The notes below the pieces were generated by a model that saw nothing but the letters and a program-made list of their open reading frames with translations, had not been told where the DNA came from and did no database searches. This document shows, one piece after another, positions 1 through 64,000 of a stretch of DNA of 64,000 nucleotides. The position numbers and the translations under genes were made by a program. The stretch is from Naegleria gruberi (taxonomy: Eukaryota), in the NCBI GenBank assembly GCA_000004985.1, contig GG738854.1; one strand, written 5' to 3'. Within the stretch, counting starts at the first letter, position 1; the number at the start of each line of letters is the position of its first letter.

Positions 1-1586
1 TTGAATGACCCATAGACAACGTCTGCCTGTGGCGTAGATTGTATTGAACTGTTATACCAAATGAAGGTGCATACTGTGAATATACTATTTTGGAAAGAGT
101 TAGCACCCAGTATAACCATATTATTGCTCAACACTAAACCAGTAGCATCAGTGTAGAGCGAAGAAGTAGTTTCAAAACGCAAGAAATAATGAAGATCTCC
201 TGCCTTAGTTAAACTTGAAGTAGAGTGAATGGTCTGAAGTCTTGAGGACCTTGAAAATTTTACTCCACTACCCAACCTTGTATCATTCAAATACTGATCT
301 AGAATCAAATATTCCATTGGACCAACTTGGGCATCATAGGTCGCACGTTTAGCGAAAAAAATAGATAATTTTGTATCATCAAGGTCATTCAATGATGTAT
401 AGTCAAGAAATCTTACTTCAGCTACATTCTTGCTATCAAAATTATGGGTATATGACCTGATTATATTGAATGATGTGAGGTCAATTTGATGAAATGTAGA
501 TGAAGAGGTCAATAAAACAATGTAATCTCTTCTAATGATGTGGTATGCTGAAGAAGAAAAGACAGAGTCGAATGTTTGAGGGAGGGTTAAATTTTTGAGA
601 GGTGTAAAATTAATCGTCAGATTTCCTCCATGACTAATCTGATAAATTCTCAATTGAGCAGAGACTTTGTAATCTGTGGTATCTATCGTTTCATACACTA
701 ACAACATGTTAATTCATTGATGAAACAAATAGAACAACTTACTACTGAAAAATAGGTTCTTGTGAGGAACAAAGAAGCAATATCTGGAACAATATTGGGA
801 ATAGCTGACTCCACTCAAAAGATTAATTGGTGATTCTGAAATAGAAGATGGTTGGTAAACTAAAATATCAAACATTCTGTGAACAGAAAAAGCTTTTTTA
901 GCAGGAGCTGTCAAGGCGAAGGAAGAAAGCGTAAGTCTCTTTGAAACATCAGTCATAAATAATACGCAATTTGATGTCAAATAGTCTGGACAAGACAGTG
1001 CACCTACAACAGAAGATGATTGACCATCCTTATTATCCATAGGATAGAGAGCCACCCAACTTTGTCTCTTTTGTGTTATTGATTCCACAAAACTTGCACT
1101 ATCAATACTCAAATAAGATTCTCCAAAATTACTCAAAAAATCAGGTTGTCTAATTGACAAGGAAATTAAAACAGCCAATAACATTCCTCCAACCAAAAGT
1201 ATTATCAATATAGCCTCTATTATCAAACATATTTTAATTGATTCATTGATAATTTCATCTCTTTTCATTTGATCCCCCTGTGTTATCTTGTCGAATGTTG
1301 TTTTTACATTTGTTGTAACATTTTTAAAATAATTTGTTATTAATCCATTACTAGATCGTTGCGTTGTTACTATATTATTTGTATCAATCGATTCATTTGT
1401 AGTTCCAATCAAAGGCTCGGAAAGTAAATTATTATTTGTTTTTTTTCTCTTCTTGGTACTCGCTATTGATGAACCTGTATTTTCATAGGATGTATAATAT
1501 GAGGTTGTGAAGGATGATGGATGTAATTCTTGTTGTTGTTGATGATTATCCAAACTCGTCATTGCGCAAGAGCAAAAAATTACCAC
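1..1586 (-). CDS. Hypothetical type II membrane protein. The N-terminal cytoplasmic S/T/N-rich region is followed by one TM helix and a large lumenal domain. The 3' end runs off the window start.
   Basis: The 290-aa ORF at 714..1586 contains the TM segment ICLIIEAILIILLVGGMLLAVLISL. Its in-frame TGA at 714-716 lies inside a 45-nt intron at 698..742 (GTAAGT donor, TTAAC branch, TAG acceptor). Downstream, the same frame stays open for about 235 codons to position 1. No recognisable domain. Confidence 0.45.
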
Positions 1587-1909
1587 CTCAAAGTCTTGCT
1601 ATTTTTTTTAAAAATAAAAAATGTTCGCTTAAATTGAGGAGAAAATTTATTATTGTTTCTCAAGAATCCAAATTGCATCCAGTTTGCTACGGAGTTGTTG
1701 TTCCTATTCCTATGTTTCACCAAGACACAGGAGTAAGAATGTATTTTTGGACTCACTATTGATTGTTGAGATTGAGATATTTAAGAAGTGTTGATCTATT
1801 CATATAGAGTCTTGTTTATCCAATACTACAGTAAGGATTTTGTAATCGAATATCAAAAGTCACAGTTTAAAAGGGTAACCTTTTAAAAAATTGTGTCAAC
1901 AACAAAATC

Positions 1910-2749
1910 ATGCCTTCCACTCTTTCACAAGAATCCATTCTCCAATTCAAACATTCCTTCTCCTTGCTAGATACTGATCGGAAGGGTTTTGTGACCATTG
2001 ATGATATCAAGATTATGTTGAGAGCACTTCATATTAGAATTGATGAGGAGGATATTGATGATTTGATTCATCAGGTAAAATCAATGGATAGAGAAACTGT
2101 GGAGAGATTATATGAAACCTCTGTTTATAACGTTAATTTTTCAACAGTTAATAATAATAATACAACAACCAATGGTAATTATAATACAGAGAGTAGTAGT
2201 GAGCAACAATTGTCATCATTGGATGAGGAGGAATCATTGGATGATGAGGATGATGACAATTCATTGGCAATGACAGAGAAAGACACCAACAAGAACATTG
2301 TAGAATTGGTCAATAGTAATGATAATTCATCCATTATTCCACTTGTGAAGATTAATCCAAAGAGATTGAAAAAATCGGAAAAGTTTATTGCTTATAGACA
2401 TGGTTTCGATTTACCAGAATTTATTGCTTTTATTTCTTTTGCTGTGAATAGAGAATATCCAAATATTGGAGCTCATCCAAATGAAAGTTTTCAAGAATTG
2501 GATACAGATGAGTTGATAGGGAATAGTGGAAATCAATCACAATTATTTGAAAATATGGATGAATTATTCTCTATATTTGAGGATGTTAATGATAAGGGAT
2601 ATATTACCAAAGCATCATTAAAATCAGCGATTGAGAATGTTGGTGAATTCCTTCCAAATGAAATATTTGATCAAATGTTTCACGAGGTTGATTTTGCAAA
2701 AACTGGGAAAATATCTAGAATCCAGTTTGCATCCATTTTTGATCATTGA
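1910..2749 (+). CDS. EF-hand calcium-binding protein
   Basis: Canonical EF-hand loops DTDRKGFVTIDD, DVNDKGYITKAS and DFAKTGKISRIQ, with an acidic S/N-rich linker. Single continuous ORF. Confidence 0.6.
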   Translation: MPSTLSQESILQFKHSFSLLDTDRKGFVTIDDIKIMLRALHIRIDEEDIDDLIHQVKSMDRETVERLYETSVYNVNFSTVNNNNTTTNGNYNTESSSEQQLSSLDEEESLDDEDDDNSLAMTEKDTNKNIVELVNSNDNSSIIPLVKINPKRLKKSEKFIAYRHGFDLPEFIAFISFAVNREYPNIGAHPNESFQELDTDELIGNSGNQSQLFENMDELFSIFEDVNDKGYITKASLKSAIENVGEFLPNEIFDQMFHEVDFAKTGKISRIQFASIFDH

Positions 2750-2873
2750 TTTTGATTTTAAATAATAACATAATTTTTTAACTATGTTGTTCTGAACTTG
2801 CCGAAAAACACAACTTGGTACTGTGACAGGTTGTGGATATTTATAAATCTATTTTTTACATATAATAATGTAA

Positions 2874-2945
2874 AGCAAATTGGCGCAGCGGAAGCGCGAT
2901 GGGCTCATAACCCATAGGTCCTAGGATCGAAACCTAGATTTGCTA
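2874..2945 (+). tRNA. Initiator tRNA-Met (anticodon CAU)
   Basis: A 72-nt cloverleaf folded by hand. Acceptor AGCAAAT/ATTTGCT with A1:U72. D-arm GCGC-AGCGGAA-GCGC. Anticodon stem ATGGG/CCCAT with three G-C pairs. Loop CTCATAA. T-arm CTAGG-ATCGAAA-CCTAG with A54 and A60. Near-identical to eukaryotic cytoplasmic initiator tRNA. Confidence 0.9.
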
Positions 2946-2949
2946 CTCC

Positions 2950-2956
2950 TTTTTTT
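2950..2956 (+). terminator. Pol III T-run terminator after tRNA-iMet
   Basis: TTTTTTT lies 5 nt downstream of the tRNA 3' end. Confidence 0.6.
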
Positions 2957-3246
2957 GCTTTATAAAAAGATTAAACAATTTTGCAAGATGTATTGCAAGA
3001 CGGAATATTAATAATGTTGAGGTCTTTATTAGTAAATTTTACAAGAGAGGACAAATGAAAGAATTATTTTAACCAAACAATACAAAAAAATGTCTCACGG
3101 TATGTAGGCCAATCATCCAGATTTTTTCAATGCATTATCACATCATATTACAAACCTTGATCGGAATAACAAAAACCATAGGAAGTGAATCAAAGGTCGT
3201 CATTGAAGGTAGGTACAGTAATTAGCAATAGTATGAGGTAATTGTG

Positions 3247-4034
3247 ATGGTTTCAAAAGGTGTCAATCAAAGTAAAGCCTATGTTGGTGTACATGCTGCC
3301 TCTGGTATCATTAGTTTCCTCGTTGCTAGAGGTATTCTCCTTGTTCCAATTCAAAATGAAAAGACTAGAAGGCAATTTAATACTCCAAATATTAGTAGTG
3401 AACCATTGACTTTTGGATTAGGCCAAGAAGTGCTCATTCAATTCTCAAATTTCTTCTTGAGAGTAGGAATTAACTCTGCATTAAACGCAATGAAATTGGA
3501 TCTTCCTCCAATTGTGCCAAGTGTTTTGAGTGACATTGCTGTCTATCCACTTGTTGCTAAGAGAGTTAGAGCCATTATTGCTGGTTCTGGCCTTATTACT
3601 CAAGTTGAAAAGCCATCATGGACTAAATGGCTTACTTCAGTTGCTACCTATGTACTTTATGGAATAGTAGAGGAAGCATTGTACAATGTAATTTTTGAAA
3701 AGGTTTCTGATTCTGATCTTTTACCTATTGACACAACTTCAAGTGTTTATAATGAACGTTTGGTCCAAGGATTGTGTCTTGGCCTTTCAAAGGTTGCCCT
3801 TTCACCACTTGAAATTATCTATAAGGTATGTCAGTAATTATTTTCCAATTTAGTTACCAACCTAACAATTCAAAGAATCAAATGGTTTTCAATGGAGTTC
3901 CTGCCATCAATAGAAATAACTTTTTATCACTTTATACAAGAGGATCTTACTTTGGAATTTTGGAAGGTATTTCATTAACCTATGTAAAATATGCTGTTTT
4001 TAATATTTTAAATGAAAACTTGACAAAACATTGA
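3247..4034 (+). CDS. Hypothetical two-exon membrane protein with weak mitochondrial-carrier-like repeat motifs
   Basis: Exon 1 spans 3247..3825 and exon 2 spans 3876..4034. The intron at 3826..3875 has a GTATGT donor, CTAAC branch and CAAAG acceptor, and is in frame. The motifs PLVAKRVR and PLEIIYK resemble the Px[DE]xx[KR] pattern only loosely. Confidence 0.35.
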
Positions 4035-4079
4035 AGTTGAACATCATCTAAACAGTACAATAAATGTTTATTTAAATTA

Positions 4080-5366
4080 CTATATTCCCATGGCATTCAA
4101 TCTTTCAGAAGCTGATTCGGTGGTGGTTTTCTGAACGACGTACTTGAAATTAGAGTGAATTCTCTCCAGATCATTATTTAGAAAATCATCAACCATTTCA
4201 AGCAATTCAGAATTTTCTTCAATAATGCTCTGATCTGGAATATCCATTAAATTGAACATTAATTGATTATTCTTATTTGTGGAGCCACTCTCTGAAAAAT
4301 CAATATTTCTCAAAACTGGAAGCGAGTCTTCTCTGATTCTAAATTCGAATGGCTTTTCACCTTTAAGAATTTCTGTGTCTTTAATCCATGAAAAGAATGC
4401 GCTTCCTGTATATTGATTAAATGGATTGAATTCCAGAACTTGAACATTGAGATTATCCATATCGTGTAGTTTTTCTTCGTCTGAGGATAATGGATAAATT
4501 ACTAAATCCATTACACTGTTATCAAATGGAATTTCGTCCTTAATCTTTTCAAAAAAGTTTAACATTGCCTTCAAATATAAATCCTTATGGTTACACAAAT
4601 CTTCAAAGAAAAGAGCATCATTATATTGTGAAATGGCACACAATTTTCTATTATAAACAAAAGTTCTGAATTCGTATTGAATATTATGATTTGGAATCCA
4701 TTTTCTCAATACGAAAAAGACATTCCACAATGAATCGTCATTTCTATACTTGAGTGCAATATTTAAATCATCATAGACACGAGTAGAACTTGTCATCATT
4801 TCAATAGCCTCTTGTCCACTTTCAAATTTCATAACTTCCACTTGAGATTCAAAGAATGCAATGAATTCATTATTTTGCTTATCTTGATCTGATTGAATTT
4901 TAGCATTTTCACCTCCAAAAGAAAACATTGCATTCTTTTCATAAAGCTTTCTCTGAAGAATTTGACGAATCTTTTGGGAATTAAAAGCAGCATCTTTAGG
5001 AGATCTAGAACTCAATCTAATAAAAGCACTGCTCACATCCATTTCTTCATCATAAAATTCAGAATTATTTGTAAGTTCATCATCAATTTTTCCTTCCAAT
5101 TTCTTTAAAATTTCATAATCATCACCACTTGGTGATTGATCCTTCGTTTTCTTAATATGAAATTCGTATTGTTTAATCATGACTTTAGCTTCGGATTGAG
5201 TGATAGGAATAAATTTAGTATAAGTTGTAAACTTGGAACATTTTTCATACCAAGCATCAATGTCATATTCAAACCCGTATCGTTCACTTGGGTTGGATAA
5301 ATCTTTAGGTTCTGTCATTGCTAAATTCTTTCTATTTTTTTCAGTTTTTAATTTTGAAAAGTGCAA
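4080..5366 (-). CDS. CDC123: Cdc123 / D123-family protein (eIF2 assembly factor, ATP-grasp-like)
   Basis: Four motifs align with human CDC123. AWYEKCSKFTTYTKFIPI matches SAWYPFFRGVTIKSVILPL. FIRLSSRSPKDAAF matches FPKLNWSAPRDAYW. YEFRTFVYNRKLCAISQYN matches EFRCFVKENKLIGISQRD. VLEFNPF matches LIDFNPF. Single exon. Confidence 0.75.
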   Translation of the reverse strand: MHFSKLKTEKNRKNLAMTEPKDLSNPSERYGFEYDIDAWYEKCSKFTTYTKFIPITQSEAKVMIKQYEFHIKKTKDQSPSGDDYEILKKLEGKIDDELTNNSEFYDEEMDVSSAFIRLSSRSPKDAAFNSQKIRQILQRKLYEKNAMFSFGGENAKIQSDQDKQNNEFIAFFESQVEVMKFESGQEAIEMMTSSTRVYDDLNIALKYRNDDSLWNVFFVLRKWIPNHNIQYEFRTFVYNRKLCAISQYNDALFFEDLCNHKDLYLKAMLNFFEKIKDEIPFDNSVMDLVIYPLSSDEEKLHDMDNLNVQVLEFNPFNQYTGSAFFSWIKDTEILKGEKPFEFRIREDSLPVLRNIDFSESGSTNKNNQLMFNLMDIPDQSIIEENSELLEMVDDFLNNDLERIHSNFKYVVQKTTTESASERLNAMGI

Positions 5367-6589
5367 AGATGAAATTTACCTCCTTTACATGTTGTAACGT
5401 AATCAAACAATCTTAATAACATCTCTGATCCAATAAGAATTGTCCAATGATTACCAATATCAAATAAATATAATTTAAAATCATATCGGAAGATAATTTT
5501 CCAAAGCACAAGTAAGATAATTCAAGGTATTGATAAAAAAATTGTTAATGTTCGAATGTTGCATCACATGCAAACAACTAACATGTGAGGAATTGCTTCA
5601 CTATCATGAATAGATGGCTTAATACTGTCCATGAATGTCTAGTTGGTTTCATAGAGCAAGTTGTTTTTTCTGAGAGAGCATGTATTTGAAACATGCATAT
5701 TAATAGACACAGGGCCTTGCCAACTTTTTTGCACAACATGTGGAAACAAAAGAGATGGGAAATAACTAACAGTAATTGAGTTGTGGATTTAGTTTTTCTT
5801 ATTGCCATTCCTATCCTTCAGTTCCATATTCATAAAAATATATTAATACAAATTGGTTTTATTTGACCTAAACCTTATTGAGAAACAGCTACATTAATTT
5901 CTTCAGTGCTATTTATGTAGTATTTTGGGATCCTTTGGGTTGTAATATTCTTTTGTAAAACAAGAAGATTTGAATGTTTTCCTGTGTGCAACTTAAAGCT
6001 CAAGATCCAAACAAGATTCAATAAAAATAATATAAAAAAAATTGCATTGTTGACCTCAGCAGTTCTCTAAAGAATGGATTTGATAATGCCAACTTTCAAT
6101 AACTTCCAATATCGAGGTTTAGCTGATACTAAGAAATCTGATATTACCAAGACCTACCAGGGGATACATGCTCAAGCTCAATAACTAGTTATTGAACATC
6201 TATTATTAATAATACTCCAGTGTCATCTTCGTAGACTGTCTTGATGCATATTGTAACAGCATTCTCTGATGAACTTTGAGAAGAACATTACAATGAATGG
6301 TATGGAAAGAAATTGTTAAGTTTCAGTTACCTTGTCAATTGTTCATGGTAGCGTTAGAATTTCAATATGAATGAAGAATTGAGTTAACCTGTCTATCCCA
6401 ATTATCATTTCTAATATTTTTAAAGATTATGGAACGGATACATTATTAATTCCAATCAGGGAAGAATTGTCTTATTAACCCTCAATTGGACTAACTTTGA
6501 CACTAATCGGAGAAAACCCATATGAAAGAGGACTGTACTAACTTCTTTTTAATTTATCATATTACTGATGAACATGTAGTAAAAAGCCG

Positions 6590-8647
6590 ATGCTAGTAAA
6601 AAAAATGCACAGAATCAACTATGCTGTACTCACCTTACTCTTTTTGCTGCACATTAGTGCCATTTTAGGCGTTATTAACACCTCGATGAATAGTAATAAA
6701 ACAGTGCTTAATGATGTTGTGCTTCCTGGAGAGGAGCAATGCTTTGTGAGGCACCATTCGGATCCAATACGGTTTTTGTGGAGTATTAACAATAACGATT
6801 ATAGTGATGAGGCAGAAAATTCTTCCTTCCGAAATATTACACTCAATATAAAAGCCTCAAAAATGAGCGCGACTTTTTGCATTGGTCTCCAGCTATTCTC
6901 TGAGGGAGATAAGTTTTTCATGTCGCCCATAACTGAAAATTATTATATGAAAGAACCATTAAGCAATGATTTTACAATGATTGAGGATGTCAGGTATCGG
7001 CTGTATTGCTATTTTCAAAGACTAGGAACCTTGGATTATGACATCCTTCCATCAACATTTTGTCAGACAAGAAATGGAACTTCATTTCAAGAAGGATGTT
7101 CTTATGGATATGCAAACCAAAAATTAGATTCTTTCCTTGCCAGAGCAGATTGGAAATTCACTCTCAGACAACCATTCAAGCAATATGATGCTAGCATGAC
7201 AGATTTGGAAATTAAGATTCCAATGTTATTACCTGCAAAAATTGATGTTCAACTACATTTGGTGTTTGTGGATATGTACTGGCGATTTTGGATAGACCCC
7301 TTCTCAACTTATGGATTAGTCGGATCTTCCTATTATATACCAATTATTTCACAAAATTTGACCTTAGCAAACTCACTGAAACCTTATTGGCACGATGAGT
7401 GTGATATTTTGACTTATAACTCAAGACCACAATATTATTATTGGAAAATGGTATCTTTATCTATTGGAGTGGCTGAGTTTTCTATTATTCTTGTAATGTT
7501 ATTTATTAAGAGAAATCATCATATGATCAAAAGTAGATTTGTCGTTCCATATTTCTCTTGTGGATTGTATCTCGCCCAAGGAGTGGCAAGTATAATCTTA
7601 AATATTATATATTATGATCCAGAGTGGGACACTTTGATGGAAGAACTTGTGGTGATTGCAGTGCTTTCTTTGCATTTCTTGCAGGTGTTGAGATATTATG
7701 CTTGCCGATACTTTTATTCAAAACATTATTCGAAAAGAGATAGTATCATTTTGAAAGTACTATTGTCCAAGTTCTTATTCTTGGTTTCTATCATTTTTGT
7801 CCTAATGTGTGAGGCTACAATTGTTACTTTTTTAATGACCTCGATTTCATACCTTAACCTTGCCAATTATGTGTACGACTCAATTTGTCTCATAGTAGCT
7901 GTTGGTTATATTTCAGTATTAGGTGTAGGATTAGCAGCCCATTTTGTTTCGAACAAAAACTTTATTCAAACACTTAAGAATAAGAGGAGAATTGCAAGGT
8001 GGTTCTTTCTGTATGATGATACCTTTGGCTACAATATTGAATTCTTTGTTCAAATCCCACCATTATGTTTTGTATTTCTTCATTTTACTGTTTCTCAATT
8101 AGATGTCTCATATCTCACGATACTAGTATTTGACCATACGCGTCCAATCTCTACCATGTACACAAACCATACCATTGGTTATATCTTATATGGTGTAAGC
8201 AAAATATTAATGATAACTGGGTTCACCTTTCAAAATTTGTTTCTAATTATTTACACATTCGTAAAAATTGAACAACCTGTTATAGATGATTACGGTTCAC
8301 AACAAGAGGAAATGGATTTATTTCTCTCTAAAACATTTAGTGATGGAACTGTTTGCATGGATATTATGAAACAATTTCTTGCAAGAGAATTCAGAGTTGA
8401 GCTATTAGAATTATATATTTTCTTGTCCAAAAATCCAAAGGCAGGCGATTTTGAATTGAGTGAAAAATATCCACATTACTCGACCGTCAGTGGTATTTCA
8501 GATACTTCTCCTAGCACTCAATATGAAATTATTACACGAAATTTATTAGAGGCATTTGGACGACTGAAACAAACAGTTGTGTATGAAGAGGAATATCTGA
8601 AGAAAAATATGGATGAAATTGAGTTTGTATTTAACAGCATAACGTAG
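6590..8647 (+). CDS. Seven-transmembrane receptor-like protein with an N-terminal signal peptide, an ectodomain of about 280 aa and a C-terminal RGS-like region
   Basis: There is a signal-peptide-like N-terminus and seven hydrophobic helices between roughly aa 290 and 560. The C-terminal stretch FLAREFRVELLELYIFLSKNPKAGDFELSEKY resembles the core of an RGS domain. Single ORF. Confidence 0.5.
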   Translation: MLVKKMHRINYAVLTLLFLLHISAILGVINTSMNSNKTVLNDVVLPGEEQCFVRHHSDPIRFLWSINNNDYSDEAENSSFRNITLNIKASKMSATFCIGLQLFSEGDKFFMSPITENYYMKEPLSNDFTMIEDVRYRLYCYFQRLGTLDYDILPSTFCQTRNGTSFQEGCSYGYANQKLDSFLARADWKFTLRQPFKQYDASMTDLEIKIPMLLPAKIDVQLHLVFVDMYWRFWIDPFSTYGLVGSSYYIPIISQNLTLANSLKPYWHDECDILTYNSRPQYYYWKMVSLSIGVAEFSIILVMLFIKRNHHMIKSRFVVPYFSCGLYLAQGVASIILNIIYYDPEWDTLMEELVVIAVLSLHFLQVLRYYACRYFYSKHYSKRDSIILKVLLSKFLFLVSIIFVLMCEATIVTFLMTSISYLNLANYVYDSICLIVAVGYISVLGVGLAAHFVSNKNFIQTLKNKRRIARWFFLYDDTFGYNIEFFVQIPPLCFVFLHFTVSQLDVSYLTILVFDHTRPISTMYTNHTIGYILYGVSKILMITGFTFQNLFLIIYTFVKIEQPVIDDYGSQQEEMDLFLSKTFSDGTVCMDIMKQFLAREFRVELLELYIFLSKNPKAGDFELSEKYPHYSTVSGISDTSPSTQYEIITRNLLEAFGRLKQTVVYEEEYLKKNMDEIEFVFNSIT

Positions 8648-8937
8648 TTTCAATCAACCTAAATGAATTATTAAATATGTTTGCTTATTCTCCTTGACTA
8701 CGGCACTAATCAAGTTGACACGATCTCTTATTGAGTCACTCAATAACAAGTGGCCGTTCACCCTCTAATCCAACACATTGAAAATAAGCGATCAACAGTT
8801 CTGTCAAGTATCATTACTCAAAAAAAATGGCATCGGAAGGTGACAGCCAAACAGCCATTGATTCAGGGTAAGTGAACTAATGACATGTTAACCATCAATG
8901 CCTCCCACAACACAGTTATTCTGATTCAACTCCCCAA

Positions 8938-11900
8938 GTGAAAACTGTAACCTCCAACAAGAGAGGTCTCATGAAGAGAACAGCAACATTTCACAATAAT
9001 AATTCATCACCAACCACAACTACACCAAATACTCTCGATTCATCAACCACTCCAACAACTCCTTCCAATGATAGTCAATCAGGAAGGGAATCCAGTGGTT
9101 CTAAAATTGTGAAGAGAGTTGTAAAGAGACAAATTACAAATAATTCAACAACCACAAATAATAATCCATCCAATTCCACTTCATTATTATCATCATCACT
9201 CCAACAAGGATCATCCAGTACCATCCCAATAGGTGGTAGTGTAAACTCCAATCATCATCATGATAATAGTACTTCCTCTTCACCTCCTTCTGCCATCTCA
9301 AGATCATGGCATCACTCGAGGAAGACTAAACTTTCATCATCATCCAATATTGTTGGTAGTGTTGGTAATAATGGTGAATTTTCTCCTTCCTCTCCCACCA
9401 TTTCATCCTCCTTCAATAATAATTCCTTCTCTCCCAATTATAATAACAATAATTCACCATCGTCATCACTTCCTCACTCTAATTCCTTCCAATCCAAACT
9501 CTCCTTTAAAAAATCGAATACAATTAAAAATAAGGCTTCTCCAACAAATGGTGTAGATCAACAACAATCATCATCAACCTCGATAGGTGGTGGGAATGGA
9601 AGGATTACTTCACCTGGTTTTTATAGAGAAGGTGATTTGGATGAGGGAGATGTATTGTTTGCTAGAAAGACTGAAGGATCTGAACGTTCTTCCAATGCTC
9701 AAAGTTCTGATACCAATGATGAGGGTACAACAGATGACGATGAAGAAAATGGAGGAAGAAGAGCACAGGACCAAAGTGAGGGAAGTTGGGACCGATCAGC
9801 TCCTTTTAGAGTGCACCAAGATTCTTCTTCGACAAGAAAAAAGACAAATTATCAACCTCCTGCTCTTTTAAATAGGAAAATTATTCCTCCATCCGAACTG
9901 TATGGTGCAAGTCTTGCTGCTTCTATAATGGATAATTCTTCTCTGATGAATGCATCTGTTGGATCAATGGAAGGTAAAATGGTGGAAGAAGCTGTTGAGA
10001 GTGATCCCGAATCATTCTCTTCTGGTGAGGAGTCATCATATTCACATAATAATTTTACAGAAGAGTTGAGTAATTCTCAATTGCAACAGTTGAGTATGAA
10101 ACATTCTCCTTCTTCACCAATATTAGCTTCTTCACCTCGTACTCTTGATATTCCTTTAAATTCTCCTCTTTCTTCTAGTCCAATGCAAAAAATTGCAATG
10201 ACACACAGCAAAAGCTCATCGGATATTAATACTGCACGTTCAAACCAACATACTAAAGGAATGTATTATAGAATGATGACTGGTGGAAATCACACTCAAA
10301 GGAAGAAACAATACAGAAAATTAGTAACCAAAAAGAACATTTTTGGGTTGCCTGTCACTTTTTCAAAGCCAGCACCTGTCACAACAACAGATTATCAAGA
10401 TGAGGAATATGTGAAGGAAATGACAACTACAAAGGATAAGAACAAGAAACCTGTTGTTAATTCTCAACTTAAAAAAATTGATGATTCACAAGATAAGTTA
10501 GAAGATGTCCAGGATAAACTTGCACTTTTCCACAAGATTCAATATGCTCCTGAAGATATGCCTCTTTCTCCTGGTAGATCTTTCCTTGATACTACTCCAA
10601 GAAAGATTGAAAAACCAGAAAAAAAGGATGATAAGAAACAAAAACAAGAAGTACAAACACCAACAACTCCAAAGCCAACAAACGCACCAACAGTCAAGAA
10701 ACATTTTTACAAAGTTAATACTGGAACATGTACATCAATTCCATCTACTGTTCCTCTTAATACTGATAATATTGATAAGAAACAATTTGAACTTGTTTAC
10801 TGGTCCACATACAAGGACTTGGCAGAGGATGAATATCTTATTGAAAAATTCTTTGTTTCTAATTTTAGTGCTATGGATTTATTATATAAATTATTTTATA
10901 ATAATCCAGATGATACAAACAGAAAGAGAAAATTCAAAGAATTATACAATGGTCATCTCATCACAGAACAAATGGAACAATTAAGAGATATTTTCAAACA
11001 AGTTTCTAAAATCAGAATGTGTACACTTGTGAAGAAGAGGGATGAAAGACTTGAGAATAACCAAAAACTTCATGAGGAAAAAATTATGCAAGACTATGAT
11101 TCATCTTCCTCAGATGATGACGTAGACTTGGTTATTAACGAAAAAGGAGAAATTGATAATGTATTCAGTATGAAGAATTTGATGAATAACTTTGACCAAA
11201 ATATTTTGGCAGAAATCAACAAAACTTCTAAAACATCTAGAAACCAAAGAAATATTACTATCAATTCTGAAACATTAACTTCCGAAATTTCTAAATCATC
11301 CCATCTCACTCTAAAAGATTTAGAAAACGAAGAAAGATTTAACATTTCTGCTAAAATTACTGGTGATACCAAAATTGAATTTTATACAATTAGAAATTGG
11401 TTGACTAAGATTTTAGCCTGTTCTATAACAAGAAAAAAGAGAGAAATGTCCACAATTTTACCTATTCAACCAAGAGAAGAACGAGAGGAAAGAATAGAAA
11501 GTTTCTCTGCCTCTCCAGTTACTGCTACCTTGCTGAATATTGCATCTGAAAGAAATGAATGGGCCAATGAAGAAACATACACCTACACCAACACCAATAC
11601 CAATACTAACACTAATACTGACTCTGACTATTCTGATCCTAATCACTTGCAAAGATGGAAGAGAAAGTCAGTTCTTAGAAAGGGTCCGTTGGAGAATAAT
11701 ACACCAAAACTTGAGATGCAACCTACAGAATTGTTGGACTACATGATGGCTCTATCATGCAGTGCTTCAACTTTATTTGACACATTAGACGAATGGGAGG
11801 TAAGAATTCACGCCTTGTTTGCTTTTTTGGAAACTCTGACTTTGCAAACACCTCACCAAATTAATTGTATTCTAGTATTCTTAGGAGATTTAATCCTCTA

Positions 11901-12993
11901 CAATCAAAGCCTAATGAGCTCAGAATTTATTCATGAGTGTTTGATACCTTATTTAGGCACTATCTTGAAAAAACCAGAAAGTATACCTTTTGTAGATCTA
12001 TTTTTGAAGAGAATTACAGAAAGATCACAACTTTTGTACATTAGAGACCAAGCACAAAGAACTATCAATTTAACTTTTGATAACTTTTCTTCCAGTGCTA
12101 ACGAACCAAACTTTTTAGTTATTTCAAGCTTCCAACTTTCTATTCAATTAACATTGATCGAGTTTGATTTATTCAGTATGATGGAACCTTATGAATTTTA
12201 CTCCAGTTATTGGCTATCAAAGAATCGTTTCAAGGTAAAAACACGAGATCCTTCAGCAAACCTTTCTCTCTTTATCAACTTTTACAATACTGTATCATTG
12301 TGGGTTACTGAAACTATCTTGTCCTATTCTGATATCAAAGATAGACACAAAGCCCTTTGTAGATTTATTTCATTGGCTTGGGGATGTTACTCTGTAAGAA
12401 ACTATAATGGATGTTTTGAAATTATCAGTGGTTTATATTCCAATGAAGTTTATAGACTTAGCAAGACATGGTCCATGTTGAGTGAAGAATATTTGAAACG
12501 AGCTCAAACCCTTATTGATCTGACAAGTGTTGCCAACAATTACAGAAACTACAGAGAAGAATTAAAGACAGCAAAGAAACCATGCATTCCAAATATTGCT
12601 GTTCACTTGAAAGATTTAGCAGCAGTTGATGATTCTCAGGAAGATGAAAGAAAATTAACAGAAGAAGAAATGAGACTTTTGGCAGAAAATGATGAATTTT
12701 GCCAACAAGTATTCATCGGAAGAACTCTTGATGAAGATATTGAATACAACTTTAGCAAGAGAAGACTCCAATCAACTTTAATCTGTCAATTATTAAGATA
12801 TCAAAAGACTTCCTATCCATTCAAAGCCAACGATACTCTCAAACATTTCATATGGCGTAATTTACTTCGCATCAATGAAGACATCAGAAGACAAATGGAA
12901 GATAAAAAGATTACCATTGAAAAGTACATCCAAGAGAGAAAGAGACAATTCCTAGTCAAATCCAAACAACTCGAACCAAAATCTACAAGATGA
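8938..12993 (+). CDS. Ras guanine-nucleotide exchange factor (Cdc25-type RasGEF), 1351 aa, with a long S/T/N-rich N-terminal low-complexity region
   Basis: RasGEF catalytic-domain motifs are present: LIEFDLFSMMEPYEFY, RFISLAWGCYSVRNYNGCFEIISGL and CIPNIAVHLKDLAAVDD. A RasGEF N-terminal-like region lies upstream. Continuous ORF. Confidence 0.8.
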   Translation: MKTVTSNKRGLMKRTATFHNNNSSPTTTTPNTLDSSTTPTTPSNDSQSGRESSGSKIVKRVVKRQITNNSTTTNNNPSNSTSLLSSSLQQGSSSTIPIGGSVNSNHHHDNSTSSSPPSAISRSWHHSRKTKLSSSSNIVGSVGNNGEFSPSSPTISSSFNNNSFSPNYNNNNSPSSSLPHSNSFQSKLSFKKSNTIKNKASPTNGVDQQQSSSTSIGGGNGRITSPGFYREGDLDEGDVLFARKTEGSERSSNAQSSDTNDEGTTDDDEENGGRRAQDQSEGSWDRSAPFRVHQDSSSTRKKTNYQPPALLNRKIIPPSELYGASLAASIMDNSSLMNASVGSMEGKMVEEAVESDPESFSSGEESSYSHNNFTEELSNSQLQQLSMKHSPSSPILASSPRTLDIPLNSPLSSSPMQKIAMTHSKSSSDINTARSNQHTKGMYYRMMTGGNHTQRKKQYRKLVTKKNIFGLPVTFSKPAPVTTTDYQDEEYVKEMTTTKDKNKKPVVNSQLKKIDDSQDKLEDVQDKLALFHKIQYAPEDMPLSPGRSFLDTTPRKIEKPEKKDDKKQKQEVQTPTTPKPTNAPTVKKHFYKVNTGTCTSIPSTVPLNTDNIDKKQFELVYWSTYKDLAEDEYLIEKFFVSNFSAMDLLYKLFYNNPDDTNRKRKFKELYNGHLITEQMEQLRDIFKQVSKIRMCTLVKKRDERLENNQKLHEEKIMQDYDSSSSDDDVDLVINEKGEIDNVFSMKNLMNNFDQNILAEINKTSKTSRNQRNITINSETLTSEISKSSHLTLKDLENEERFNISAKITGDTKIEFYTIRNWLTKILACSITRKKREMSTILPIQPREEREERIESFSASPVTATLLNIASERNEWANEETYTYTNTNTNTNTNTDSDYSDPNHLQRWKRKSVLRKGPLENNTPKLEMQPTELLDYMMALSCSASTLFDTLDEWEVRIHALFAFLETLTLQTPHQINCILVFLGDLILYNQSLMSSEFIHECLIPYLGTILKKPESIPFVDLFLKRITERSQLLYIRDQAQRTINLTFDNFSSSANEPNFLVISSFQLSIQLTLIEFDLFSMMEPYEFYSSYWLSKNRFKVKTRDPSANLSLFINFYNTVSLWVTETILSYSDIKDRHKALCRFISLAWGCYSVRNYNGCFEIISGLYSNEVYRLSKTWSMLSEEYLKRAQTLIDLTSVANNYRNYREELKTAKKPCIPNIAVHLKDLAAVDDSQEDERKLTEEEMRLLAENDEFCQQVFIGRTLDEDIEYNFSKRRLQSTLICQLLRYQKTSYPFKANDTLKHFIWRNLLRINEDIRRQMEDKKITIEKYIQERKRQFLVKSKQLEPKSTR
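11583..11625 (+). repeat. Coding microsatellite (ACN-AAY)n encoding TNTNTNTNTN inside the RasGEF gene
   Basis: Imperfect hexanucleotide repeat accaacaccaataccaatactaacactaatact. Confidence 0.7.
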
Positions 12994-13227
12994 AGCCATC
13001 ATGACTAGCCGTTACATTTAAAATTTAAAAAAAAAGAACAACAATTTTTACCCTTTTGTACAATAAACACCTGTTCCATTAGAAGCCCTTCATCCTTCAT
13101 CATCATCATGCCTGTTGATTTGTACTCTATTAGATATATTGATTGTTCCGAATGGGAGAAGAGGTAAGCATGAATGATTATCAACTTCTTTACAACTATA
13201 TGTATCGATAATAACATTGCTGATGGA

Positions 13228-13923
13228 ATGGTAAATAGCATTAGAGGAACCTTCAAGTTCTCTGCTTTTATTGTTCCTCACGATGATGTACTGAAAAAAG
13301 TTTGTCCATATGATAAGATACCACTAGGTTAGTTAATAACATACTCAAACTAATTACTAACCCTATGATTGTAGATGTGTCACTTGTTCATGTGGCAGAT
13401 TACAGTCAATACTTTGATATTCATGATAATCCAAGAGCCTTACTCTCTATTCAGGCTCCATCATCAAAGAGAGAAACAAATCAATTACAACAACAATCGA
13501 AAGGTATTTACTAATATTAGAGGACTTTACTAACCCTTTTTCAAAGATAATAGCTCACTTTCTTTCCATCCTTTGGATTACGTCTTTTCCAGTGAGATTA
13601 GATATGAGCTATTTCTATATTGTGATGATCAACTGTTATTGCAGAGGTTTATTTCACCATATGAATGGATTCCAAACTCTCAAAAACAAGGTAAACATGT
13701 TGATCAAACTATTGGACATTACAATCAATTAAAGATTCAATTCAAGTTTGTGAGTGAAGGTAAGGCAAGTGCTACATTAACGAGGAGAGAGAAACTCAAA
13801 TCAAGTAACGAAATTGCAGCAGATTGTAAGAGAAGAAAATTGGAGAATACATCTAATGAAATCAATAACCAATTTTATCAAATTCAAAAGATTACTTTCC
13901 ATTTTAGTTTGTGGGATTATTGA
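13228..13923 (+). CDS. Hypothetical protein, three exons
   Basis: ATG at 13228. Introns at 13328..13374 (GTTAGT donor, TACTAAC branch, TAG acceptor) and 13504..13546 (GTATTT donor, TACTAAC branch, AAG acceptor) restore a single frame that ends at 13923. The product is about 215 aa with no recognisable domain. The antisense ORFs 13005..13281 are probably shadows. Confidence 0.45.
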
Positions 13924-14033
13924 AAATGATTAAGACCTAGGAAATCTAAGAATGTACATAATATTAAACTAACTAAATTATTTTATTGTAAGTTAAACTC
14001 TTAATTGAAAATTCAAAAACTTATTCCATCTTT

Positions 14034-15179
14034 TTAACAAATCAACGTTGCCTTATACACATTCTGAACTTCTGCAGCATTCAATGCAGAATTAAAGTAC
14101 AAAATGTTAGCCATGGAACCTGCCCAGTAATAATTGCTTGCACATGCTCCACCATAACATCCAAACACTAATCTGTTAGTTGGTGAACCCGCTGCCCCAG
14201 CAAAGGTCTTTTGCAATGCTCCATCGACATACAAGTCAACTGTTGATGTCTTGAAAACCAAAGCAATATGATGCCAAACATCTGATGTGAAAATTGCATC
14301 ACTAGTTCCCAATTTAGTGTTACCATATGCATACAAACTGAAGGCTTGAGCACTAAACTCAATATATGGACCTCCCGTTCCCACAGACCAAGCAATACCA
14401 GTATTAGCATTATTCTTCTTCATCCATAAAGCCAAAGTTTGACTAGGGCCAAAGGCAATGTTGGTAGTAGAAGATAATCCTGTATTCACTCCATTAAAGA
14501 CAACACTCTTTGGAGCACCATTTGGAACATCAGTGGATGAATATGAGATAGTTCCGTAAGCTGTCAAATCTAAACCAAAGTCATCTTGACCATTAGAATT
14601 GACCAATTGATACTTGTGAATAAGAGTTGGGAGACTGGTACAAGTGGTATTCTGACAATAGGAACCATAATAAGGAGATGTACAATTACAAGTATTAGGT
14701 GAAATACAAGAACCTCTTCCAGAACAAACGCTCGACTTGTTTGTAGAGGAAATTCCAAAACATGTTGGAACGTTACAAGTTGGAAAGTTTGTGTAACCAT
14801 CTGCACACGAATCACAATCCATTCCAACAGTGGTAGCACATCTTGCATCGATAGCAGAAATTTCCAAATCCAAGGAGGAAATGGCTGTCTTTAACTTGTC
14901 AAGTTGTTTAACACGAGTATTGAGAATGATAGTTGTACTATTAGTGAGAGTACTATTAAGCAAGGCAATACCCTTCGATAACTTTTCATAACTCGACATG
15001 AGGTTTCCCCTTTCAGTTTTCAAATCTGCAAGGAATTTTCTCACTCCACAATCACTGTTATTAGTACATACTGCAGTGCATTGTATCATGAAGGTTCCTA
15101 ACAGCCAAGCACAAAATGAAAGCAGCGCAATAGAGTAGTAAATACTGTTCGATTGAGCACGGTGATGTTTGTTAAACAT
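14034..15179 (-). CDS. Signal-anchored or secreted protein with a cysteine-rich EGF-like region and a C-terminal concanavalin-A-like (laminin G / pentraxin-like) lectin domain
   Basis: N-terminal hydrophobic anchor. A C-rich stretch includes CDSCADGYTNFPTCNVPTC and CSGRGSCISPNTCNCTSPYYGSYCQ. The block DVWHHIALVF..LYVDG is typical of ConA-like/LamG folds. Confidence 0.55.
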   Translation of the reverse strand: MFNKHHRAQSNSIYYSIALLSFCAWLLGTFMIQCTAVCTNNSDCGVRKFLADLKTERGNLMSSYEKLSKGIALLNSTLTNSTTIILNTRVKQLDKLKTAISSLDLEISAIDARCATTVGMDCDSCADGYTNFPTCNVPTCFGISSTNKSSVCSGRGSCISPNTCNCTSPYYGSYCQNTTCTSLPTLIHKYQLVNSNGQDDFGLDLTAYGTISYSSTDVPNGAPKSVVFNGVNTGLSSTTNIAFGPSQTLALWMKKNNANTGIAWSVGTGGPYIEFSAQAFSLYAYGNTKLGTSDAIFTSDVWHHIALVFKTSTVDLYVDGALQKTFAGAAGSPTNRLVFGCYGGACASNYYWAGSMANILYFNSALNAAEVQNVYKATLIC

Positions 15180-15619
15180 TTTTTCTGTTTTGATTTGAGC
15201 CGTACAAATTCCTTGGTCCTGTTATTACTGTGCTAGAGTGATAAAACCCTTCAGTCTTGTTGGGCCACAACAAACTTGCCAACCTTGAAAGTCGCGTCTA
15301 TTACATGATTGCATCTCCCTTAATGATTCGCATGTATTGAGTATTGTCTTAATAAGTATTCTTTTATCTTTTAAGGAACTATATCCGTATTACTGTAGCG
15401 TCTTTTTGAACGCAAAGACTTTCTCAATCGCATAGAAAACCATGATGATTCACCAATCACCACCTTAAATAATAACTCTATTAGAATGTACAAGACAGTT
15501 GTTGCAGTTTCCTTCCAACTTGTTAAAAATATCTAAAAACCTCATCATCATGATGTTGAATATATGTTGTTCTTATTAATAATTGTCAACAAAAGGAGTA
15601 TCCCTAAATCCTCGGAAAT

Positions 15620-16889
15620 TTGATGAATAACCGATCATATGTGAATGGCAGTTTGAGCATTTTCATCAAATATTTTGAAAAAATCAAAAAAATATTTAAA
15701 AAATTGTTTTTTAAAAAAATGCATCTTCCTCCGAGTAGCACTTACATCATTGGTGCTAATTATCCATTTGCACCAGCCTTTAATTATTACTCTCTGAGTG
15801 ATAACGGAGGAGCTTTTAATAGCAATAATATTACTAATAATACAGATTGTTTTCCTGTTAAAGATGGATATCATTATATTCCGTGGATGTTGAACGCTTT
15901 GGGAGAATGTATTAGAACACCAACAGAACAAGCAAGTTTCTGGATTGGTTTGAGTAGTATTGGTTTTTGGTTATTTGCAAATTTACCACAAATTATTGAA
16001 AATTATAGAAAATCTAATGCCGACAGTTTGGCTCCAGCATTCTTGTTCCAATGGATTTTGGGAGATTCTCTCAATTTAATTGGTTCAATTCTTGCTAATC
16101 AATTACCAACTCAAATTGCTACTGCTGTTTATTACGTTTGCATGGATGTAATTTTAATTGCTCAATTTATTTATTACACAATTAAGAATAGGAGGAAGAA
16201 GCAAAGAGAAGAATTGACAGGAATTAATGAATCAGACCATTTGATTCAAGATGACTCAAAACAAAAATCATACGGAAAGATTATGGCTTTCTCTGCCTTC
16301 TTCTTAACAGCTGGTTTTTATTTAATGCAATCTCAAATGTCATCAGAGGGTGTTATGAATTCTTCATTCAGTACTGGTAGAAAATTATTATCTGAAAGCC
16401 AACAAGATATTGAAGATGGTAAATATTGGCCTATCTATGGTGTTGATATTGCTGGTTACGTCATTGGTTCATTGAGTACTTGTTTGTATTTAGGTTCTAG
16501 AATTCCACAAATTATTAAGAATGTAAGTTTTATTTAACACTAGTTCACTAACTTGTGGGAAATAGTTCCAGAGAAGATCTACCGAAGGTTTATCACCAAT
16601 TTTGTTCATTTGTGCCTTTTTGGGTAACTCCACTTATGCTGGTTCTCTTTTCCTCTATTCTGTTAGTTGGCAATTCATCTTGTCCAGAGTAAGTATTCTT
16701 TATTGAAACACATTTGTTAATTTAAAATTTAATAGCTCCCTTGGATCATTGGTAGTGCTGGTGTTTTGGTTATGGATTTGTTAATTCTTTTGCAATTCCT
16801 TTTCTTCAACGTAATTCTTAAGAGAAAGATTGAAGGAGGAGCAGAAGAAGGTTTTGAAAAATTGGAAGAGGAAGAAACTTCAGAGCAAT
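15620..16889 (+). CDS. PQ-loop repeat transporter (cystinosin / lysosomal cationic amino-acid exporter PQLC2/Ypq-like), three exons
   Basis: Exons span 15620..16522, 16566..16688 and 16736..16889. Introns lie at 16523..16565 (GTAAGT donor, CTAAC branch) and 16689..16735 (GTAAGT donor). Two PQ-loop motifs are present, one near WILGDSLNLIGSILANQLPTQI and one at LSPILFICAFLGNSTYAGSLF. The protein has 7 TM helices. Confidence 0.75.
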
Positions 16890-16967
16890 AAGTTCATTTC
16901 ATTTCAAAATATATAAAAAATTAATTAATTTATTTTAGAAATTTATTTTATTTAGGATTTATATAAA

Positions 16968-19900
16968 TTAGTTGTTGGTAATCTTAATATTGACTGTTGA
17001 AGATTCAGTTAGCATATCACAACTTCCAGAACCAAGTGGAGTGAGATAGTACTTGCCTGCATCATATAAGGCACTCATGGCAGAAACAACTTCAGAACCA
17101 GAAATCTCACATTCATAAACTTCATTGCTAAGTGCAAGAGTTGGAAGGGAGGTAGCATACTTGGAGGTTCTAATTTGAACATCAATTAAAGTTTCTTGAT
17201 AAGTCATACCATACTTGTAGAGAGAGTGAACTCCAGAATCAGTGGTGTGATAATAGAGACTCTTAATCTTGTTAGTATCAGCAGAATTGAGGTCACAAGC
17301 AGTAATGGTAGAATTATCACCAGAGAGAGAAAGCTTGAAGAGACCTTGTTCCAATTTTTCATTCAAAGAAACCTTCAAAGTTAAAGTAGTGTAATTGTAA
17401 TTATCATCAAAGGTATTTACAACATTGAAAATATCCAATTGCTTCAAGTGGAGATGGTATGAAGTGTACTTGCTTGAAGTAGTACCGCTCCACATAACAA
17501 ATTCACATTTGTAAGTTGAGCATGATTCTCTGTGGAAAGCAATTGATGAATCCATACCATAATAACTCTTGTAAGTGGACAAGACTGAACGAACACTGAT
17601 ACCATCGAATGATTGCATTGTGATTGATGAAAGTGAGTTGGCAAGATCAAAGGTGACAGATTTACCAGCAACACCATCAATTGACAAAGCAGTAGTAACA
17701 TCGGTGCTTTGAGCTGTAATGGCAGCACCTCCAATCTTTGTGTTTTGAGCGTATTTGATCTTTCTTGGAGTAGTTGAAGTGAAACCACTTGAAGCAATGG
17801 CAATAATGATAACAAGAGCCAAAGCAAGACCATTAACAATCAAAACCTTACCAAAGTTAGCAGCACGATGCATTGATGGCATGTATGAGATAGTCATTAA
17901 GAAAATAATCAAACCAATTGCAGAACCAATCATGGCACCACTAACTGGATAATTAGCACGTGACATTAATGGAATAAGCATGTGTGAGAATCTATCAAGA
18001 ATATCAATTGTGACAGTCAATGGTGGCCAACTGGCAATAGCCATGAAAATGAACCAATACAATTGATGGTAGTGAAGGGCATGGAAGAAATCTTTCCATG
18101 TGAATGATGAAAGTTGTGAAGCAATTTCATGTCTCAAATTTCTCTTCTTAGCCAACTTGTTAAGATAAGAGCTGTCATCCTTTGACAATTCGTCTTCCTT
18201 CTTCTTTCTTCTAAGTTCCAAGAACTTCTTTCTCTTATTAACATCATCACCAGCTTCAGTCAATTCTTCAGTCATGGTAGCACCCATAGCTTCTAATGCC
18301 TTAGCACGAGTCTTATTTCTTACAATCAAATAGGTCCACATAATAACACGATCCAAAACCAATAAAATGATGAGCATACCACTCAAACAGAAAGACCAGA
18401 AATAGACAATGTAGAATGACTTCAATTGAGTACACAATGAAGCAGCTGTCAATAAACCCCAGAAGAATGTAAGAGCAAGATATCTTTCCTTATCAATAGC
18501 ATAAACCAAAGTTTGAGCAGCAGTATTTTCACCAGCCTTCAATTCACTCTTATCCTTCATTGAAACTCTGTACATTTTGAAACAACCACAACCTGAAATG
18601 ACAGCATTACCAATGACGTGAACACCGTATTGAGCTAAAAACATACCCAACAAGGTTGGTAAAGCAAATAAAAAGATAGCCAACACTGGATCTCTATACC
18701 ATGGCATGTGTTGAATACCATCCACTATGGCACCCAGAACTGCCGCAAATAAAATACCAAAACCAAGAGACAATACATAACCACCCAAATAGAGAACCAA
18801 ATATAATAAACGAGCTTGCAAACCAGTAGTACTCTTCTTAAATAATTGATAAACAGATGAAGTATCATGATAACGAAGTGAAATCATGTGATCAATGATA
18901 ACCAAAACAATAGGTAAAACCAAATCAACAACTACAATGATACCTTGAATAGCTTGACTCCATCCAAAACTCAAATTAATTGTAAAACCACCCAAAATAT
19001 CAAAATAAACAATATCAGCATCATAATTAGCTTCATATTCAGTATTGGATTCTTCCATAATCTTTTCATTTCTGGTAACTGAAAGAATTTGAGCCAAAAC
19101 ATTGTCACCCAAATGTTGTAAAGTCTTTTCACCAACAACGTCATATGTATCAAACTTGGTTCCATAATAATAACCATCCCAATAGTATGCATAATCCATA
19201 CCCTTCAAATAAAACTTTGGTAAAGTAGTATTACGATAATCTCTACTAGAAAAGACATCATAATCATTAGTATAGGTAGTTAATCTACTTAATTCATAAC
19301 CAATTACTGAAATATATGGATGAACATTACCATATTCACCAATAATTGATTGATCTGTCATTCTAGAAACCATTGCCTTTCCACCACTTCCTACAGAATC
19401 TAAATTAACAAAACGAAGACACTTCTTTGACCATTGATGATTTTTCATAAAGGCAACAGTTGCTTCTGGAGTTGATTGAGTACTTCCACCACCAAAGAAG
19501 AAAACAACTGGATAAGTAGGTCCAGTAGTTGTGTCCTGACTAATCAAATTGTAAATCAATTCTAACATGGTTGCAACTCCAGAGGCAGCACTTGATGCAC
19601 CAGCACTAAATTCCACTGAATCATAATGTGAGGCAACAAGGAATGAATGCATATCATCAACATTTTGTGTTGTTGTTTTAGGAGTGACACGAACAAGGAC
19701 ATTACTAAATTGGTGATAATCTTGTTTTTGAACTTCTAAACCATAACTTCCAGTTGTTTTCTATTTTTTCAAATTCAAATTCAAAATCATCATCATTATA
19801 TGATTTGCAACAATATTTTTGTATTATTAGTATTAACAGTTAATAATATTTTGTAAACAATGTTGTATTAACATTTTACAATTATTACAACAACAATAAC

Positions 19901-20286
19901 AACAGGATAACAATAACAAATCAATAACAACAATAATAATTAATAAAACTTGAAATATATAAACAATAACAACTTACACTTGCCCAAGTATTAGTTAAAT
20001 TATAAATATAATCACGAGCTGTCAAGGCAGCAAGTGAACCTGGAACTCTAACAATTGGTTTATCATTATTAGTAGTTAAAGCTTTTAAATAAATTCTTGC
20101 TCTATCTTCAGAGAAACTTGTAGCAACTGTTGATTGTTCTAAATAAAATGGCATTTGACGTCCACCGAGTAAACCAATTAAAATAGCACTACCAAAAAGT
20201 AAAACTGGTATGAACAACCATATACATGGTGCATACAGGAAGTTACTTGGATACAATGTAAAGCACCAGTAACGAAGCGAAAACAT
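16968..20286 (-). CDS. M28-family ER metallopeptidase (ERMP1/FXNA-like) with a multi-pass TM C-terminal half, two exons
   Basis: Exon 1 spans 20286..19978 and exon 2 spans 19760..16968. The intron at 19761..19977 is 217 nt, AT-rich and carries a (CAA/TAA)n repeat. It has a GTAAGT donor and TAG acceptor and is in frame. M28 hallmarks include ARDYIY, HSFLVASHYDS and VVFFFGGGS. About 9 TM helices follow. Confidence 0.75.
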
Positions 20287-20627
20287 TTTTTTTTAATTTA
20301 TTTTTGACGTTTGGCAGGATGATGGCGCCCAAATAGCTAATTTGTCAACAAAGCTAATTTTGAGTCTATCAAAGTGCAATGGAAAGGAATTGGAGAGATT
20401 TGAGTACCGATAATGGATCTCTCTTTAAACTTGCGATAACACCATGGTGATTGTGCTGGTTGACTAAACAAGAATTGAAAATGATTCATTTTGGAATTGT
20501 TAACTGCGAGTAGAGAATGGATCATATTCAATCTCTAGTTTGAAATAAATTTATTTGATTTCTTGTTCAATCGATTGACACTTGGCATTAAAAAAACATC
20601 ATAACCAAATTGACAGATCCCTTGCTC

Positions 20628-21689
20628 TTAAATCTTGAAAATGAATGTTTCAAACAGTGGTCTAAATGCATCCAATTCCTTAATATCTGCAGTGTTATCA
20701 TATGATGCTGAATTAATTTTACCAATATCAAGATATTTCAATGAAAGTGAAATACTCTTATTTAGTATGAGAGATTTACAACTTTCCAAATCTGATGATG
20801 CTCTTATGATTAATTTTTCGAGTTGGAGTGTACATTTGATATTGGAAACAGAATTCAAAATTTTTGGTAGTTCAATTTTCAAATATTTCAGATTTGACCA
20901 AACTGGATTATTGAGAATGATTGAAAATCCTTCATCCCAATTTTTCAAAATTGAATTAAGAAATGGAGCAATGACAAGCTTTTTCAATTTGGAGAATAGT
21001 TGATTATTGCACATTAATTGAATATCTTCCAATGTTACTAATTCCCATTTCAAAATTAATGCGGTTAAATTGATTAAACAATTAGTTCCAGAGCTAACGC
21101 TACCAAAATTGGTAAAACTATTACTTTGCAAATTCAGAGTTTTGAGATTTCTCAAAACTTTACTATTGAAAATATCCGAAAGTCCTCTATTTGTAAACTT
21201 GTGATTGATAATTGTCAAATTTTCCAACTTGGCAAATATTTCACAATTAGCTATTAATCCAATCTCATTTACGAGTCTGTTTGCTGGATCAGTAAAGTCA
21301 CCATCAAATAATTCCTCCATTGATTCCTGATATTCCAAATATAGAGTCTTTAAATTTCTCAAATGAGGATTTTCAACGAATCTTCTAAAACTTTCCACAA
21401 CAGTCAACTTGTTATCGAATATTTCCAAGTCAGAAACATGCTCCATCAAAATGTGATCGGTAATTTTAAATAAATTATCGTGAACATCACTAAAGTATTG
21501 TAGGTTGATTGACCGAAAGTGTTGACTTGCTGCTAACCATGATTTGGAGATTATTCGAAATTTGAGAGCCTCTTTTCCTCCTATCATTTCCATCATGATA
21601 AGACAAATCTCTGGTTGCATTTTTTTAATGTTTAACAAGTTCAGGGAAGTTTCTAATAGAAATTTAGTCCAAGAAATGGTGTTGAGCAA
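20628..21689 (-). CDS. F-box/LRR-repeat protein
   Basis: N-terminal F-box-like segment ICLIMMEMIGGKEALKFRIISKSWLAA. Repeated L-x-x-L-x-L LRR-like units follow (LKTLYLEY, LRNLKTLNLQSN, LKKLVIAPF). Confidence 0.5.
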   Translation of the reverse strand: MLNTISWTKFLLETSLNLLNIKKMQPEICLIMMEMIGGKEALKFRIISKSWLAASQHFRSINLQYFSDVHDNLFKITDHILMEHVSDLEIFDNKLTVVESFRRFVENPHLRNLKTLYLEYQESMEELFDGDFTDPANRLVNEIGLIANCEIFAKLENLTIINHKFTNRGLSDIFNSKVLRNLKTLNLQSNSFTNFGSVSSGTNCLINLTALILKWELVTLEDIQLMCNNQLFSKLKKLVIAPFLNSILKNWDEGFSIILNNPVWSNLKYLKIELPKILNSVSNIKCTLQLEKLIIRASSDLESCKSLILNKSISLSLKYLDIGKINSASYDNTADIKELDAFRPLFETFIFKI

Positions 21690-21787
21690 TCAAAGATAAG
21701 AATTGTGCAAACATCTTTTTTTTATAATTTAATACTGGGTTCTCACACGTTTATTTTTCAAAATTGTTTAAAGAATGAATTATTCTC

Positions 21788-22989
21788 TTAATTCTTCTTC
21801 TTGTGTTCCTTTTTCTTTTCAGGAACATACTTGTCAACCTTAATTGGGGAACAAACCTTCTTCTTCTTGGCACAGACAGATTCTTCACCATACTTGACAC
21901 ATTTCTTGTGACCACCAACGAATTGATACTTGGCACAGACCTTATAACCAGGTGACTTCTTGACACACTTCTTCCAGTGCTTCTTCTTGATACATCTTGA
22001 TTTGGTTTGATGATATTGAGTACAGAAGTTGACAGCCTTATAGTTAGCACAGAATTTACGTTCCTTGAACTTTTCACAAACTCTTACTCTCTTCTTGAAA
22101 TCACAGAATTGATTTTGACTCCACTTGGTACAGAAACGAGCCTTCTTTTGAGCAACACAGAACTTTCTATCAATGAATTTAACACATCTCTTAGTGTAAC
22201 CCTTCTTGAGACTGAATTTAACCTTATTGTATCTGACACACTTCTTAGTCTTGGTATATTTGGCACAAATCTTATGACACTTTTGTTGACAGAAAGCATG
22301 ATAATAAGTATCAGTCCATCCCTTGTAATGTTTACCGTTAACCTTCTTCCATCCCTTTTGGCATTTACAGACTTTCTTGTAGGCAGAACAGTAAGCATCG
22401 AGCTTGTATTCAGCACATCTCTTCTTGTAGTGATATCCGACCTTTGGAACATTAATGAATTTGGCACAGACATTTGACTTGTCATACTTGGTACAAACGA
22501 AATGATAAGCATATTCATCACAAGCATTGTTCTTGCCCTTATGTTCACACAAATTCTTCCATGTTGACTTGATACAATACTTTTCAGTCTTGTGCTTGTC
22601 ACAAACTTGCTTGTAACCTTTGAAAAAGTTTACAAAAATTGTAATATTTCAAATAACTTACCATGACCCAAACACAAGTTTCTAGACTTGGAATACTTAT
22701 CACACTTGCTAAATCTCTTATATTTCAAACACTTTCCTTTGCCAACCAACTTCCAATCACAGCACTCTTTCTTAGTTCCAATCCATTCATAATCTGAACA
22801 CTTTCCCTGGACAGTCTTGTAATGAGTACACTTCTTGTAACAGAATTGTTGATGTTCTCCGTAAGTATCAACATTCTTTGCTGGTTCTGGTTTACTTGGA
22901 TTTGCCAAGACCAAAGCAGCGAATGCAAGAGCAATGCACAAGCTTATTATGAATTTTGTTTTCATTTTGTTTTTTTGATATGTTTCCAA
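21788..22989 (-). CDS. Secreted Lys/Cys-rich tandem-repeat protein of about 385 aa, two exons. Effector-like and basic. No known family.
   Basis: Exon 1 spans 22989..22662 and starts with the signal peptide MKTKFIISLCIALAFAALVLA. The intron at 22618..22661 has a GTAAGT donor and AAG acceptor. Exon 2 spans 22617..21788. The mature protein is a periodic array of short C-x-K-[YF]-like units (CTKYDKSNVCAKF, CAKYTKTKKCVRY, CVKFIDRKFCVAQKKARFC...) and ends in a K-rich tail. Confidence 0.6.
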
Positions 22990-23681
22990 TGAATGAAATC
23001 GATGCAGAGTTTAAATACCATTCTGAAACTTTGGAGAAGATACATTGTTGTGGTTTGTTTCATTTCAGAAACTTCAATGTCATTTCCATTTTTGAAAGAT
23101 TGGTCAAATGAGTATTATTGATATTGAGCAATAGTTTTAAAAACAGTATGAAATGAAAATGGCAAATAAGACAACTCCCATGTTTGATATGTAATTTCAG
23201 CTCTGTTATGGGTTCAATCAAAAATTTCCAAACTTGTCCTTTCATATTTCAATCTCGTTTTTAAACGTTGTTGAAGGACTCATTACTGAATTGAATTTTG
23301 GAGGAGCCAATCATCTGTTAATGCATTTCCTTGACGACGTGTGGTAATGGAGTAAAATCCAAATTATTGCTTGTTTTCAAGAATTGTTTCACAATGTCTA
23401 GCATTTTCAGAACAATTTCTTCAACAAAAGGATTTTCTAAAATAAAAACAATCCCTTTCCACAAAATAAGGCACTGCAAATCCAGAATAATTGCCACATT
23501 CTTTCAGTACATAGGGACTCAACTTTGGGTGTTTAGGTCTTAGATATATTCGATGGATTTCTCAAGAAATGTCTAACCTGTACTTGATTAATAATCTTAC
23601 TAGCAAAGTCTTTCCACGCACAAAGGAATGCAACTTGCAAATTAAAATTGTGTCTAGGTAGTTGTTCAGATACAATTCCAA

Positions 23682-25363
23682 CTATTCTTCTTCTATTGAT
23701 TCAATCTCTTTTTTCAACTCTGCTTTTTCATTGTTTGGCAAATTATATACGAGGCTTAACATATCCCATGATTGATCAAATGAAAGCAAATCAAGGCCAT
23801 AGTATGAGTGAACTTGTGTTGTTATACTTTTAAGAACTGCAGATTGAATAATATCCCTAGATTCTGTTACGAACTTGGTTCCACAATAAATATCAGAAAT
23901 CAGAATATTTTCAGAATAGAGGAGAGTTCTTAATTCATCAATTTCTCTAACAATTATTGATAATAAATCTCTTGGAGTACCACTTGAAGATAGAATCACA
24001 GTTTCTTCTGTTGAGAAGAGGTCGCATTCATCAATTGCTATGATAAAAACTTTGCTTTTAGGTGCAGTTTCGTGTACCAGTTTTACAATAATAGACTTTG
24101 CTTCTTCTCTGAGTGTTGTAATAGGAAGAAAATCGTAATTTTGTTTTAGAAGATCCACTAAAATGTTTTTTGAAGCTCCTGAGTTGCTTACTCCCTGAGC
24201 GAAGGATGAAAATTGTAAAATAGAGCTAAAGGGATTCAAATCAACATTGTCTTTTTCTTGTTCCCAAAGATCCATTGAGTGTCTAAGAGCAATAAGCTTG
24301 GAAATAATTAGACACTGAACCAGCTGTCTTGATGTTGCATATGCTGCAATCAAATCATCCCCAGATCGTTCTCTAAATTTTCTAAGAAAATAGGAACAAG
24401 CCATATCGTTAGCTCCACAATTAGTGACCTCTGCGTCGTTTGAGCAAGTTAGAAGAATGCCAATATTTTTGGACAATTTTCTGGAAATCTTATTTGGTTA
24501 AAAATCATAATCTTTTTACAATAACTTACAAAAGCTGTTTTTCCAACTCCTGATGGAGCAATGATGGTAACTGTGTTTCCATTATCGATTGATGTATTCA
24601 ATGATTCATTTTCCACCTCTACCTGAAGATTTTGAAAGAAAGGTAAAAGATCTTGTTGTATCAACACTTGTTTCTCCTTTTCTGAACTTTGAACCTCATA
24701 AAATGGTAACAAAGTATCTCTAAACATGGGATCTTCTGAAACTTTGACTTTGTGTTCTAAAAAGAGTACCTCCTTAGAAAGTGTGTTTGTGAAATTAAAG
24801 ATATTATCACTTGGTGTCCTCACCTCAAATAAAGATAAAGAGTCCATTAAAAAGTTCAAGTCTTTCCAATAGCATTGCTTATATACTAAATCGATCTGTT
24901 GAGAACCTTTTATCAGCAGATCTGCTAGTCGTAAGTAAAATTCTTTAACACCAAAATGAAGACCAAACGACAATAGAGAACGAGCATCAAATATTGGAAG
25001 AATTTCTTGTGCTCTTTTCATATTTTCTTTCTCTTCATTCTCAAAAGACGGAAACGGCCCCACGTATTCTCTTATTATTATCATACCTTCCTCTACTACT
25101 CTCGTCATCAATGCCCTATCAATTGTTGAGAATTGTAAATAAAGTTGTGAAATTATATTCAATACTTCTTCAGAGTTTCCTAGTTCTAGACATATACAAG
25201 CTCCTGGATTTTCCCTCAAAATTTGTTCTTCCTTCATCTCGATAACACACTGGCCTTTAACCTTGTCTATTATTTTAGGCCAAACTTCAGCGTAGGGAAT
25301 TTTTGTGCTTGAGAATTTTGCGTCGTTTTTGTGGGGTGCGGTTAAGGTAGTATCTGAAGGCAT
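23682..25363 (-). CDS. P-loop NTPase (AAA+-like Walker A/B) with an N-terminal domain of about 280 aa, two exons. Family uncertain.
   Basis: Exon 1 spans 25363..24530 and exon 2 spans 24488..23682. The intron at 24489..24529 has a GTAAGT donor and AAG acceptor and is in frame. Walker A is IIAPSGVGKTAF. Walker B is VFIIAIDECD. A sensor-1-like SSS stretch follows. Confidence 0.55.
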
Positions 25364-25510
25364 TTTTTCTCTGCTGGTAAATCCTTATTAAAATGAAAAT
25401 ATGAACAATTGTATAATATGTGTTTTTTTTCTTTTACAACCATAAAGTTCATAAGTTCATCTCTCCATAAAATTAGAGCTCTAATCTTATCAAGTTTTAC
25501 AATAAAAAAA

Positions 25511-26668
25511 ATGTCTCAACTGGATGATGCTGAACCACTCCCTTCCCTTGTGATTGATTTCGGAAGGGGCTATATTAAATATAATTCCACATTTTCAGAT
25601 AATATTCCATCCTCTAATTCTTCCTCTGTTGTTTGTAATGAAACTAGGAATGTTATTGCAATACAAAAAGGAAATCCCGATGAGGAAGTAAAATATATGA
25701 TTGATATTGATTTGAGAAAAGGTCATCGTTATGCAAAGGTTTTTTATCCAATGAAGGAGGGGCATATTAAGGATTGGAATGTGTTTGAAAAGATGATTGA
25801 TTGTTTGTCGAGAGATTCAAGGGTTTATATGGCAGAGACAAATACATTGATGGGCTTTGGACCTCACATGACAGAGAATGAAATGGTTAAGGTGGCCAGT
25901 GTAATGTTTGAGAATTTTAACACTCCAGAATTTGGATTAGTGTTGGATGATTGTATGGCAGCAGTTGGATCTGATACAATTTATGGAACCATGTTGGATT
26001 GTGGATATTCCTCAACAAGAGCAGTTCCAATATTTGATGGAGTTCCTTTGATGGAGTCAATTACTGAACTGAATTTTGGAGGTAACAATTTGATAATGCA
26101 TTTCCTTGATTTATTAAAACAGAGTGCATTATACACTATTAATGCAGATTACATTGGGGATAGAGAATATTTTGGACCATATTGTTTGGAACGAAACGGT
26201 TACGTGCCACTAGATTTTGAAAAGGAGCTGAAGAAAGTAAAAATCAACAAGATCGAGGATTTACCTGATCTCAGATCAGCCCCTCTCAATAATTCTGTAT
26301 TCATATGTACGCAAGCTCTTTTTGATCCTTCACTGGTTGGCTTGGAAGACCCAAGTATGCACAATTTGATTATGCAGTCAATTTCCAAGTGTGATGAGCA
26401 AAAACAAGCAGCTCTATCAAATGTTGTTCCATGTGGTGGTATGTCCAATTTGAAAGGTTTATTAGCAAGATTGGACAAGGAGCTTAAAATTGTTTCAAAA
26501 GATAGCTCCTTCGTTCCTACTCTTTCAGAAATGAAAAACAGAACCAAACTCCCATTTATTGGAGGGTCTATTATTGTAAATTCTAGGACATTATTTGACA
26601 AATTTTCTGTAAAACTTGAAGATTACAATGAATATGGTGAATCCATTGTAAAAAGAAAATTTCTATAA
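25511..26668 (+). CDS. Actin-related protein (divergent ARP)
   Basis: Actin-fold landmarks are present. SLVIDFGRGYIKY is the phosphate-1 loop. EGHIKDWNVFEKMI aligns with actin HGIITNWDDMEKIW. MLDCGYSSTRAVPIFDG aligns with VLDSGDGVSHTVPIYEG. VVPCGGMSNLKGLLARLDKEL and IGGSIIVN are also conserved. Confidence 0.6.
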   Translation: MSQLDDAEPLPSLVIDFGRGYIKYNSTFSDNIPSSNSSSVVCNETRNVIAIQKGNPDEEVKYMIDIDLRKGHRYAKVFYPMKEGHIKDWNVFEKMIDCLSRDSRVYMAETNTLMGFGPHMTENEMVKVASVMFENFNTPEFGLVLDDCMAAVGSDTIYGTMLDCGYSSTRAVPIFDGVPLMESITELNFGGNNLIMHFLDLLKQSALYTINADYIGDREYFGPYCLERNGYVPLDFEKELKKVKINKIEDLPDLRSAPLNNSVFICTQALFDPSLVGLEDPSMHNLIMQSISKCDEQKQAALSNVVPCGGMSNLKGLLARLDKELKIVSKDSSFVPTLSEMKNRTKLPFIGGSIIVNSRTLFDKFSVKLEDYNEYGESIVKRKFL

Positions 26669-26698
26669 ATTTAGATAAACTCAATCCACCAATATTTC

Positions 26699-27959
26699 CT
26701 AATCTATTTTGTTCACTTTTAGAGAGTCATCATTGTAAAACTTTAAAATAACTAGAATATCAAACAATAGCAATGACACACAACCAGAAAAACCAAGTGG
26801 ACCTACCATCAGTGGTGAATACCACTTTCTTTCAGTTTCCAAGAAAAGAAATGGTAGAAATCTTCCCAACCCATTGAATAATCCATGCAGTATACCTGGA
26901 ATTATTCCACAATATTTCATTTTGGACCTCTCTGCAAAATAACAAAGGAGTGGGGAAAGAAGCATACATCCCAGTGTCATTGCAATGATTCCAATTTTCC
27001 CATTTTCCTTTCCATAGTTGTGTCCCATTAGAATCATTGGACTATGCCAAATTCCATGTATAAATCCAATTAGAAGAGATTTTCTAATGAAATCAATTGT
27101 CCTTTCCATCTTGGATTGATTCTCTTGCGGATAGTAGAGTCTCTTCCAAAGAAATTCTCTCCATCCCTTCTCTTCTCCATATCCAAACAAACCGTTAATC
27201 CCAATTACTGAAAAGGTCTGTAAAATAGTAATTGAAATAAGTGGAATAGTGTTAACCCCATCAAGATTATCAAATAGATCGTTCAGTTGATTTCTTTGAC
27301 TTTCGTCTGGTCCAAATCCTTCAGCCATTTCTTTCACATATTCTCTAAAGTAATTAGATGTTGAACTGAATTGAAAACCTGGTGTAATCTTATAATAGTA
27401 ATAAATTAATTATCATAAATCTCTTTTAACTTACTGTAAATCCAATGAGTGATGAACACATAGGTAGTACAGTAAATGTCAATATTCCAATCCAAAAGGT
27501 TGAATTCATTAACAAATTCATCATAAAATTCTTGATGGAAATCAACCAATTCCACATCCTATTCAGCAGTGTTATCTTTGATTCCAATACTCTTCCGCAA
27601 TTATCATCATCATTCATTGTAGTATTATAATTAGTAGTAGTAAGAAGTTCTTCATCCTTTCTTTCAATCCAATAGGCAGTCACTCCTGGCACCATCATAC
27701 AAATAGCAAAGGCAATTAATTTTACAATTTCAAATGTATAATGATGATCCGATAGTAATAATAAATCACCACTCATTTGTAATATTGAAGTGATGAAATA
27801 GGTTACGGAAAATGTTCGGCATGTGAATTTTACTATTTGTTGTTGATGGTGGTATTGTTGTTGTTCTATAAAGAAGTAGTTGTGATGGTTAATAAACCAC
27901 TCGGAAAGTAAACTCAAGCCAAAACAAGCATACACCAGTGGGTTGGATAATTCAATCAT
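26699..27959 (-). CDS. CPBP-family intramembrane metalloprotease (CAAX protease / Abi-domain), two exons
   Basis: Exon 1 spans 27959..27435 and exon 2 spans 27388..26699. The intron at 27389..27434 has a GTAAGT donor and AAG acceptor. Abi/CPBP motifs are EEKGWREF (EExxxR), GIWHSPMILMGH (FxxxH-like) and ILHGLFNGLG (HxxxN). Multiple TM helices. Confidence 0.5.
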
Positions 27960-28257
27960 TTTTTATTTATTGTAAGAAATTATAATAGTGTAATAGTGTA
28001 AATAATGCATAATTTCTTAATCAGTAAATTCAAATATTCATAATGCATATTTTCTGATCTTGTTGCAATTAAAATTTATAACAAAACACATTGAAATTAA
28101 CAATGTACTTGTGGATTTGTATCAAAATATATTGAGTTACAAGTGGCCCTTTTTTTCAATATAGCAAATGGAGGAGGTTATGAACTCAAGAGGAATGTGT
28201 TTGTAAAACAATTATTGTAATCTTGAACTCGATCAAATAGAGTTTCATTAAAAAAAA

Positions 28258-29554
28258 ATGTGTCTACTACTTGAGGGGTCACTTTTTCTCCGAGAAAATA
28301 AATTAGATAGGAATACAATTATGTATATTTTCGAGTTTTTATCGCACAATGAAGTGACATCATTATCATCATTAATTTTCTCAGGATCTGAAGAAATTGT
28401 CAACGAATTTTACAATGAAACTCTAATTGATCATTTGAAATTTGGTAAATGTTTGGTAATTTATTCGTGGGATAATAAATTTTGGAAAGAAGAAATGGTG
28501 AAAATTAGTAGCCGATTCAATATTGCTATGAATACAGTTATGGAACTGGTTTCACTTTCTAACAAAATGGAAGAAATTAATTTTGAAGAAAATTGTAATT
28601 ATAGAGCATTCTTTGTGCAGCAAATTTGGAACAGAATTGATATGAAACATTGGAAATTTATTCAACACAAGAGATTTCTTCGGAAAATTTATCTTCTTTC
28701 AATTCCTTTGAAAATTAGTGAAATTGCGCAACGAAATGTCAAATTTACAAATGAGGAATGTGAAGTCATGATTAGGAAGAGATTGGAACATGAGCTTTTT
28801 ATAGAAGAGTCACATTTAGAGCGAATGATTTCTAATAAGGAGAGAATACTAACAAAATATATCTATTTGAAATGGGTTTCGGTTGGATCTTCTGAAGTTG
28901 GAAAAACGAGTATATTTATTAAGGCGGTCATTGATAAATTCTTTGAATATCCAGTGAGAGTAATGCATGGTTCTCATAAGTATGTGTATGTACCAACCAG
29001 GCAAGAACTGATGTTGGATAGTAGAAGTTATTGTGAGATTAGTTATTGGGATACAGGTTAGTTCAATATTAATATCAAGTTTCTAACTTTCACTAGTTGG
29101 TTCTGATGAATTTGATGAATCTCGACCTCAATCTTATCATGGAACAGATGTGGTGTTTACCATGACCTATTCAATAACGGATTTCTCAACACTTGAAGAA
29201 ATTGCTGAAAAATTCATGTGGGAATGCACTCAATCCTCTCCTAAAAGTGCATTTATACTAGTTTCAACAAAAAATGATCTAAGGGACGCTTATTACTGGG
29301 CTAGTTTATTCGATTCTTCCATTGAGGAACCGATTTCAGAAGAAGATGGAATTGAATTTGCAAAATCAATAGGAGCAATTTCACACATTGCAACAAGTTC
29401 GAAAACAGGCAAGGGAGTTAAAAACATTGAAAGGAAACTCTTCTTACTTTACCATTTTTATTTGAATTTTAAACAAAGAAACGAAGTCCAAACCAAATCA
29501 AATTGGGAATCCTCAAGAACAAGGTTTGATTTTTCAGTAATGCACCATCCTTAA
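28258..29554 (+). CDS. Atypical Rho-family small GTPase with an N-terminal extension of about 200 aa that includes an F-box-like segment. The 3' end is uncertain.
   Basis: The intron at 29057..29096 (GTTAGT donor, CTAAC branch, TAG acceptor) joins WDT to VGSDEFDESRPQSYHGTDVVF. This matches Rho G3/switch II ([24 protein letters not shown]), but V/S replace A/Q61. G1 is VGSSEVGKTS. G4 is LVSTKNDLRD, against Rho LVGTKLDLRD. The N-terminal IMYIFEFLSHNEVTSLSSL is F-box-like. Confidence 0.55.
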
Positions 29555-29602
29555 TAAAATGCACGTGTTGAGAAAGAACAGTATGTAAAAATAATTGATT
29601 AT

Positions 29603-30997
29603 TTATTTCTTCTTCAAACCTTCAGAGAAAGCATTGACCATGGCAACCTTCTTCTTGTTATGATAAGTTTGTTGAGTTGAACTGCTTTCAGCAGCAGAAG
29701 ATCTTTGTTGCATGTTAGCAGACCAATAGTTATTCATCATCTTACTACCAACATTTGAATAGACAGTTCTGTCAACCATATTATTGTTACAATCATTCAA
29801 ATCCTTAATTAAACCTAAACAGAATTCATCATTGGCACTAACAGAAGCCTTAACCTTTTCAATAGCTTGAGTTAACAAATTTCTTGCTTGTTCTAACTTG
29901 TTTTGATCAGCCAAATTCTTAGCTTGTTCCAAAGCTTCACCAGATTCAACTCTGTTTCTTTGTACATCCAATTGATAATTGGCATCCTTCTTATTTGGTT
30001 CAACAGTTGTATTTCTATGAATGATAATTTCAAATCCAACTGCTTCATTTTCAGTATCTACAATATTGAAATAGAAGAGTGAAACCTTTGCAAGTTCTTG
30101 ATCAAGGAGTGGACCATTGAGAGCAGGAACTGATAACACAAAGACAACATCCTTCTTTTCCTCGGAATAAATATCACCAACATTAACCTCGCATCCTAAA
30201 CCATTTGGTAAATCTTCTTTTCTATAAGTTGTGAAAACCTTCTTCAATTTAACATTAGCATTTGGTTCAATTTTAACTTTGATATTTTGACCAACAACTG
30301 AAATCAAACCACCAATAACGTTACCAAATGCCTTTGGAATGTCATCAGTTGTTTGAAGGAAGTAATATAAACCATTACCAGCTTGAGAAATTGAAGTTAA
30401 CATATTAGCATCTGTATCAGTACCAAATCCAAATGTGAAAACTGTCAGGTTAGTTCTAATTTCTTCATGAATCATTGTTGTCATCTTTTTAACAATTTCA
30501 TTAGTATTTGTAATACCTTCATTAGCTAAACCATCAGTAAATAATAGAAGAGAAGTAACTTCATTGGCATTTGTTCTTTGACCAATAAGTCTCAAACCTT
30601 CAAATAAAGCACCAGATAAATTTGTACAACTTCCTGCTCTGATATTGGAAACAACTTGTTTGGCCTTTGATCTACCACTTTCGTTCATATTAGTAAATTG
30701 AAGGCTAGTTGAAATATTACTATCAAATTCAACGAGAGCAATTCTATCGGTTGGCTTTAATTGATCAAACATGAATGCTAATGTTGATTTGACCATTTCA
30801 ATTTTACTGCCTGCCATTGATCCTGATTTGTCAACTACACAAATAAGATCAATTCCCTTTCTTTCTTTTCTTTCATCGGCTTCAAATTCTGGAGCCTGTA
30901 ACGTTGCCATACAATATAAATCTGTTTCCTTTTGATATGGTAAATTGATGTATTCACAATTACCAGTAAAGACAATTTTAGTATTGGAAGAAGACAT
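29603..30997 (-). CDS. von Willebrand factor A (vWA) domain protein
   Basis: MIDAS motif DKSGSM within LICVVDKSGSMAGSKIEMVKSTL. A vWA fold and a coiled C-terminal region follow. Confidence 0.7.
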   Translation of the reverse strand: MSSSNTKIVFTGNCEYINLPYQKETDLYCMATLQAPEFEADERKERKGIDLICVVDKSGSMAGSKIEMVKSTLAFMFDQLKPTDRIALVEFDSNISTSLQFTNMNESGRSKAKQVVSNIRAGSCTNLSGALFEGLRLIGQRTNANEVTSLLLFTDGLANEGITNTNEIVKKMTTMIHEEIRTNLTVFTFGFGTDTDANMLTSISQAGNGLYYFLQTTDDIPKAFGNVIGGLISVVGQNIKVKIEPNANVKLKKVFTTYRKEDLPNGLGCEVNVGDIYSEEKKDVVFVLSVPALNGPLLDQELAKVSLFYFNIVDTENEAVGFEIIIHRNTTVEPNKKDANYQLDVQRNRVESGEALEQAKNLADQNKLEQARNLLTQAIEKVKASVSANDEFCLGLIKDLNDCNNNMVDRTVYSNVGSKMMNNYWSANMQQRSSAAESSSTQQTYHNKKKVAMVNAFSEGLKKK

Positions 30998-31668
30998 TTT
31001 GTTGTTAATAATTTACACGAGTGATTCTATTGATCAATAAGTTTGATTTTTTTTATGTTTTATTTGTTCCAAACGAAGTTAGGGCTATTTATAAGATGTT
31101 GCTCATTTCCCGTTAGCAGAACAAGGAACTATGAATTCTTTGAAGGTGAACTTTTATGTATGAGTTCACTGTGGGAATGATAACGAGGTTACACTTTTTC
31201 ACAGCATCATTCTATACACGTCAGCTGAGATAAGATAAAATCAAGCATCCGATACACCCCACCAATATCTATCTGAATTTAAAATCTTGAAGTTTATTTG
31301 ATGAAAAAATATTCAACAAAAATCCTTTGTGACCAAATGTGATTTTTGGAGTGGTTTCACGTCATGAAAGCACCAAACTTTCACATCATCATCTCAACAT
31401 CATCTATATAGTATTAAAAATAGTAATTTTTATTGGTGGATTACCATCATGAAATTGGAAGTTATCTTTCGTGATGGAAAAATTTAGAAAAATTAAAGTT
31501 GATTTACTATCATGTTGTCCATCAATGTAGTGATAGTAAATTTGTGGATAATTAATTTTTAGTAATTGGTGATTACATTTGAATCTACAGTCGGAAAACT
31601 GTAATGTAAGAAATGGTAACTGGTAGGATAAGAAGGTACATAGCATGATAGCCACCTCAGAATGTAAT

Positions 31669-31741
31669 GGGGATGTAGCTCACATGGTAGAGCGCTTCTT
31701 TAGCATGGAAGAGGTACGGGGATCGATACCCCGCATCTCCA
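31669..31741 (+). tRNA. tRNA-Ala (anticodon AGC)
   Basis: A 73-nt cloverleaf. Acceptor GGGGATG/CATCTCC carries the G3:U70 alanine identity pair. The anticodon loop is TTAGCAT. T-arm is CGGGG-ATCGATA-CCCCG. The 8-nt D-loop and the A at position 54 are unusual. Confidence 0.8.
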
Positions 31742-31749
31742 CTCTATAC

Positions 31750-31755
31750 TTTTTT
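31750..31755 (+). terminator. Pol III T-run after tRNA-Ala
   Basis: TTTTTT lies 9 nt downstream. Confidence 0.55.
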
Positions 31756-31855
31756 GCTTAAAAAAATAATGCATTGTTGCTATAGGATCATTCTTAGTTG
31801 TTACTAGTTCACCATTTTGTAATTGTATAATTTATTTGATTAATGACAACAAAAA

Positions 31856-34800
31856 ATGAAACAACTCTTCATCTCGTTGCTTCTATTAATTATTGTTGAC
31901 TTTTCACATAGTTATCCTCCTTCAATCACAACACAATCATCTCTGCCTCCCACATCGCCATCATCATCAGGATTTAATTTGATTCTTTATGTTCAACCTG
32001 GAAATACAGTAAATAGTAAATTGACCAATAGTACTTTCTGTACTTTTAAAGAGTCACCATGCACTTCCATTCAACAAGCCATCGATCAGGTACTGGAAAT
32101 GTACTATGATAAGAAAATAATTGAACAGCCAAGTGCTCGTTTCATTCTAATGCCCAATCTCTCTGCAGGCCATCATCCATCGAAAAGACTCATCTATGGA
32201 AAGGATCAGTGTGATAACTCTTTCAATAGATGGTTTTACTACTTATTACTTGAATCACATTCGAATGAAGAAATAATTGAATTTCAATGTGAGGGAGAAA
32301 GTCTTGTCAACCCTCAAATGTTTTTTGGATTGTACTTGATGAGACTCAAGTTGAGGAATACCTTATTGCGTATTGATGAACGCATTGTTGTCTTGTACAT
32401 GTATGGAGTACATGCCACAAATTCTAGAATTGGATTTACTAGAAAGGGAGATGATGTCATTATGAAATATTCACTCCTTTACAGTTATTTTGGAGATGGG
32501 GATATTCAATTGGAGGCAAGTGATATTAATATTAATGGATCTATTGTTGAGCGAGTTACAATGTACTCGACCAGTAAGACCAGTATGAACATTACCCACT
32601 CAAGGATCACACAATTCAAGTTTACCTCATCATCTGGTGGGGAATTTTCTAATTTTGATATTTTAATTTCCTTTTCGAAACTTAATAATACTGAATGGTA
32701 TATTAGTAACTTTGGAAATGTGCAGTTGGATCAAATTGATATTTTCAATGATTTTCAAATCTCAATATTTTACACTAGCTCTATTTCTATTAGTCAACTA
32801 TACACGAGAGGGAACAATGTACGATTTTATGCAATCTTTGTGGGGATTAGTGGTGGTATCCAAATTGAAAAATCATACTTTAATTCACTCACAAATTTTG
32901 GAAATTCGAAAAACATATTTGACATTACTGCTACACCTATTTTAAATATCGAAAACTCTGTATTTTCCAACAGTAATCCATTATTTGGCGTGGCTGTTTG
33001 CGGTGAATTGAGGGGATACAATTTACAATTTATTGGAAACAAGGGTCCTTGCATATATTCTGATCTTGATAAAGGATTGGGTGTGAGCAGTGTTTCTATT
33101 TCACAATCAAAATTCATCAACAATTCATGTAGTGATTGTTCTGGAGGAGCTCTATTCTTGAGAGGTGTTGGATTTTTGGGTTTAGATTCCTCTTTTGTGG
33201 GAAATACTGCTACCAATGGAGGAGCATGTTACATTTCGGCCAGCTCAATAGGATTGAGCCAAGCCCAATTCATGGACAATAGAGCAACATTGAAAGGAGG
33301 AGCTTTTTATGTTGAATTTGTGGATAGTGGTTCCATGAATGGGGCATTTAACTTTGAATGTATCAATAACGTAGCTCAATACTCTGGAGGTTGTTACTAT
33401 TCTACTAACAGGACCTTAACATTTGAATTAATTGATCCAATTTTGGAAAGAAACCGTGCAAACTCCTATGGTGAAACATTTGGATACCCATTTTTTGATT
33501 TGAACTATCTCATTACCGTAACATATGGAAACGGAACAATATATACAGGTGTTTCTAACTCTTTTCCAGAACTTTCATTATATGCAGGTCAAATTATTTC
33601 AACCATTGAAATTACATTGTGGAACAATCGAACAGATCGAGTATCCTATTTGGAGTTGCCAATGGAGATTGAAGTGAACACGTCTCTTGTATTGCTCAAT
33701 TATGAACAAAAGAAAAACCCCTTCAATTCGACAATAACAATTGAGAATATCTATTTCACTCAAATGGCTGTGCTTCCTTCTCTCCAAAATTTCTTCACTT
33801 TACAGATGAAGATTGAGAATTTCAATCTCACAGCAATGGTCACTGTGCTGGATTGCCCTCACGGCTTATCTCTAGTCCAAAGTGTTGCACAAATTGGTAC
33901 TCTTACCTGTATTTTGAATCCAACAATACCTTATCAAATCATTATACCAGTCGTTTCAGTTGTTACACTGATTATTGTTGGAATTATTGCATTTTGTACT
34001 TTTTTCATTATTAGAATGACTCTTGTCATCGTAAGAAAACTTAAATTACTCAATAGAAAACTGGAAGCTGAAAAGAAAATGGAATCCAAACTATTACAAA
34101 AGCGAGTTGCCCTCATGGATGATGACAATGATGAGATGAATGAAAAATCATCACTTTTAATCAACTCAAATGGTGAAAGCAGCAATAACTACCATTCCCT
34201 GATGGATCATTCTTCCTCATGGATCATATCTATTGATGACATTGAGATTTTGAAAAAGATTGCTGAAGGAGCAAGTGGTTGCATTTATCTTTGTGATTGG
34301 AAGGGCACTAAGGTAGCTCTTAAAACACTTAAAAATCAAATGGAAGTCGATAATGATATCCTTTTTGAACGGGAAGCAGCATTGCTCTCAACACTTAGAC
34401 ATCCCAATATTGTTCAATTTTTTGGTATCATATTTTGTTCTAGGAAATACATAGCTGTAGAATATTTGGAAAAGGGAAGTTTGGACAAGTTGATTTATGA
34501 TTCAAAAACTGGACAGGCCAAGTTGAATTTTACAAAAAAAATTGAGATTCTTTATGGGGTTGCAAAAGGAATGGCCTATCTACACACCATGAAACCAAAA
34601 CCAATCATACACAGAGACTTGAAACCTGGAAATATTTTAATAGACATCAACTTGACACCAAAGATTTGTGATTTTGGATTGAGTAGAGTTTGGAACAATT
34701 CATTTTCCAACCAATCAGCCCCAACCATGAATGTTGGAACTTTTTTCTACCTTGCCAATGTATGTTATTTCTATTTTATCACATTCTGATTATTAACATT

Positions 34801-35241
34801 TTCGTTTAGGAAATGATATCTGGAGATCAATATAACCACAAGGTAGATGTTTACAGTTTTGGAATAATAATGTGGGAATTGTTTTTTGAGGAGAGCCCTT
34901 ATATTAATCAACATTCTCCCAAGCTCTTTAAATATGGAGAGGCGAGAGATGATGATATTTCACACTTGGGTTTCAATGCATTAGGAAAGGTATTGAGCGG
35001 GGAGAGACCTACCATTCCATTCCATGATAAATCTTCAGTCAAATTATGGATTGCTGATTTCCTATTGGAACACCAATCAAATAATGACAAAATATTGGAT
35101 GCCACTACTAATGCAGTTATTCAGTATGTTGACTTGATGAAACAATGTTGGAGTGGAACTCCATCTGAAAGACCAGAATTTACAGAAATCACATTGAGTT
35201 TGTCAAATTTGTTGGATCAAGTTAGTGAATTCAAGATATAA
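31856..35241 (+). CDS. Receptor-like kinase: signal peptide, extracellular right-handed beta-helix (pectin-lyase / polymorphic-membrane-protein-like) repeat domain, single TM helix and a cytoplasmic TKL-like protein kinase
   Basis: Signal peptide MKQLFISLLLLIIVDFSHS. The extracellular domain carries repeated GGA[LI]/NxxxxGGA beta-helix motifs. TM helix IIIPVVSVVTLIIVGIIAFCTFFII. Kinase motifs are GASGCIYLC...VALK, HRDLKPGNILID and DFGLSRV. The intron at 34760..34809 (GTATGT donor, TAG acceptor) joins FYLAN to EMISG...VDVYSFGIIMWE. Confidence 0.75.
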
Positions 35242-35388
35242 CTTGACAGTTTTCCAACTTGTCCAGTAGATCCAACAGCGATGCCTGACATTTCGCATTA
35301 CTAAAATTAATTTCCACTTCCACTCAACATTACGATGAAAAATAAATACATTTCATGATGATAATCCACCAATAAAAATTTAGGGCCA

Positions 35389-37300
35389 TTGGATACAGAT
35401 TCAAACCACGCCACATTTGTAGCTCAAATTAATTTACAAGATTTGAGATTTTATCATTCACCAAAAAGTTATTTACCAGAAAAGGGATGGTTATTCTTTT
35501 TTGTTGGATCTGATAATGGCATTCATTCACAAGATATGAAGCAACCATTTTCTTTCTATTGGAATGGTTCAAAGAATGATTTGAAAAGAGTGGAAAAACC
35601 TGAAGATGTCGCGATTGAGTTGGTAAATCGTTTAATTTTTGATGAATCTTGTGAGCAATTGGAATTTCAATATCCAGACAAGTATGAGTATTATTCTACT
35701 TTCTTTAAATTGTTTGGTCATTCAATTTATCATACCTATCCTGAAACTACAGTGTTATTGGCCTCAACAGGTTATGCATTCTTTTTAGAGAATGAAATTG
35801 AGATAAGAAAGAGAAAGGGAGTTCAATCTCTGATTAGTAGATATGAAAGAAGAGGAAAATCTGAATATGTTTCACCTTCTAATGTTTCAATTCTATCTCA
35901 AGATAGCAATGATAATGATGGACAACATAACATGTTTGAGACATTTTATCCTAGTGCTTTGATATTCAGGAGATATAGCTCTATACACCAGAGTAGAATC
36001 ACTGATTTGGATAATAATTCATATCTTCCATTATTTCTCAAGAATTATAAACCAAAAATCAGTGAAGAACCAACAAAATTTTGGAGAAGAACCGATTTTT
36101 TGACTCCAGGTCAAGAAATTAAAGCTCCTAAAAAGATGCTTACTGCAAATTTTGTAAAGCAAGATCCTGTAACTGATTGGGAGGATCAATCACTTCCTGA
36201 AACAGTTTCAAACAAGGATAAGTGTTTCAAAATTAGCTGTATACTCTCTCCTGATGAGTGTGCAGATTTAAGAATTTGCTCCTTACCTTTCTATACCAAT
36301 ATCCAATCAGAATATCCAACAGAATATAGAAATTGTGAAAGAGCTCTATTGAAGAGTCAAAAATTAGCTGACCTATTGTGGGATAGAATTAGCCCATACT
36401 TTAATTCAACAGATTTCAAGAATGTACAACCGTATGGATTTGACAATAGTGGTGTATGGAAACCAATGGAAATTAATCCATGTTTCCGTTTCTCAGTCTA
36501 CACAACAGATGAAACAACAGGAACCTATTTCAAACCTCACAAAGATGCTCAATTTGTTAAGAATGATAATGAAAAGAGTATTTTCACAGTTTTACTCTAT
36601 TTGAACTATGTGAGATTTGGTGGTTCCACAACTTTCCTCCAAAAAGTTAGAGATGAATCAGAAGATGGATCTGAAATGACTTTTAGAATTATTCATGATC
36701 AATCACCTGAATCAGGAGCTGTTGTTATATTCAATCATGATCTTTATCATCAGGGTTCTCCTGTTGAACGTTATGAAAAGATTATTTTGAGAACTGAGAT
36801 TATATTCAAGAGAGTTGACTCTTTGAGTGTTCCTCGTTCTGATTATAGAAATACACAAGATTATCTCAAAGTTAAACAGTTAATTGAGGAATCAAATGAA
36901 TTAGAAAGACAAGGAGATACCAAACAATCACTCCTCAAATATCTTCATGCGTTGGATGTTCAGACAAACATTTCTCCATCTCTCCAATGGTCTGATTTGA
37001 GTAATAAGAGTCATTTGGAGAGATTGCCTGAGGAAATTATTGGTGTTATTTGTTCCTTCTTAACAAGTAGTCAAATTGCAACACTAATGTTGCCACTTTC
37101 TTCTTTATTGAACTCTTACTCTAGAAATCCAACAATTTGGAAGGAAAAATATGAACAAGAATGGAAAGATGAAAACCAAGAAGAACAAGAAGAGGAAGAA
37201 GTTGAAGAAACAGATATTTTATGTTTTTATGATGAAAAACAAGTCAAATGTCAAAGAAATGAAACTATTTTCATTGAGGCATTAAAAGAATATAAGGATT
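35389..37300 (+). CDS. 2OG-Fe(II) oxygenase (prolyl-4-hydroxylase/PhyA-like) domain protein with a C-terminal F-box. The 3' boundary is unresolved.
   Basis: HxD...H...R triad candidates are FKPHKDAQF, FNHDLYHQGSPV and RTEIIF. The F-box is LERLPEEIIGVICSFLTSSQIATLMLPLSSLL. The same frame runs without a stop into the first exon of the next gene (see findings). Confidence 0.5.
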
Positions 37301-37329
37301 GGTATGCATTATATGTTTCACGTAAGAGT

Positions 37330-38394
37330 ATGGACAAGTTCTGGTCTCCAGTATTACTCGATACAGGTCGTAGCACCTATCGTTATTCTTTACAAAATAG
37401 TGAAACTGCAGAGAAGGATTTAATGATGTGCAGAAAACCAAATCATCCACAGTATGTATTATTCAATGGATTCAGAATTATAATATTTTAATATAGTTTC
37501 AATTTACCAGGGTTTGGATTGGAAGATATTCTTTCTGGAGCTAGAGCTGCAGATAATTTATACTTGACTCAGCCTCTTCCACTCGTTGACAGTTGTGGAA
37601 GAATTGAAGATTATAAGAATTTCAAGACTTTGTTATTCCAATTGTATGCAAATGATTTGAAAGTGAAATTTCAAATTCACCCTTTCGTGTTAGCAATTCC
37701 ATTTTCTTGGACAGAAAATGAAACTTTGCAGGTAAAGAAATTAATTTACGAACTTGGAATTCCATTATCATGCTTGGTTGACTCTTCCAAATTAATTGCA
37801 CTTAATTATTCTAAACCTAATTGCATTGTTTTGAACATTTCATCAAGTGGTGTTGGTTGTGTTCCAATAAGAAATTATGAACCTTTGAATGAATTGAAAT
37901 TATTCGAACCATTCAATATTGCCGAACAAGTTTCATCTAATATGGAAGTTGGGGATAATATCTATGGAGTGTTGAGATTGGTTCTTACCATTCCACCAAC
38001 TCCACCAGAACTTTACGAAACTCTAAAAGAAATATGGGAAGGATTCATCTATGAATCTGAAATTTCATTGGAAGTGGGTGGATATGAGAGAAGTTTTGAT
38101 GTAACTAGATTATTTGATGCTGGAAACCAATTTTATATTACTGCCTTTGAGGCATTAAGGACAAGAATTGAATCTTTGAATAAGGGTGACGCTAGTAATG
38201 CTGAGCATGATGTTTTGATTTGTGGTGGATTTTCTTCAGTAAAAGGAATGAAAGAAAGGTTAACTCGTGAGATTAGAGAAATTTATCCAAATATCAATTT
38301 AGAATTCAAATCTGATGATATGGAAGTTATTGGAGGTGCTAAAATATTTTGCAGTCTGCCAAGCTTTAAGGAACAACTCCAGGTTAGTCAATAG
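37330..38394 (+). CDS. Small divergent actin-related protein of about 335 aa, possibly Arp10/Arp11 dynactin-type, two exons
   Basis: Exon 1 spans 37330..37451 and exon 2 spans 37497..38394. The intron at 37452..37496 has a GTATGT donor and TAG acceptor and restores the frame. Actin motifs are VLLDTGRSTYRYSL, HPFVLAIPFSWTENETLQVKKLIYELGIPLSCLVDSSKLIAL, LICGGFSSVKGMKERLTREI and VIGGAKIFCSL. Confidence 0.6.
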
Positions 38395-38405
38395 ATGTTC
38401 TTTAT

Positions 38406-39554
38406 TTAAGCCAGGCCAATATCTAATGCCATCATGGCCACAAATCCAATAAAAAAGAATAAAATTGAAATCTTTGCCAAGATTTGACTTTTTGAAGTTT
38501 TTGACATGGTGAGTGGAACTAACTCTTCAATCACTACTACAAGCATGACTCCAGAGGCACAAGAAAGGGCATACGGTAAAATTGTAGATGAGATAAATAC
38601 CAATAAACAACCAAATAGACCTCCTAATGGTTCAGTCAATCCAGAGGCTGCTCCTAAAGCAAATGCTTTCCATATTCTTCTGGAGAGAGATCCATTAGTT
38701 TCAGATCCAAATATTGGAAAGGTTACAGAGATACCTTCTGTAATATTCTGGATAGCAATTGAAAATGAAAGAGCAATTGCACTAAACAGTGTAGCTCCAG
38801 AACTTGCAGAATTGGCTGCCGCAGCAAAGGCAACTCCCACGATAATTCCTTCTGGAATATTATGTAGAGTCATGGCTGTGAAAATAACCCAGCTCTTGTG
38901 TCTATTTTCTATTTTATGATGTTCCAAATCAATTTCATCTTGTTGATTAACATTATCAGAACTTTCAATTTGATTCATTTCCACGTTCTCTTCCACCGAA
39001 TCATTTACTTGAATTCCTCTACTTTTTTTCAATTTCTTCTCAATAAATTGTTGAATTTTGTGAACTAATCCATCAAAAATCATAATAGCAACAACTCCAA
39101 CTAGAAAACTCAATCCAACAACTAATAGCATTTCAAATTTTGTATCATCTTCTCCAAAATGATTAATGGCAGGTAATAATAAACTAAAGAATGAAGCACC
39201 TAACATGACACCAGCTCCAAATGAAATTGACAATGGAATCAAGACATCATTTGTGAATGAAACATTTTGATATTCATTACTAGTTTTCCAAAATTTACCA
39301 AAAACCAATCTTCCAAGAAGGTTAGAAAATTTAGAATTTACAGAATTTCTACTTTCGAATTTGGAACAATACGAACAAAAGATCAAACTAGCTCCGAGGG
39401 CAGTGGTGGCCGAATTGATGAGTGTGAAAATAAGAGTTTGAAACACTGGATGAATACCCAATAGAAAATCCGTAACATGTCCATTTTGAGTTGTGTTAGA
39501 ATATGATGGGAGGGAATCATTAGCAAGTAAATAGAGAGGGAACAAGTCGGACAT
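38406..39554 (-). CDS. ZIP-family metal (zinc) transporter (ZupT/ZIP11-like)
   Basis: ZIP signature HNIPEGIIVGVAFAAA. A histidine-rich cytoplasmic loop (LEHHKIENRHK) and about 8 TM helices. Single exon. Confidence 0.8.
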   Translation of the reverse strand: MSDLFPLYLLANDSLPSYSNTTQNGHVTDFLLGIHPVFQTLIFTLINSATTALGASLIFCSYCSKFESRNSVNSKFSNLLGRLVFGKFWKTSNEYQNVSFTNDVLIPLSISFGAGVMLGASFFSLLLPAINHFGEDDTKFEMLLVVGLSFLVGVVAIMIFDGLVHKIQQFIEKKLKKSRGIQVNDSVEENVEMNQIESSDNVNQQDEIDLEHHKIENRHKSWVIFTAMTLHNIPEGIIVGVAFAAAANSASSGATLFSAIALSFSIAIQNITEGISVTFPIFGSETNGSLSRRIWKAFALGAASGLTEPLGGLFGCLLVFISSTILPYALSCASGVMLVVVIEELVPLTMSKTSKSQILAKISILFFFIGFVAMMALDIGLA

Positions 39555-39846
39555 TTTTCAATGCAATGTACAACTGAACACACACTGTGTTGACAAAGAG
39601 AGAGATGGTGAGTAAAAGGTGGCAGCGTTTGATTTACTTACATTTTTTTCTATTTTGGTTTGCTCCATAATTGGCCCTCATTACATGTGACAGTAAAATG
39701 CAACAACTTTCTACAATGAAATGTTGGTAAGTTTAAATGAAATATTTATATTGTAGATATATCTGGAACAAACAATTCCAATAAAAACCATATATACTAT
39801 AAGAATAATAAGAACATTGAGGAGACGAGTTGCTCCTCCACATTTT

Positions 39847-40552
39847 TCAATCCAAATGATTATTATATTTATCAACTTGTGAACTCATATCATATAATAA
39901 TTGAGCTTGTTTATCCAAATCATCAGAAAATGAATTGGCAATTCCACCAACTTGTTGAATTTGACCAAGTAAAATATCTATTTTGATATCTTGAATAGCT
40001 TTAGCTTGTTCTATTTGTTCCAAACCTTCACTAATGTCAACTGAGGGAATTTCATTCTTTGCTTTTTGAAAACTTTCAACAGAATCAAATTTGACATTCT
40101 TTAGTTCAATATCATCATGGAGTTCTTCACCCATCATTAAGGTGTGTTTTGCTTGCACTAATTTACTGGAATCCATGAAATGTTGAATATCATTCTCTCT
40201 TTGCTTTCTCATTTGAAGCAGCATTTGAATTTCTTTCCATAATAAAGTTTTTTGAAAAGCTTGTTTATGAATTGTTATTAATTAATTCATTTCATCTTCC
40301 ATCTTTGAGATTGACTTTCTAATATCATTATTTAAACGAGCATTGCTAATTTGTCGTTCCTTTGTTTCTAATAAAGATTCGACTTTATCAATGGCAAGTT
40401 TAACATTAACTATTCAAGGTGTAAATGAAACTATAAATGTTATTATTTACCTTTTTGTTGTTCAAACTTGTCCAACTTTTTTAGTTTCTGTTGAAATTCT
40501 TTTTGTGTGTCTAATTGAGCACTTTCGACAACTTGTCCACAATCTATTCTAG
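39847..40552 (-). CDS. Q-SNARE (t-SNARE coiled-coil, syntaxin-6/8 or Vti1-like). Exon structure only partly resolved.
   Basis: The C-terminal exon carries a SNARE heptad motif ending in Q, IDILLGQIQQVGGIANSFSDDLDKQAQLL. Upstream exon fragments lie at 40240-40552 and at least one intron has a weak donor. No clear C-terminal TM in the listed ORF. Confidence 0.4.
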
Positions 40553-40555
40553 GGA

Positions 40556-41110
40556 AGAAGGATAAATTACAGCACGCAGGGGGAGAGGGGGTCTTGGCCA
40601 AATTATTAAAATAAAAATTAAAAAATTAAAAAATAATAAATAAAATAGAATGATTTCATTTGCAAAAACCGCTACAAGATGACCGTTAAATATTCAACAA
40701 AAAAAAAACAACAATTACTCATCATGATTTCATCACCACCCTGCTAAATAACAACCTTCATCACGCTACCTTGATACCACCGGAGGAGAAGTTCTTTTGC
40801 TTCCTTCCACATCATAGCCAACATTCAACATCTGTCATTTACTTGAAGTTGTTGGTACATTGAAGTGAGGGTTCAGAACGAACACCAATCACACTTGGCC
40901 ATTGTTCAGAACCCAGAAAGTGCTTGTTGCTCGAAGAACAAGTGGTAATTGATACTTTGAACGCCCTGTTTTTCTCTTGGTCTAATAAAGACTTGTATTG
41001 TTAATAAACTTCTATCTATAACAAATCATGAAAAAAAATCATACAACACCCTCAGTTGGTAGGAGGGGGTTCCAGACGGCCAAAAAGTGTAATTTATCCT
41101 TCTTCCCCTA
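40556..41110. repeat. Pair of about 22-bp inverted repeats (TAGGG(G)AAGAAGGATAAATTACA) flanking about 500 bp. The adjoining G-rich/GGCCAA direct-repeat components are also shared.
   Basis: 40556..40582 is the reverse complement of 41084..41110 with one indel. Both copies are followed internally by a GAGGGGG...GGCCAA motif. Possible MITE or foldback element. Confidence 0.45.
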
Positions 41111-41619
41111 ATCTGATAAAGTCGACGTAGTAGATCAGCCAAACCTGGTGAAGTTTGCATTAAATCTATTGTTTCTATAATGTTAGAATCTATGTCTGCC
41201 ATGTTATTTCTTTTTTTTAATTGTTTTGGTTCACTTGAGTTTGCTTTCGAATACAAATACTGATCTGGCCGAGTAAAAAAAAAATTGCTCCAAAGCAAAA
41301 ACCTTAAAAATAGATGGTTGTCATCAACTCGAATCTTAACAACAAATTCTTATTTGCCAGCCAACTTTCTTACCTACTAAGAGTATTAAAACCAATGTTT
41401 TTGAGTTTGGGTATAAAATATTGGAAGAACCTATGGACAACTGCCAATTCTATTTCATGTTATTGTGTTAGAGGAGAGTTTTACAAATATGGTTAGATTG
41501 AAATATCCTCAAGTAACATAATTTGTGACTGTAACCTTGGATAATAAGATTCTTTTGATAGTGGTAACCAGATCTAAAAATCTCAGAGGAAAAACAACTG
41601 AAATAAAAAATCCAACAAC

Positions 41620-44600
41620 ATGACATGGCCAACAACACAACAACAAACATGGAAACAACAAGGCTACATTGCATGTTGTATCATTCTTGTGTTATTGTGT
41701 TCAACATGGCATGTAAATTCTTCAATTCAAGGACCTGTCAATTACTTTGTCAAGACAATTGAAGGCAATACATTTAATTTAGATACAGTGGAAGCAAAGT
41801 ATGCATACATGTTATCTCCATCAGGATTAAGTCTTGGACTAGATGATGATTTATTTGTTTCAGATATTGATAGACATTTAGTTTTTAGAATTTATGATAA
41901 TTTATCAACTGCTGAAGTTTATGCAGGTTTTGGAACTAGTGGATTTAATGGAGATGGTTTGTCAGCAATTGATACATTGTTTAATACACCTACAGCTATA
42001 TCAGTCAATCCACTAAATGGTGATTTGTATATTGCTGATACACTCAATAATAAGATTAGGATAGTTTCGAAAAACTCTAAAATAGTTTCATCAATTTCGC
42101 AGAGCACATTTAACAAACCGAGAGGAATTCATGTTTCTCCAAATGGATTTGTTTACATTGCTGATACTGAAAATAATTTAATTAAGAAATATGAAATTTC
42201 AACAAGACAAATTTCCATACTTGGTGGAGGTGGATATCTGAGTGGAGAATATAATGGAGTGGATGCAAAATTATTGAAATTACAATCACCAATGAATTTA
42301 TTTGTGGTTTCGAATGGAAAGAATGATATAGTTTATTTCACAGATGAAGAAAGAGTCAAGTCAATTGACGAAAATGGAATTTATAGAATGGTGGATGGTG
42401 GAATGCCTCAATCAAATTTGTAAGTTTGCTTCCAGCATGTGTTTACATTTATTCGAATTATTTCGTATAAAAATTAGATTTGGAATTTATGTTTCGGATC
42501 AAGGTGAAATATATACGTCATCACAAAAGAATCATTTCATTCAAATGAAATTAACAAAATCATCACAAACAAGTATTTTTATAGGAAGTTCTTCATCTGA
42601 AAGTGGATATAGTGGGGATAATCAGCAATTTAATTCACCCAACATCAAATTTTATGAACCATCTTCATTGGTTGTCACTCAAAATTCTATTCTAGTTGCA
42701 GATAAATCGAATAATTGTATTCGAAAGATTAATTTACAAGATATGATGGTTTCAACACTTGCAGGTGGACTTGTAAATCATGCAAATGGTGAAAATATTT
42801 CTCCGCTTAGTATGCATTCAATTGGAAATGCTCAATTTCCATTCAAGTATAAGAATGATTTGTATTTTGTGGAAAAAAACAATATTTTACGAAAGGTTTC
42901 GAATGGAAAGATGACAACTGTATTGGGATGTGAAAAATCACTAACTTATCCAGCAAACATTCCCCAACGTACCTTCGTTCTAATAATTTCATTATCTTAT
43001 GCTGGAAATGGAAATGTTATGTTTTTTGCAGGTCTAGAAAATTCACTTTACAATTTCAATCTGGATTCTCAAAACTTGACGCTTATCTCAAAACTTGATT
43101 ATTATACAACTTCATTTGCCTTAATTGGTGATTCAGTTCATAATGCAACAATTTATTATAGAACCGATTTGGGAAAAGTTTGTGTTTTTAAGAATTTAGA
43201 GGCAAATCCTTCATATTGTTTGTCCATTCCAGTAACAGGAGCTGTAGATCACATTATTGTGATTCCTGATTTTAGTTATAACGGAACAAATTCCATATTT
43301 TACTATTCAGATACTTATAATAGTATTAATGAATATATTGATTACAAGAATGGTTCAATGTCAACTCGCATAACACAATTGCCAACTGTTACATCATTTA
43401 GTGGATTTTCACACTATGATAGATATTTCTATTTTTGGAATATGGGACAAATTTATGAGATGCAAATGGACACTTACTCCATAAGAAAGTTTGCAGGAAT
43501 AGATGCCTTTAATGTTTCTAATACTTTAGTTTATGCCTTGGGTTACAATGGTGAAAATATACCTTTAAATAGTTCAGCTCTGTAAGTTTTTCATTCATGA
43601 ATAATTTCAAACATGGAAAGTTTTACACCAAGTACTACCAGAATAGGATCTGAAATATATGTCACCAGCCTTTATGGCATTAGTGAAATATCCAATGGAA
43701 GAATATTTACAATTGTTGGATTAACTCCAACCTCAAAAACGATAAGTCCACTCATCTTAATGAGAGATCCAATGAAAAAGATAATCTACTATATTGATCT
43801 TAGAACTTTAAAGCAATATGATGAGAATACAGGTATTTCAAAATCCTTGTCCACATCAATTTTCTCATCACCAGCCATTCCTTTCAATGATTCACCCTTT
43901 TTAATAATGAATACATATCCATTAAAACCGTTTGGACTATTCTCAACATTTGATAGGAAGATCTATTTTAAGGACAATTGTAGAATACTTCGAATTGATC
44001 CAGAAACATTGAATTTTGAAACTATTATTGGAAATTCTTGTTCAACTCTAGTTGCTGGAGTTAAGGTATGTTTTTGAGATTTACAATTTCTAAAATTGTT
44101 AGGGATTGGATTCAGGATGCCCTACGTTTCAAGAAATGAGTGGAATGACATTTGATCAGACCAATGGTGATATACTAATATCCTTAGAAAACTATAAGAT
44201 TTACAGATATAATTTACAAACACAAATGTTATCACTTGAATTTACATTTGCTACAAGTACTTCTTATTCTCCTGATGGCATAATAACTAATCAAACTTCT
44301 GTTGGGAAAATTACAAATATCCGACATCAAAATGGATATCTATATTTCAGTACAAGTGTTGCTATTAGAAGAATAGAAAAGTTATCTGATAATACATACT
44401 ATTTGAGAACTCTTGTTGGAAATTCAGAAAAAGGATATTCAGGAACCAATTTACCAGCACTTCAATCTTCTCTTGATACTCCTTCATCATTCTATGTGAA
44501 AAATAATGGTGATATTATAATTTTGGATGGTTCTGAAGCTTATTATGTCAGAATGTACCAGCAAAGAACTGGATTATTGATAGATATTGCAGGATCAAGA

Positions 44601-46062
44601 TCTATCTCTTCCAGATACAATGGAGATGGTTTTGTACCCTATCCAACCTTTTCATCTTTTTCAAAACAAGTTGATTTTGATGAAAGTAGTGGGGAAATTT
44701 TCCTTATTGATCTTAAATCCTATATACGTAAGATTACTCCAACTTGTAGTGGAAATTACACATTCAACATTATTAATACTACTTGTGATCTGTTAATTAG
44801 TTGTAATGGATCGATAGCAACAAGTGGATATGTTTGCAATGGTAATGGGGTCTGTTCTGATTTTGAAATCTGCCAATGTAATGATGGATTTGAAGGAAGA
44901 TATTGTGAAATTCAGAAAAGTCACCCATCAAGTGATTCTACAATTTTGATAGTCTCAATTGTAATTCCTATTATTGGATCAATATTATTGTTCACCGTTA
45001 TATTTGTGATTATTGTAATTTTAGTTTGTTTTTGCAGAAACAAAAAGAAGGAAAACTTTGAAATTGGTCAAATGGACACAAATAATATTGAGCTTTCAGA
45101 TAATACATTTCTTTCTACTAGTTCAAGAATAGTTTCATCCTCAGCCGGTTCCTCGGTAGAATCAGAGAATGATAGCCCATTTTCCAGATACTCAAATATT
45201 ACAAGAATAGGGCAAGGTGCTTTTGGAAGTGTTTTTAAAGTAACTGATACAAAGGATAGAAACAGACTGAAAGCAATCAAGCTTGTTAAATTTGAATCAT
45301 TGACTGATCTTAATACAATCATGAAAGAAGCTTCTCAATTGAGTTGTGTAAATCATCCAAACATTATCAAAATGAATGATTATTTCATCACCAATGACAA
45401 GTCGTTAATTATTGATATGGATTACTATGAAATGGGTGATTTGGCTCAGTTGAAACCAGAATATTGTACTGAGAAGCTTATCCAACAAATATTGAAGCAA
45501 TCACTAAGTGCTTTGAAATATGTACACGAGGAAATGAATATTATTCATAGGTATGTAATATTTCTCTCTTGCTTATTGAATTTAAATTTTGAAATAGAGA
45601 TATCAAACCAACCAATATTTTCATAAAGAAGTTGACTAGTGATAATATTGAGATTGTCTTGGCAGATTTTGGATTAGCCAAAAAGTATCAAGAGTCCAAA
45701 GGTCAATCATATGCTGGAACACCACTGTGTAAGTTTCAATAATTTTCATTTTCAACGAAATATGAAAAGTTATGAGTCCTGAAGTGGCTCTTGGTAGTTC
45801 ATACTCATTCAATACTGATATTTTCTCATTAGGAGTTTCCATATATCAAATTATGACGAATGATCGTGTAACTTCAATAAGCAACTTGTTGATGGGAAAT
45901 CAATCAGAAAATGCAACTAATATTTTAACGAATCAAATGAAAGAATCACCTAGTCAGGAATATTCTGATGAGTTGATTGAGATTGTTTTGAAAATGGTGG
46001 AAAAGGATTTGAATATTAGACCAAACGCCTCACAGTTACTTTCTCTCTCATATTTCAAATAA
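41620..46062 (+). CDS. Receptor-like Ser/Thr kinase: signal peptide, about 15 NHL repeats (six-bladed beta-propeller type), EGF-like module, single TM helix and a cytoplasmic protein kinase. Six exons.
   Basis: Exons span 41620..42419, 42478..43581, 43621..44065, 44103..45550, 45598..45728 and 45770..46062. All five introns (42420..42477, 43582..43620, 44066..44102, 45551..45597, 45729..45769) have GTAAGT or GTATGT donors and AG acceptors and are in frame. NHL units resemble SPRGIHVSPNGFVYIADTENNLIKK. The EGF-like module is CNGNGVCSDFEICQCNDGFEGRYCE. TM helix ILIVSIVIPIIGSILLFTVIFVIIVILVCF. Kinase motifs are IGQGAFGSVFK, AIK, HRDIKPTNIF, DFGLAK and GTPLFMSPE. Confidence 0.75.
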
Positions 46063-46860
46063 ATTGTCCAGCATTGAATATTTGGTAGAATTGAGTAAAT
46101 TTTCCCTTTGCACTCTAAAATAAATTCCTACATTATTAATACATTAAATTATTAAATTTGTAATTATTAAAGCTTTAATATATCTTTCATAAACAGGTAA
46201 GGCTTCAATGATCAACTTGTAGGAATGTAATGGTTTGGAATTGATCGGACTTTTTCAAAATTGTTGAAAATGTTGTATCTCCACTCCAAGAAAGATGTAT
46301 CGTCAAATATTAACCAAAGGCTGCTTTGCTTATTTTTTTTAAAAAATAAAATTGTAAACAATCTTAATTATTTAAATTCTAAATTAAGGACAAAATAAGA
46401 ACTCGTAATTTCTTCACTCACAATTCAATGTAATTAATCCACTTTGTAATACTGTAAAGTTTACAATAAGATTTTTCAAACCAATAAGTCCTTTAAAATT
46501 GAATGGTTTTTGTTATCCATTTCTTTATTGTGCTCATCTTTAGTTTCCCTATCACCCTCGCACTTTTTATTGGTCTTTCATTTTCATACATTCCATTCAT
46601 TACAATACTCAATTCAATACCAATTATCATTTCGCACTGTATTGTTATTTCTGCGACAATAAATTCTGGTTGAATCTTGACCATCCAATTTTACCATTGT
46701 TAGATTCTCTAAAAAAAACTGCAAAACAAAATCCAACACTAAATCGTGCCGTTACTTGTTTTTGATTACATATTTAAAAGAGAATTGTGTCGCTTCAAGC
46801 CTATACGAGAGACACTCATCAATTTTGAACAAGAAGGATATATAGTAGTAAAATTGTTCA

Positions 46861-47822
46861 TGAATAAGAATAATCAAAATGCGTCTTCTTCCTCTTCTGA
46901 TAAGAAGAAGAAGAATAAGAAGGATCCATCTTTTAAATTTGTGGATATGACTTCGGAATGGGAACCATGTATGTCAGGCATTAGAAAGGAAAAGAAATAT
47001 TTTCAATTGAGAAAACAATTAAAAACATGCGAAAACTTTCAGGATAATTACTTTGTCATTAGTATGCCAAAGAAGAGAAAAGGCTCTGGTGCAACTGATG
47101 AAGAAGATGATGAAGAACAACAACAAGATAACAATGTTGATAATAGTAATCAACAACAAATGCAATCATCAATGACACAATATGATCCATCACAACAAAT
47201 ACCTCCGAACATCAACACTAGTAATATGAATATTCCAATTATTAATACGAGAAATATTTTACGTTTTGATAATGCAACCCCAACAAGAAATCAATTCACT
47301 TTTGTTCCTCAACCTGTTAATCCTCCTGTAAAAACATTATCTAATGGTTTAGTTGAGTATAATAATGTAAAAATTAGTACGGCTTCAAATTTTGATTCTC
47401 AAAAGAAAAAGAAGAGAAAATCAAATCCTCAACAACCTCCTCAACATTCTAACATTCAAGAAAATCAACATGTACATAATAATCAACAATACCCTCCTAC
47501 AAATACACCACCACACTTTAATTCAGATTTTATTGGAAATGCATCAATTATTAGTGCTGACATTGTGAATGATGATTTTGAAAGATATCACAATTTGTCA
47601 AATGCTCAAGTTTTGGATGCTAGTTTCATTCCTTTCACTCCAATTGATAATATTTCAATGGGGTCAGTGAATATCACTGCTAACCCTTTACCAGAACTGG
47701 ATACGGTTTCGATTTCATTTTCTGAACCAATGTCCTTTAATGGTGATTTTAACTTTGAGGATTTACCTGACTTGGAATTATTTGGAAATGTGGAAATTAA
47801 CGTTTCATCTGGATCTCGGTGA
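46861..47822 (+). CDS. Hypothetical Q/N/S-rich, probably nuclear, protein with basic KKRK-like patches
   Basis: Continuous ORF. Open upstream to 46746. Low-complexity polyQ/N stretches. No recognisable domain. Confidence 0.35.
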
Positions 47823-47963
47823 CAACGAATTTATTAATAAATTAATTTTATTGTAATAAGTTAAATAAGTTAATTGTGCTAATGCTAATTAGACACAATC
47901 CAAGAATACTTGGATTACGAATATGTACACGTACTATAATTCTCTACAAAACTGTTGTCAAAA

Positions 47964-49831
47964 TTAAACATTGACAGATTTCAATTCAATATCAGTAGAA
48001 ACTTTCTTTGGAGCTTGTTCTTCTTCCTCGCTTTCGTACTCCAAACTATCTTCAGGAACTTCCCAGAATGCTTCATCATTAAAGACACTCTTTTCAGGGA
48101 ACAACCATCTAATAACTAAGCCAGCAACAACACCTCCAATAATGGCAATACCAATAGTGATTGCCAAAGTAGCAAATTGATAACCCCATTGATGAGTTCC
48201 ATTAGCAAACATCTTATCATAAACAGCTCCATAAGATGATCTTTGAGCAGCAGCAACACCAGTAGCAATAATGGCACCAACACCACCAATAAAACCAGGA
48301 ACACAATGCAAGTTGAAAACTCCACAAGTGTCATGTAATTTAAGATACTTTCTCATGTTTGGAGTGAAGAATCTGAATCCGAAAACACTAATAAAACCAG
48401 AAACAACACCAACAGTCAATGCACCTCCAGGAAGAATTACAAAATCAGCAACAGCTCCAATAGCAACACCACCTGCCAATGTACCATTTTGAATATCTTC
48501 CATAGCAAATAAACCTCCTCTGACTAATCTACTGCAGAAGAAAGAGGCAACAGCTGATCCCATCAATGACAAGATTGTGTTAATAAAGGCACGATATTGA
48601 GTTGTACCCTCAGGACTATAAAAATGTGTTAAACCAATTTACAACAAATACAAAACATACCTTAAAGCAGCATTGAAGGAAGGCCAACAAAGGAACAAGA
48701 AGATTGTACCAATTAATGAGAAAAAGTCAGAAGTATAACGTGATGATTGCAAAGGATGTCCTTTCAGAGCTTTCTTATTCCATAATACGAAAGAACAGAG
48801 TAATCCGAAAACAGCTCCGAACAAGTGAATAAACATAGATCCACCAATATCTGATGCTTTCAAAACCCAAGTTCCGATATAATAATTCAAAGCATAGAAG
48901 AAAGTATGAATTAAACCAGCAATAGTCAATTGCAATGGAGTAACCTTTCCGATAATAACACCAAACTATTAAATTATTCACAATCAATTTTAAATGTCAA
49001 CTAAGAATACTTACAGAAACAAGGAATGAAGCAGCAGCAAAATGTCCTTCAACTAAATCTTGCAATTCAAAGTGAACCATCCATCTTGGATTAGAAACAC
49101 CAATTTGATCTCCAGTAATTGGGAAACCCTTATTAACACCAGCTCTCCAAAAAGCTTGATTCAAAATACCCCATTGGAAAATAAATGCTGCATTAGTTGG
49201 TGATGAATAATTGGAAATTCTCAAGTTTACTTACCTGAAATGAAAAAGTTTAGTCCAAAAGCACTGTAACCGTACTTTCTCAAGAAAGTCATCAAGAATC
49301 CGAAACCAACGAACACCATAATACCAACGTCAAGCATTGGTTTATAATAGTGAACAACATCAGCGTGTGCTTCTTCATTCAAATGGGCAAGAGTTGTCTC
49401 TGTTGAATTGGTAACAGAATGTTCATAATCAAAGAATACCCAGAATAAAACAAGGAAAATTACTTGAAAAACACCAACAACTAAACAATCACACATATTA
49501 ATATCATCATTAATAAATTATTATTATCATGACACCACCAATAGTGTTATTATAACAATAAAAGACAGAATAACATACCAACTAGAAAGGTAATATTCTC
49601 AGCACCCCAATGGGAATGATGTGCTGCTCCATGTCCTCCTGATGGAGTGGAGTGATGATTCTTTTGTTCTTGTTGTTGTTGTTCAATTTGTTCTTGTTGT
49701 CCCAAGCCATTATCAATAGAAGTAGAGGCTCTGACAACATTCTCACTAGCCTCCAAGTCAAGACTACTCGAATTGACAACAGGATTGTCGTGATTAATCA
49801 TGTGTGTTTGTGATTCATGGTGATGAAGCAT
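47964..49831 (-). CDS. Rh-type ammonium transporter (Rhesus/Rh50-like member of the Amt/MEP/Rh family), about five exons
   Basis: Exon ORFs lie at 49831-49550, 49496-49227, 49224-48997, 48935-48639 and 48572-47964, separated by short introns. The match to human RhAG is strong. [25 protein letters not shown] aligns with [42 protein letters not shown]...HDTCGVFNLHCVPGFIGGVGAI aligns with IQNATLAGGVAVGTCAD...[22 protein letters not shown]. Exact splice sites not all determined. Confidence 0.8.
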
Positions 49832-50251
49832 TTTTTTAATCGGTCAACAACAAACGATTAATCTTTTAGCTTGCCCAACATGGACTTCCGGATAGGAGAA
49901 GGAAGTGGATTTTCCTCCGGGTAGAGAATGAATTGTTTTTTGCATCTCCTCTTCTGTTGTTTGCTTGGTTATAATACACACGCAAGAAATTGATTGAAAC
50001 ACATGATGCAACTTCAAAAATTTCTTGTTGGCCTTTCCGGAAAATGATGAAAATGGCTGTGAAAACAATGGCCCACACTCGTAAGGCTATGTTCCGGCGT
50101 GACCATTATTGGACGAGCTCCCACTACGGCTGGAATTGAGATTACAAAATTTCAACTGTAGATGCAAGAGTGCTTTTTAGGGAAGGTGAGTATCCTAAGG
50201 ATCCTCTGTTTGTGCATTAACGTATTTAAACTATCAAATTATAATAAGTGA

Positions 50252-53200
50252 TCATTCCTCATCAAACTCTAAAGTGCAAGATGGTACAACTTCAGTTGGA
50301 GTAATAAATTTGATAGTTTCAAGGAAATTGTGTAATTTGTCTAAATGTTGCTTTGCTTCGGAATGAGCATCTTGAATCATCGTAAATATTTCAATGGCTA
50401 TTGTACCATATTCCTTGTTATTGAGTTTGTAGCACAATTCTTCATAACAATTTCCATAATTAAATTTGATGATTGCATCCACTTGATGAATATTAACCAT
50501 TTTCAAATTTTCCAATGCAGAAGCATACTGCTGTGTAGCAATGAAACATTTTGCCATATTGATGTAGCTTTTAAAGAAGGTTGTTTTGGAGAAGTAATTG
50601 ATTGCTGCAGCATACTGACTCAATTCCAAATAGCAACATCCTAAATTGTAAAAGTAGCTTGGTGTGTCTTTTTCAAAATGAACTGCCTTCTTAAAGTTCT
50701 TTATGGCTAAATGATAGTCAATAGGGATACCAGGAAATCCTTGACTGTAGATAAGACCAATATTTGAGAAACCTGAACATTTCTCGTAATATTCAATTGC
50801 TTTCTTTCCCATTTTCATAGAAAAGGCAATGTCTGCAAAATTTCTATTGGACAAATTGTATTTCATTACCTCATCAAATATTAACTCAAATTGATGACTC
50901 TGAATTATTTGTTCTTCAATTGAGTGAGAAATAAGGGTAGATATATTGTTAGAATATTGGAAAATTGTTGAAATGTTTGGATGCTTTTGTAAATATATTT
51001 TCTTTGATATAAGTGAGTAATTGCTTTGGTGCATTCCTATTAAATATTGGACTGGTTCATAACTGTTTGTTAATATTTTTTCCAGTACTTGATCTGATGA
51101 AAATACCAATTTAGAATATTCTAATGCTTTTGAATTTCTTCCATTGATAAATAATACCCATACTAATTCTGAATAAAAGCACTTAATTGGTACATCAGTT
51201 TCATCTTGAGTATATTCTTGAAAGTTGAGCAAAAGATCATAAATTTCATTTGTTGATTTGTTGCTTATTTGCTTTAGACATGTATGAAAAACTTTCTTGT
51301 TTGGGTATGAAAGAAAAAGTGATCTTAGTAAATCTGTTTCTTTCCCTTCCCTAAGAAGTCGGATACATTCTATTGGAATGATTGATTCATCGAATTCATA
51401 ATGATCTTCCAAAGTGGAAACTAAAAATTGTTGAAAATCTATTAAATCTCTTTCAATACTATAACTAATAATCCTTTCAATAACTGGGACTGGATAGGAC
51501 ATTAAACAGGATTTACAAAGGCTCACAACTCTTTCATCGTCAATAATATTCATAGAAATAATTATTTCAAAATTTGTCAAATCAAACAAGTGCTTGCATC
51601 TTTCAAAAATGACTTTGGCCTTATTGCTATCGAAATTGAGTTTCACGTACAAATATTGGGCATACATATTAGTTTCCAAATGTTTTTCAATGACTGATAC
51701 CATATACTCAGGTATGTCATGTTCAGTAAGCCAAAGGAAAAAAAGAAGGAATTTCTCAGCTTCCTCATTACAATTCACAAGTTTCTCGTAATATTTCTTA
51801 CATTTGTTGAATTTTCCCAAGAAGAATAAGAATCTTGCCATTTGGATTGGTGTAATTTTGATTAAATCAAAATTATTATCATTAAAATTTCTGTTAACTA
51901 TTGATATCAATTTGTAATTTTTTTCAGGTGAGACAAAAGTATGAGAGAAATACTTTTTGAACAAGTCTTTACACTTTGGAAGGTTTGTTTTTGTGAGTGT
52001 GTACTCTGAAGGAAGAACAAAGCTCCAATCATATGATATTGAACTGCATAAGTGATCAGCAATGGGTTGCAGACAGTCTTGAAACTCTAATCTTGCACTT
52101 TTGACGAGAAACTTATACGACTCCTCTTGGTTGACATCTTTCAATAATATTGCCAACATACATGAAACTTCTCCGTATCGTTCAAAACTCTCATTCACTT
52201 TCCTCAACACCTTAATGGACTTTTCCTTGTCTAAATTTGAATAAATTTTACCAAGACTCAAGTTTGCCAAGTCGTCATTTTCTAGTAATAAATAGAACTG
52301 AATGGTTTTTTCTAAATTCTTTTCAAAAGAGTATAATCCATTTTCGTAAATTGATCCTAGAAAATAGATGGCCTCGTTATTTCTTCGCTTTGCTAAATCT
52401 AGTAACAGCTCTAAAGCCATGTCTTTCTTTGTGATATCTCCCTCAAGTATCGAGTATGCTAAAATAATTTTTGACTCTTCTTCAGTAAGGTCGTATTTGG
52501 AAAGGTATTCAATTGCTTTTGAATATTTTTTAAGGTGATAGCAGCAAATTCCCAGTAATTCCAATGATTTTGGAGATAACTTGGATAAAACTTTTTCAAA
52601 ATAAGTGTGAGCCATTTCAAAGCTCCCTGTTTTAAAGTAACAAATTGCAATTTCTTCACTGAATTGATTTGTTTCCAAATTTAACAGATTAAACTGTATG
52701 AAATTGGAAAGTGCATGTTCATAATTTGGAGGATTCATTTTGCTATAATATATAAATGCAATTCTATCATGTGACTTTGTGGATTTGTACTCACGAACAG
52801 CGTTTTCCCATTCCTTCTTTAATTCAAAAAGCTCCCCTCGCCTTTTTCTTGTTGTAGATGATTGTTTGAGAAGTTTGTTGATATAACAATATTTTTCAGG
52901 AATACTCTTCATTGAATCATTCGTGAAGTGATTATCAAAATAGTATTCAAGATTCGAAGAAAACACTAATCTCCTAACAGATAAGTATTCCAAATACATT
53001 CCATTCTCTAATTTAGGAAAATCAGCTCCGTTCTCTGAAATTATTGTGTTACAACTCATTTCAGTATTATGAATAAATGTTGATTTCACTTTCAGATATT
53101 TCAATTTTAAAGGTTCAGTAAAATGGAAATAGTTATTATTTTTTCCATCAATGGATAATATTCTTAATTTTTCATTTGTAAGTAATGTGAATTGTCCAGC

Positions 53201-54007
53201 ACTTGTTATCTTATTATCATCAATAATTAAAGTGTGAAAATTAATTGGAAGATTTGAAACATTTTCATTTCTAAATAGAACAGTACAATCATCTGAAAGA
53301 TAATTTGAAGTTACTGATAATGTTTCAAGTTTTGGGAAATTATTTCTATTGAGAATTAAATTAAAATTTCCATCACCTCTCAAGCGATTGTTATCTATAC
53401 AAATTGTTTTCAAATTTGATAAATGATTGGATTGAAATAAAAGTAAAGCATCAGCTCCACCCAAATTACATCTAATTAAATAAAGTGATTCCAATCTTGT
53501 GAAGGGAACATCTTTCATCAAATAACAATCAATTAAATCTTTGCCATATAAATTCATCACATTTTGAAACTTGGAATAAAATTTCAATAATTCTTGAGCT
53601 GGTGCGAATTCCACCATCACATTTGTAAAATCACAACAATAGCGAATATTATGTTGTTGTGATTTTAAAATCGGAATAAATTTACAATTTGATTCGGATA
53701 ACCATTTTGTCAAAATCAATCTATCCAAATATTTACAAACAAGCCTAATTTTTAATAATTTCCCAAGTGGTAGAAATAAAAGAATACTATGAAATAGTAC
53801 ATCATCAGGAATTAGATCTAGTATATTTACATATTCAAAAGTTTTTGTTTTCTTCGGAACAGGTGAAATTTCTTGTTCATCAAGTATACGTTTAGTTGCT
53901 TTACTTTTCTTTCGAAAATTGTTGGAATTATAGCTACTACCAATGGGGGAGTATGATTCCGATGATGAGGAATGATAACTCTCCTCACTTTCGCTATCAA
54001 AACCCAT
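50252..54007 (-). CDS. Large (1251 aa) F-box-like + leucine-rich-repeat + Sel1/TPR-like repeat protein
   Basis: N-terminal F-box-like LIPDDVLFHSILLFLPLGKLLKIRLVCKYLDRLILTKW. LRR units follow (LSNLKTICIDNNRL, LETLSVTSNYL, LRILSIDGKNN). The C-terminal half carries Sel1-like units (YFLGSIYENGLYSFEKNLEKTIQFY, IGLIYSQGFPGIPIDYHLAIKNFKKA) and TPR-like helices. Continuous ORF. Confidence 0.55.
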   Translation of the reverse strand: MGFDSESEESYHSSSSESYSPIGSSYNSNNFRKKSKATKRILDEQEISPVPKKTKTFEYVNILDLIPDDVLFHSILLFLPLGKLLKIRLVCKYLDRLILTKWLSESNCKFIPILKSQQHNIRYCCDFTNVMVEFAPAQELLKFYSKFQNVMNLYGKDLIDCYLMKDVPFTRLESLYLIRCNLGGADALLLFQSNHLSNLKTICIDNNRLRGDGNFNLILNRNNFPKLETLSVTSNYLSDDCTVLFRNENVSNLPINFHTLIIDDNKITSAGQFTLLTNEKLRILSIDGKNNNYFHFTEPLKLKYLKVKSTFIHNTEMSCNTIISENGADFPKLENGMYLEYLSVRRLVFSSNLEYYFDNHFTNDSMKSIPEKYCYINKLLKQSSTTRKRRGELFELKKEWENAVREYKSTKSHDRIAFIYYSKMNPPNYEHALSNFIQFNLLNLETNQFSEEIAICYFKTGSFEMAHTYFEKVLSKLSPKSLELLGICCYHLKKYSKAIEYLSKYDLTEEESKIILAYSILEGDITKKDMALELLLDLAKRRNNEAIYFLGSIYENGLYSFEKNLEKTIQFYLLLENDDLANLSLGKIYSNLDKEKSIKVLRKVNESFERYGEVSCMLAILLKDVNQEESYKFLVKSARLEFQDCLQPIADHLCSSISYDWSFVLPSEYTLTKTNLPKCKDLFKKYFSHTFVSPEKNYKLISIVNRNFNDNNFDLIKITPIQMARFLFFLGKFNKCKKYYEKLVNCNEEAEKFLLFFLWLTEHDIPEYMVSVIEKHLETNMYAQYLYVKLNFDSNKAKVIFERCKHLFDLTNFEIIISMNIIDDERVVSLCKSCLMSYPVPVIERIISYSIERDLIDFQQFLVSTLEDHYEFDESIIPIECIRLLREGKETDLLRSLFLSYPNKKVFHTCLKQISNKSTNEIYDLLLNFQEYTQDETDVPIKCFYSELVWVLFINGRNSKALEYSKLVFSSDQVLEKILTNSYEPVQYLIGMHQSNYSLISKKIYLQKHPNISTIFQYSNNISTLISHSIEEQIIQSHQFELIFDEVMKYNLSNRNFADIAFSMKMGKKAIEYYEKCSGFSNIGLIYSQGFPGIPIDYHLAIKNFKKAVHFEKDTPSYFYNLGCCYLELSQYAAAINYFSKTTFFKSYINMAKCFIATQQYASALENLKMVNIHQVDAIIKFNYGNCYEELCYKLNNKEYGTIAIEIFTMIQDAHSEAKQHLDKLHNFLETIKFITPTEVVPSCTLEFDEE

Positions 54008-54089
54008 TTTTTAAAAATCAAGTTAATTTTTTAGTTGATTACAAAATCCTTTACCTGTAAGAAATTTTTAAAATGACAAGTTAAAAAAA

Positions 54090-57000
54090 ATGCTTCAACA
54101 AGCCAAGAAGAGAAAGGCTGAGGATTACACATCTGCCGCGGGGGATGAAACTCTGCCACGTAGATCATCTCATGATCCGCAATATATCATCGATAGAGAA
54201 GAATTAGAGAAAGTTAGAATTGATGCACTCTATAAAATTGATGAAGAACGTAGAAAGAATCAACAAAAGAGAAGGGAACTTGAAGTATTGGAAAAGGCAG
54301 GAAAAGATAATAGTAGCAGTAGTAATAGTGCGTATCATAATAACAAGGTGAAGGAAATTTTGCAATCGGGTGAAAATATTATTAAATTGATGGTTGGAGG
54401 GAAAATGTTCATCACTTCAATGTCTACTCTCAATAAGAGAGATAACATGATCAAGACCATGTTGAATTCTGATTTTAAGGTTGACACTGATGAGAATGGA
54501 TGTATTTTGTTGAATGATAGTAATCCAGAGTATTTTCCAATAATTTTAGAACACATTCGTACAGGTATGTTTTAGAAATAGTTCTTTTTGATCTTTTTTA
54601 GGAAGTACAAATTATGTTGGTCTTTGGGAAAATTCTAATGAAGAAAATATTGAAAAGTTAAAGGAATTATTGGTGGAATCTGATTACTTTGGTACAGGCA
54701 AGTTGAGTGCCAAAATTGCAAATCTAATTAAAGAATTCAATGCTGACCAAAATAATAACAAACCTAATGAATCAAATAATGAAATGGTCGACGAAGTAGT
54801 AAAACCTAAACCAGTTTCAAAGAAAACTAATCTCGATTCTGACCAAGATGCAAGTGATGAAAAATGGTTGGAAAAGTTCAAACAACTTACTCTACAGGAA
54901 AAGACAGTTATGGATGAATTTATGAAAAAGACTGAGGATGAGATAGAAAAGGAAAGAGAAGAGCTTAGACAAAGGGAAGCCTCTCTCAAAAAAGAACCAA
55001 TTACTTTCAATGTTAGAGGTGTGAAATTTGTCTGTGGTATTGAAAAGTTACTTGTGCACACAGAAAGCATCTTTCCACAACTTGCTCTTGCAAGCTCCAA
55101 TAATGAAATTTTCCTTGACAGAGATAGTGAAATATTCTCTGTTGTCTTTGAATTTTTGGAGAGTGCCACGTTTAACTCTGTCCCAAAAGACATATCAAAG
55201 AGAAAACTTGTTTACAAGGAAGCCAGAGAGTTTAAACTTAAGGGACTTTTGGAATTTTTAGATCCTCTTCGATATCCTATTGAGGATGTTGGTGCTGAAA
55301 ATCTTAAAATCAAGAAGGACGAAGACTTTTTGAGAAATCTTTATGTCTCAGAAAGAGAAAATCCAATTTTAGCTGATCCTTACATTCATTTGGTTAATGT
55401 ATTCGGTAGCGAACACGCCACAAGAACATTGTTCGATCAATGTGATCCCCCTCAAACTGTTCCTATGATCTTTGACTTTGAAAATCCAATTGAGGTAAGT
55501 ATTTTGTATTTTTCATAATTGTAATTTTTGTATTTTTCCTTTTAGGCTTCTGAGCTTATCAATGAGTTTTCAAATTTATTGCTTCCTCCAGTCCCAAAAC
55601 TCTGCTCTACAAGAGCAGAATTTTTCACGCAATTTAATGCCTTAACATGTGGCATCTTTAAGGACATGGATTGGTCAAATGTGTTTGTTGCTGGTATGTA
55701 TCACTTCAATTCTATAATACTTAATATTTAAATTAGGTGGTGGTATTTTGGCTTGTATGTTAAAAGCTGATCTTGAAAGAGAGGACTTGATAGAATCCAA
55801 TAGGAACAGGAGGTTTAGAAGCAGATTCTCCACACCTATTAGCATAGAAAAGCCAAAAAAAAAGATATTATATGAAGAAGATGATGGTTCTGAATCTGAT
55901 CAAGATCAAGTAGATACAGATGGTTATTTTACATCTTCATCTTCTGAAGAAAGTGAGCCAGTTTCCCATTACTCATTCTTCGGCAATGTAACACAAGAAA
56001 AAGAAAAAGATTTAGACAAACAACTTTTCGAATATTTCCAAAAATCATATTGGAAAAATAGTGATATTGATTTATTCCTCTATGGATTAAATGAAAAGGA
56101 AGCTGAAAACAAAATAGTCTACCTTTATAATTTATTTAAAAAGAATTTAGCTGACATTCCAAATTACGCAAGAAAAACAGGAGAAGAGAGCCATGAAGAT
56201 ATCTTGTTGCTTAGAACTGAAAATGCTATTACATTTAAATTTATTAGCTCTGTAAGAACAGTGCAAGTGATTTTGAGAATTTACAAAGCTCCAGTAAGTT
56301 TTAATAATTTTGAGAATTTACAAATCTTTTGGTAAACAAAAGGCTGAAGTGTTAATGGGTTTTGATGTGAATTGCTGTTGTGTTGGCTTTGATGGCTCTC
56401 AAGTCTATGCGTTACCAAGAGCCATTCAAGCAATCAAAACAAGATGTAATATTGTGGATCCAGATCGTCAATCAACTACGTAAGTATCATTATAATTGTA
56501 CTATGTAACATTGTCAATTTAGATACGAACTAAGACTCGCAAAATATGCACTAAGAGGTTTTAGAATAGGTGTGGCTGGGTTTGATGAAAAACGTATCCA
56601 GAACGATCTTTTAATTACGGATTGCTTTTATAAACCAAATAGAAGAAGATATGTTCAACCAAAAACGGTGGCAAAGCTTAGCAATGTGACTGGTCTTGCA
56701 AAAATTCTCCTTCTCAGACACTCTTATAAGCATTCAAAATTTAGAGCTGGCCTTAAAAGTATTGGAGGAGGAAAGGATGTTGACTCTGCTGAAAAAATGA
56801 TCTCCAAGTCCAAATACCATGACTATGTGCAAGTCAATGTTTCACGTCGTTACTTCTTTGGTTCAAATGAACAACAGTTTGTTACAGCTAGTCAATATTT
56901 CGAACATATTAACAGCAGGACAGAATATCTTATTGAAGAAGCCAAAAAGAAATTATTCTTTGAATATTCGTTAAATAACATTAATGAAATAATTTCAACA

Positions 57001-57447
57001 ACACAACCAAAAAGTGACCTGCCACTACACTTGGAATGGATAACCTATGACCCAGGTCGTCAATATGTTGTAGGAAGTTTCCATCCACACAAACTGAACT
57101 TTTTCAAAGATGCATATACTCATGCTGAAACTGAGTGCAAAGCACAAGGAAAGAAAAAGATGAGTAAATATATTTGGCATATATCAGGAAGAGGATATAG
57201 AACAACTCTGAATGCAGAAGAATCCAAAAAAGTCGAAACTGCTTACAGACTCTATAATAAGGGAGGTCAGGAAGAATATGTGTTAAATAATGGTAAAATC
57301 ATTAATTTCGATACAATGCAGGTACCTTCAGGCAGTGGATGGCGTCGTTATAGAGTATTCAGAACTTCTGATTCTTCAATTTACGTCAAGTCGACTTCAG
57401 ACACAGTCACAGATATACACGAAGTTTTGGATGTAGAAGAAAAATAA
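54090..57447 (+). CDS. Tandem BTB/POZ (KCTD-like T1-type) domain protein with a long C-terminal region. Six exons. Could alternatively be two adjacent genes.
   Basis: Exons span 54090..54564, 54602..55494, 55546..55693, 55737..56293, 56343..56479 and 56523..57447. All five introns (54565..54601, 55495..55545, 55694..55736, 56294..56342, 56480..56522) have GTATGT or GTAAGT donors and AG acceptors and preserve one frame. BTB 1 is IIKLMVGGKMFITSMSTLNKRDNMIKTML...YFPIILEHIRTG. BTB 2 is ITFNVRGVKFVCGIEKLLVHTESIFPQLA...EIFSVVFEFLES. The C-terminal part contains NSDIDLFLYG and GFDVNCCCVGFDGSQVYALPRAIQAIKTRCNIVDP. Confidence 0.55.
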
Positions 57448-57640
57448 AAAACTCGAGTATCAAATTGAAAGTGAATCCGAATTGAAGAAGTGGTGTATTT
57501 TGTAAATATTAAGATGTGCCATCTTGTGAAGGTTTGTGATGGTATGGATTAATTTCCAAAGAAGATGAAGAACCTGGACCACTCCCAGCACTACTCAAGG
57601 TCACAAACTCCTTCTTTTTATTGATTGTATTAAGATGAAT

Positions 57641-57759
57641 GGCTACGGCCATATCACGATGAATACACCTCATCCCGTCCGATTTGAGAAGTTAAGCATC
57701 GTCTAGCCATATCAGTACTGAGGTTGGAGACAACTTGGGAACCTGTGGTGCTGTAGTCT
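57641..57759 (+). rRNA. 5S ribosomal RNA gene (solitary)
   Basis: 119 nt, starting GGCTACGGCCATATCACGATGAATACACCTCATCCCGTCCGATTTGAGAAGTTAAGCATCG and ending GGTGCTGTAGTCT. It carries the conserved 5S blocks GAATAC, CCCGTCCGAT, GTTAAGC and AGTACT..TGGGAA. Helix I forms by pairing GGCTACGGC with GCTGTAGTC. Confidence 0.85.
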
Positions 57760-57762
57760 TTT
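57759..57762 (+). terminator. Pol III T-run at the 5S 3' end
   Basis: TTTT immediately follows helix I. Confidence 0.5.
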
Positions 57763-58608
57763 AGATTTAAGAGGAAGTTGATGATAAATATTTCTAATTT
57801 CTTTTGTTGACTTGATTGAGTATTGGAAGAGATGTGGTTTGAGAAAAAAAATGAGAGTGTTGGGATTCAATCCTTTTTAAGAAGTGTTCATAGTTCCAAT
57901 ATTTTTGTTTGTTGGTTTAGTGACCGGGGATCAATTTGTTTGTAAAAGTGTACCCAAGGTATGAACGAGAGTTTTGCCTGTGATTGAAAAACCACCAGTG
58001 AATGATGACTGTAACATTACATTACATTCATATTGAAAAAATTCCTTAATTCACCTTAGACCAATGTCCTTTCTGAATAAGTGGAAATGATTTCAAGTCT
58101 GTTTTAAAAAAAAGAATTAACCATAAGGCAGTGAACATTACCTGTGTTTAAACAATCTGAAGGTTAGAGAGATTGTGAACACTTACTAAATTTGAGCGTG
58201 TAGTGTAATTCTAACATCACTATCAGCTCATTTATCTGAAGTGTTGGTGAAACCCATGCCTTTTTACCTCTGTAAAAATTTTAATTTGCACTTCACTTCC
58301 TAATATTCTTAAGAGCAATGTTTGCCATATGAAGAGGTTGGATCATACGTAGAAAGTGTTTTTAAAGTTCACATAATGTTTTCATGGTTCATTTTACAAT
58401 TCTTCTATCTATTTTTAAGCATGATGACGAAATTTTCATCATCATTACAAAAAGTATGATGTCAACATCTCCGAAATTAAAATGCTGATAATGAAGACAC
58501 ATTTTCATTCAAATAATGCACATTGAATGATATTCTTGGAAAAAAAAGACAATTTGCAAACAAGCAATTCAACTAACAACTTATAACAATTCTAACAACT
58601 CAAACAAA

Positions 58609-59157
58609 ATGGACTTTTTCAAAAAGATTGGTCAATTCTTCTCTGGATGGCTCAGAGGTTTATTCGAAAATAAGGAAGCCAAGATTCTATTCCTTGGTTT
58701 GGATGCAGCTGGTAAAACTTCAGCTCTATATAAGATTCAATTAGATGAAAATGTCAGCACCATTCCAACCATTGGTTTCAATGCTGAAGTGTTACAATAT
58801 AAGAAGGTAACTTTTAGAGTGTTTGATATTGGTGGTCAGGATAAGATTAGAAAGTTATGGAGACACTATTATCAATCGACGAATGCTATCATTTTCATTG
58901 TCGATTCCAATGATAATGAGAGATTTAAAGAAGCTGCCGAAACCTTACGGGAAGTTATGCAGGATGATCTGTTGAAAGATGCCAAGTTATTGGTGTGGGC
59001 TAATAAGCAAGATTTGCCAAGAGCTGCCAATGTTAAAGATATGGTCAATACTTTGAAATTACACGAGATTAAGCAAGAATGGTTTATACAACCATGTAGT
59101 GCCCTGTCTGGCACTGGATTATTCGAAGGTTTGGATTGGTTATCCAGTAAATTATAA
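58609..59157 (+). CDS. ARF/ARL-family small GTPase (Arf-like, no Gly2 myristoylation site)
   Basis: The 182-aa product aligns along its whole length with ARF1. G1 is [10 protein letters not shown]3 is [16 protein letters not shown], against ARF1 WDVGGQDKIRPLWRHY. G4 is NKQDL. C-terminal [19 protein letters not shown] matches TSGDGLYEGLDWLSNQL. The N-terminus is MDFF, not MG. Confidence 0.85.
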
Positions 59158-59275
59158 ATGAAAACATTGATATCTCATAATTCAAACTTGTCAAATAGGA
59201 TTGTCATCATATTAGCCTCCTTCAATTCGAATCCATTATTGCACAACAATTCCCACAATGCAAATGTAGAATTGG

Positions 59276-59500
59276 TCAAAAATCATCAGCACTTTGACTC
59301 GAATTTAAGACAACTTGAGAAATTTGTTGTCCTACGGCTTCTCTTACATCAATGCATTCCTTGGTTGGTTTCTTGGCGGTAACCTTGGCACCCAATGGAA
59401 TTCCTTTAATTTCACCTTGAACCATAGCAGAAACTGCCGAAAGTTGTGCTAGTTCATAGGCAGAGAATTGTTGCTCTTCTACACTTCTTGATTGGAACAA
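59276..59500 (-). CDS. Possible small protein or terminal exon of about 74 aa, unassigned
   Basis: Protein-like composition (QSRSVEEQQFSAYELAQLSAVSAMVQGEIKGIPLGAKVTAKKPTKE...). The listed start is a TTG. No homology recognised. Confidence 0.2.
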   Translation of the reverse strand: MFQSRSVEEQQFSAYELAQLSAVSAMVQGEIKGIPLGAKVTAKKPTKECIDVREAVGQQISQVVLNSSQSADDF

Positions 59501-60039
59501 TGTTAGCTGGTGGAGGTGGAGTTGGTATTTTGATTATTGTTAAAATTGTTTTTTTGTTTTGGATAAATTTGATCGTTTATTTATCAACCACAAGTTTCTC
59601 TTTCTAAATAGATAAAATTCAAAGATGATAAATAAATGGTCACGTAGCAAGCTTTTCAAAACAACAAACTTACTGAACCAACAATCAATAGATTCGTTGC
59701 CTTCACCGTTCATACAGTCAAAGACTGTAGCGGGATTGTCGCCATATTCCTGGCAGGCTTCCCGTCTAAAATTACAAAATGAAAAACTATTTCCAAGATT
59801 TCAAATTTTTTCTCCATTGATTTTCTTAAGAAGAATATTCTAATTATTGTTTCTTCACTTATCAGTATTCTTCATTGTAATTGAACGCGAAGAAAAATTG
59901 TCAAAAAATAAAATTTATGTTCTCCATTCTCTAGATAGATGTTTTGAATTCAACCTTTTCATTGAGGCTATATTCTACATCATCAGTACCAACTGTTTCA
60001 AAATTATTCCAAGCCAATAACTTATTCTAATCTCTTCAT

Positions 60040-61244
60040 TCAATCAATTGGTCTTAAGGCAGATGATTTTCTTCCATTATTATTATTTGAACCTTTTGGC
60101 ATGAGATATTTCTTAATCTCAATAATGTCATCTTTCAATTCTTTCAAATCTCTAGCTTGTTTGTCCTGTCTTTGAAGTACCATACATATTAAATTACCCA
60201 AATGAGTAATATCATTATTATTATTATGATGAATTGAAGGATTTGACTTGTATGGTTGAAGCTCCATAGCTGTGGAATTGTCAACTAAACTTGTACTATC
60301 AGCTTGATTAATTTCCTCATCATCTTTAACCAATTCAGAAGCAACAATGGATTCGTCAATACCTTCATCATTAATAATTGAACGATGATTAAATCCAGTT
60401 GAGTTATGACCAGAATTATGATGAGGAAGTGGAGAAGTTGAAAAAAGGTCATCATTCATGCTATGTTCATTGAAAAACAATCCAGGTGAATGTTTAGAAA
60501 GGAATGGTGAATCATCTCCAACATTTCCATCCATCATCATTAAATCAGCACCACCACTATTATTTTGATGATAATGATGATAATTATTTAATAAATTTGA
60601 TGATGATGAAGAAGGTGTAGTGACCAATGATGTTGTAGTATGATGGTTGTTATTTATTGAATCGGTTACATCAACAATTTGATTGAAACTTGCTGCTGCC
60701 AAAGAAGAGGCAGGATAACCATTCACAAAATTTGTAGATGAGCCTGTACTAGTACTAGTGGTTGTTGTTGGTTGAAGTGCAAGTGCAGCTGGATTAGAAC
60801 CAGCTCCTGTTGTTGTTGGCATTACTAAATTATGATGATGAAACATGGCTGCTGCATTAAAAGCACCAACTCCTCCAGCTGTTGTTGGAAGTAAAATCAT
60901 GGGACAAAATTGGTGATTAGGAATCAAGGCTAATTGTTGTTGTGTTGTTGATGTTGTTGTTGCTGCTGTTGCTGTTGCTGTTGAACAGGAACATAATCAA
61001 CACATTCAATATGTTTGGTAATACATCTCTGACATGGTCTCTCATGAGAACATTTAACTTTAGCCTTGTGGCAACTTATACAGGCTCTTTTAGTATAGGG
61101 TGTTTTAACGACACGTTTGTTTTTTGTATTGTTGGTATCATTATCGGGAGGTGAAGTTGTTGTTGTTGATTGCTCTGAATCATCTGATTGTTGTTGTTGC
61201 TGCAGTGTATTTGTGCTACCACCACGTGATGTGCTTTTGGGCAT
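60040..61244 (-). CDS. Fungal Zn(II)2Cys6 binuclear-cluster transcription factor. The coding frame is broken at a CAA/CAG microsatellite.
   Basis: The N-terminal ORF at 61244..60930 contains CISCHKAKVKCSHERPCQRCITKHIEC, the canonical spacing C-x2-C-x6-C-x5-C-x2-C-x6-C. A polyQ stretch follows. A 295-aa Q/N/S/T-rich C-terminal ORF at 60927..60040 sits in a different frame. No GT-AG intron bridges them. Confidence 0.6.
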
Positions 61245-61518
61245 TTGTTTTTTTGAGTTGTTGGTTGAATTTGAACGAATTCACTTTTTGAACAGAATAT
61301 TTATTATTAGAATAGGAAATTGGTTTCCTATACTTCCGAAAGATTCCTTCGAGCTCAACTTCCGAAATTTTATTGTTTTTCAAATACTGCTAATTTCATT
61401 GTTCCTTAAAGATTACATTGTATTGAAACACACAATTAAATATTTTAATATTTTAATATATTTACTTTTGACTTGATGTGTTTAATAAATTTTCGTTAGG
61501 ATTTTATCTGTTAATTGA

Positions 61519-62559
61519 TTGGATGGAAATGAAAAATTTAAAAGAAAAAAAATGAGAAGATCCACTGCACAGTTATTTCAATTCATGGCTAGGCAATCAT
61601 CATGCCTCAATAAGAAGCCTTCCAATATTTTAAATAATTACATGATGAATAATAACTTGTTAATTACAAGAGTAGTTGTACAACAACAACATTTTGCTAC
61701 TCATAATAGTAAATTATTTGCATCGGATAATTCCGAAATTAATGATATGGAAATTAAATCTTGGGAAATTATTAGAAATAAAGTGCCATCTCATCTTCCA
61801 AAAGGATCAAGTAAATACTTGAAAGAATTAGATAGACTAATCTATCAATATGTATCCAAGACTAGAAGAGGATCAACAAAGAATACAATTCATGATGTCA
61901 CTCTTATTAATTCACTTGCTAAACTATCGGAAACTTTAAAGAAAGGAGAAGAGAAGAATAATTTAGGAGTTTATTTGGAATTAATTAATATTTCATGTTA
62001 TTTTGGCTATTTACCATTTGCTTTACATTTGGTTAACAGTGTTCATAGTCAATTTAAATTTACATTAGATTACAAAACATATAGAGATATTGTGAATTGT
62101 TTTATTGAAAATGAGAAATTTGATGAATGTTTCAATTTTATTGTTGACTTGGAGGATAAACATGGATTAAGACCAAATTATCAACTTTACTTACCTTTAT
62201 ATTTGTCAATGAAAGAAATTCTTTCTGAAAATGACAAGAAGGCTCAAAACTACATGATTTCAACTGCAATTCTTAATCAAATGATTCCAAGATTATCAGA
62301 AGACCAAAAATTATTAAACGACGTTTTAAGTCGTGATAAGTTCACAACAGGATTGTTGGGAAGAAATGTAGCATCTCATGAAGATGATCCTCGTTCTGGT
62401 CTTGGATATTACCAAGAGTACGATCAATTAGGGGATCACCACCATCATTATCATTGTGGTGATGAATCTTGTGCAGCTCCTCATTCAGAATTAAATTGGT
62501 GGGAACCAAATGAAAGAGATTTACTCACTTTCAAAAATGAGTGGGAACACAAACATTAA
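61519..62559 (+). CDS. Hypothetical protein with helical PPR/TPR-like repeats and a basic N-terminus (possible mitochondrial targeting)
   Basis: Continuous 346-aa ORF. Paired-helix repeat-like segments include NNLGVYLELINISCYFGYLPFALHLVNSV and YRDIVNCFIENEKFDECFNFIVDLEDKHGLRPN. His-rich C-terminus. Confidence 0.35.
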   Translation: MDGNEKFKRKKMRRSTAQLFQFMARQSSCLNKKPSNILNNYMMNNNLLITRVVVQQQHFATHNSKLFASDNSEINDMEIKSWEIIRNKVPSHLPKGSSKYLKELDRLIYQYVSKTRRGSTKNTIHDVTLINSLAKLSETLKKGEEKNNLGVYLELINISCYFGYLPFALHLVNSVHSQFKFTLDYKTYRDIVNCFIENEKFDECFNFIVDLEDKHGLRPNYQLYLPLYLSMKEILSENDKKAQNYMISTAILNQMIPRLSEDQKLLNDVLSRDKFTTGLLGRNVASHEDDPRSGLGYYQEYDQLGDHHHHYHCGDESCAAPHSELNWWEPNERDLLTFKNEWEHKH

Positions 62560-62585
62560 AGCAAATACTTTAACAATAACATAAT

Positions 62586-64000
62586 TTACTTTACATTTAG
62601 AAAATAGTCAATTCGTTTTTGTTTCTTATTTGGTTTTTCGTAGGGGTTGATTCTATACCACTTTTCGTTTACAACAATTTCGTTCCTCTCCATAATATGT
62701 GAAATAAATTTTTGTCCTGCTCCTGATACTTCACTCGGCATTTGTCCTTCATTATTGCAAATACTCAATAAATTTGGATAGCATTCCAATATTTCTTCTA
62801 CAACCTCATAATCCAAATCAAATTTATCACTTGCAAACTGATGAAGAAGTGTTGAACCATGTTCATCTTGATAGGCAAGCTCTTCTTCTTCCATGCAATC
62901 TATTCCAAAATCATCCCCTGTGATATGAGAAAAAAGTTGATAAGTATTCAAAAAGGACAAATAGGGTCTAAAGAAATAACTTCTCAAGTTATTGTTATCC
63001 TTAAAAATTATCCAAGCCTTATCCAATATTATGATACAATAATCTTCAGCATTGTTTTTGTTGAAGGAGAGAGAGTTTCTAAGTACATCAATAGCTCTAT
63101 ATTTTTCCATTTTAGTAATTGGGTCGAAATTAAAATCCAAACATGGTTTAAAATCAAGAGTATATTTTTGAAAAGTACTTCGAAGATAATTAGTGTAAGG
63201 TTGTAAGAATGTTGGAGCTTCAAAAGCAGTATAAAAATAATGCAATTCAGGTATATAACATTCAAATAAGGAATGTCCATGTTTGAAAATAGAGTCCAAC
63301 ATTTTTTTCATATTTGAAAGATCTAAACGGTAAAACGAATGTTCACTGGTCATTTGTGAGAACATTAGTGGATGATATTCAGTCAATTCAAACAAATTCA
63401 CTTCAATAACGGGTTTGCCCTCTTCCTCATAGCTAATTCTCTTACAAAAATCTCTTTTGTGAAGAGTAATTTGGTAGCTCTCTGAATTGTTGAAATACTC
63501 AACAAATCTAAGAGTAATTCTTGCATCAACAAATAAACAGTAGATATCCAATTTTTGTTCGAATAATCCTCTTAAGTCTACTAAATCTTGTATCATTACT
63601 GTTGGTCTATAAATTTTCAATTCTTTTCTATTGTCACAAAAATCAATTCTATTCATCAATGGAATTCGTACTTCTTTCAATCCAAAAGCTGAGAAATGGT
63701 TGAGAGAATATACCTCGCTTATTTCATTCAAAATTGGAGCACATCGAATGTATCTAAGTTTGTTATAATTAGTAAGGCAAAGATCTTTTCTATTAATTTT
63801 AGGATGCATAATGTACAATGAATCAGTTAAGGGATTTTTCATAAATTCTCTTTTTGATAATTCTAAACTAGCTCTAACATATTTTCTTTCTCCAAAATCA
63901 TCATCATAAATATATAGAGTATCCAATTGTAAAATTCGTTTTTTCATCATTAAAGCATATTCTCTATTAATCAATCTCATCTTGACACAAGTCATAAATT
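62586..64000 (-). CDS. Hypothetical protein of at least 469 aa. The N-terminus may extend beyond the window end.
   Basis: Continuous ORF. The frame stays open upstream of the first ATG at 63995 to the window edge. No recognisable domain. One ankyrin-like GSTLLHQFAS segment. Confidence 0.35.
   Translation of the reverse strand, partial: FMTCVKMRLINREYALMMKKRILQLDTLYIYDDDFGERKYVRASLELSKREFMKNPLTDSLYIMHPKINRKDLCLTNYNKLRYIRCAPILNEISEVYSLNHFSAFGLKEVRIPLMNRIDFCDNRKELKIYRPTVMIQDLVDLRGLFEQKLDIYCLFVDARITLRFVEYFNNSESYQITLHKRDFCKRISYEEEGKPVIEVNLFELTEYHPLMFSQMTSEHSFYRLDLSNMKKMLDSIFKHGHSLFECYIPELHYFYTAFEAPTFLQPYTNYLRSTFQKYTLDFKPCLDFNFDPITKMEKYRAIDVLRNSLSFNKNNAEDYCIIILDKAWIIFKDNNNLRSYFFRPYLSFLNTYQLFSHITGDDFGIDCMEEEELAYQDEHGSTLLHQFASDKFDLDYEVVEEILECYPNLLSICNNEGQMPSEVSGAGQKFISHIMERNEIVVNEKWYRINPYEKPNKKQKRIDYFLNVK

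What the first reader, a model, noticed from the sequence alone, without database searches (positions are those of the whole stretch)
35389..37491. P4H-like 2OG oxygenase fused to an F-box, reading without a stop into the next gene
A 2OG-Fe(II) oxygenase core (HKD...H...RTE) and a clear F-box (LPEEIIGVICSFLTSS...) occur in one ORF. In amoebozoa and apicomplexans a cytoplasmic prolyl 4-hydroxylase (PhyA) modifies Skp1, the F-box-binding SCF subunit. An oxygenase that itself carries an F-box would be a direct physical link between oxygen-dependent hydroxylation and SCF ubiquitin ligases, which is an appealing but unproven idea. Separately, the same frame continues for about 55 codons into the ATG and first exon (VLLDTGRSTYRYSL) of the downstream actin-related protein gene with no intervening stop. 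The two genes may therefore be mis-separated, transcribed as a fusion, or the upstream gene may end at an unrecognised intron.
Basis: inference. Interest (0 to 1): 0.55.

Follow-up and report, generated by a model that had tools for sequence, protein, structure and literature searches.

The report
Hydroxylase–F-box–actin-fold fusion gene
The oxygenase/F-box reading frame and the "next gene" are one gene for a protein that joins a prolyl-4-hydroxylase-type oxygenase, an F-box and an actin-fold domain; the same layout recurs in amoebae, slime moulds and a chytrid fungus, and I found no paper that describes it.

Summary
ORF 35389-37491 encodes a 2OG/Fe(II) oxygenase and an F-box-like motif, and it runs with no stop into the actin-like coding sequence.

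The explanation is that this is a single gene. Removing a 45-nt GTATGT...TAG intron (37452-37496) joins it to 37497-38394. The resulting 986-codon frame aligns end to end with 800-920-aa proteins of Naegleria gruberi, N. lovaniensis, N. fowleri and Willaertia magna. The same domain order occurs in dictyostelids, Physarum, Arcella, Pellita and the chytrid Rhizophlyctis, including ORFs derived from transcriptomes.

- **The "ATG of the Arp gene" (37330-37332):** it is an internal Met. A nearly invariant Trp (DWY motif) lies 11 codons upstream of it.
- **Oxygenase:** collagen/bacterial P4H type, with H384, D386, H454 and K464. The AlphaFold model has pLDDT 86.7.
- **F-box:** below the Pfam threshold in the window sequence alone. 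The family profile matches only F-box proteins among solved structures (best E = 5.7e-15).
- **Actin-fold domain:** full length, but its nucleotide-site residues are degenerate.
- **N-terminus:** the window copy carries an extra DUF1963 segment, and its start codon is unresolved.

Function is inferred, not shown. The most likely role is a Skp1-binding receptor that couples O2-dependent hydroxylation to an actin-fold recognition module. Oxygenases carrying an F-box are already known for the JmjC type (KDM2A/B, JcdI). I found no description of this P4H-type architecture.

The parts
35365..35397 (+). 5' end of the open frame. There is an in-frame TAA at 35362-35364 and no ATG until 35536. The start of translation is unresolved.
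   Evidence: No GT donor lies between the last upstream ATG (35282) and the candidate acceptor at 35383 (read).
35398..35712 (+). DUF1963-like N-terminal segment (residues 4-108). It is specific to this copy and absent from the Naegleria and Willaertia homologues.
   Evidence: Pfam PF09234, 27.1 bits against a cut-off of 23, profile positions 20-115 of 216, when the N-terminal 171 aa are scanned alone. In-frame codon-usage score +0.34, against -0.71 in the same reading frame for the intergenic stretch 35242-35388. No match in N. lovaniensis locus L001.
35932..35934 (+). ATG of Met182, an alternative start codon. It would give an N-terminus of the length seen in the homologues. Other in-frame ATGs are at 35536 (Met50) and 36136 (Met250).
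   Evidence: for Met positions. for where the homologues begin to align.
36076..36120 (+). Conserved N-terminal strand motif KFWRRxDxLxPGQ.
   Evidence: Alignments. In the N. gruberi model the equivalent residues form strands with pLDDT of about 93.
36196..36828 (+). Prolyl-4-hydroxylase-type 2OG/Fe(II) oxygenase domain (residues 270-480). HxD is at 36538-36546, distal His454 at 36748-36750, Lys464 at 36778-36780 and Arg475 at 36811-36813.
   Evidence: Pfam 33.1 bits. H, D, H, K and R are invariant in 17 diverse members. The PDB profile search hits B. anthracis P4H at 1.5e-10 and Chlamydomonas P4H at 1.5e-8. The AF2 model has pLDDT 86.7. Foldseek's top matches are prolyl hydroxylases.
36829..37002 (+). 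Conserved two-helix segment between the oxygenase and the F-box (residues 481-538).
   Evidence: A family HMM detects it in most members. Helices 236-253 and 257-274 of the model have pLDDT above 90.
37015..37152 (+). F-box (residues 543-588, LERLPEEIIGVICSFL...IWKEKY).
   Evidence: The window alone scores 17.1 bits, below threshold. The Naegleria homologues score 24.7 and 28 bits. Other members pass the Pfam F-box or F-box-like cut-offs. All 50 matches of the family profile with E below 0.01 are F-box-containing proteins, led by FBXL5 at 5.7e-15, KDM2B, Skp2, Fbxw7 and Cdc4. The model is helical here.
37153..37293 (+). Acidic, poorly conserved linker (residues 589-635).
   Evidence: In-frame codon-usage score +0.45. 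The equivalent segment of the N. gruberi model is disordered.
37294..37451 (+). First part of the actin-fold domain. It holds the DWY helix, the internal Met codon at 37330-37332, the first phosphate loop VLLDTGRS, and the HPH of the D-loop position.
   Evidence: The Trp of DWY is nearly invariant in 46 members and lies 11 codons upstream of the Met. Alignments.
37452..37496 (+). Intron, 45 nt, GTATGT...ATATAG. It contains the in-frame TAA that ends the mechanical ORF.
   Evidence: Splicing restores KPNHPHFNLPGFGLEDILSG, which matches the family motif HPHF.L.GYG.DD..G. Its donor is identical to that of the upstream kinase-gene intron at 34760-34809.
37497..38391 (+). Remainder of the actin-fold domain (to residue 986).
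   Evidence: Pfam Actin, 37.2 bits. The family profile matches conventional actins over residues 6-358 at E = 6.5e-44. The homologue's model superposes on actin with target-normalised TM of about 0.8. The nucleotide-site residues are degenerate.
38392..38394 (+). Stop codon TAG.
   Evidence: The homologues end at the same alignment position.

Best explanation
Bases 35389-38394 (+) are one gene with one 45-nt intron at 37452-37496. It encodes a multidomain protein of up to 986 residues. The domain order is an optional DUF1963-like N-terminal segment, a prolyl-4-hydroxylase-type 2OG/Fe(II) oxygenase with an intact metal and 2OG site, a short helical segment, an F-box, an acidic linker, and a complete but nucleotide-site-degenerate actin-fold domain. 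It is a divergent member (33-36% identity) of an uncharacterised protein family found in Heterolobosea, Amoebozoa, a chytrid and some unidentified GC-rich metagenomic eukaryotes. All of that is shown here. The following is inferred. The F-box docks the protein on Skp1, in an SCF ligase or a non-SCF Skp1 complex. The actin-fold domain, which sits where F-box proteins normally carry their substrate-binding module, recognises a partner, most plausibly actin or an actin-binding protein. The attached hydroxylase modifies a proline (or another residue) of that partner or of the complex in an O2- and 2OG-dependent way. Oxygen and metabolic state would thereby be coupled to ubiquitylation of a cytoskeleton-linked target.
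For: One gene:
- The first search returned N. gruberi (868 aa) and N. lovaniensis (854 aa) proteins carrying both PF13640 and PF00022.
- The spliced window protein aligns colinearly with them across the junction and over residues ~206-985 with eight full-length homologues.
- In N. lovaniensis DNA a single exon (L001 8561-9844) covers the oxygenase C-terminal part, the F-box and the actin N-terminal part.
- 43 of about 170 retrieved sequences have all four modules in this order.
- These include transcriptome-derived ORFs of Physarum, Arcella and Pellita, and genome models of Tieghemostelium, Cavenderia and Rhizophlyctis.
- A nearly invariant Trp lies upstream of the supposed start Met.
- Codon usage is coding-like across the linkers.

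Active-looking P4H.

F-box.

Actin fold.

Defined architecture: the full-length N. gruberi model has pTM 0.76 although 137 of its residues are disordered.

Feasibility of a Skp1-bound oxygenase: Dictyostelium JcdI (PMC9485057).
Against: - There are no transcript data for this organism.
- The start codon is unresolved, and the DUF1963 segment has no ATG.
- The window's own F-box is below the Pfam threshold (17.1 against 24.3 bits).
- One family branch (P0003, P0017) has lost a recognisable F-box.
- No binding, substrate or activity data exist for any member.
- The actin-fold domain lacks most nucleotide-binding residues, so it may not behave like actin at all.
- The high pTM could mean that the F-box helices pack against the rest of the protein rather than being free to bind Skp1.
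Confidence: 0.6

Rival explanations
1. Two adjacent genes: an oxygenase/F-box gene and a separate actin-related-protein gene starting at ATG 37330. They happen to share a frame, or they are co-transcribed by read-through.
For: The Met at 37330 sits about where an actin-like protein would begin, and Naegleria and Willaertia members also have a Met there.
Against: - The same colinear single ORF occurs in dozens of proteins from distant lineages, including transcript-derived ORFs.
- In N. lovaniensis one exon spans both parts.
- The Met is absent at this position in dictyostelid and other members.
- A nearly invariant Trp and a confidently modelled helix lie upstream of it.
- There is no stop codon in between.
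Confidence: 0.03
2. The upstream gene ends at an unrecognised intron that creates a stop between 37100 and 37330.
For: Introns in this genome are short and easy to miss. Two are documented nearby.
Against: The stretch aligns residue for residue with the homologues' linker and DWY helix. It has positive in-frame coding scores. It contains no GTATGT donor.
Confidence: 0.02
3. It is one gene, but the F-box does not build an SCF ligase. Either it binds Skp1 in a non-SCF complex, with Skp1 acting as chaperone or adaptor, or the F-box helices are an intramolecular scaffold between the oxygenase and the actin-fold domain. The protein would then act purely as a hydroxylase targeted by its actin-fold domain.
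For: JcdI needed Skp1 co-expression to stay soluble (PMC9485057). The high pTM suggests a packed architecture. One branch has lost a recognisable F-box yet keeps the rest of the protein. The window's F-box lacks the usual C-K-R-W signature.
Against: The F-box profile is conserved strongly enough to recover Skp1-binding F-boxes of Skp2, Fbxw7, Cdc4 and FBXL5 at E between 1e-8 and 1e-15.
Confidence: 0.25
4. A PhyA-like role. The oxygenase hydroxylates Skp1 itself, and the F-box serves to hold the enzyme on its substrate.
For: Dictyostelium PhyA is among the structural neighbours (6t8m, E = 8.7e-8). From my own recollection, not checked here, the lineages carrying this family overlap those reported to have Skp1 hydroxylation.
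Against: By sequence the domain groups with collagen-type and bacterial P4Hs and not with PHD/PhyA. No PHD or PhyA chain reached E <= 1 in the profile search. It has Lys at His+10, as in collagen-type P4Hs. This idea leaves the conserved actin-fold domain unexplained.
Confidence: 0.07

Closest known systems
Uncharacterised orthologues and paralogues: N. gruberi 'predicted protein' (P0001), N. lovaniensis C9374_003586, _008213, _013538, _001249 and _010640, N. fowleri FDP41_008733, Willaertia magna ABK040_003979, Tieghemostelium lacteum DLAC_07506, Cavenderia fasciculata DFA_07689, Rhizophlyctis rosea HDV00_011729
   Same: Same domain order and same conserved motifs: KFWRR, HxD...H...K, LPxE F-box, DWY, HPH[FY] and GG.
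   Different: Only 33-36% identical to the nearest members. This copy has an extra DUF1963-like N-terminal segment and its intron is at a different position. None of these proteins has a described function.
F-box proteins carrying a JmjC 2OG oxygenase: human KDM2A/FBXL11 and KDM2B/FBXL10, Dictyostelium JcdI/Fbxo13, and JMJD6-family F-box fusions
   Same: A 2OG/Fe(II) oxygenase and an F-box in one chain. JcdI is an active dioxygenase that associates with Skp1 (PMC9485057). F-box fusions are noted for the JMJD6 family (PMC2938197). KDM2A/B F-boxes are among the best matches to this family's F-box profile.
   Different: Those oxygenases are JmjC type. This one is the classical P4H type, PF13640. 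Here the oxygenase is N-terminal to the F-box, whereas JcdI has it C-terminal. This protein has an actin-fold domain instead of LRR, CXXC or PHD modules.
Collagen-type and bacterial prolyl 4-hydroxylases (Chlamydomonas Cr-P4H-1, PBCV-1 vCPH, Bacillus anthracis P4H, human P4H-TM)
   Same: Best sequence and structure matches. Same HxD...H triad, with Lys ten residues after the distal His.
   Different: Those are stand-alone, secreted or membrane enzymes. This one has no signal peptide or membrane segment evident in the sequence and is fused to an F-box and an actin-fold domain. Sequence identity is 15-20%.
PhyA, the cytoplasmic Skp1 prolyl 4-hydroxylase of Dictyostelium and Toxoplasma
   Same: A cytoplasmic P4H-superfamily enzyme functionally tied to the SCF system. 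It is a structural neighbour (6t8m).
   Different: PhyA has no F-box and no actin-fold domain. It was not recovered by the sequence profile. From my own knowledge, PHD-type enzymes use an Arg rather than a Lys to bind 2OG.
Actin and orphan actin-related proteins
   Same: A full-length actin fold. D11, G13 and the GG of the adenosine loop are retained.
   Different: S14, G15, Q137, D154-G158 and H161 are not conserved. The domain is not free-standing. It carries a family-specific HPH[FY] motif at the D-loop position. It was not assigned to any of Arp1-Arp11.

Membership tests
2OG/Fe(II) oxygenase, prolyl-4-hydroxylase type (Pfam PF13640) | Score above Pfam's gathering threshold | tested here: met
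   33.1 bits against 27, residues 368-466. Homologues score 30-52 bits.
2OG/Fe(II) oxygenase, prolyl-4-hydroxylase type (Pfam PF13640) | Double-stranded beta-helix fold | tested here: met
   AF2 model of window residues 255-600: pLDDT 86.7, pTM 0.80. Foldseek's top PDB hits are prolyl hydroxylases: 5c5t at 9.7e-10, then 4j25, 3gze and 6t8m.
2OG/Fe(II) oxygenase, prolyl-4-hydroxylase type (Pfam PF13640) | HxD...H iron-binding triad | tested here: met
   H384, D386 and H454 are invariant in 17 diverse members. They align with the P4H His, Asp and His in the PDB hits.
2OG/Fe(II) oxygenase, prolyl-4-hydroxylase type (Pfam PF13640) | Basic residue that binds the 2OG C5 carboxylate (Lys at distal His+10 in collagen-type P4Hs) | tested here: met
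   K464 is at H454+10, is invariant, and aligns with the Lys of B. anthracis P4H.
2OG/Fe(II) oxygenase, prolyl-4-hydroxylase type (Pfam PF13640) | Hydroxylase activity on a peptidyl proline | not testable with these tools
   Requires an enzyme assay.
PHD/PhyA-type (HIF or Skp1) prolyl hydroxylases | Specific sequence affinity to the PHD/PhyA clade | tested here: not met
   The profile search of PDB sequences recovered collagen-type, bacterial, viral and TM P4Hs, but no PHD or PhyA chain at E <= 1. PhyA appears only as a fold neighbour at rank 17.
PHD/PhyA-type (HIF or Skp1) prolyl hydroxylases | Hydroxylates Skp1 Pro143 or HIF-like degrons | not testable with these tools
   Requires biochemistry.
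F-box proteins | F-box motif recognised by curated profiles | tested here: inconclusive
   Window segment: 17.1 bits against the F-box-like cut-off of 24.3, E = 0.0046. Homologues aligned at the same columns pass: 24.7, 28, 28.6, 31, 36.4 and 40.2 bits.
F-box proteins | Family-level homology to structurally defined Skp1-binding F-boxes | tested here: met
   In the search with the profile of 21 family segments, all 50 PDB matches with E below 0.01 are F-box-containing proteins: FBXL5 at 5.7e-15, KDM2B at 5.9e-12, then Skp2, Fbxw7, Cdc4 and beta-TrCP.
F-box proteins | Binds Skp1 and assembles with cullin-1 | not testable with these tools
   Needs co-IP or a complex prediction. Neither was available.
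Actin / actin-related proteins | Complete actin fold (four subdomains) | tested here: met
   Pfam Actin, 37.2 bits. The profile matches actins over residues 6-358 at E = 6.5e-44. The N. gruberi homologue's model superposes on actins with target-normalised TM 0.76-0.82 and rmsd of about 3.5 A.
Actin / actin-related proteins | Conserved nucleotide-binding and hydrolysis residues (S14, G15, Q137, D154, G156, D157, G158, H161) | tested here: not met
   The window has R, S, S, N, S, S, S and G at these positions. They vary across the family. Only D11, G13 and G301-G302 are kept.
Actin / actin-related proteins | Assignment to a canonical class (Arp1-Arp11) | not tested
   No phylogeny was made. The best PDB matches are conventional actins, not Arps.
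DUF1963 (PF09234, YwqG-like) | Score above Pfam's gathering threshold | tested here: met
   27.1 bits against 23 for residues 4-108. Only profile positions 20-115 of 216 are covered, and only when the N-terminal segment is scanned alone. It was not reported in the whole-ORF scan.
JmjC-type F-box oxygenases (KDM2A/B, JcdI) | JmjC catalytic domain | tested here: not met
   There is no JmjC hit. The oxygenase is PF13640, P4H type. This is an analogy, not membership.

The most novel reading that the evidence does not exclude
This is a widespread, ancient, still-undescribed three-part enzyme of amoeboid and flagellate protists. A prolyl hydroxylase is built into an SCF substrate receptor whose recognition module is a modified actin. 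It would make turnover or modification of an actin-cytoskeleton component directly dependent on O2 and 2-oxoglutarate. That would be a second route for oxygen sensing through SCF, independent of PhyA.
Probability: 0.2. Interest if true: 0.8.

Novelty: new variant of a known kind. Interest (0 to 1): 0.55.

Why it matters
For annotation, it shows that a gene caller or reader who splits this locus at the internal ATG would create two false genes. The correct product has three or four domains.

For biology, protists lack HIF. Their best-known oxygen-sensing route is hydroxylation of Skp1 by PhyA. A conserved family that hard-wires a P4H-type oxygenase to an F-box and an actin-fold domain gives a concrete, testable candidate for a further link between O2 or 2OG levels, ubiquitin ligases and the actin cytoskeleton. 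It is present in Naegleria (including N. fowleri), Dictyostelia and Physarum, so it is experimentally accessible in dictyostelids.

Members also carry swappable N-terminal modules: DUF1963 here, and WWE, NADAR or ankyrin repeats elsewhere. This suggests a modular targeting system.

Tried and rejected
- **Source organism.** Exact-sequence look-ups of eight window ORFs, plus an encoding-contig look-up, found nothing. The organism stays unidentified. It is heterolobosean-like by best hits only.
- **N. gruberi DNA.** Not retrievable.
- **Single-sequence PDB search of the oxygenase.** It gave only a chance hit (E = 0.55, and to Skp1 of all things). The profile search was needed.
- **Third word-indexed protein search, with a broad alignment.** It returned nothing new because of the candidate cap.
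- **AlphaFold-DB fold library.** Not available.
- **Literature.** Five searches found no description of a P4H + F-box + actin architecture. The main text of the Dictyostelium actinome paper has no hit for oxygenase, hydroxylase or F-box. The main text and held supplement of the Skp1-interactome paper contain no P4H-type oxygenase or actin-domain F-box protein.
- **Upstream exon for the DUF1963 segment.** No GT donor follows any ATG in 35242-35388, so a canonical 5' exon there is excluded.
- **Splice from the kinase gene.** A donor GTGAAT at 35225 joined to the acceptor at 35383 would be phase-compatible. It would need a 159-nt intron with an atypical donor, against 45-50 nt and GTATGT for the two documented introns. 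I judge it unlikely (about 10%), but it is not excluded.
- **D-loop proline as an intramolecular substrate.** I considered that the conserved Pro of the HPH[FY] motif at the D-loop position is hydroxylated by the fused enzyme. The Pro is replaced in some paralogues, and the loop is low-confidence and not docked in the model. This is left as an idea only.
- **GTATGT enrichment.** GTATGT is not enriched in the window, so it cannot be used to find introns.
Full report
**What is in the sequence.** The window is AT-rich eukaryotic DNA (about 33% GC) with short introns. The ORF lister gives 35389-37491 (+), 700 codons, followed by a second ORF at 37519-38394 in another frame. The TTG "start" is mechanical. 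The frame is open from 35365, and the first in-frame ATG is codon 50. Pfam finds 2OG-FeII_Oxy_3 at residues 368-466 (33.1 bits, cut-off 27) and Actin in the downstream ORF (37.2 bits).

**One gene, not two.** A search with the ORF returned only three proteins. The two Naegleria ones (868 and 854 aa) already combine PF13640 and PF00022 in one chain.

- *The intron.* Reading the DNA against these homologues gives an intron at 37452-37496 (45 nt, GTATGT...ATATAG). It contains the TAA that ends the mechanical ORF. Its removal yields ...KPNHPHFNLPGFGLEDILSG..., which reproduces the family motif HPHF.L.GYG.DD..G.
- *The spliced frame.* It has 986 codons and ends at TAG 38392-38394, the same alignment position at which the homologues end. 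It aligns over residues ~206-985 with eight full-length homologues at 33-36% identity.
- *Independent DNA evidence.* In N. lovaniensis genomic DNA a single exon (L001 8561-9844) encodes the C-terminal part of the oxygenase, the F-box and the N-terminal part of the actin fold. The fusion there does not depend on any predicted splice.
- *The supposed start Met.* It is not conserved outside Heterolobosea. Eleven codons upstream lies the Trp of a DWY motif that is nearly invariant in 46 members. In the model this motif belongs to a confidently predicted helix that leads into the first actin strand.
- *Codon usage.* It is coding-like in frame through both linkers (+0.18 and +0.45). The same reading frame scores -0.71 for the upstream intergenic stretch 35242-35388.

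The readings "mis-separated genes" and "hidden stop-creating intron" can be set aside.

**How wide the family is.** A profile search with the word-indexed tool added four more N. lovaniensis paralogues, an N. fowleri protein and a Willaertia magna protein, all with the same Pfam combination. An exhaustive HMMER search of 1.84 billion representatives gave 299 proteins at E <= 1e-30. I built HMMs of the four conserved modules (oxygenase, helical segment, F-box, actin fold) and ran them on the ~170 retrieved sequences. They found all four modules, in order, in 43. Most of the rest were fragments or had subsets. Named members are:

- dictyostelids: Tieghemostelium lacteum, Cavenderia fasciculata and Dictyostelium purpureum;
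- Physarum polycephalum, Arcella intermedia and Pellita catalonica;
- the chytrid Rhizophlyctis rosea.

The Physarum, Arcella and Pellita entries are ORFs from assembled transcripts. In those organisms the whole architecture is therefore on one mRNA. A GC-rich branch (P0003, P0017, P0018) comes from metagenomic contigs. The one contig examined (P0003) has intronless genes, with the four largest on the same strand. That resembles kinetoplastids, but this is only an inference. Some members carry other N-terminal modules: WWE, NADAR or ankyrin repeats. The window holds a single copy. None of eight window ORFs is in the protein collection by exact match, so the source organism is unidentified. It is heterolobosean-like by best hits.

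**The oxygenase.** In 17 diverse members the invariant residues include H384, D386, H454, K464 and R475 (window numbering). K464 lies ten residues after the distal His, as in collagen-type P4Hs. In the profile-to-PDB alignment the His and Lys line up with those of Bacillus anthracis P4H. That search recovered:

| PDB match | E-value |
|---|---|
| B. anthracis P4H | 1.5e-10 |
| Chlamydomonas P4H | 1.5e-8 |
| PBCV-1 collagen P4H | 4.9e-5 |
| human P4H-TM | 4.9e-5 |

No PHD or PhyA chain was recovered. An AlphaFold2 model of window residues 255-600, built with 30 family sequences, has mean pLDDT 86.7 and pTM 0.80. Its best Foldseek matches in the PDB are prolyl hydroxylases: vCPH 5c5t at 9.7e-10, Pseudomonas PPHD, Cr-P4H, then Dictyostelium PhyA 6t8m at 8.7e-8. 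The fold and the catalytic residues therefore support an active P4H-type enzyme. A specific kinship with PhyA is not supported. The Arg of "RTE" is Lys in some members. The invariant K464 is the better candidate for binding 2OG (inference).

**The F-box.** The window segment scanned alone scores 17.1 bits against F-box-like, below the 24.3 cut-off. The aligned Naegleria segments score 24.7 and 28 bits. Other members pass the F-box or F-box-like thresholds with up to 40 bits. In the PDB search with a profile of 21 family segments, all 50 matches with E below 0.01 are F-box-containing proteins. These include FBXL5 (5.7e-15), KDM2B (5.9e-12), FBXW8, KDM2A, Skp2, Fbxw7, Cdc4 and beta-TrCP. The model is helical in this region. 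At family level the F-box is solid. The window copy is a divergent version that lacks the usual C-K-R-W stretch.

**The actin-fold domain.** The family profile matches conventional actins over residues 6-358 at E = 6.5e-44. The full-length N. gruberi model (pLDDT 82.4, pTM 0.76) superposes on actins with target-normalised TM 0.76-0.82. Aligned to beta-actin, D11, G13 and G301-G302 are kept. S14, G15, Q137, D154, G156, D157, G158 and H161 are replaced and vary among members. This is an actin-shaped domain that probably does not hydrolyse ATP. A family-specific motif, HPH[FY], sits at the D-loop position.

**The 5' end.** Residues 4-108 match DUF1963 (27.1 bits, cut-off 23, profile positions 20-115 of 216). 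This segment is absent from the homologues, but its codon usage is coding-like (+0.34). It has no stop before the conserved part. It has no ATG either, and no GT donor follows any ATG in the 147-bp gap after the upstream kinase gene. The remaining options are:

- a non-AUG start or an assembly error;
- translation from Met50, Met182 or Met250, with the upstream part a decaying remnant. Met182 would give an N-terminus of the length seen in the homologues;
- least likely, a phase-compatible 159-nt splice from the kinase gene (donor GTGAAT at 35225). This would be atypical next to the two documented introns, which are 45 and 50 nt with GTATGT donors.

This point is unresolved.

**Mechanism.** Shown here: one gene, the domain order, an intact P4H-type active site, a family-level F-box, a full actin fold with a degenerate nucleotide site, and wide conservation.

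Inferred: F-box proteins use the F-box to bind Skp1 and use the module C-terminal to it to recognise substrates (established knowledge of SCF ligases). Here that module is an actin fold. A likely partner is therefore actin or a protein that binds actin surfaces. The attached hydroxylase would modify the partner or the complex in an O2- and 2OG-dependent manner.

The high pTM of the full-length model suggests a fixed arrangement of the domains. That is equally compatible with an F-box that is partly buried, which is the main rival reading. A Skp1-directed, PhyA-like role is possible, but it leaves the actin-fold domain unexplained.

**Comparison with what is known.** Oxygenases carrying an F-box are not new. 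JMJD6-family members show sporadic F-box fusions (PMC2938197, Table 1). Dictyostelium JcdI/Fbxo13 is an F-box JmjC dioxygenase that associates with Skp1 (PMC9485057). KDM2A/B are JmjC demethylases (my own knowledge) whose F-boxes are solved in the PDB. What differs here is the oxygenase class (P4H type rather than JmjC), its position N-terminal to the F-box, and the actin-fold C-terminal domain. In five full-text searches and two targeted papers I found no description of this architecture. Database records call the members "hypothetical protein", "F-box domain-containing protein" or "Fe2OG dioxygenase domain-containing protein".

**Verdict.** The puzzling read-through is explained: it is one gene. 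The interesting residue is a broadly conserved, undescribed P4H + F-box + actin-fold family, of which this is a divergent member with an extra DUF1963 segment. I rate it a new variant of a known kind, interest 0.55.

Noticed in passing
window 35365-35900: The DUF1963 (YwqG-like) segment at the 5' end of the ORF has coding-like codon usage but no ATG. No canonical upstream exon is possible in the 147-bp gap after the kinase gene. How it is translated, if at all, is unknown.
   Followed up: partly
window 31856-35241 (+), intron 34760-34809: The upstream neighbour is a large receptor-like protein kinase. It has an N-terminal signal-like segment, a Chlamydia-PMP-type repeat, a membrane-spanning-looking stretch, and a kinase domain split by a 50-nt GTATGT...TTTAG phase-0 intron. 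Its reading frame is the same as that of the oxygenase gene.
   Followed up: partly
window 38406-39554 (-): A ZIP-family metal transporter gene converges on the fusion gene. Only 11 bases separate the stop codon of the fusion gene (38392-38394) from the end of the ZIP ORF (38406), so the 3' UTRs must overlap or be extremely short.
   Followed up: no
window 37435-37518 (residues 683-695); family alignment: A family-specific motif, HPH[FY], with a one-residue insertion, occupies the position of actin's D-loop. It is conserved from Naegleria to dictyostelids, Physarum and Arcella. In actin this loop makes filament contacts, so the motif may mark the functional surface of the domain. The Pro is not invariant in all paralogues.
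   Followed up: partly
family members P0040, P0057, P0110; P0098: Other members of the family carry different N-terminal modules: NADAR, WWE or ankyrin repeats. The D. purpureum model is 2127 aa with TPR, lipase and STAND-NTPase regions, which may be a merged gene model. WWE and NADAR both relate to ADP-ribose.
   Followed up: no
proteins P0003, P0017, P0018; contig: A GC-rich branch of the family comes from metagenomic contigs. The one contig examined (P0003) has intronless genes, with separase, a kinase, a Brix protein and the family member on the same strand, a layout reminiscent of kinetoplastids. P0003 and P0017 have lost a recognisable F-box, while P0018 keeps one (28.6 bits).
   Followed up: partly
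window 29603-30997 (-) and 41620-43585 (+): Neighbouring ORFs encode a VWA-domain protein with a CPSF6-like RSLD region and two overlapping NHL-repeat ORFs. The latter are probably one gene split by an intron or a frameshift.
   Followed up: no

Follow-up and report, generated by a model that had tools for sequence, protein, structure and literature searches.

What does the gene at positions 41620 to 46062 of the window (the whole 64,000-nt stretch of DNA analyzed here) encode, and in what kind of organism? A sequence-only reading had described a receptor-like kinase with an NHL-repeat ectodomain in a fungal-type genome. The fungal assignment was wrong. Window ORF 1910-2746 is identical to Naegleria gruberi EFC47469.1, and EFC47476.1, a 100% match to the receptor kinase (query positions 361 to 482), shares one 665,159-bp contig with it; the host is the amoeboflagellate N. 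gruberi NEG-M (Discoba, Heterolobosea). Because the host is Naegleria and not a fungus, the arguments that such receptors are rare in fungi, and that a symbiotic or early-diverging fungus might use one, are inapplicable. For the gene itself, we predict from its sequence, with a probability of roughly 0.75, that its product is a functional receptor Ser/Thr kinase of type I, single-pass topology.

All features of the gene lie on the plus strand. Coding begins with the ATG at 41620, the first after a stop in the exon 1 ORF, and ends with TAA at 46060 to 46062. Joining six exons, with precisely the gene boundaries proposed earlier, yields an intact 1399-aa ORF whose junctions are conserved in paralogues. 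Exon 1 (41620 to 42419; aa 1 to 266 plus 2 nt) contains the start codon, the signal-peptide-like N-terminus, and NHL blades 1 to 4, with NHL HMM matches at aa 66 to 92, 121 to 158, 164 to 203, and 221 to 254. Exon 2 (42478 to 43581; aa 267 to 634) holds blades 5 to 11, including a divergent middle region, and exon 3 (43642 to 44065; aa 635 to 776 in the splice model) adds more propeller blades. The last NHL blades, the EGF-like module, the transmembrane (TM) helix, the juxtamembrane segment, and the kinase N-lobe as far as HR are encoded by exon 4 (44103 to 45550; aa 777 to 1258 plus 2 nt). In the splice model, exon 5 (45598 to 45728; aa 1259 to 1302) supplies the catalytic loop, DFG, and activation segment; exon 6 (45770 to 46062; aa 1303 to 1399 and the stop TAA) gave a 100% tblastn self-match and aligns with the C-termini of P0002, P0125, and P0126. 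Across its 1448 nt, exon 4 stays in one open frame (ORF 44106 to 45626) that takes in NHL blades, EGF, TM, and the kinase N-lobe, and the fusion of ectodomain to kinase is therefore independent of splicing.

All five introns follow the GT..AG rule (donors GTAAGT or GTATGT), with lengths of 37 to 60 nt and 21 to 30% GC, and removal of each eliminates in-frame stops and restores the frame. The splice junctions all align without gaps to N. gruberi paralogues (PQSNL/FGI, VK/GLD, IIHR/DIKPTN, and GTPL/FMSPE). At intron 1 (42420 to 42477; 58 nt, GTAAGT..TAG), the junction PQSNL/FGIY gives a gap-free alignment with both P0001 and P0002. The sole ambiguous site is the acceptor of intron 2 (43582 to 43641; 60 nt, GTAAGT..CAG), where 43620, 43632, and 43641 each keep the frame and differ by 0 to 7 aa; 43641 yields a gap-free alignment with P0002. 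Intron 3 (44066 to 44102; GTATGT..TAG) is very short at 37 nt. Its one alternative frame-keeping acceptor, 44159, would remove residues from the conserved GLD onward, and the junction VK/GLD is kept in P0001. Intron 4 (45551 to 45597; 47 nt, GTATGT..TAG) splits H-R/D and is spliced identically in the public partial model EFC47476.1 (P0244), while intron 5 (45729 to 45769; 41 nt, GTAAGT..AAG) splits GTPL/FMSPE. At both of these positions, paralogue and environmental ORFs run into introns ("IIHRYV.." and "GTPLCK.."): P0127 reads through one at the intron 4 site, and P0001, P0124, P0127, and P0128 do so at the intron 5 site, as "GTPLCK.." or "GTPFCK".

Hydropathy revealed only two hydrophobic segments in the whole protein, at aa 15 to 30 and aa 1056 to 1087, in agreement with the earlier proposal of a signal peptide and a single TM helix. 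The first belongs to a predicted signal peptide (41620 to 41721; aa 1 to 34) with K12, the h-region YIACCIILVLLCSTW, and the c-region HVNS. This N-terminal segment (about aa 14 to 36, KD 1.68) is weaker than the TM helix; the full-length paralogues P0246, P0248, and P0255 likewise open with a hydrophobic leader, and several family members have clear signal peptides. We infer that the leader is a signal peptide. The TM helix (44940 to 45035; aa 1056 to 1087, hydropathy maximum 3.34) is followed by RNKKK, a basic cytosolic flank that fits the positive-inside pattern. Together, hydropathy and this flank predict a type I single-pass receptor kinase architecture. The cytosolic, Ser-rich juxtamembrane segment (45036 to 45188; aa 1088 to 1138) contains a conserved IELSD...SS.G.S motif, of which I1105 to D1109, S1122, S1123, G1125, and S1127 are invariant across three paralogues, and this motif may be regulatory.

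Between leader and TM helix lies an NHL-type beta-propeller ectodomain (41797 to 44744, interrupted by introns 1 to 3; aa ~60 to 990, ~930 aa). Pfam NHL (PF01436) matched in three stretches with 73.5 bits against a cut-off of 20 (E 7.6e-21) and TEN_NHL (PF25021) with 52.7 bits against 27.1 (E 4e-14). PDB sequence matches at 1e-21 to 1e-7 comprised a teneurin-like protein, NHLRC2, TRIM NHL domains, and PknD (1rwi). A repeat HMM built from bacterial NHL proteins only found 12 units. AlphaFold models, of only moderate confidence (mean pLDDT 64 and 68), cover one paralogue and one domain fragment. The model of the exon 2 fragment (pLDDT 68, pTM 0.62) has 7 four-stranded blades, and its best Foldseek matches are the beta-propellers of LRP4/6, NHLRC2, and SOQ1. 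That of the P0001 ectodomain has 63 strands in four-stranded blades throughout, and its region homologous to exon 3 is all-beta with pLDDT 80 to 92. Scores above cut-off and these blade models place the ectodomain in the NHL-repeat, six-bladed beta-propeller class. From the models we estimate ~17 to 18 blades, probably arranged as three six-bladed propellers; the NHL propeller recognized by the sequence-only reading stands, with somewhat more blades than its "about 15" repeats.

Divergence is uneven along the protein. Identity to P0001 and P0002 is 69 to 72% in the kinase, 54 to 69% in the first propeller, and 22 to 32% in the middle region. The middle of the ectodomain (aa 431 to 640) is its fastest-diverging part among paralogues and, on this pattern, the best candidate for ligand specificity. 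The ectodomain has 13 N-X-S/T sequons and closes with an EGF-like module (44802 to 44906; aa 1010 to 1044), in which the six-Cys pattern C..C..C..CxC..C is intact (C1010, C1021, C1027, C1033, C1035, and C1044). EGF_2 scored just under its cut-off of 22.1 at aa 1017 to 1044 (20.8 bits, E 5e-4) and EGF_Teneurin scored below its cut-off of 24.3 (18.6 bits, E 2e-3); paralogues exceed the cut-off of one model or the other.

The kinase domain (45189 to 46059, interrupted by introns 4 and 5; aa 1139 to 1398) matched Pfam Pkinase (PF00069) over its full length (1 to 263 of 263; 180.2 bits against a cut-off of 31.7, E 6.6e-53). Its motifs (GQGAFG at 1146, K1169, E1185, HRD 1258 to 1260, K1262, N1265, DFG 1282 to 1284, and SPE at 1305) are invariant among three paralogues, and every catalytic residue is intact. 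It is an RD kinase with the Ser/Thr-type motifs HRDxKxxN and GTPxxxSPE, and we predict an active Ser/Thr eukaryotic protein kinase. Pfam on the spliced protein bears out the claim that NHL propeller and Ser/Thr kinase occur in one polypeptide, and the six-Cys pattern makes the EGF-like module between them probable. Among PDB sequence matches, the domain lies equally close to CAMK, STE20, and NEK structures (E ~1e-26): Nek2 (3e-26) and Nek7 (6e-23) matched no better than MYLK4, STK24/25 (7e-27), and CDPKs, and no TKL/IRAK-type kinase was among the 60 matches listed.

The suggestion that paralogues of the same architecture might exist was borne out. N. gruberi has at least 8 further proteins with the NHL(+EGF)-TM-kinase plan, which recurs in several N. 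lovaniensis proteins and one from N. fowleri (FDP41_013523) and so in all 3 Naegleria species with named matches; the closest named homologues of the receptor kinase are all from Naegleria. Named examples include D2VCE7, D2VNU7, D2VUG2, D2VPM5, D2VMZ5, and D2VK55. All members are deposited as hypothetical proteins, and a literature search found no papers on the family. In P0245, P0246, P0248, P0255, and P0258, one HMMER stretch covers NHL through kinase, and an environmental contig encodes NHL, EGF, TM, and a complete kinase in one uninterrupted ORF. The family kinases form one lineage-specific Naegleria clade (49 to 83% identity, against 27 to 34% to the outgroup kinases compared), within which the target kinase adjoins P0125 and P0126 in a neighbor-joining tree without bootstrap. 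Judged by sequence, the receptor kinase belongs to this unnamed family.

The closest analogues among known systems are PknD of Mycobacterium tuberculosis (PDB 1rwi/1rwl), the NHL and EGF modules of teneurins, and propeller-bearing receptors such as Sevenless/ROS1. The combination of NHL propeller and kinase, which the sequence-only reading did not know as a characterized fungal receptor class, has a characterized bacterial counterpart in PknD (PMC3322341): a Hanks-type Ser/Thr kinase, one TM helix, and an extracellular NHL sensor. This sensor, to which the target ectodomain matches with E 5.4e-7, forms a propeller of six blades whose cup has been proposed to bind ligand (PMC3322341). However, in PknD the kinase is N-terminal and inside and a single propeller is C-terminal and outside, with neither signal peptide nor EGF, whereas the target has a type I order, enough blades for about three propellers, and an EGF stalk. 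Furthermore, the target kinase falls in a Naegleria-specific eukaryotic clade, while that of PknD is bacterial. We rejected assignment to the PknD-type bacterial receptor kinases on the reversed domain order, the eukaryotic host with spliceosomal introns, and the clustering of the kinase with Naegleria only; the resemblance is one of function or design and not of family membership.

Sevenless/ROS1 and LRP4/5/6 are likewise type I, with several extracellular six-bladed propellers and an EGF module after a propeller. Sevenless/ROS1 and LRP4/6 rank high among the Foldseek matches of the ectodomain models, at TM-scores of 0.2 to 0.3 and ~10% identity. Their propellers are of the YWTD/LDLR class, whereas those of the target are NHL, and ROS1/Sevenless are tyrosine kinases, unlike the target with its Ser/Thr-type motifs. 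As whole proteins they are analogous to the target, not homologous. For the model of the whole ectodomain, Foldseek ranked first (E 1e-19, with a low TM-score of 0.22 to 0.27) the Bacteroides sensors BT4663 and BT3049 (hybrid two-component) and BT4673 (one-component), which also use tandem propellers as an extracytoplasmic sensor; a teneurin-like protein was another of the best structural matches. In the Bacteroides sensors, periplasmic propellers are coupled through the membrane to a kinase; these sensors differ from the target in being bacterial and in their output domains (histidine kinase in the hybrids). Oomycete LRR-TMKs, amoebozoan TMKs, and plant RLK/Pelle kinases share with the target the joining of a lineage-specific ectodomain to a conserved kinase.

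If the prediction of a functional receptor kinase is right, the leader would target the protein to the ER, and at the cell surface the ~1020-aa ectodomain would fold into roughly three propellers of six blades each, carried by an EGF stalk. Binding of an extracellular ligand or surface to a propeller face would lead to an oligomeric or conformational change. The kinases would then trans-autophosphorylate the activation segment (the S1292/S1296/T1300 region), possibly also the Ser-rich juxtamembrane motif, after which the receptor kinase would phosphorylate cytosolic substrates. Since N. gruberi is a soil amoeba that feeds on bacteria, the likeliest kinds of ligand would be macromolecules from prey or the environment, or cues on cell surfaces. 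Against the prediction, an exact look-up of the spliced 1399-aa protein gave no identical public entry, and literature and database searches returned no transcript, proteomic, or functional data for the locus or any family member.

A narrower possibility, which we hold tentatively, is that the protein is a contact or adhesion receptor, whose teneurin-like ectodomain binds a cell, prey, or substratum and whose kinase reports the contact in phagocytosis, adhesion, or recognition. The top solved-structure sequence match of the ectodomain is a "Teneurin-like protein" (9ifo/9pt5, E 1.8e-21), the Pfam models TEN_NHL, EGF_Teneurin, and EGF_TEN match in the target and paralogues, and the larger paralogues bear long teneurin-type EGF arrays. 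For PknD, moreover, binding to laminin and adhesion to brain endothelia have been reported as functions of the NHL sensor (PMC3322341). On the other hand, Pfam found no YD/Rhs shell, FN-plug, or toxin-like C-terminus (Tox-GHH) in the target, nor did any other teneurin hallmark appear, and the evidence fits a soluble ligand as well as a surface-bound one. Teneurins have a type II orientation and lack a cytosolic kinase, whereas the target has a cytosolic kinase and type I order. Membership in the teneurin family was rejected, as only NHL and EGF modules were found and their position relative to the kinase points to type I.

An intact but silent or decaying duplicate in an expanding family is unlikely. 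The only public model found covering the locus is EFC47476.1/XP_002680220.1 ("predicted protein, partial"; 45183 to 45682), whose 151 aa correspond to model aa 1137 to 1287. Protein searches found no near-identical transcript-derived protein, and the nearest relatives, N. gruberi paralogues and unnamed environmental sequences, suggest recent expansion. However, the missing matches are weak evidence, since the word-indexed search also missed known relatives, and the 4.2-kb CDS has neither stop nor frameshift, 5 of 5 introns are canonical, and the catalytic residues and six EGF cysteines are all preserved.

That the ectodomain is instead a six-bladed lactonase, arylesterase, or lyase, making the protein a membrane-anchored enzyme with a kinase tail, is very improbable. 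Bacterial homologues carry the automatic names "sugar lactone lactonase YvrE" or SMP-30/gluconolactonase, and weak Pfam matches to Arylesterase (E 0.009) and Vgb_lyase (E 0.024) were obtained. These fall far under curated cut-offs and are cross-matches of the sort common among propeller families; the NHL and teneurin NHL families, which matched strongly, are non-catalytic, and no metal-binding or catalytic motif was identified in the ectodomain.

Separate genes or mRNAs for the NHL and kinase exons, an outcome that the sequence-only reading itself named as refuting it and that the kinase-only public fragment here and the kinase-only paralogue models P0125 and P0126 might imply, are scarcely credible, for exon 4 joins the parts in one frame, uninterrupted by a stop, a start context, or an intergenic gap, and the same fusion recurs in many paralogues and in the intron-free environmental ORF. 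Both P0125 and P0126 start with MIISSS, which lines up with a Met inside the juxtamembrane segment of P0124, a longer environmental homologue, and so look truncated. The N. gruberi reference annotation appears to cut the receptor kinase gene down to 151 aa and to shorten several paralogues likewise to kinase-only models; kinome and receptor counts for this model organism are thus probably too low.

The published inventory of environmental sensing in Naegleria lists GPCR signaling, membrane cyclases, histidine kinases, and a total of 265 predicted protein kinases and singles out no receptor kinases (PMC9928731). The present locus and its relatives would extend this inventory by a multigene family of receptor Ser/Thr kinases with large ectodomains, convergent with the solution of animals, plants, and mycobacteria. 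A survey that names no Naegleria, Heterolobosea, or NHL reports that protists commonly have single-pass transmembrane Ser/Thr/Tyr kinases (PMC10463195). Lineage-specific ectodomain-kinase fusions being common in protists, the family is no conceptual surprise. More speculatively, Naegleria may have arrived on its own at a receptor-kinase system built from teneurin-like or bacterial-like NHL propellers, EGF modules, and a lineage-specific Ser/Thr kinase, with specificity for prey, self, or host-surface recognition perhaps set by a hypervariable middle propeller. In the pathogen N. fowleri, the family member, with its surface-exposed propeller and kinase, is a candidate sensor or antigen and, by analogy with the role proposed for the PknD NHL sensor in central nervous system tuberculosis, could take part in host cell or matrix recognition.

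In keeping with such an independent origin, the modules appear to be shuffled, for two other domain combinations were seen among relatives. An environmental sequence places a kinase of the family clade behind an RCC1 propeller, and in N. lovaniensis an NHL ectodomain lies ahead of a TKL-like kinase.

The gene at window positions 41620 to 46062 (+ strand) lies in AT-rich DNA (GC content of 0.30 to 0.36 across the window) that is densely filled with long, mostly uninterrupted open reading frames (ORFs). The sequence-only reading had assigned it to a fungal-type genome. A fungal origin is ruled out by two matches to Naegleria gruberi proteins: the window ORF at 1910 to 2746 is identical, residue for residue, to EFC47469.1, and the N-lobe of the predicted kinase is 100% identical to a public 151-aa protein, EFC47476.1, recovered by exhaustive HMMER search with exon 4. 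Both of these public proteins are encoded on one 665,159-bp contig. The host is N. gruberi, a heterolobosean (Discoba).

This locus holds four long and two shorter ORFs, and every one of the very short gaps between them starts with GTAAGT or GTATGT. Enumeration of GT..AG combinations yielded a single consistent model with exons at 41620-42419, 42478-43581, 43642-44065, 44103-45550, 45598-45728, and 45770-46062 (all + strand), separated by introns of 58, 60, 37, 47, and 41 nt. The spliced product is an intact 1,399-aa protein ending at a TAA stop codon (46060-46062). The acceptor of intron 2 is ambiguous, as 43620, 43632, and 43641 are all in frame, with a difference of 0 to 7 residues. The five introns span only 37 to 60 nt, the shortest being that at 44066-44102 (+ strand), and a six-exon gene is conspicuous in this window, where most long ORFs look intron-free.

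Three lines of evidence indicate that the junctions are more than frame compatible. When the protein is aligned with its two nearest matches in the databases, the joins PQSNL/FGI, VK/GLD, IIHR/DIKPTN, and GTPL/FMSPE (slashes mark the splice sites) sit in conserved, gap-free stretches. Intron conservation was judged from read-through ORFs in the protein models of relatives: at the intron-4 site, the model of P0127 reads through as IIHRYV..., and at the intron-5 site, those of P0001, P0124, P0127, and P0128 read through as GTPLCK... or GTPFCK. Finally, intron 4 is spliced identically in the public partial model of the locus.

The six-exon ORF, Pfam, cysteine pattern, and hydropathy support the architecture proposed in the sequence-only reading: a putative signal peptide, NHL repeats, an EGF-like module, a single transmembrane (TM) helix, and a Ser/Thr kinase. 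Pfam analysis of the spliced protein identified NHL repeats (73.5 bits against a cutoff of 20), a match to the teneurin-type NHL model (4e-14), and a full-length kinase domain at aa 1139 to 1398 (E value of 6.6e-53). The EGF-like match at aa 1017 to 1044 scored slightly below threshold (20.8 versus 22.1 bits); six cysteines (C1010, C1021, C1027, C1033, C1035, and C1044) have the classical EGF spacing. Hydropathy analysis revealed only two hydrophobic segments: a moderate, signal-peptide-like segment at aa 15 to 30, with K12 before it and HVNS after it, and a very strong one at aa 1056 to 1087, directly followed by RNKKK. Since 13 N-X-S/T sequons lie between these two segments, the predicted topology is type I.

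A single open frame, that of exon 4, takes in the final NHL blades and, after them, the EGF module, TM helix, juxtamembrane stretch, and N-lobe of the kinase. The fusion of ectodomain and kinase is therefore independent of the splice prediction, which disposes of the scenario, raised in the sequence-only reading, that the NHL and kinase exons belong to separate mRNAs. The catalytic motifs (GQGAFG, K1169, E1185, HRD, K1262, N1265, DFG, and SPE) are all present and are invariant in the paralogues, so the protein appears to be an active Ser/Thr kinase of the RD type.

Pfam alone resolves just three NHL stretches in the ectodomain. An iterative, self-trained repeat HMM for counting blades was abandoned because it drifted and called a "repeat" inside the kinase domain; its replacement, for which the only training data were 1,860 repeats of bacterial NHL homologues, detected 12 units. 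An AlphaFold model of exon 2 (aa 268 to 634; pLDDT, 68; pTM, 0.62) has seven four-stranded blades, including a stretch where sequence methods detect little. The ectodomain of the paralogue P0001, predicted from an 11-sequence alignment, was modeled as all-beta, with 63 strands grouped in fours and two low-confidence gaps (mean pLDDT, 64). With four blades in exon 1, seven in exon 2, and about six in exons 3 and 4, the total is 17 to 18, which is compatible with three six-bladed propellers, an arrangement that we propose with moderate confidence.

Foldseek matched both models to extracellular tandem-propeller proteins (the Bacteroides BT4663 sensor, LRP2/4/6, ROS1/Sevenless, NHLRC2, SOQ1, and a teneurin-like protein) with low TM-scores, as expected with multidomain or fragmentary queries. 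By sequence, the ectodomain matched the solved NHL domains of a teneurin-like protein (1.8e-21), NHLRC2, TRIM proteins, and the PknD sensor (1rwi; 5.4e-7).

The proteins closest to the spliced product are the predicted N. gruberi proteins P0001 (52% identity) and P0002 (43%), which carry the same Pfam set; the remaining matches in the word-indexed search were bacterial NHL proteins aligned over the ectodomain only. Exhaustive HMMER search with exon 4 recovered several relatives in which a single alignment stretch spans NHL blades, EGF module, TM helix, and kinase. Family members are D2VNU7, D2VCE7, D2VUG2, D2VPM5, D2VMZ5, and D2VK55 in N. gruberi; C9374_012036, C9374_002334, C9374_010785, and C9374_010803 in N. 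lovaniensis; and FDP41_013523 in N. fowleri. Named matches came from three Naegleria species, and each of them has the family with its architecture conserved. Pfam identified NHL repeats and a kinase, usually with a teneurin-type EGF, in the named Naegleria relatives, and full-length relatives with intact N termini have a signal-peptide-like leader and one TM helix. Paralogues of the same architecture, which the sequence-only reading had suggested looking for, are present: N. gruberi has at least eight other members, counting P0001 and P0002.

Three relatives, P0125, P0126, and P0131, were deposited as kinase-only models of about 280 to 290 aa. Since P0125, and likewise P0126, starts with MIISSS and aligns to an internal juxtamembrane methionine of the longer environmental homologue P0124, these two models look truncated. 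At the locus itself, the only public model found is the 151-aa EFC47476.1/XP_002680220.1 (P0244), "predicted protein, partial [Naegleria gruberi]", at 45183-45682 (+ strand), and the exact 1,399-aa sequence is absent from a collection of 15 billion proteins. Beyond that fragment, the locus appears to be otherwise unannotated. We word this softly because the word-indexed search with an EGF-TM-kinase query missed P0244 (despite its 100% identity), P0001, P0002, and most family members, all caught by exhaustive HMMER, and because, in the representative library, any sequence more than 50% identical to a representative is hidden behind it. The gene belongs to an uncharacterized receptor Ser/Thr kinase family as a new, apparently under-annotated member. 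Given the 151-aa partial model and the kinase-only paralogue models, N. gruberi receptor-kinase counts are probably too low.

An environmental relative on a 26.7-kb contig (ENA ERZ2098899 NODE_78, 3502-7962, + strand) has an intron-free, 653-aa ORF encoding NHL repeats, EGF module, TM helix, and complete kinase. Upstream of this ORF, in the same orientation, are four more ORF pieces, the two furthest with faint NHL matches, which suggests that this relative follows the same multiexon plan. Two other proteins reflect apparent domain shuffling, as judged from their predicted domains: P0295, a 1,399-aa protein from an ENA contig, combines an RCC1-type propeller, a teneurin-type EGF, and a TM helix with a kinase of the same clade, and in N. 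lovaniensis P0314, the kinase joined to the NHL ectodomain is a different, TKL-like one.

In a simple neighbor-joining tree without bootstrap, used descriptively only, the family kinases form one clade (49 to 83% identity to the target kinase, compared with 27 to 34% for the outgroup kinases), and P0125 and P0126 adjoin the target. The only named relative of this clade outside Naegleria in the word-indexed search was a Willaertia protein with ankyrin repeats in place of the ectodomain; other kinase-bearing matches in the top 150 were unnamed environmental sequences or generic kinases. Against the PDB, the kinase matches CAMK, STE20, and NEK structures equally well (about 1e-26), and the 60 matches listed include no TKL/IRAK or RTK chains. 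Because of this tie, assignment to a major kinase group was dropped.

From these features, we infer that the protein is a type I receptor at the cell surface. A ligand that binds one face of a propeller would change oligomeric state or conformation, allowing the RD kinase to trans-autophosphorylate its activation segment. The Ser-rich juxtamembrane motif, IELSD...SS.G.S, invariant in an alignment of three paralogues, might be phosphorylated too; we take it to recall the GS region of transforming growth factor beta type I receptors. Among paralogues, identity is 69 to 72% in the kinase, 54 to 69% in the first propeller, and only 22 to 32% in the middle of the ectodomain (aa 431 to 640), the pattern expected if this middle region sets ligand specificity. 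A serious alternative is that the protein would sense contact or adhesion rather than a soluble ligand, for which teneurins and the reported PknD-laminin interaction (PMC3322341) provide precedent. A catalytic ectodomain is unlikely, since the arylesterase and lyase cross-matches that might hint at one were all below Pfam thresholds. We consider it quite improbable that the gene is a silent duplicate, as its intact 4.2-kb coding sequence speaks against decay.

The receptor shares its NHL-propeller-plus-kinase design with Mycobacterium tuberculosis PknD. However, its topology is the opposite one, its propeller portion is three times as massive, it has an EGF stalk, and its kinase is eukaryotic and lineage specific; it is not a PknD family member. 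Its ectodomain modules are teneurin-like, but neither a YD shell nor a toxin domain was found in it, and it is therefore not a teneurin. Sevenless/ROS1 and LRP receptors likewise combine several propellers with EGF modules, although their propellers are of the YWTD rather than the NHL type. Lineage-specific ectodomain-kinase fusions are widespread in protists, according to a survey that mentions neither Naegleria nor NHL (PMC10463195). Literature searches on Naegleria NHL proteins, receptor kinases, the kinome, family locus tags, and NHL-repeat transmembrane kinases returned nothing relevant. The Naegleria pangenome paper lists G protein-coupled receptor signaling, histidine kinases, and cyclases and predicts 265 protein kinases, among which receptor kinases are not set apart; its phototoxicity-protection genes include "SOQ1 (n = 11)" and "RCC1/UVR8 (n = 18)" homologues (PMC9928731). 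Since SOQ1 has an NHL domain, some genes so labeled may be NHL or RCC1 propeller proteins, receptor kinases included. The value of the gene, conceptually unsurprising, lies in reannotation and in Naegleria sensory biology, including that of N. fowleri.

A second receptor-like kinase of 1,111 aa is encoded 6 kb upstream (31856-34759 and 34810-35241, + strand), interrupted by one 50-nt GTATGT..TAG intron. It has a signal peptide, an ectodomain of about 680 aa with a weak match to Chlam_PMP (beta-helix-like) repeats, one TM helix, and a TKL-like kinase (HRDLKPGN and CDFGLSR) that groups with P0314 in the neighbor-joining tree. A tandem duplication is ruled out: the two kinases are of different types and only 28% identical, and the ectodomains are unrelated. 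Other neighbors encode a 1,351-aa RasGEF-domain protein (8938-12993, + strand), an M28-peptidase-domain protein (16968-19652, - strand), a VWA-domain protein (29603-30997, - strand), and a 1,251-aa TPR/ANAPC3-like protein (50252-54007, - strand), none with an evident functional link to the receptor. Directly downstream of the receptor gene, at 46746-47822 (+ strand), lies a 358-aa low-complexity ORF that is rich in Q, N, and S and contains poly-K and acidic runs.
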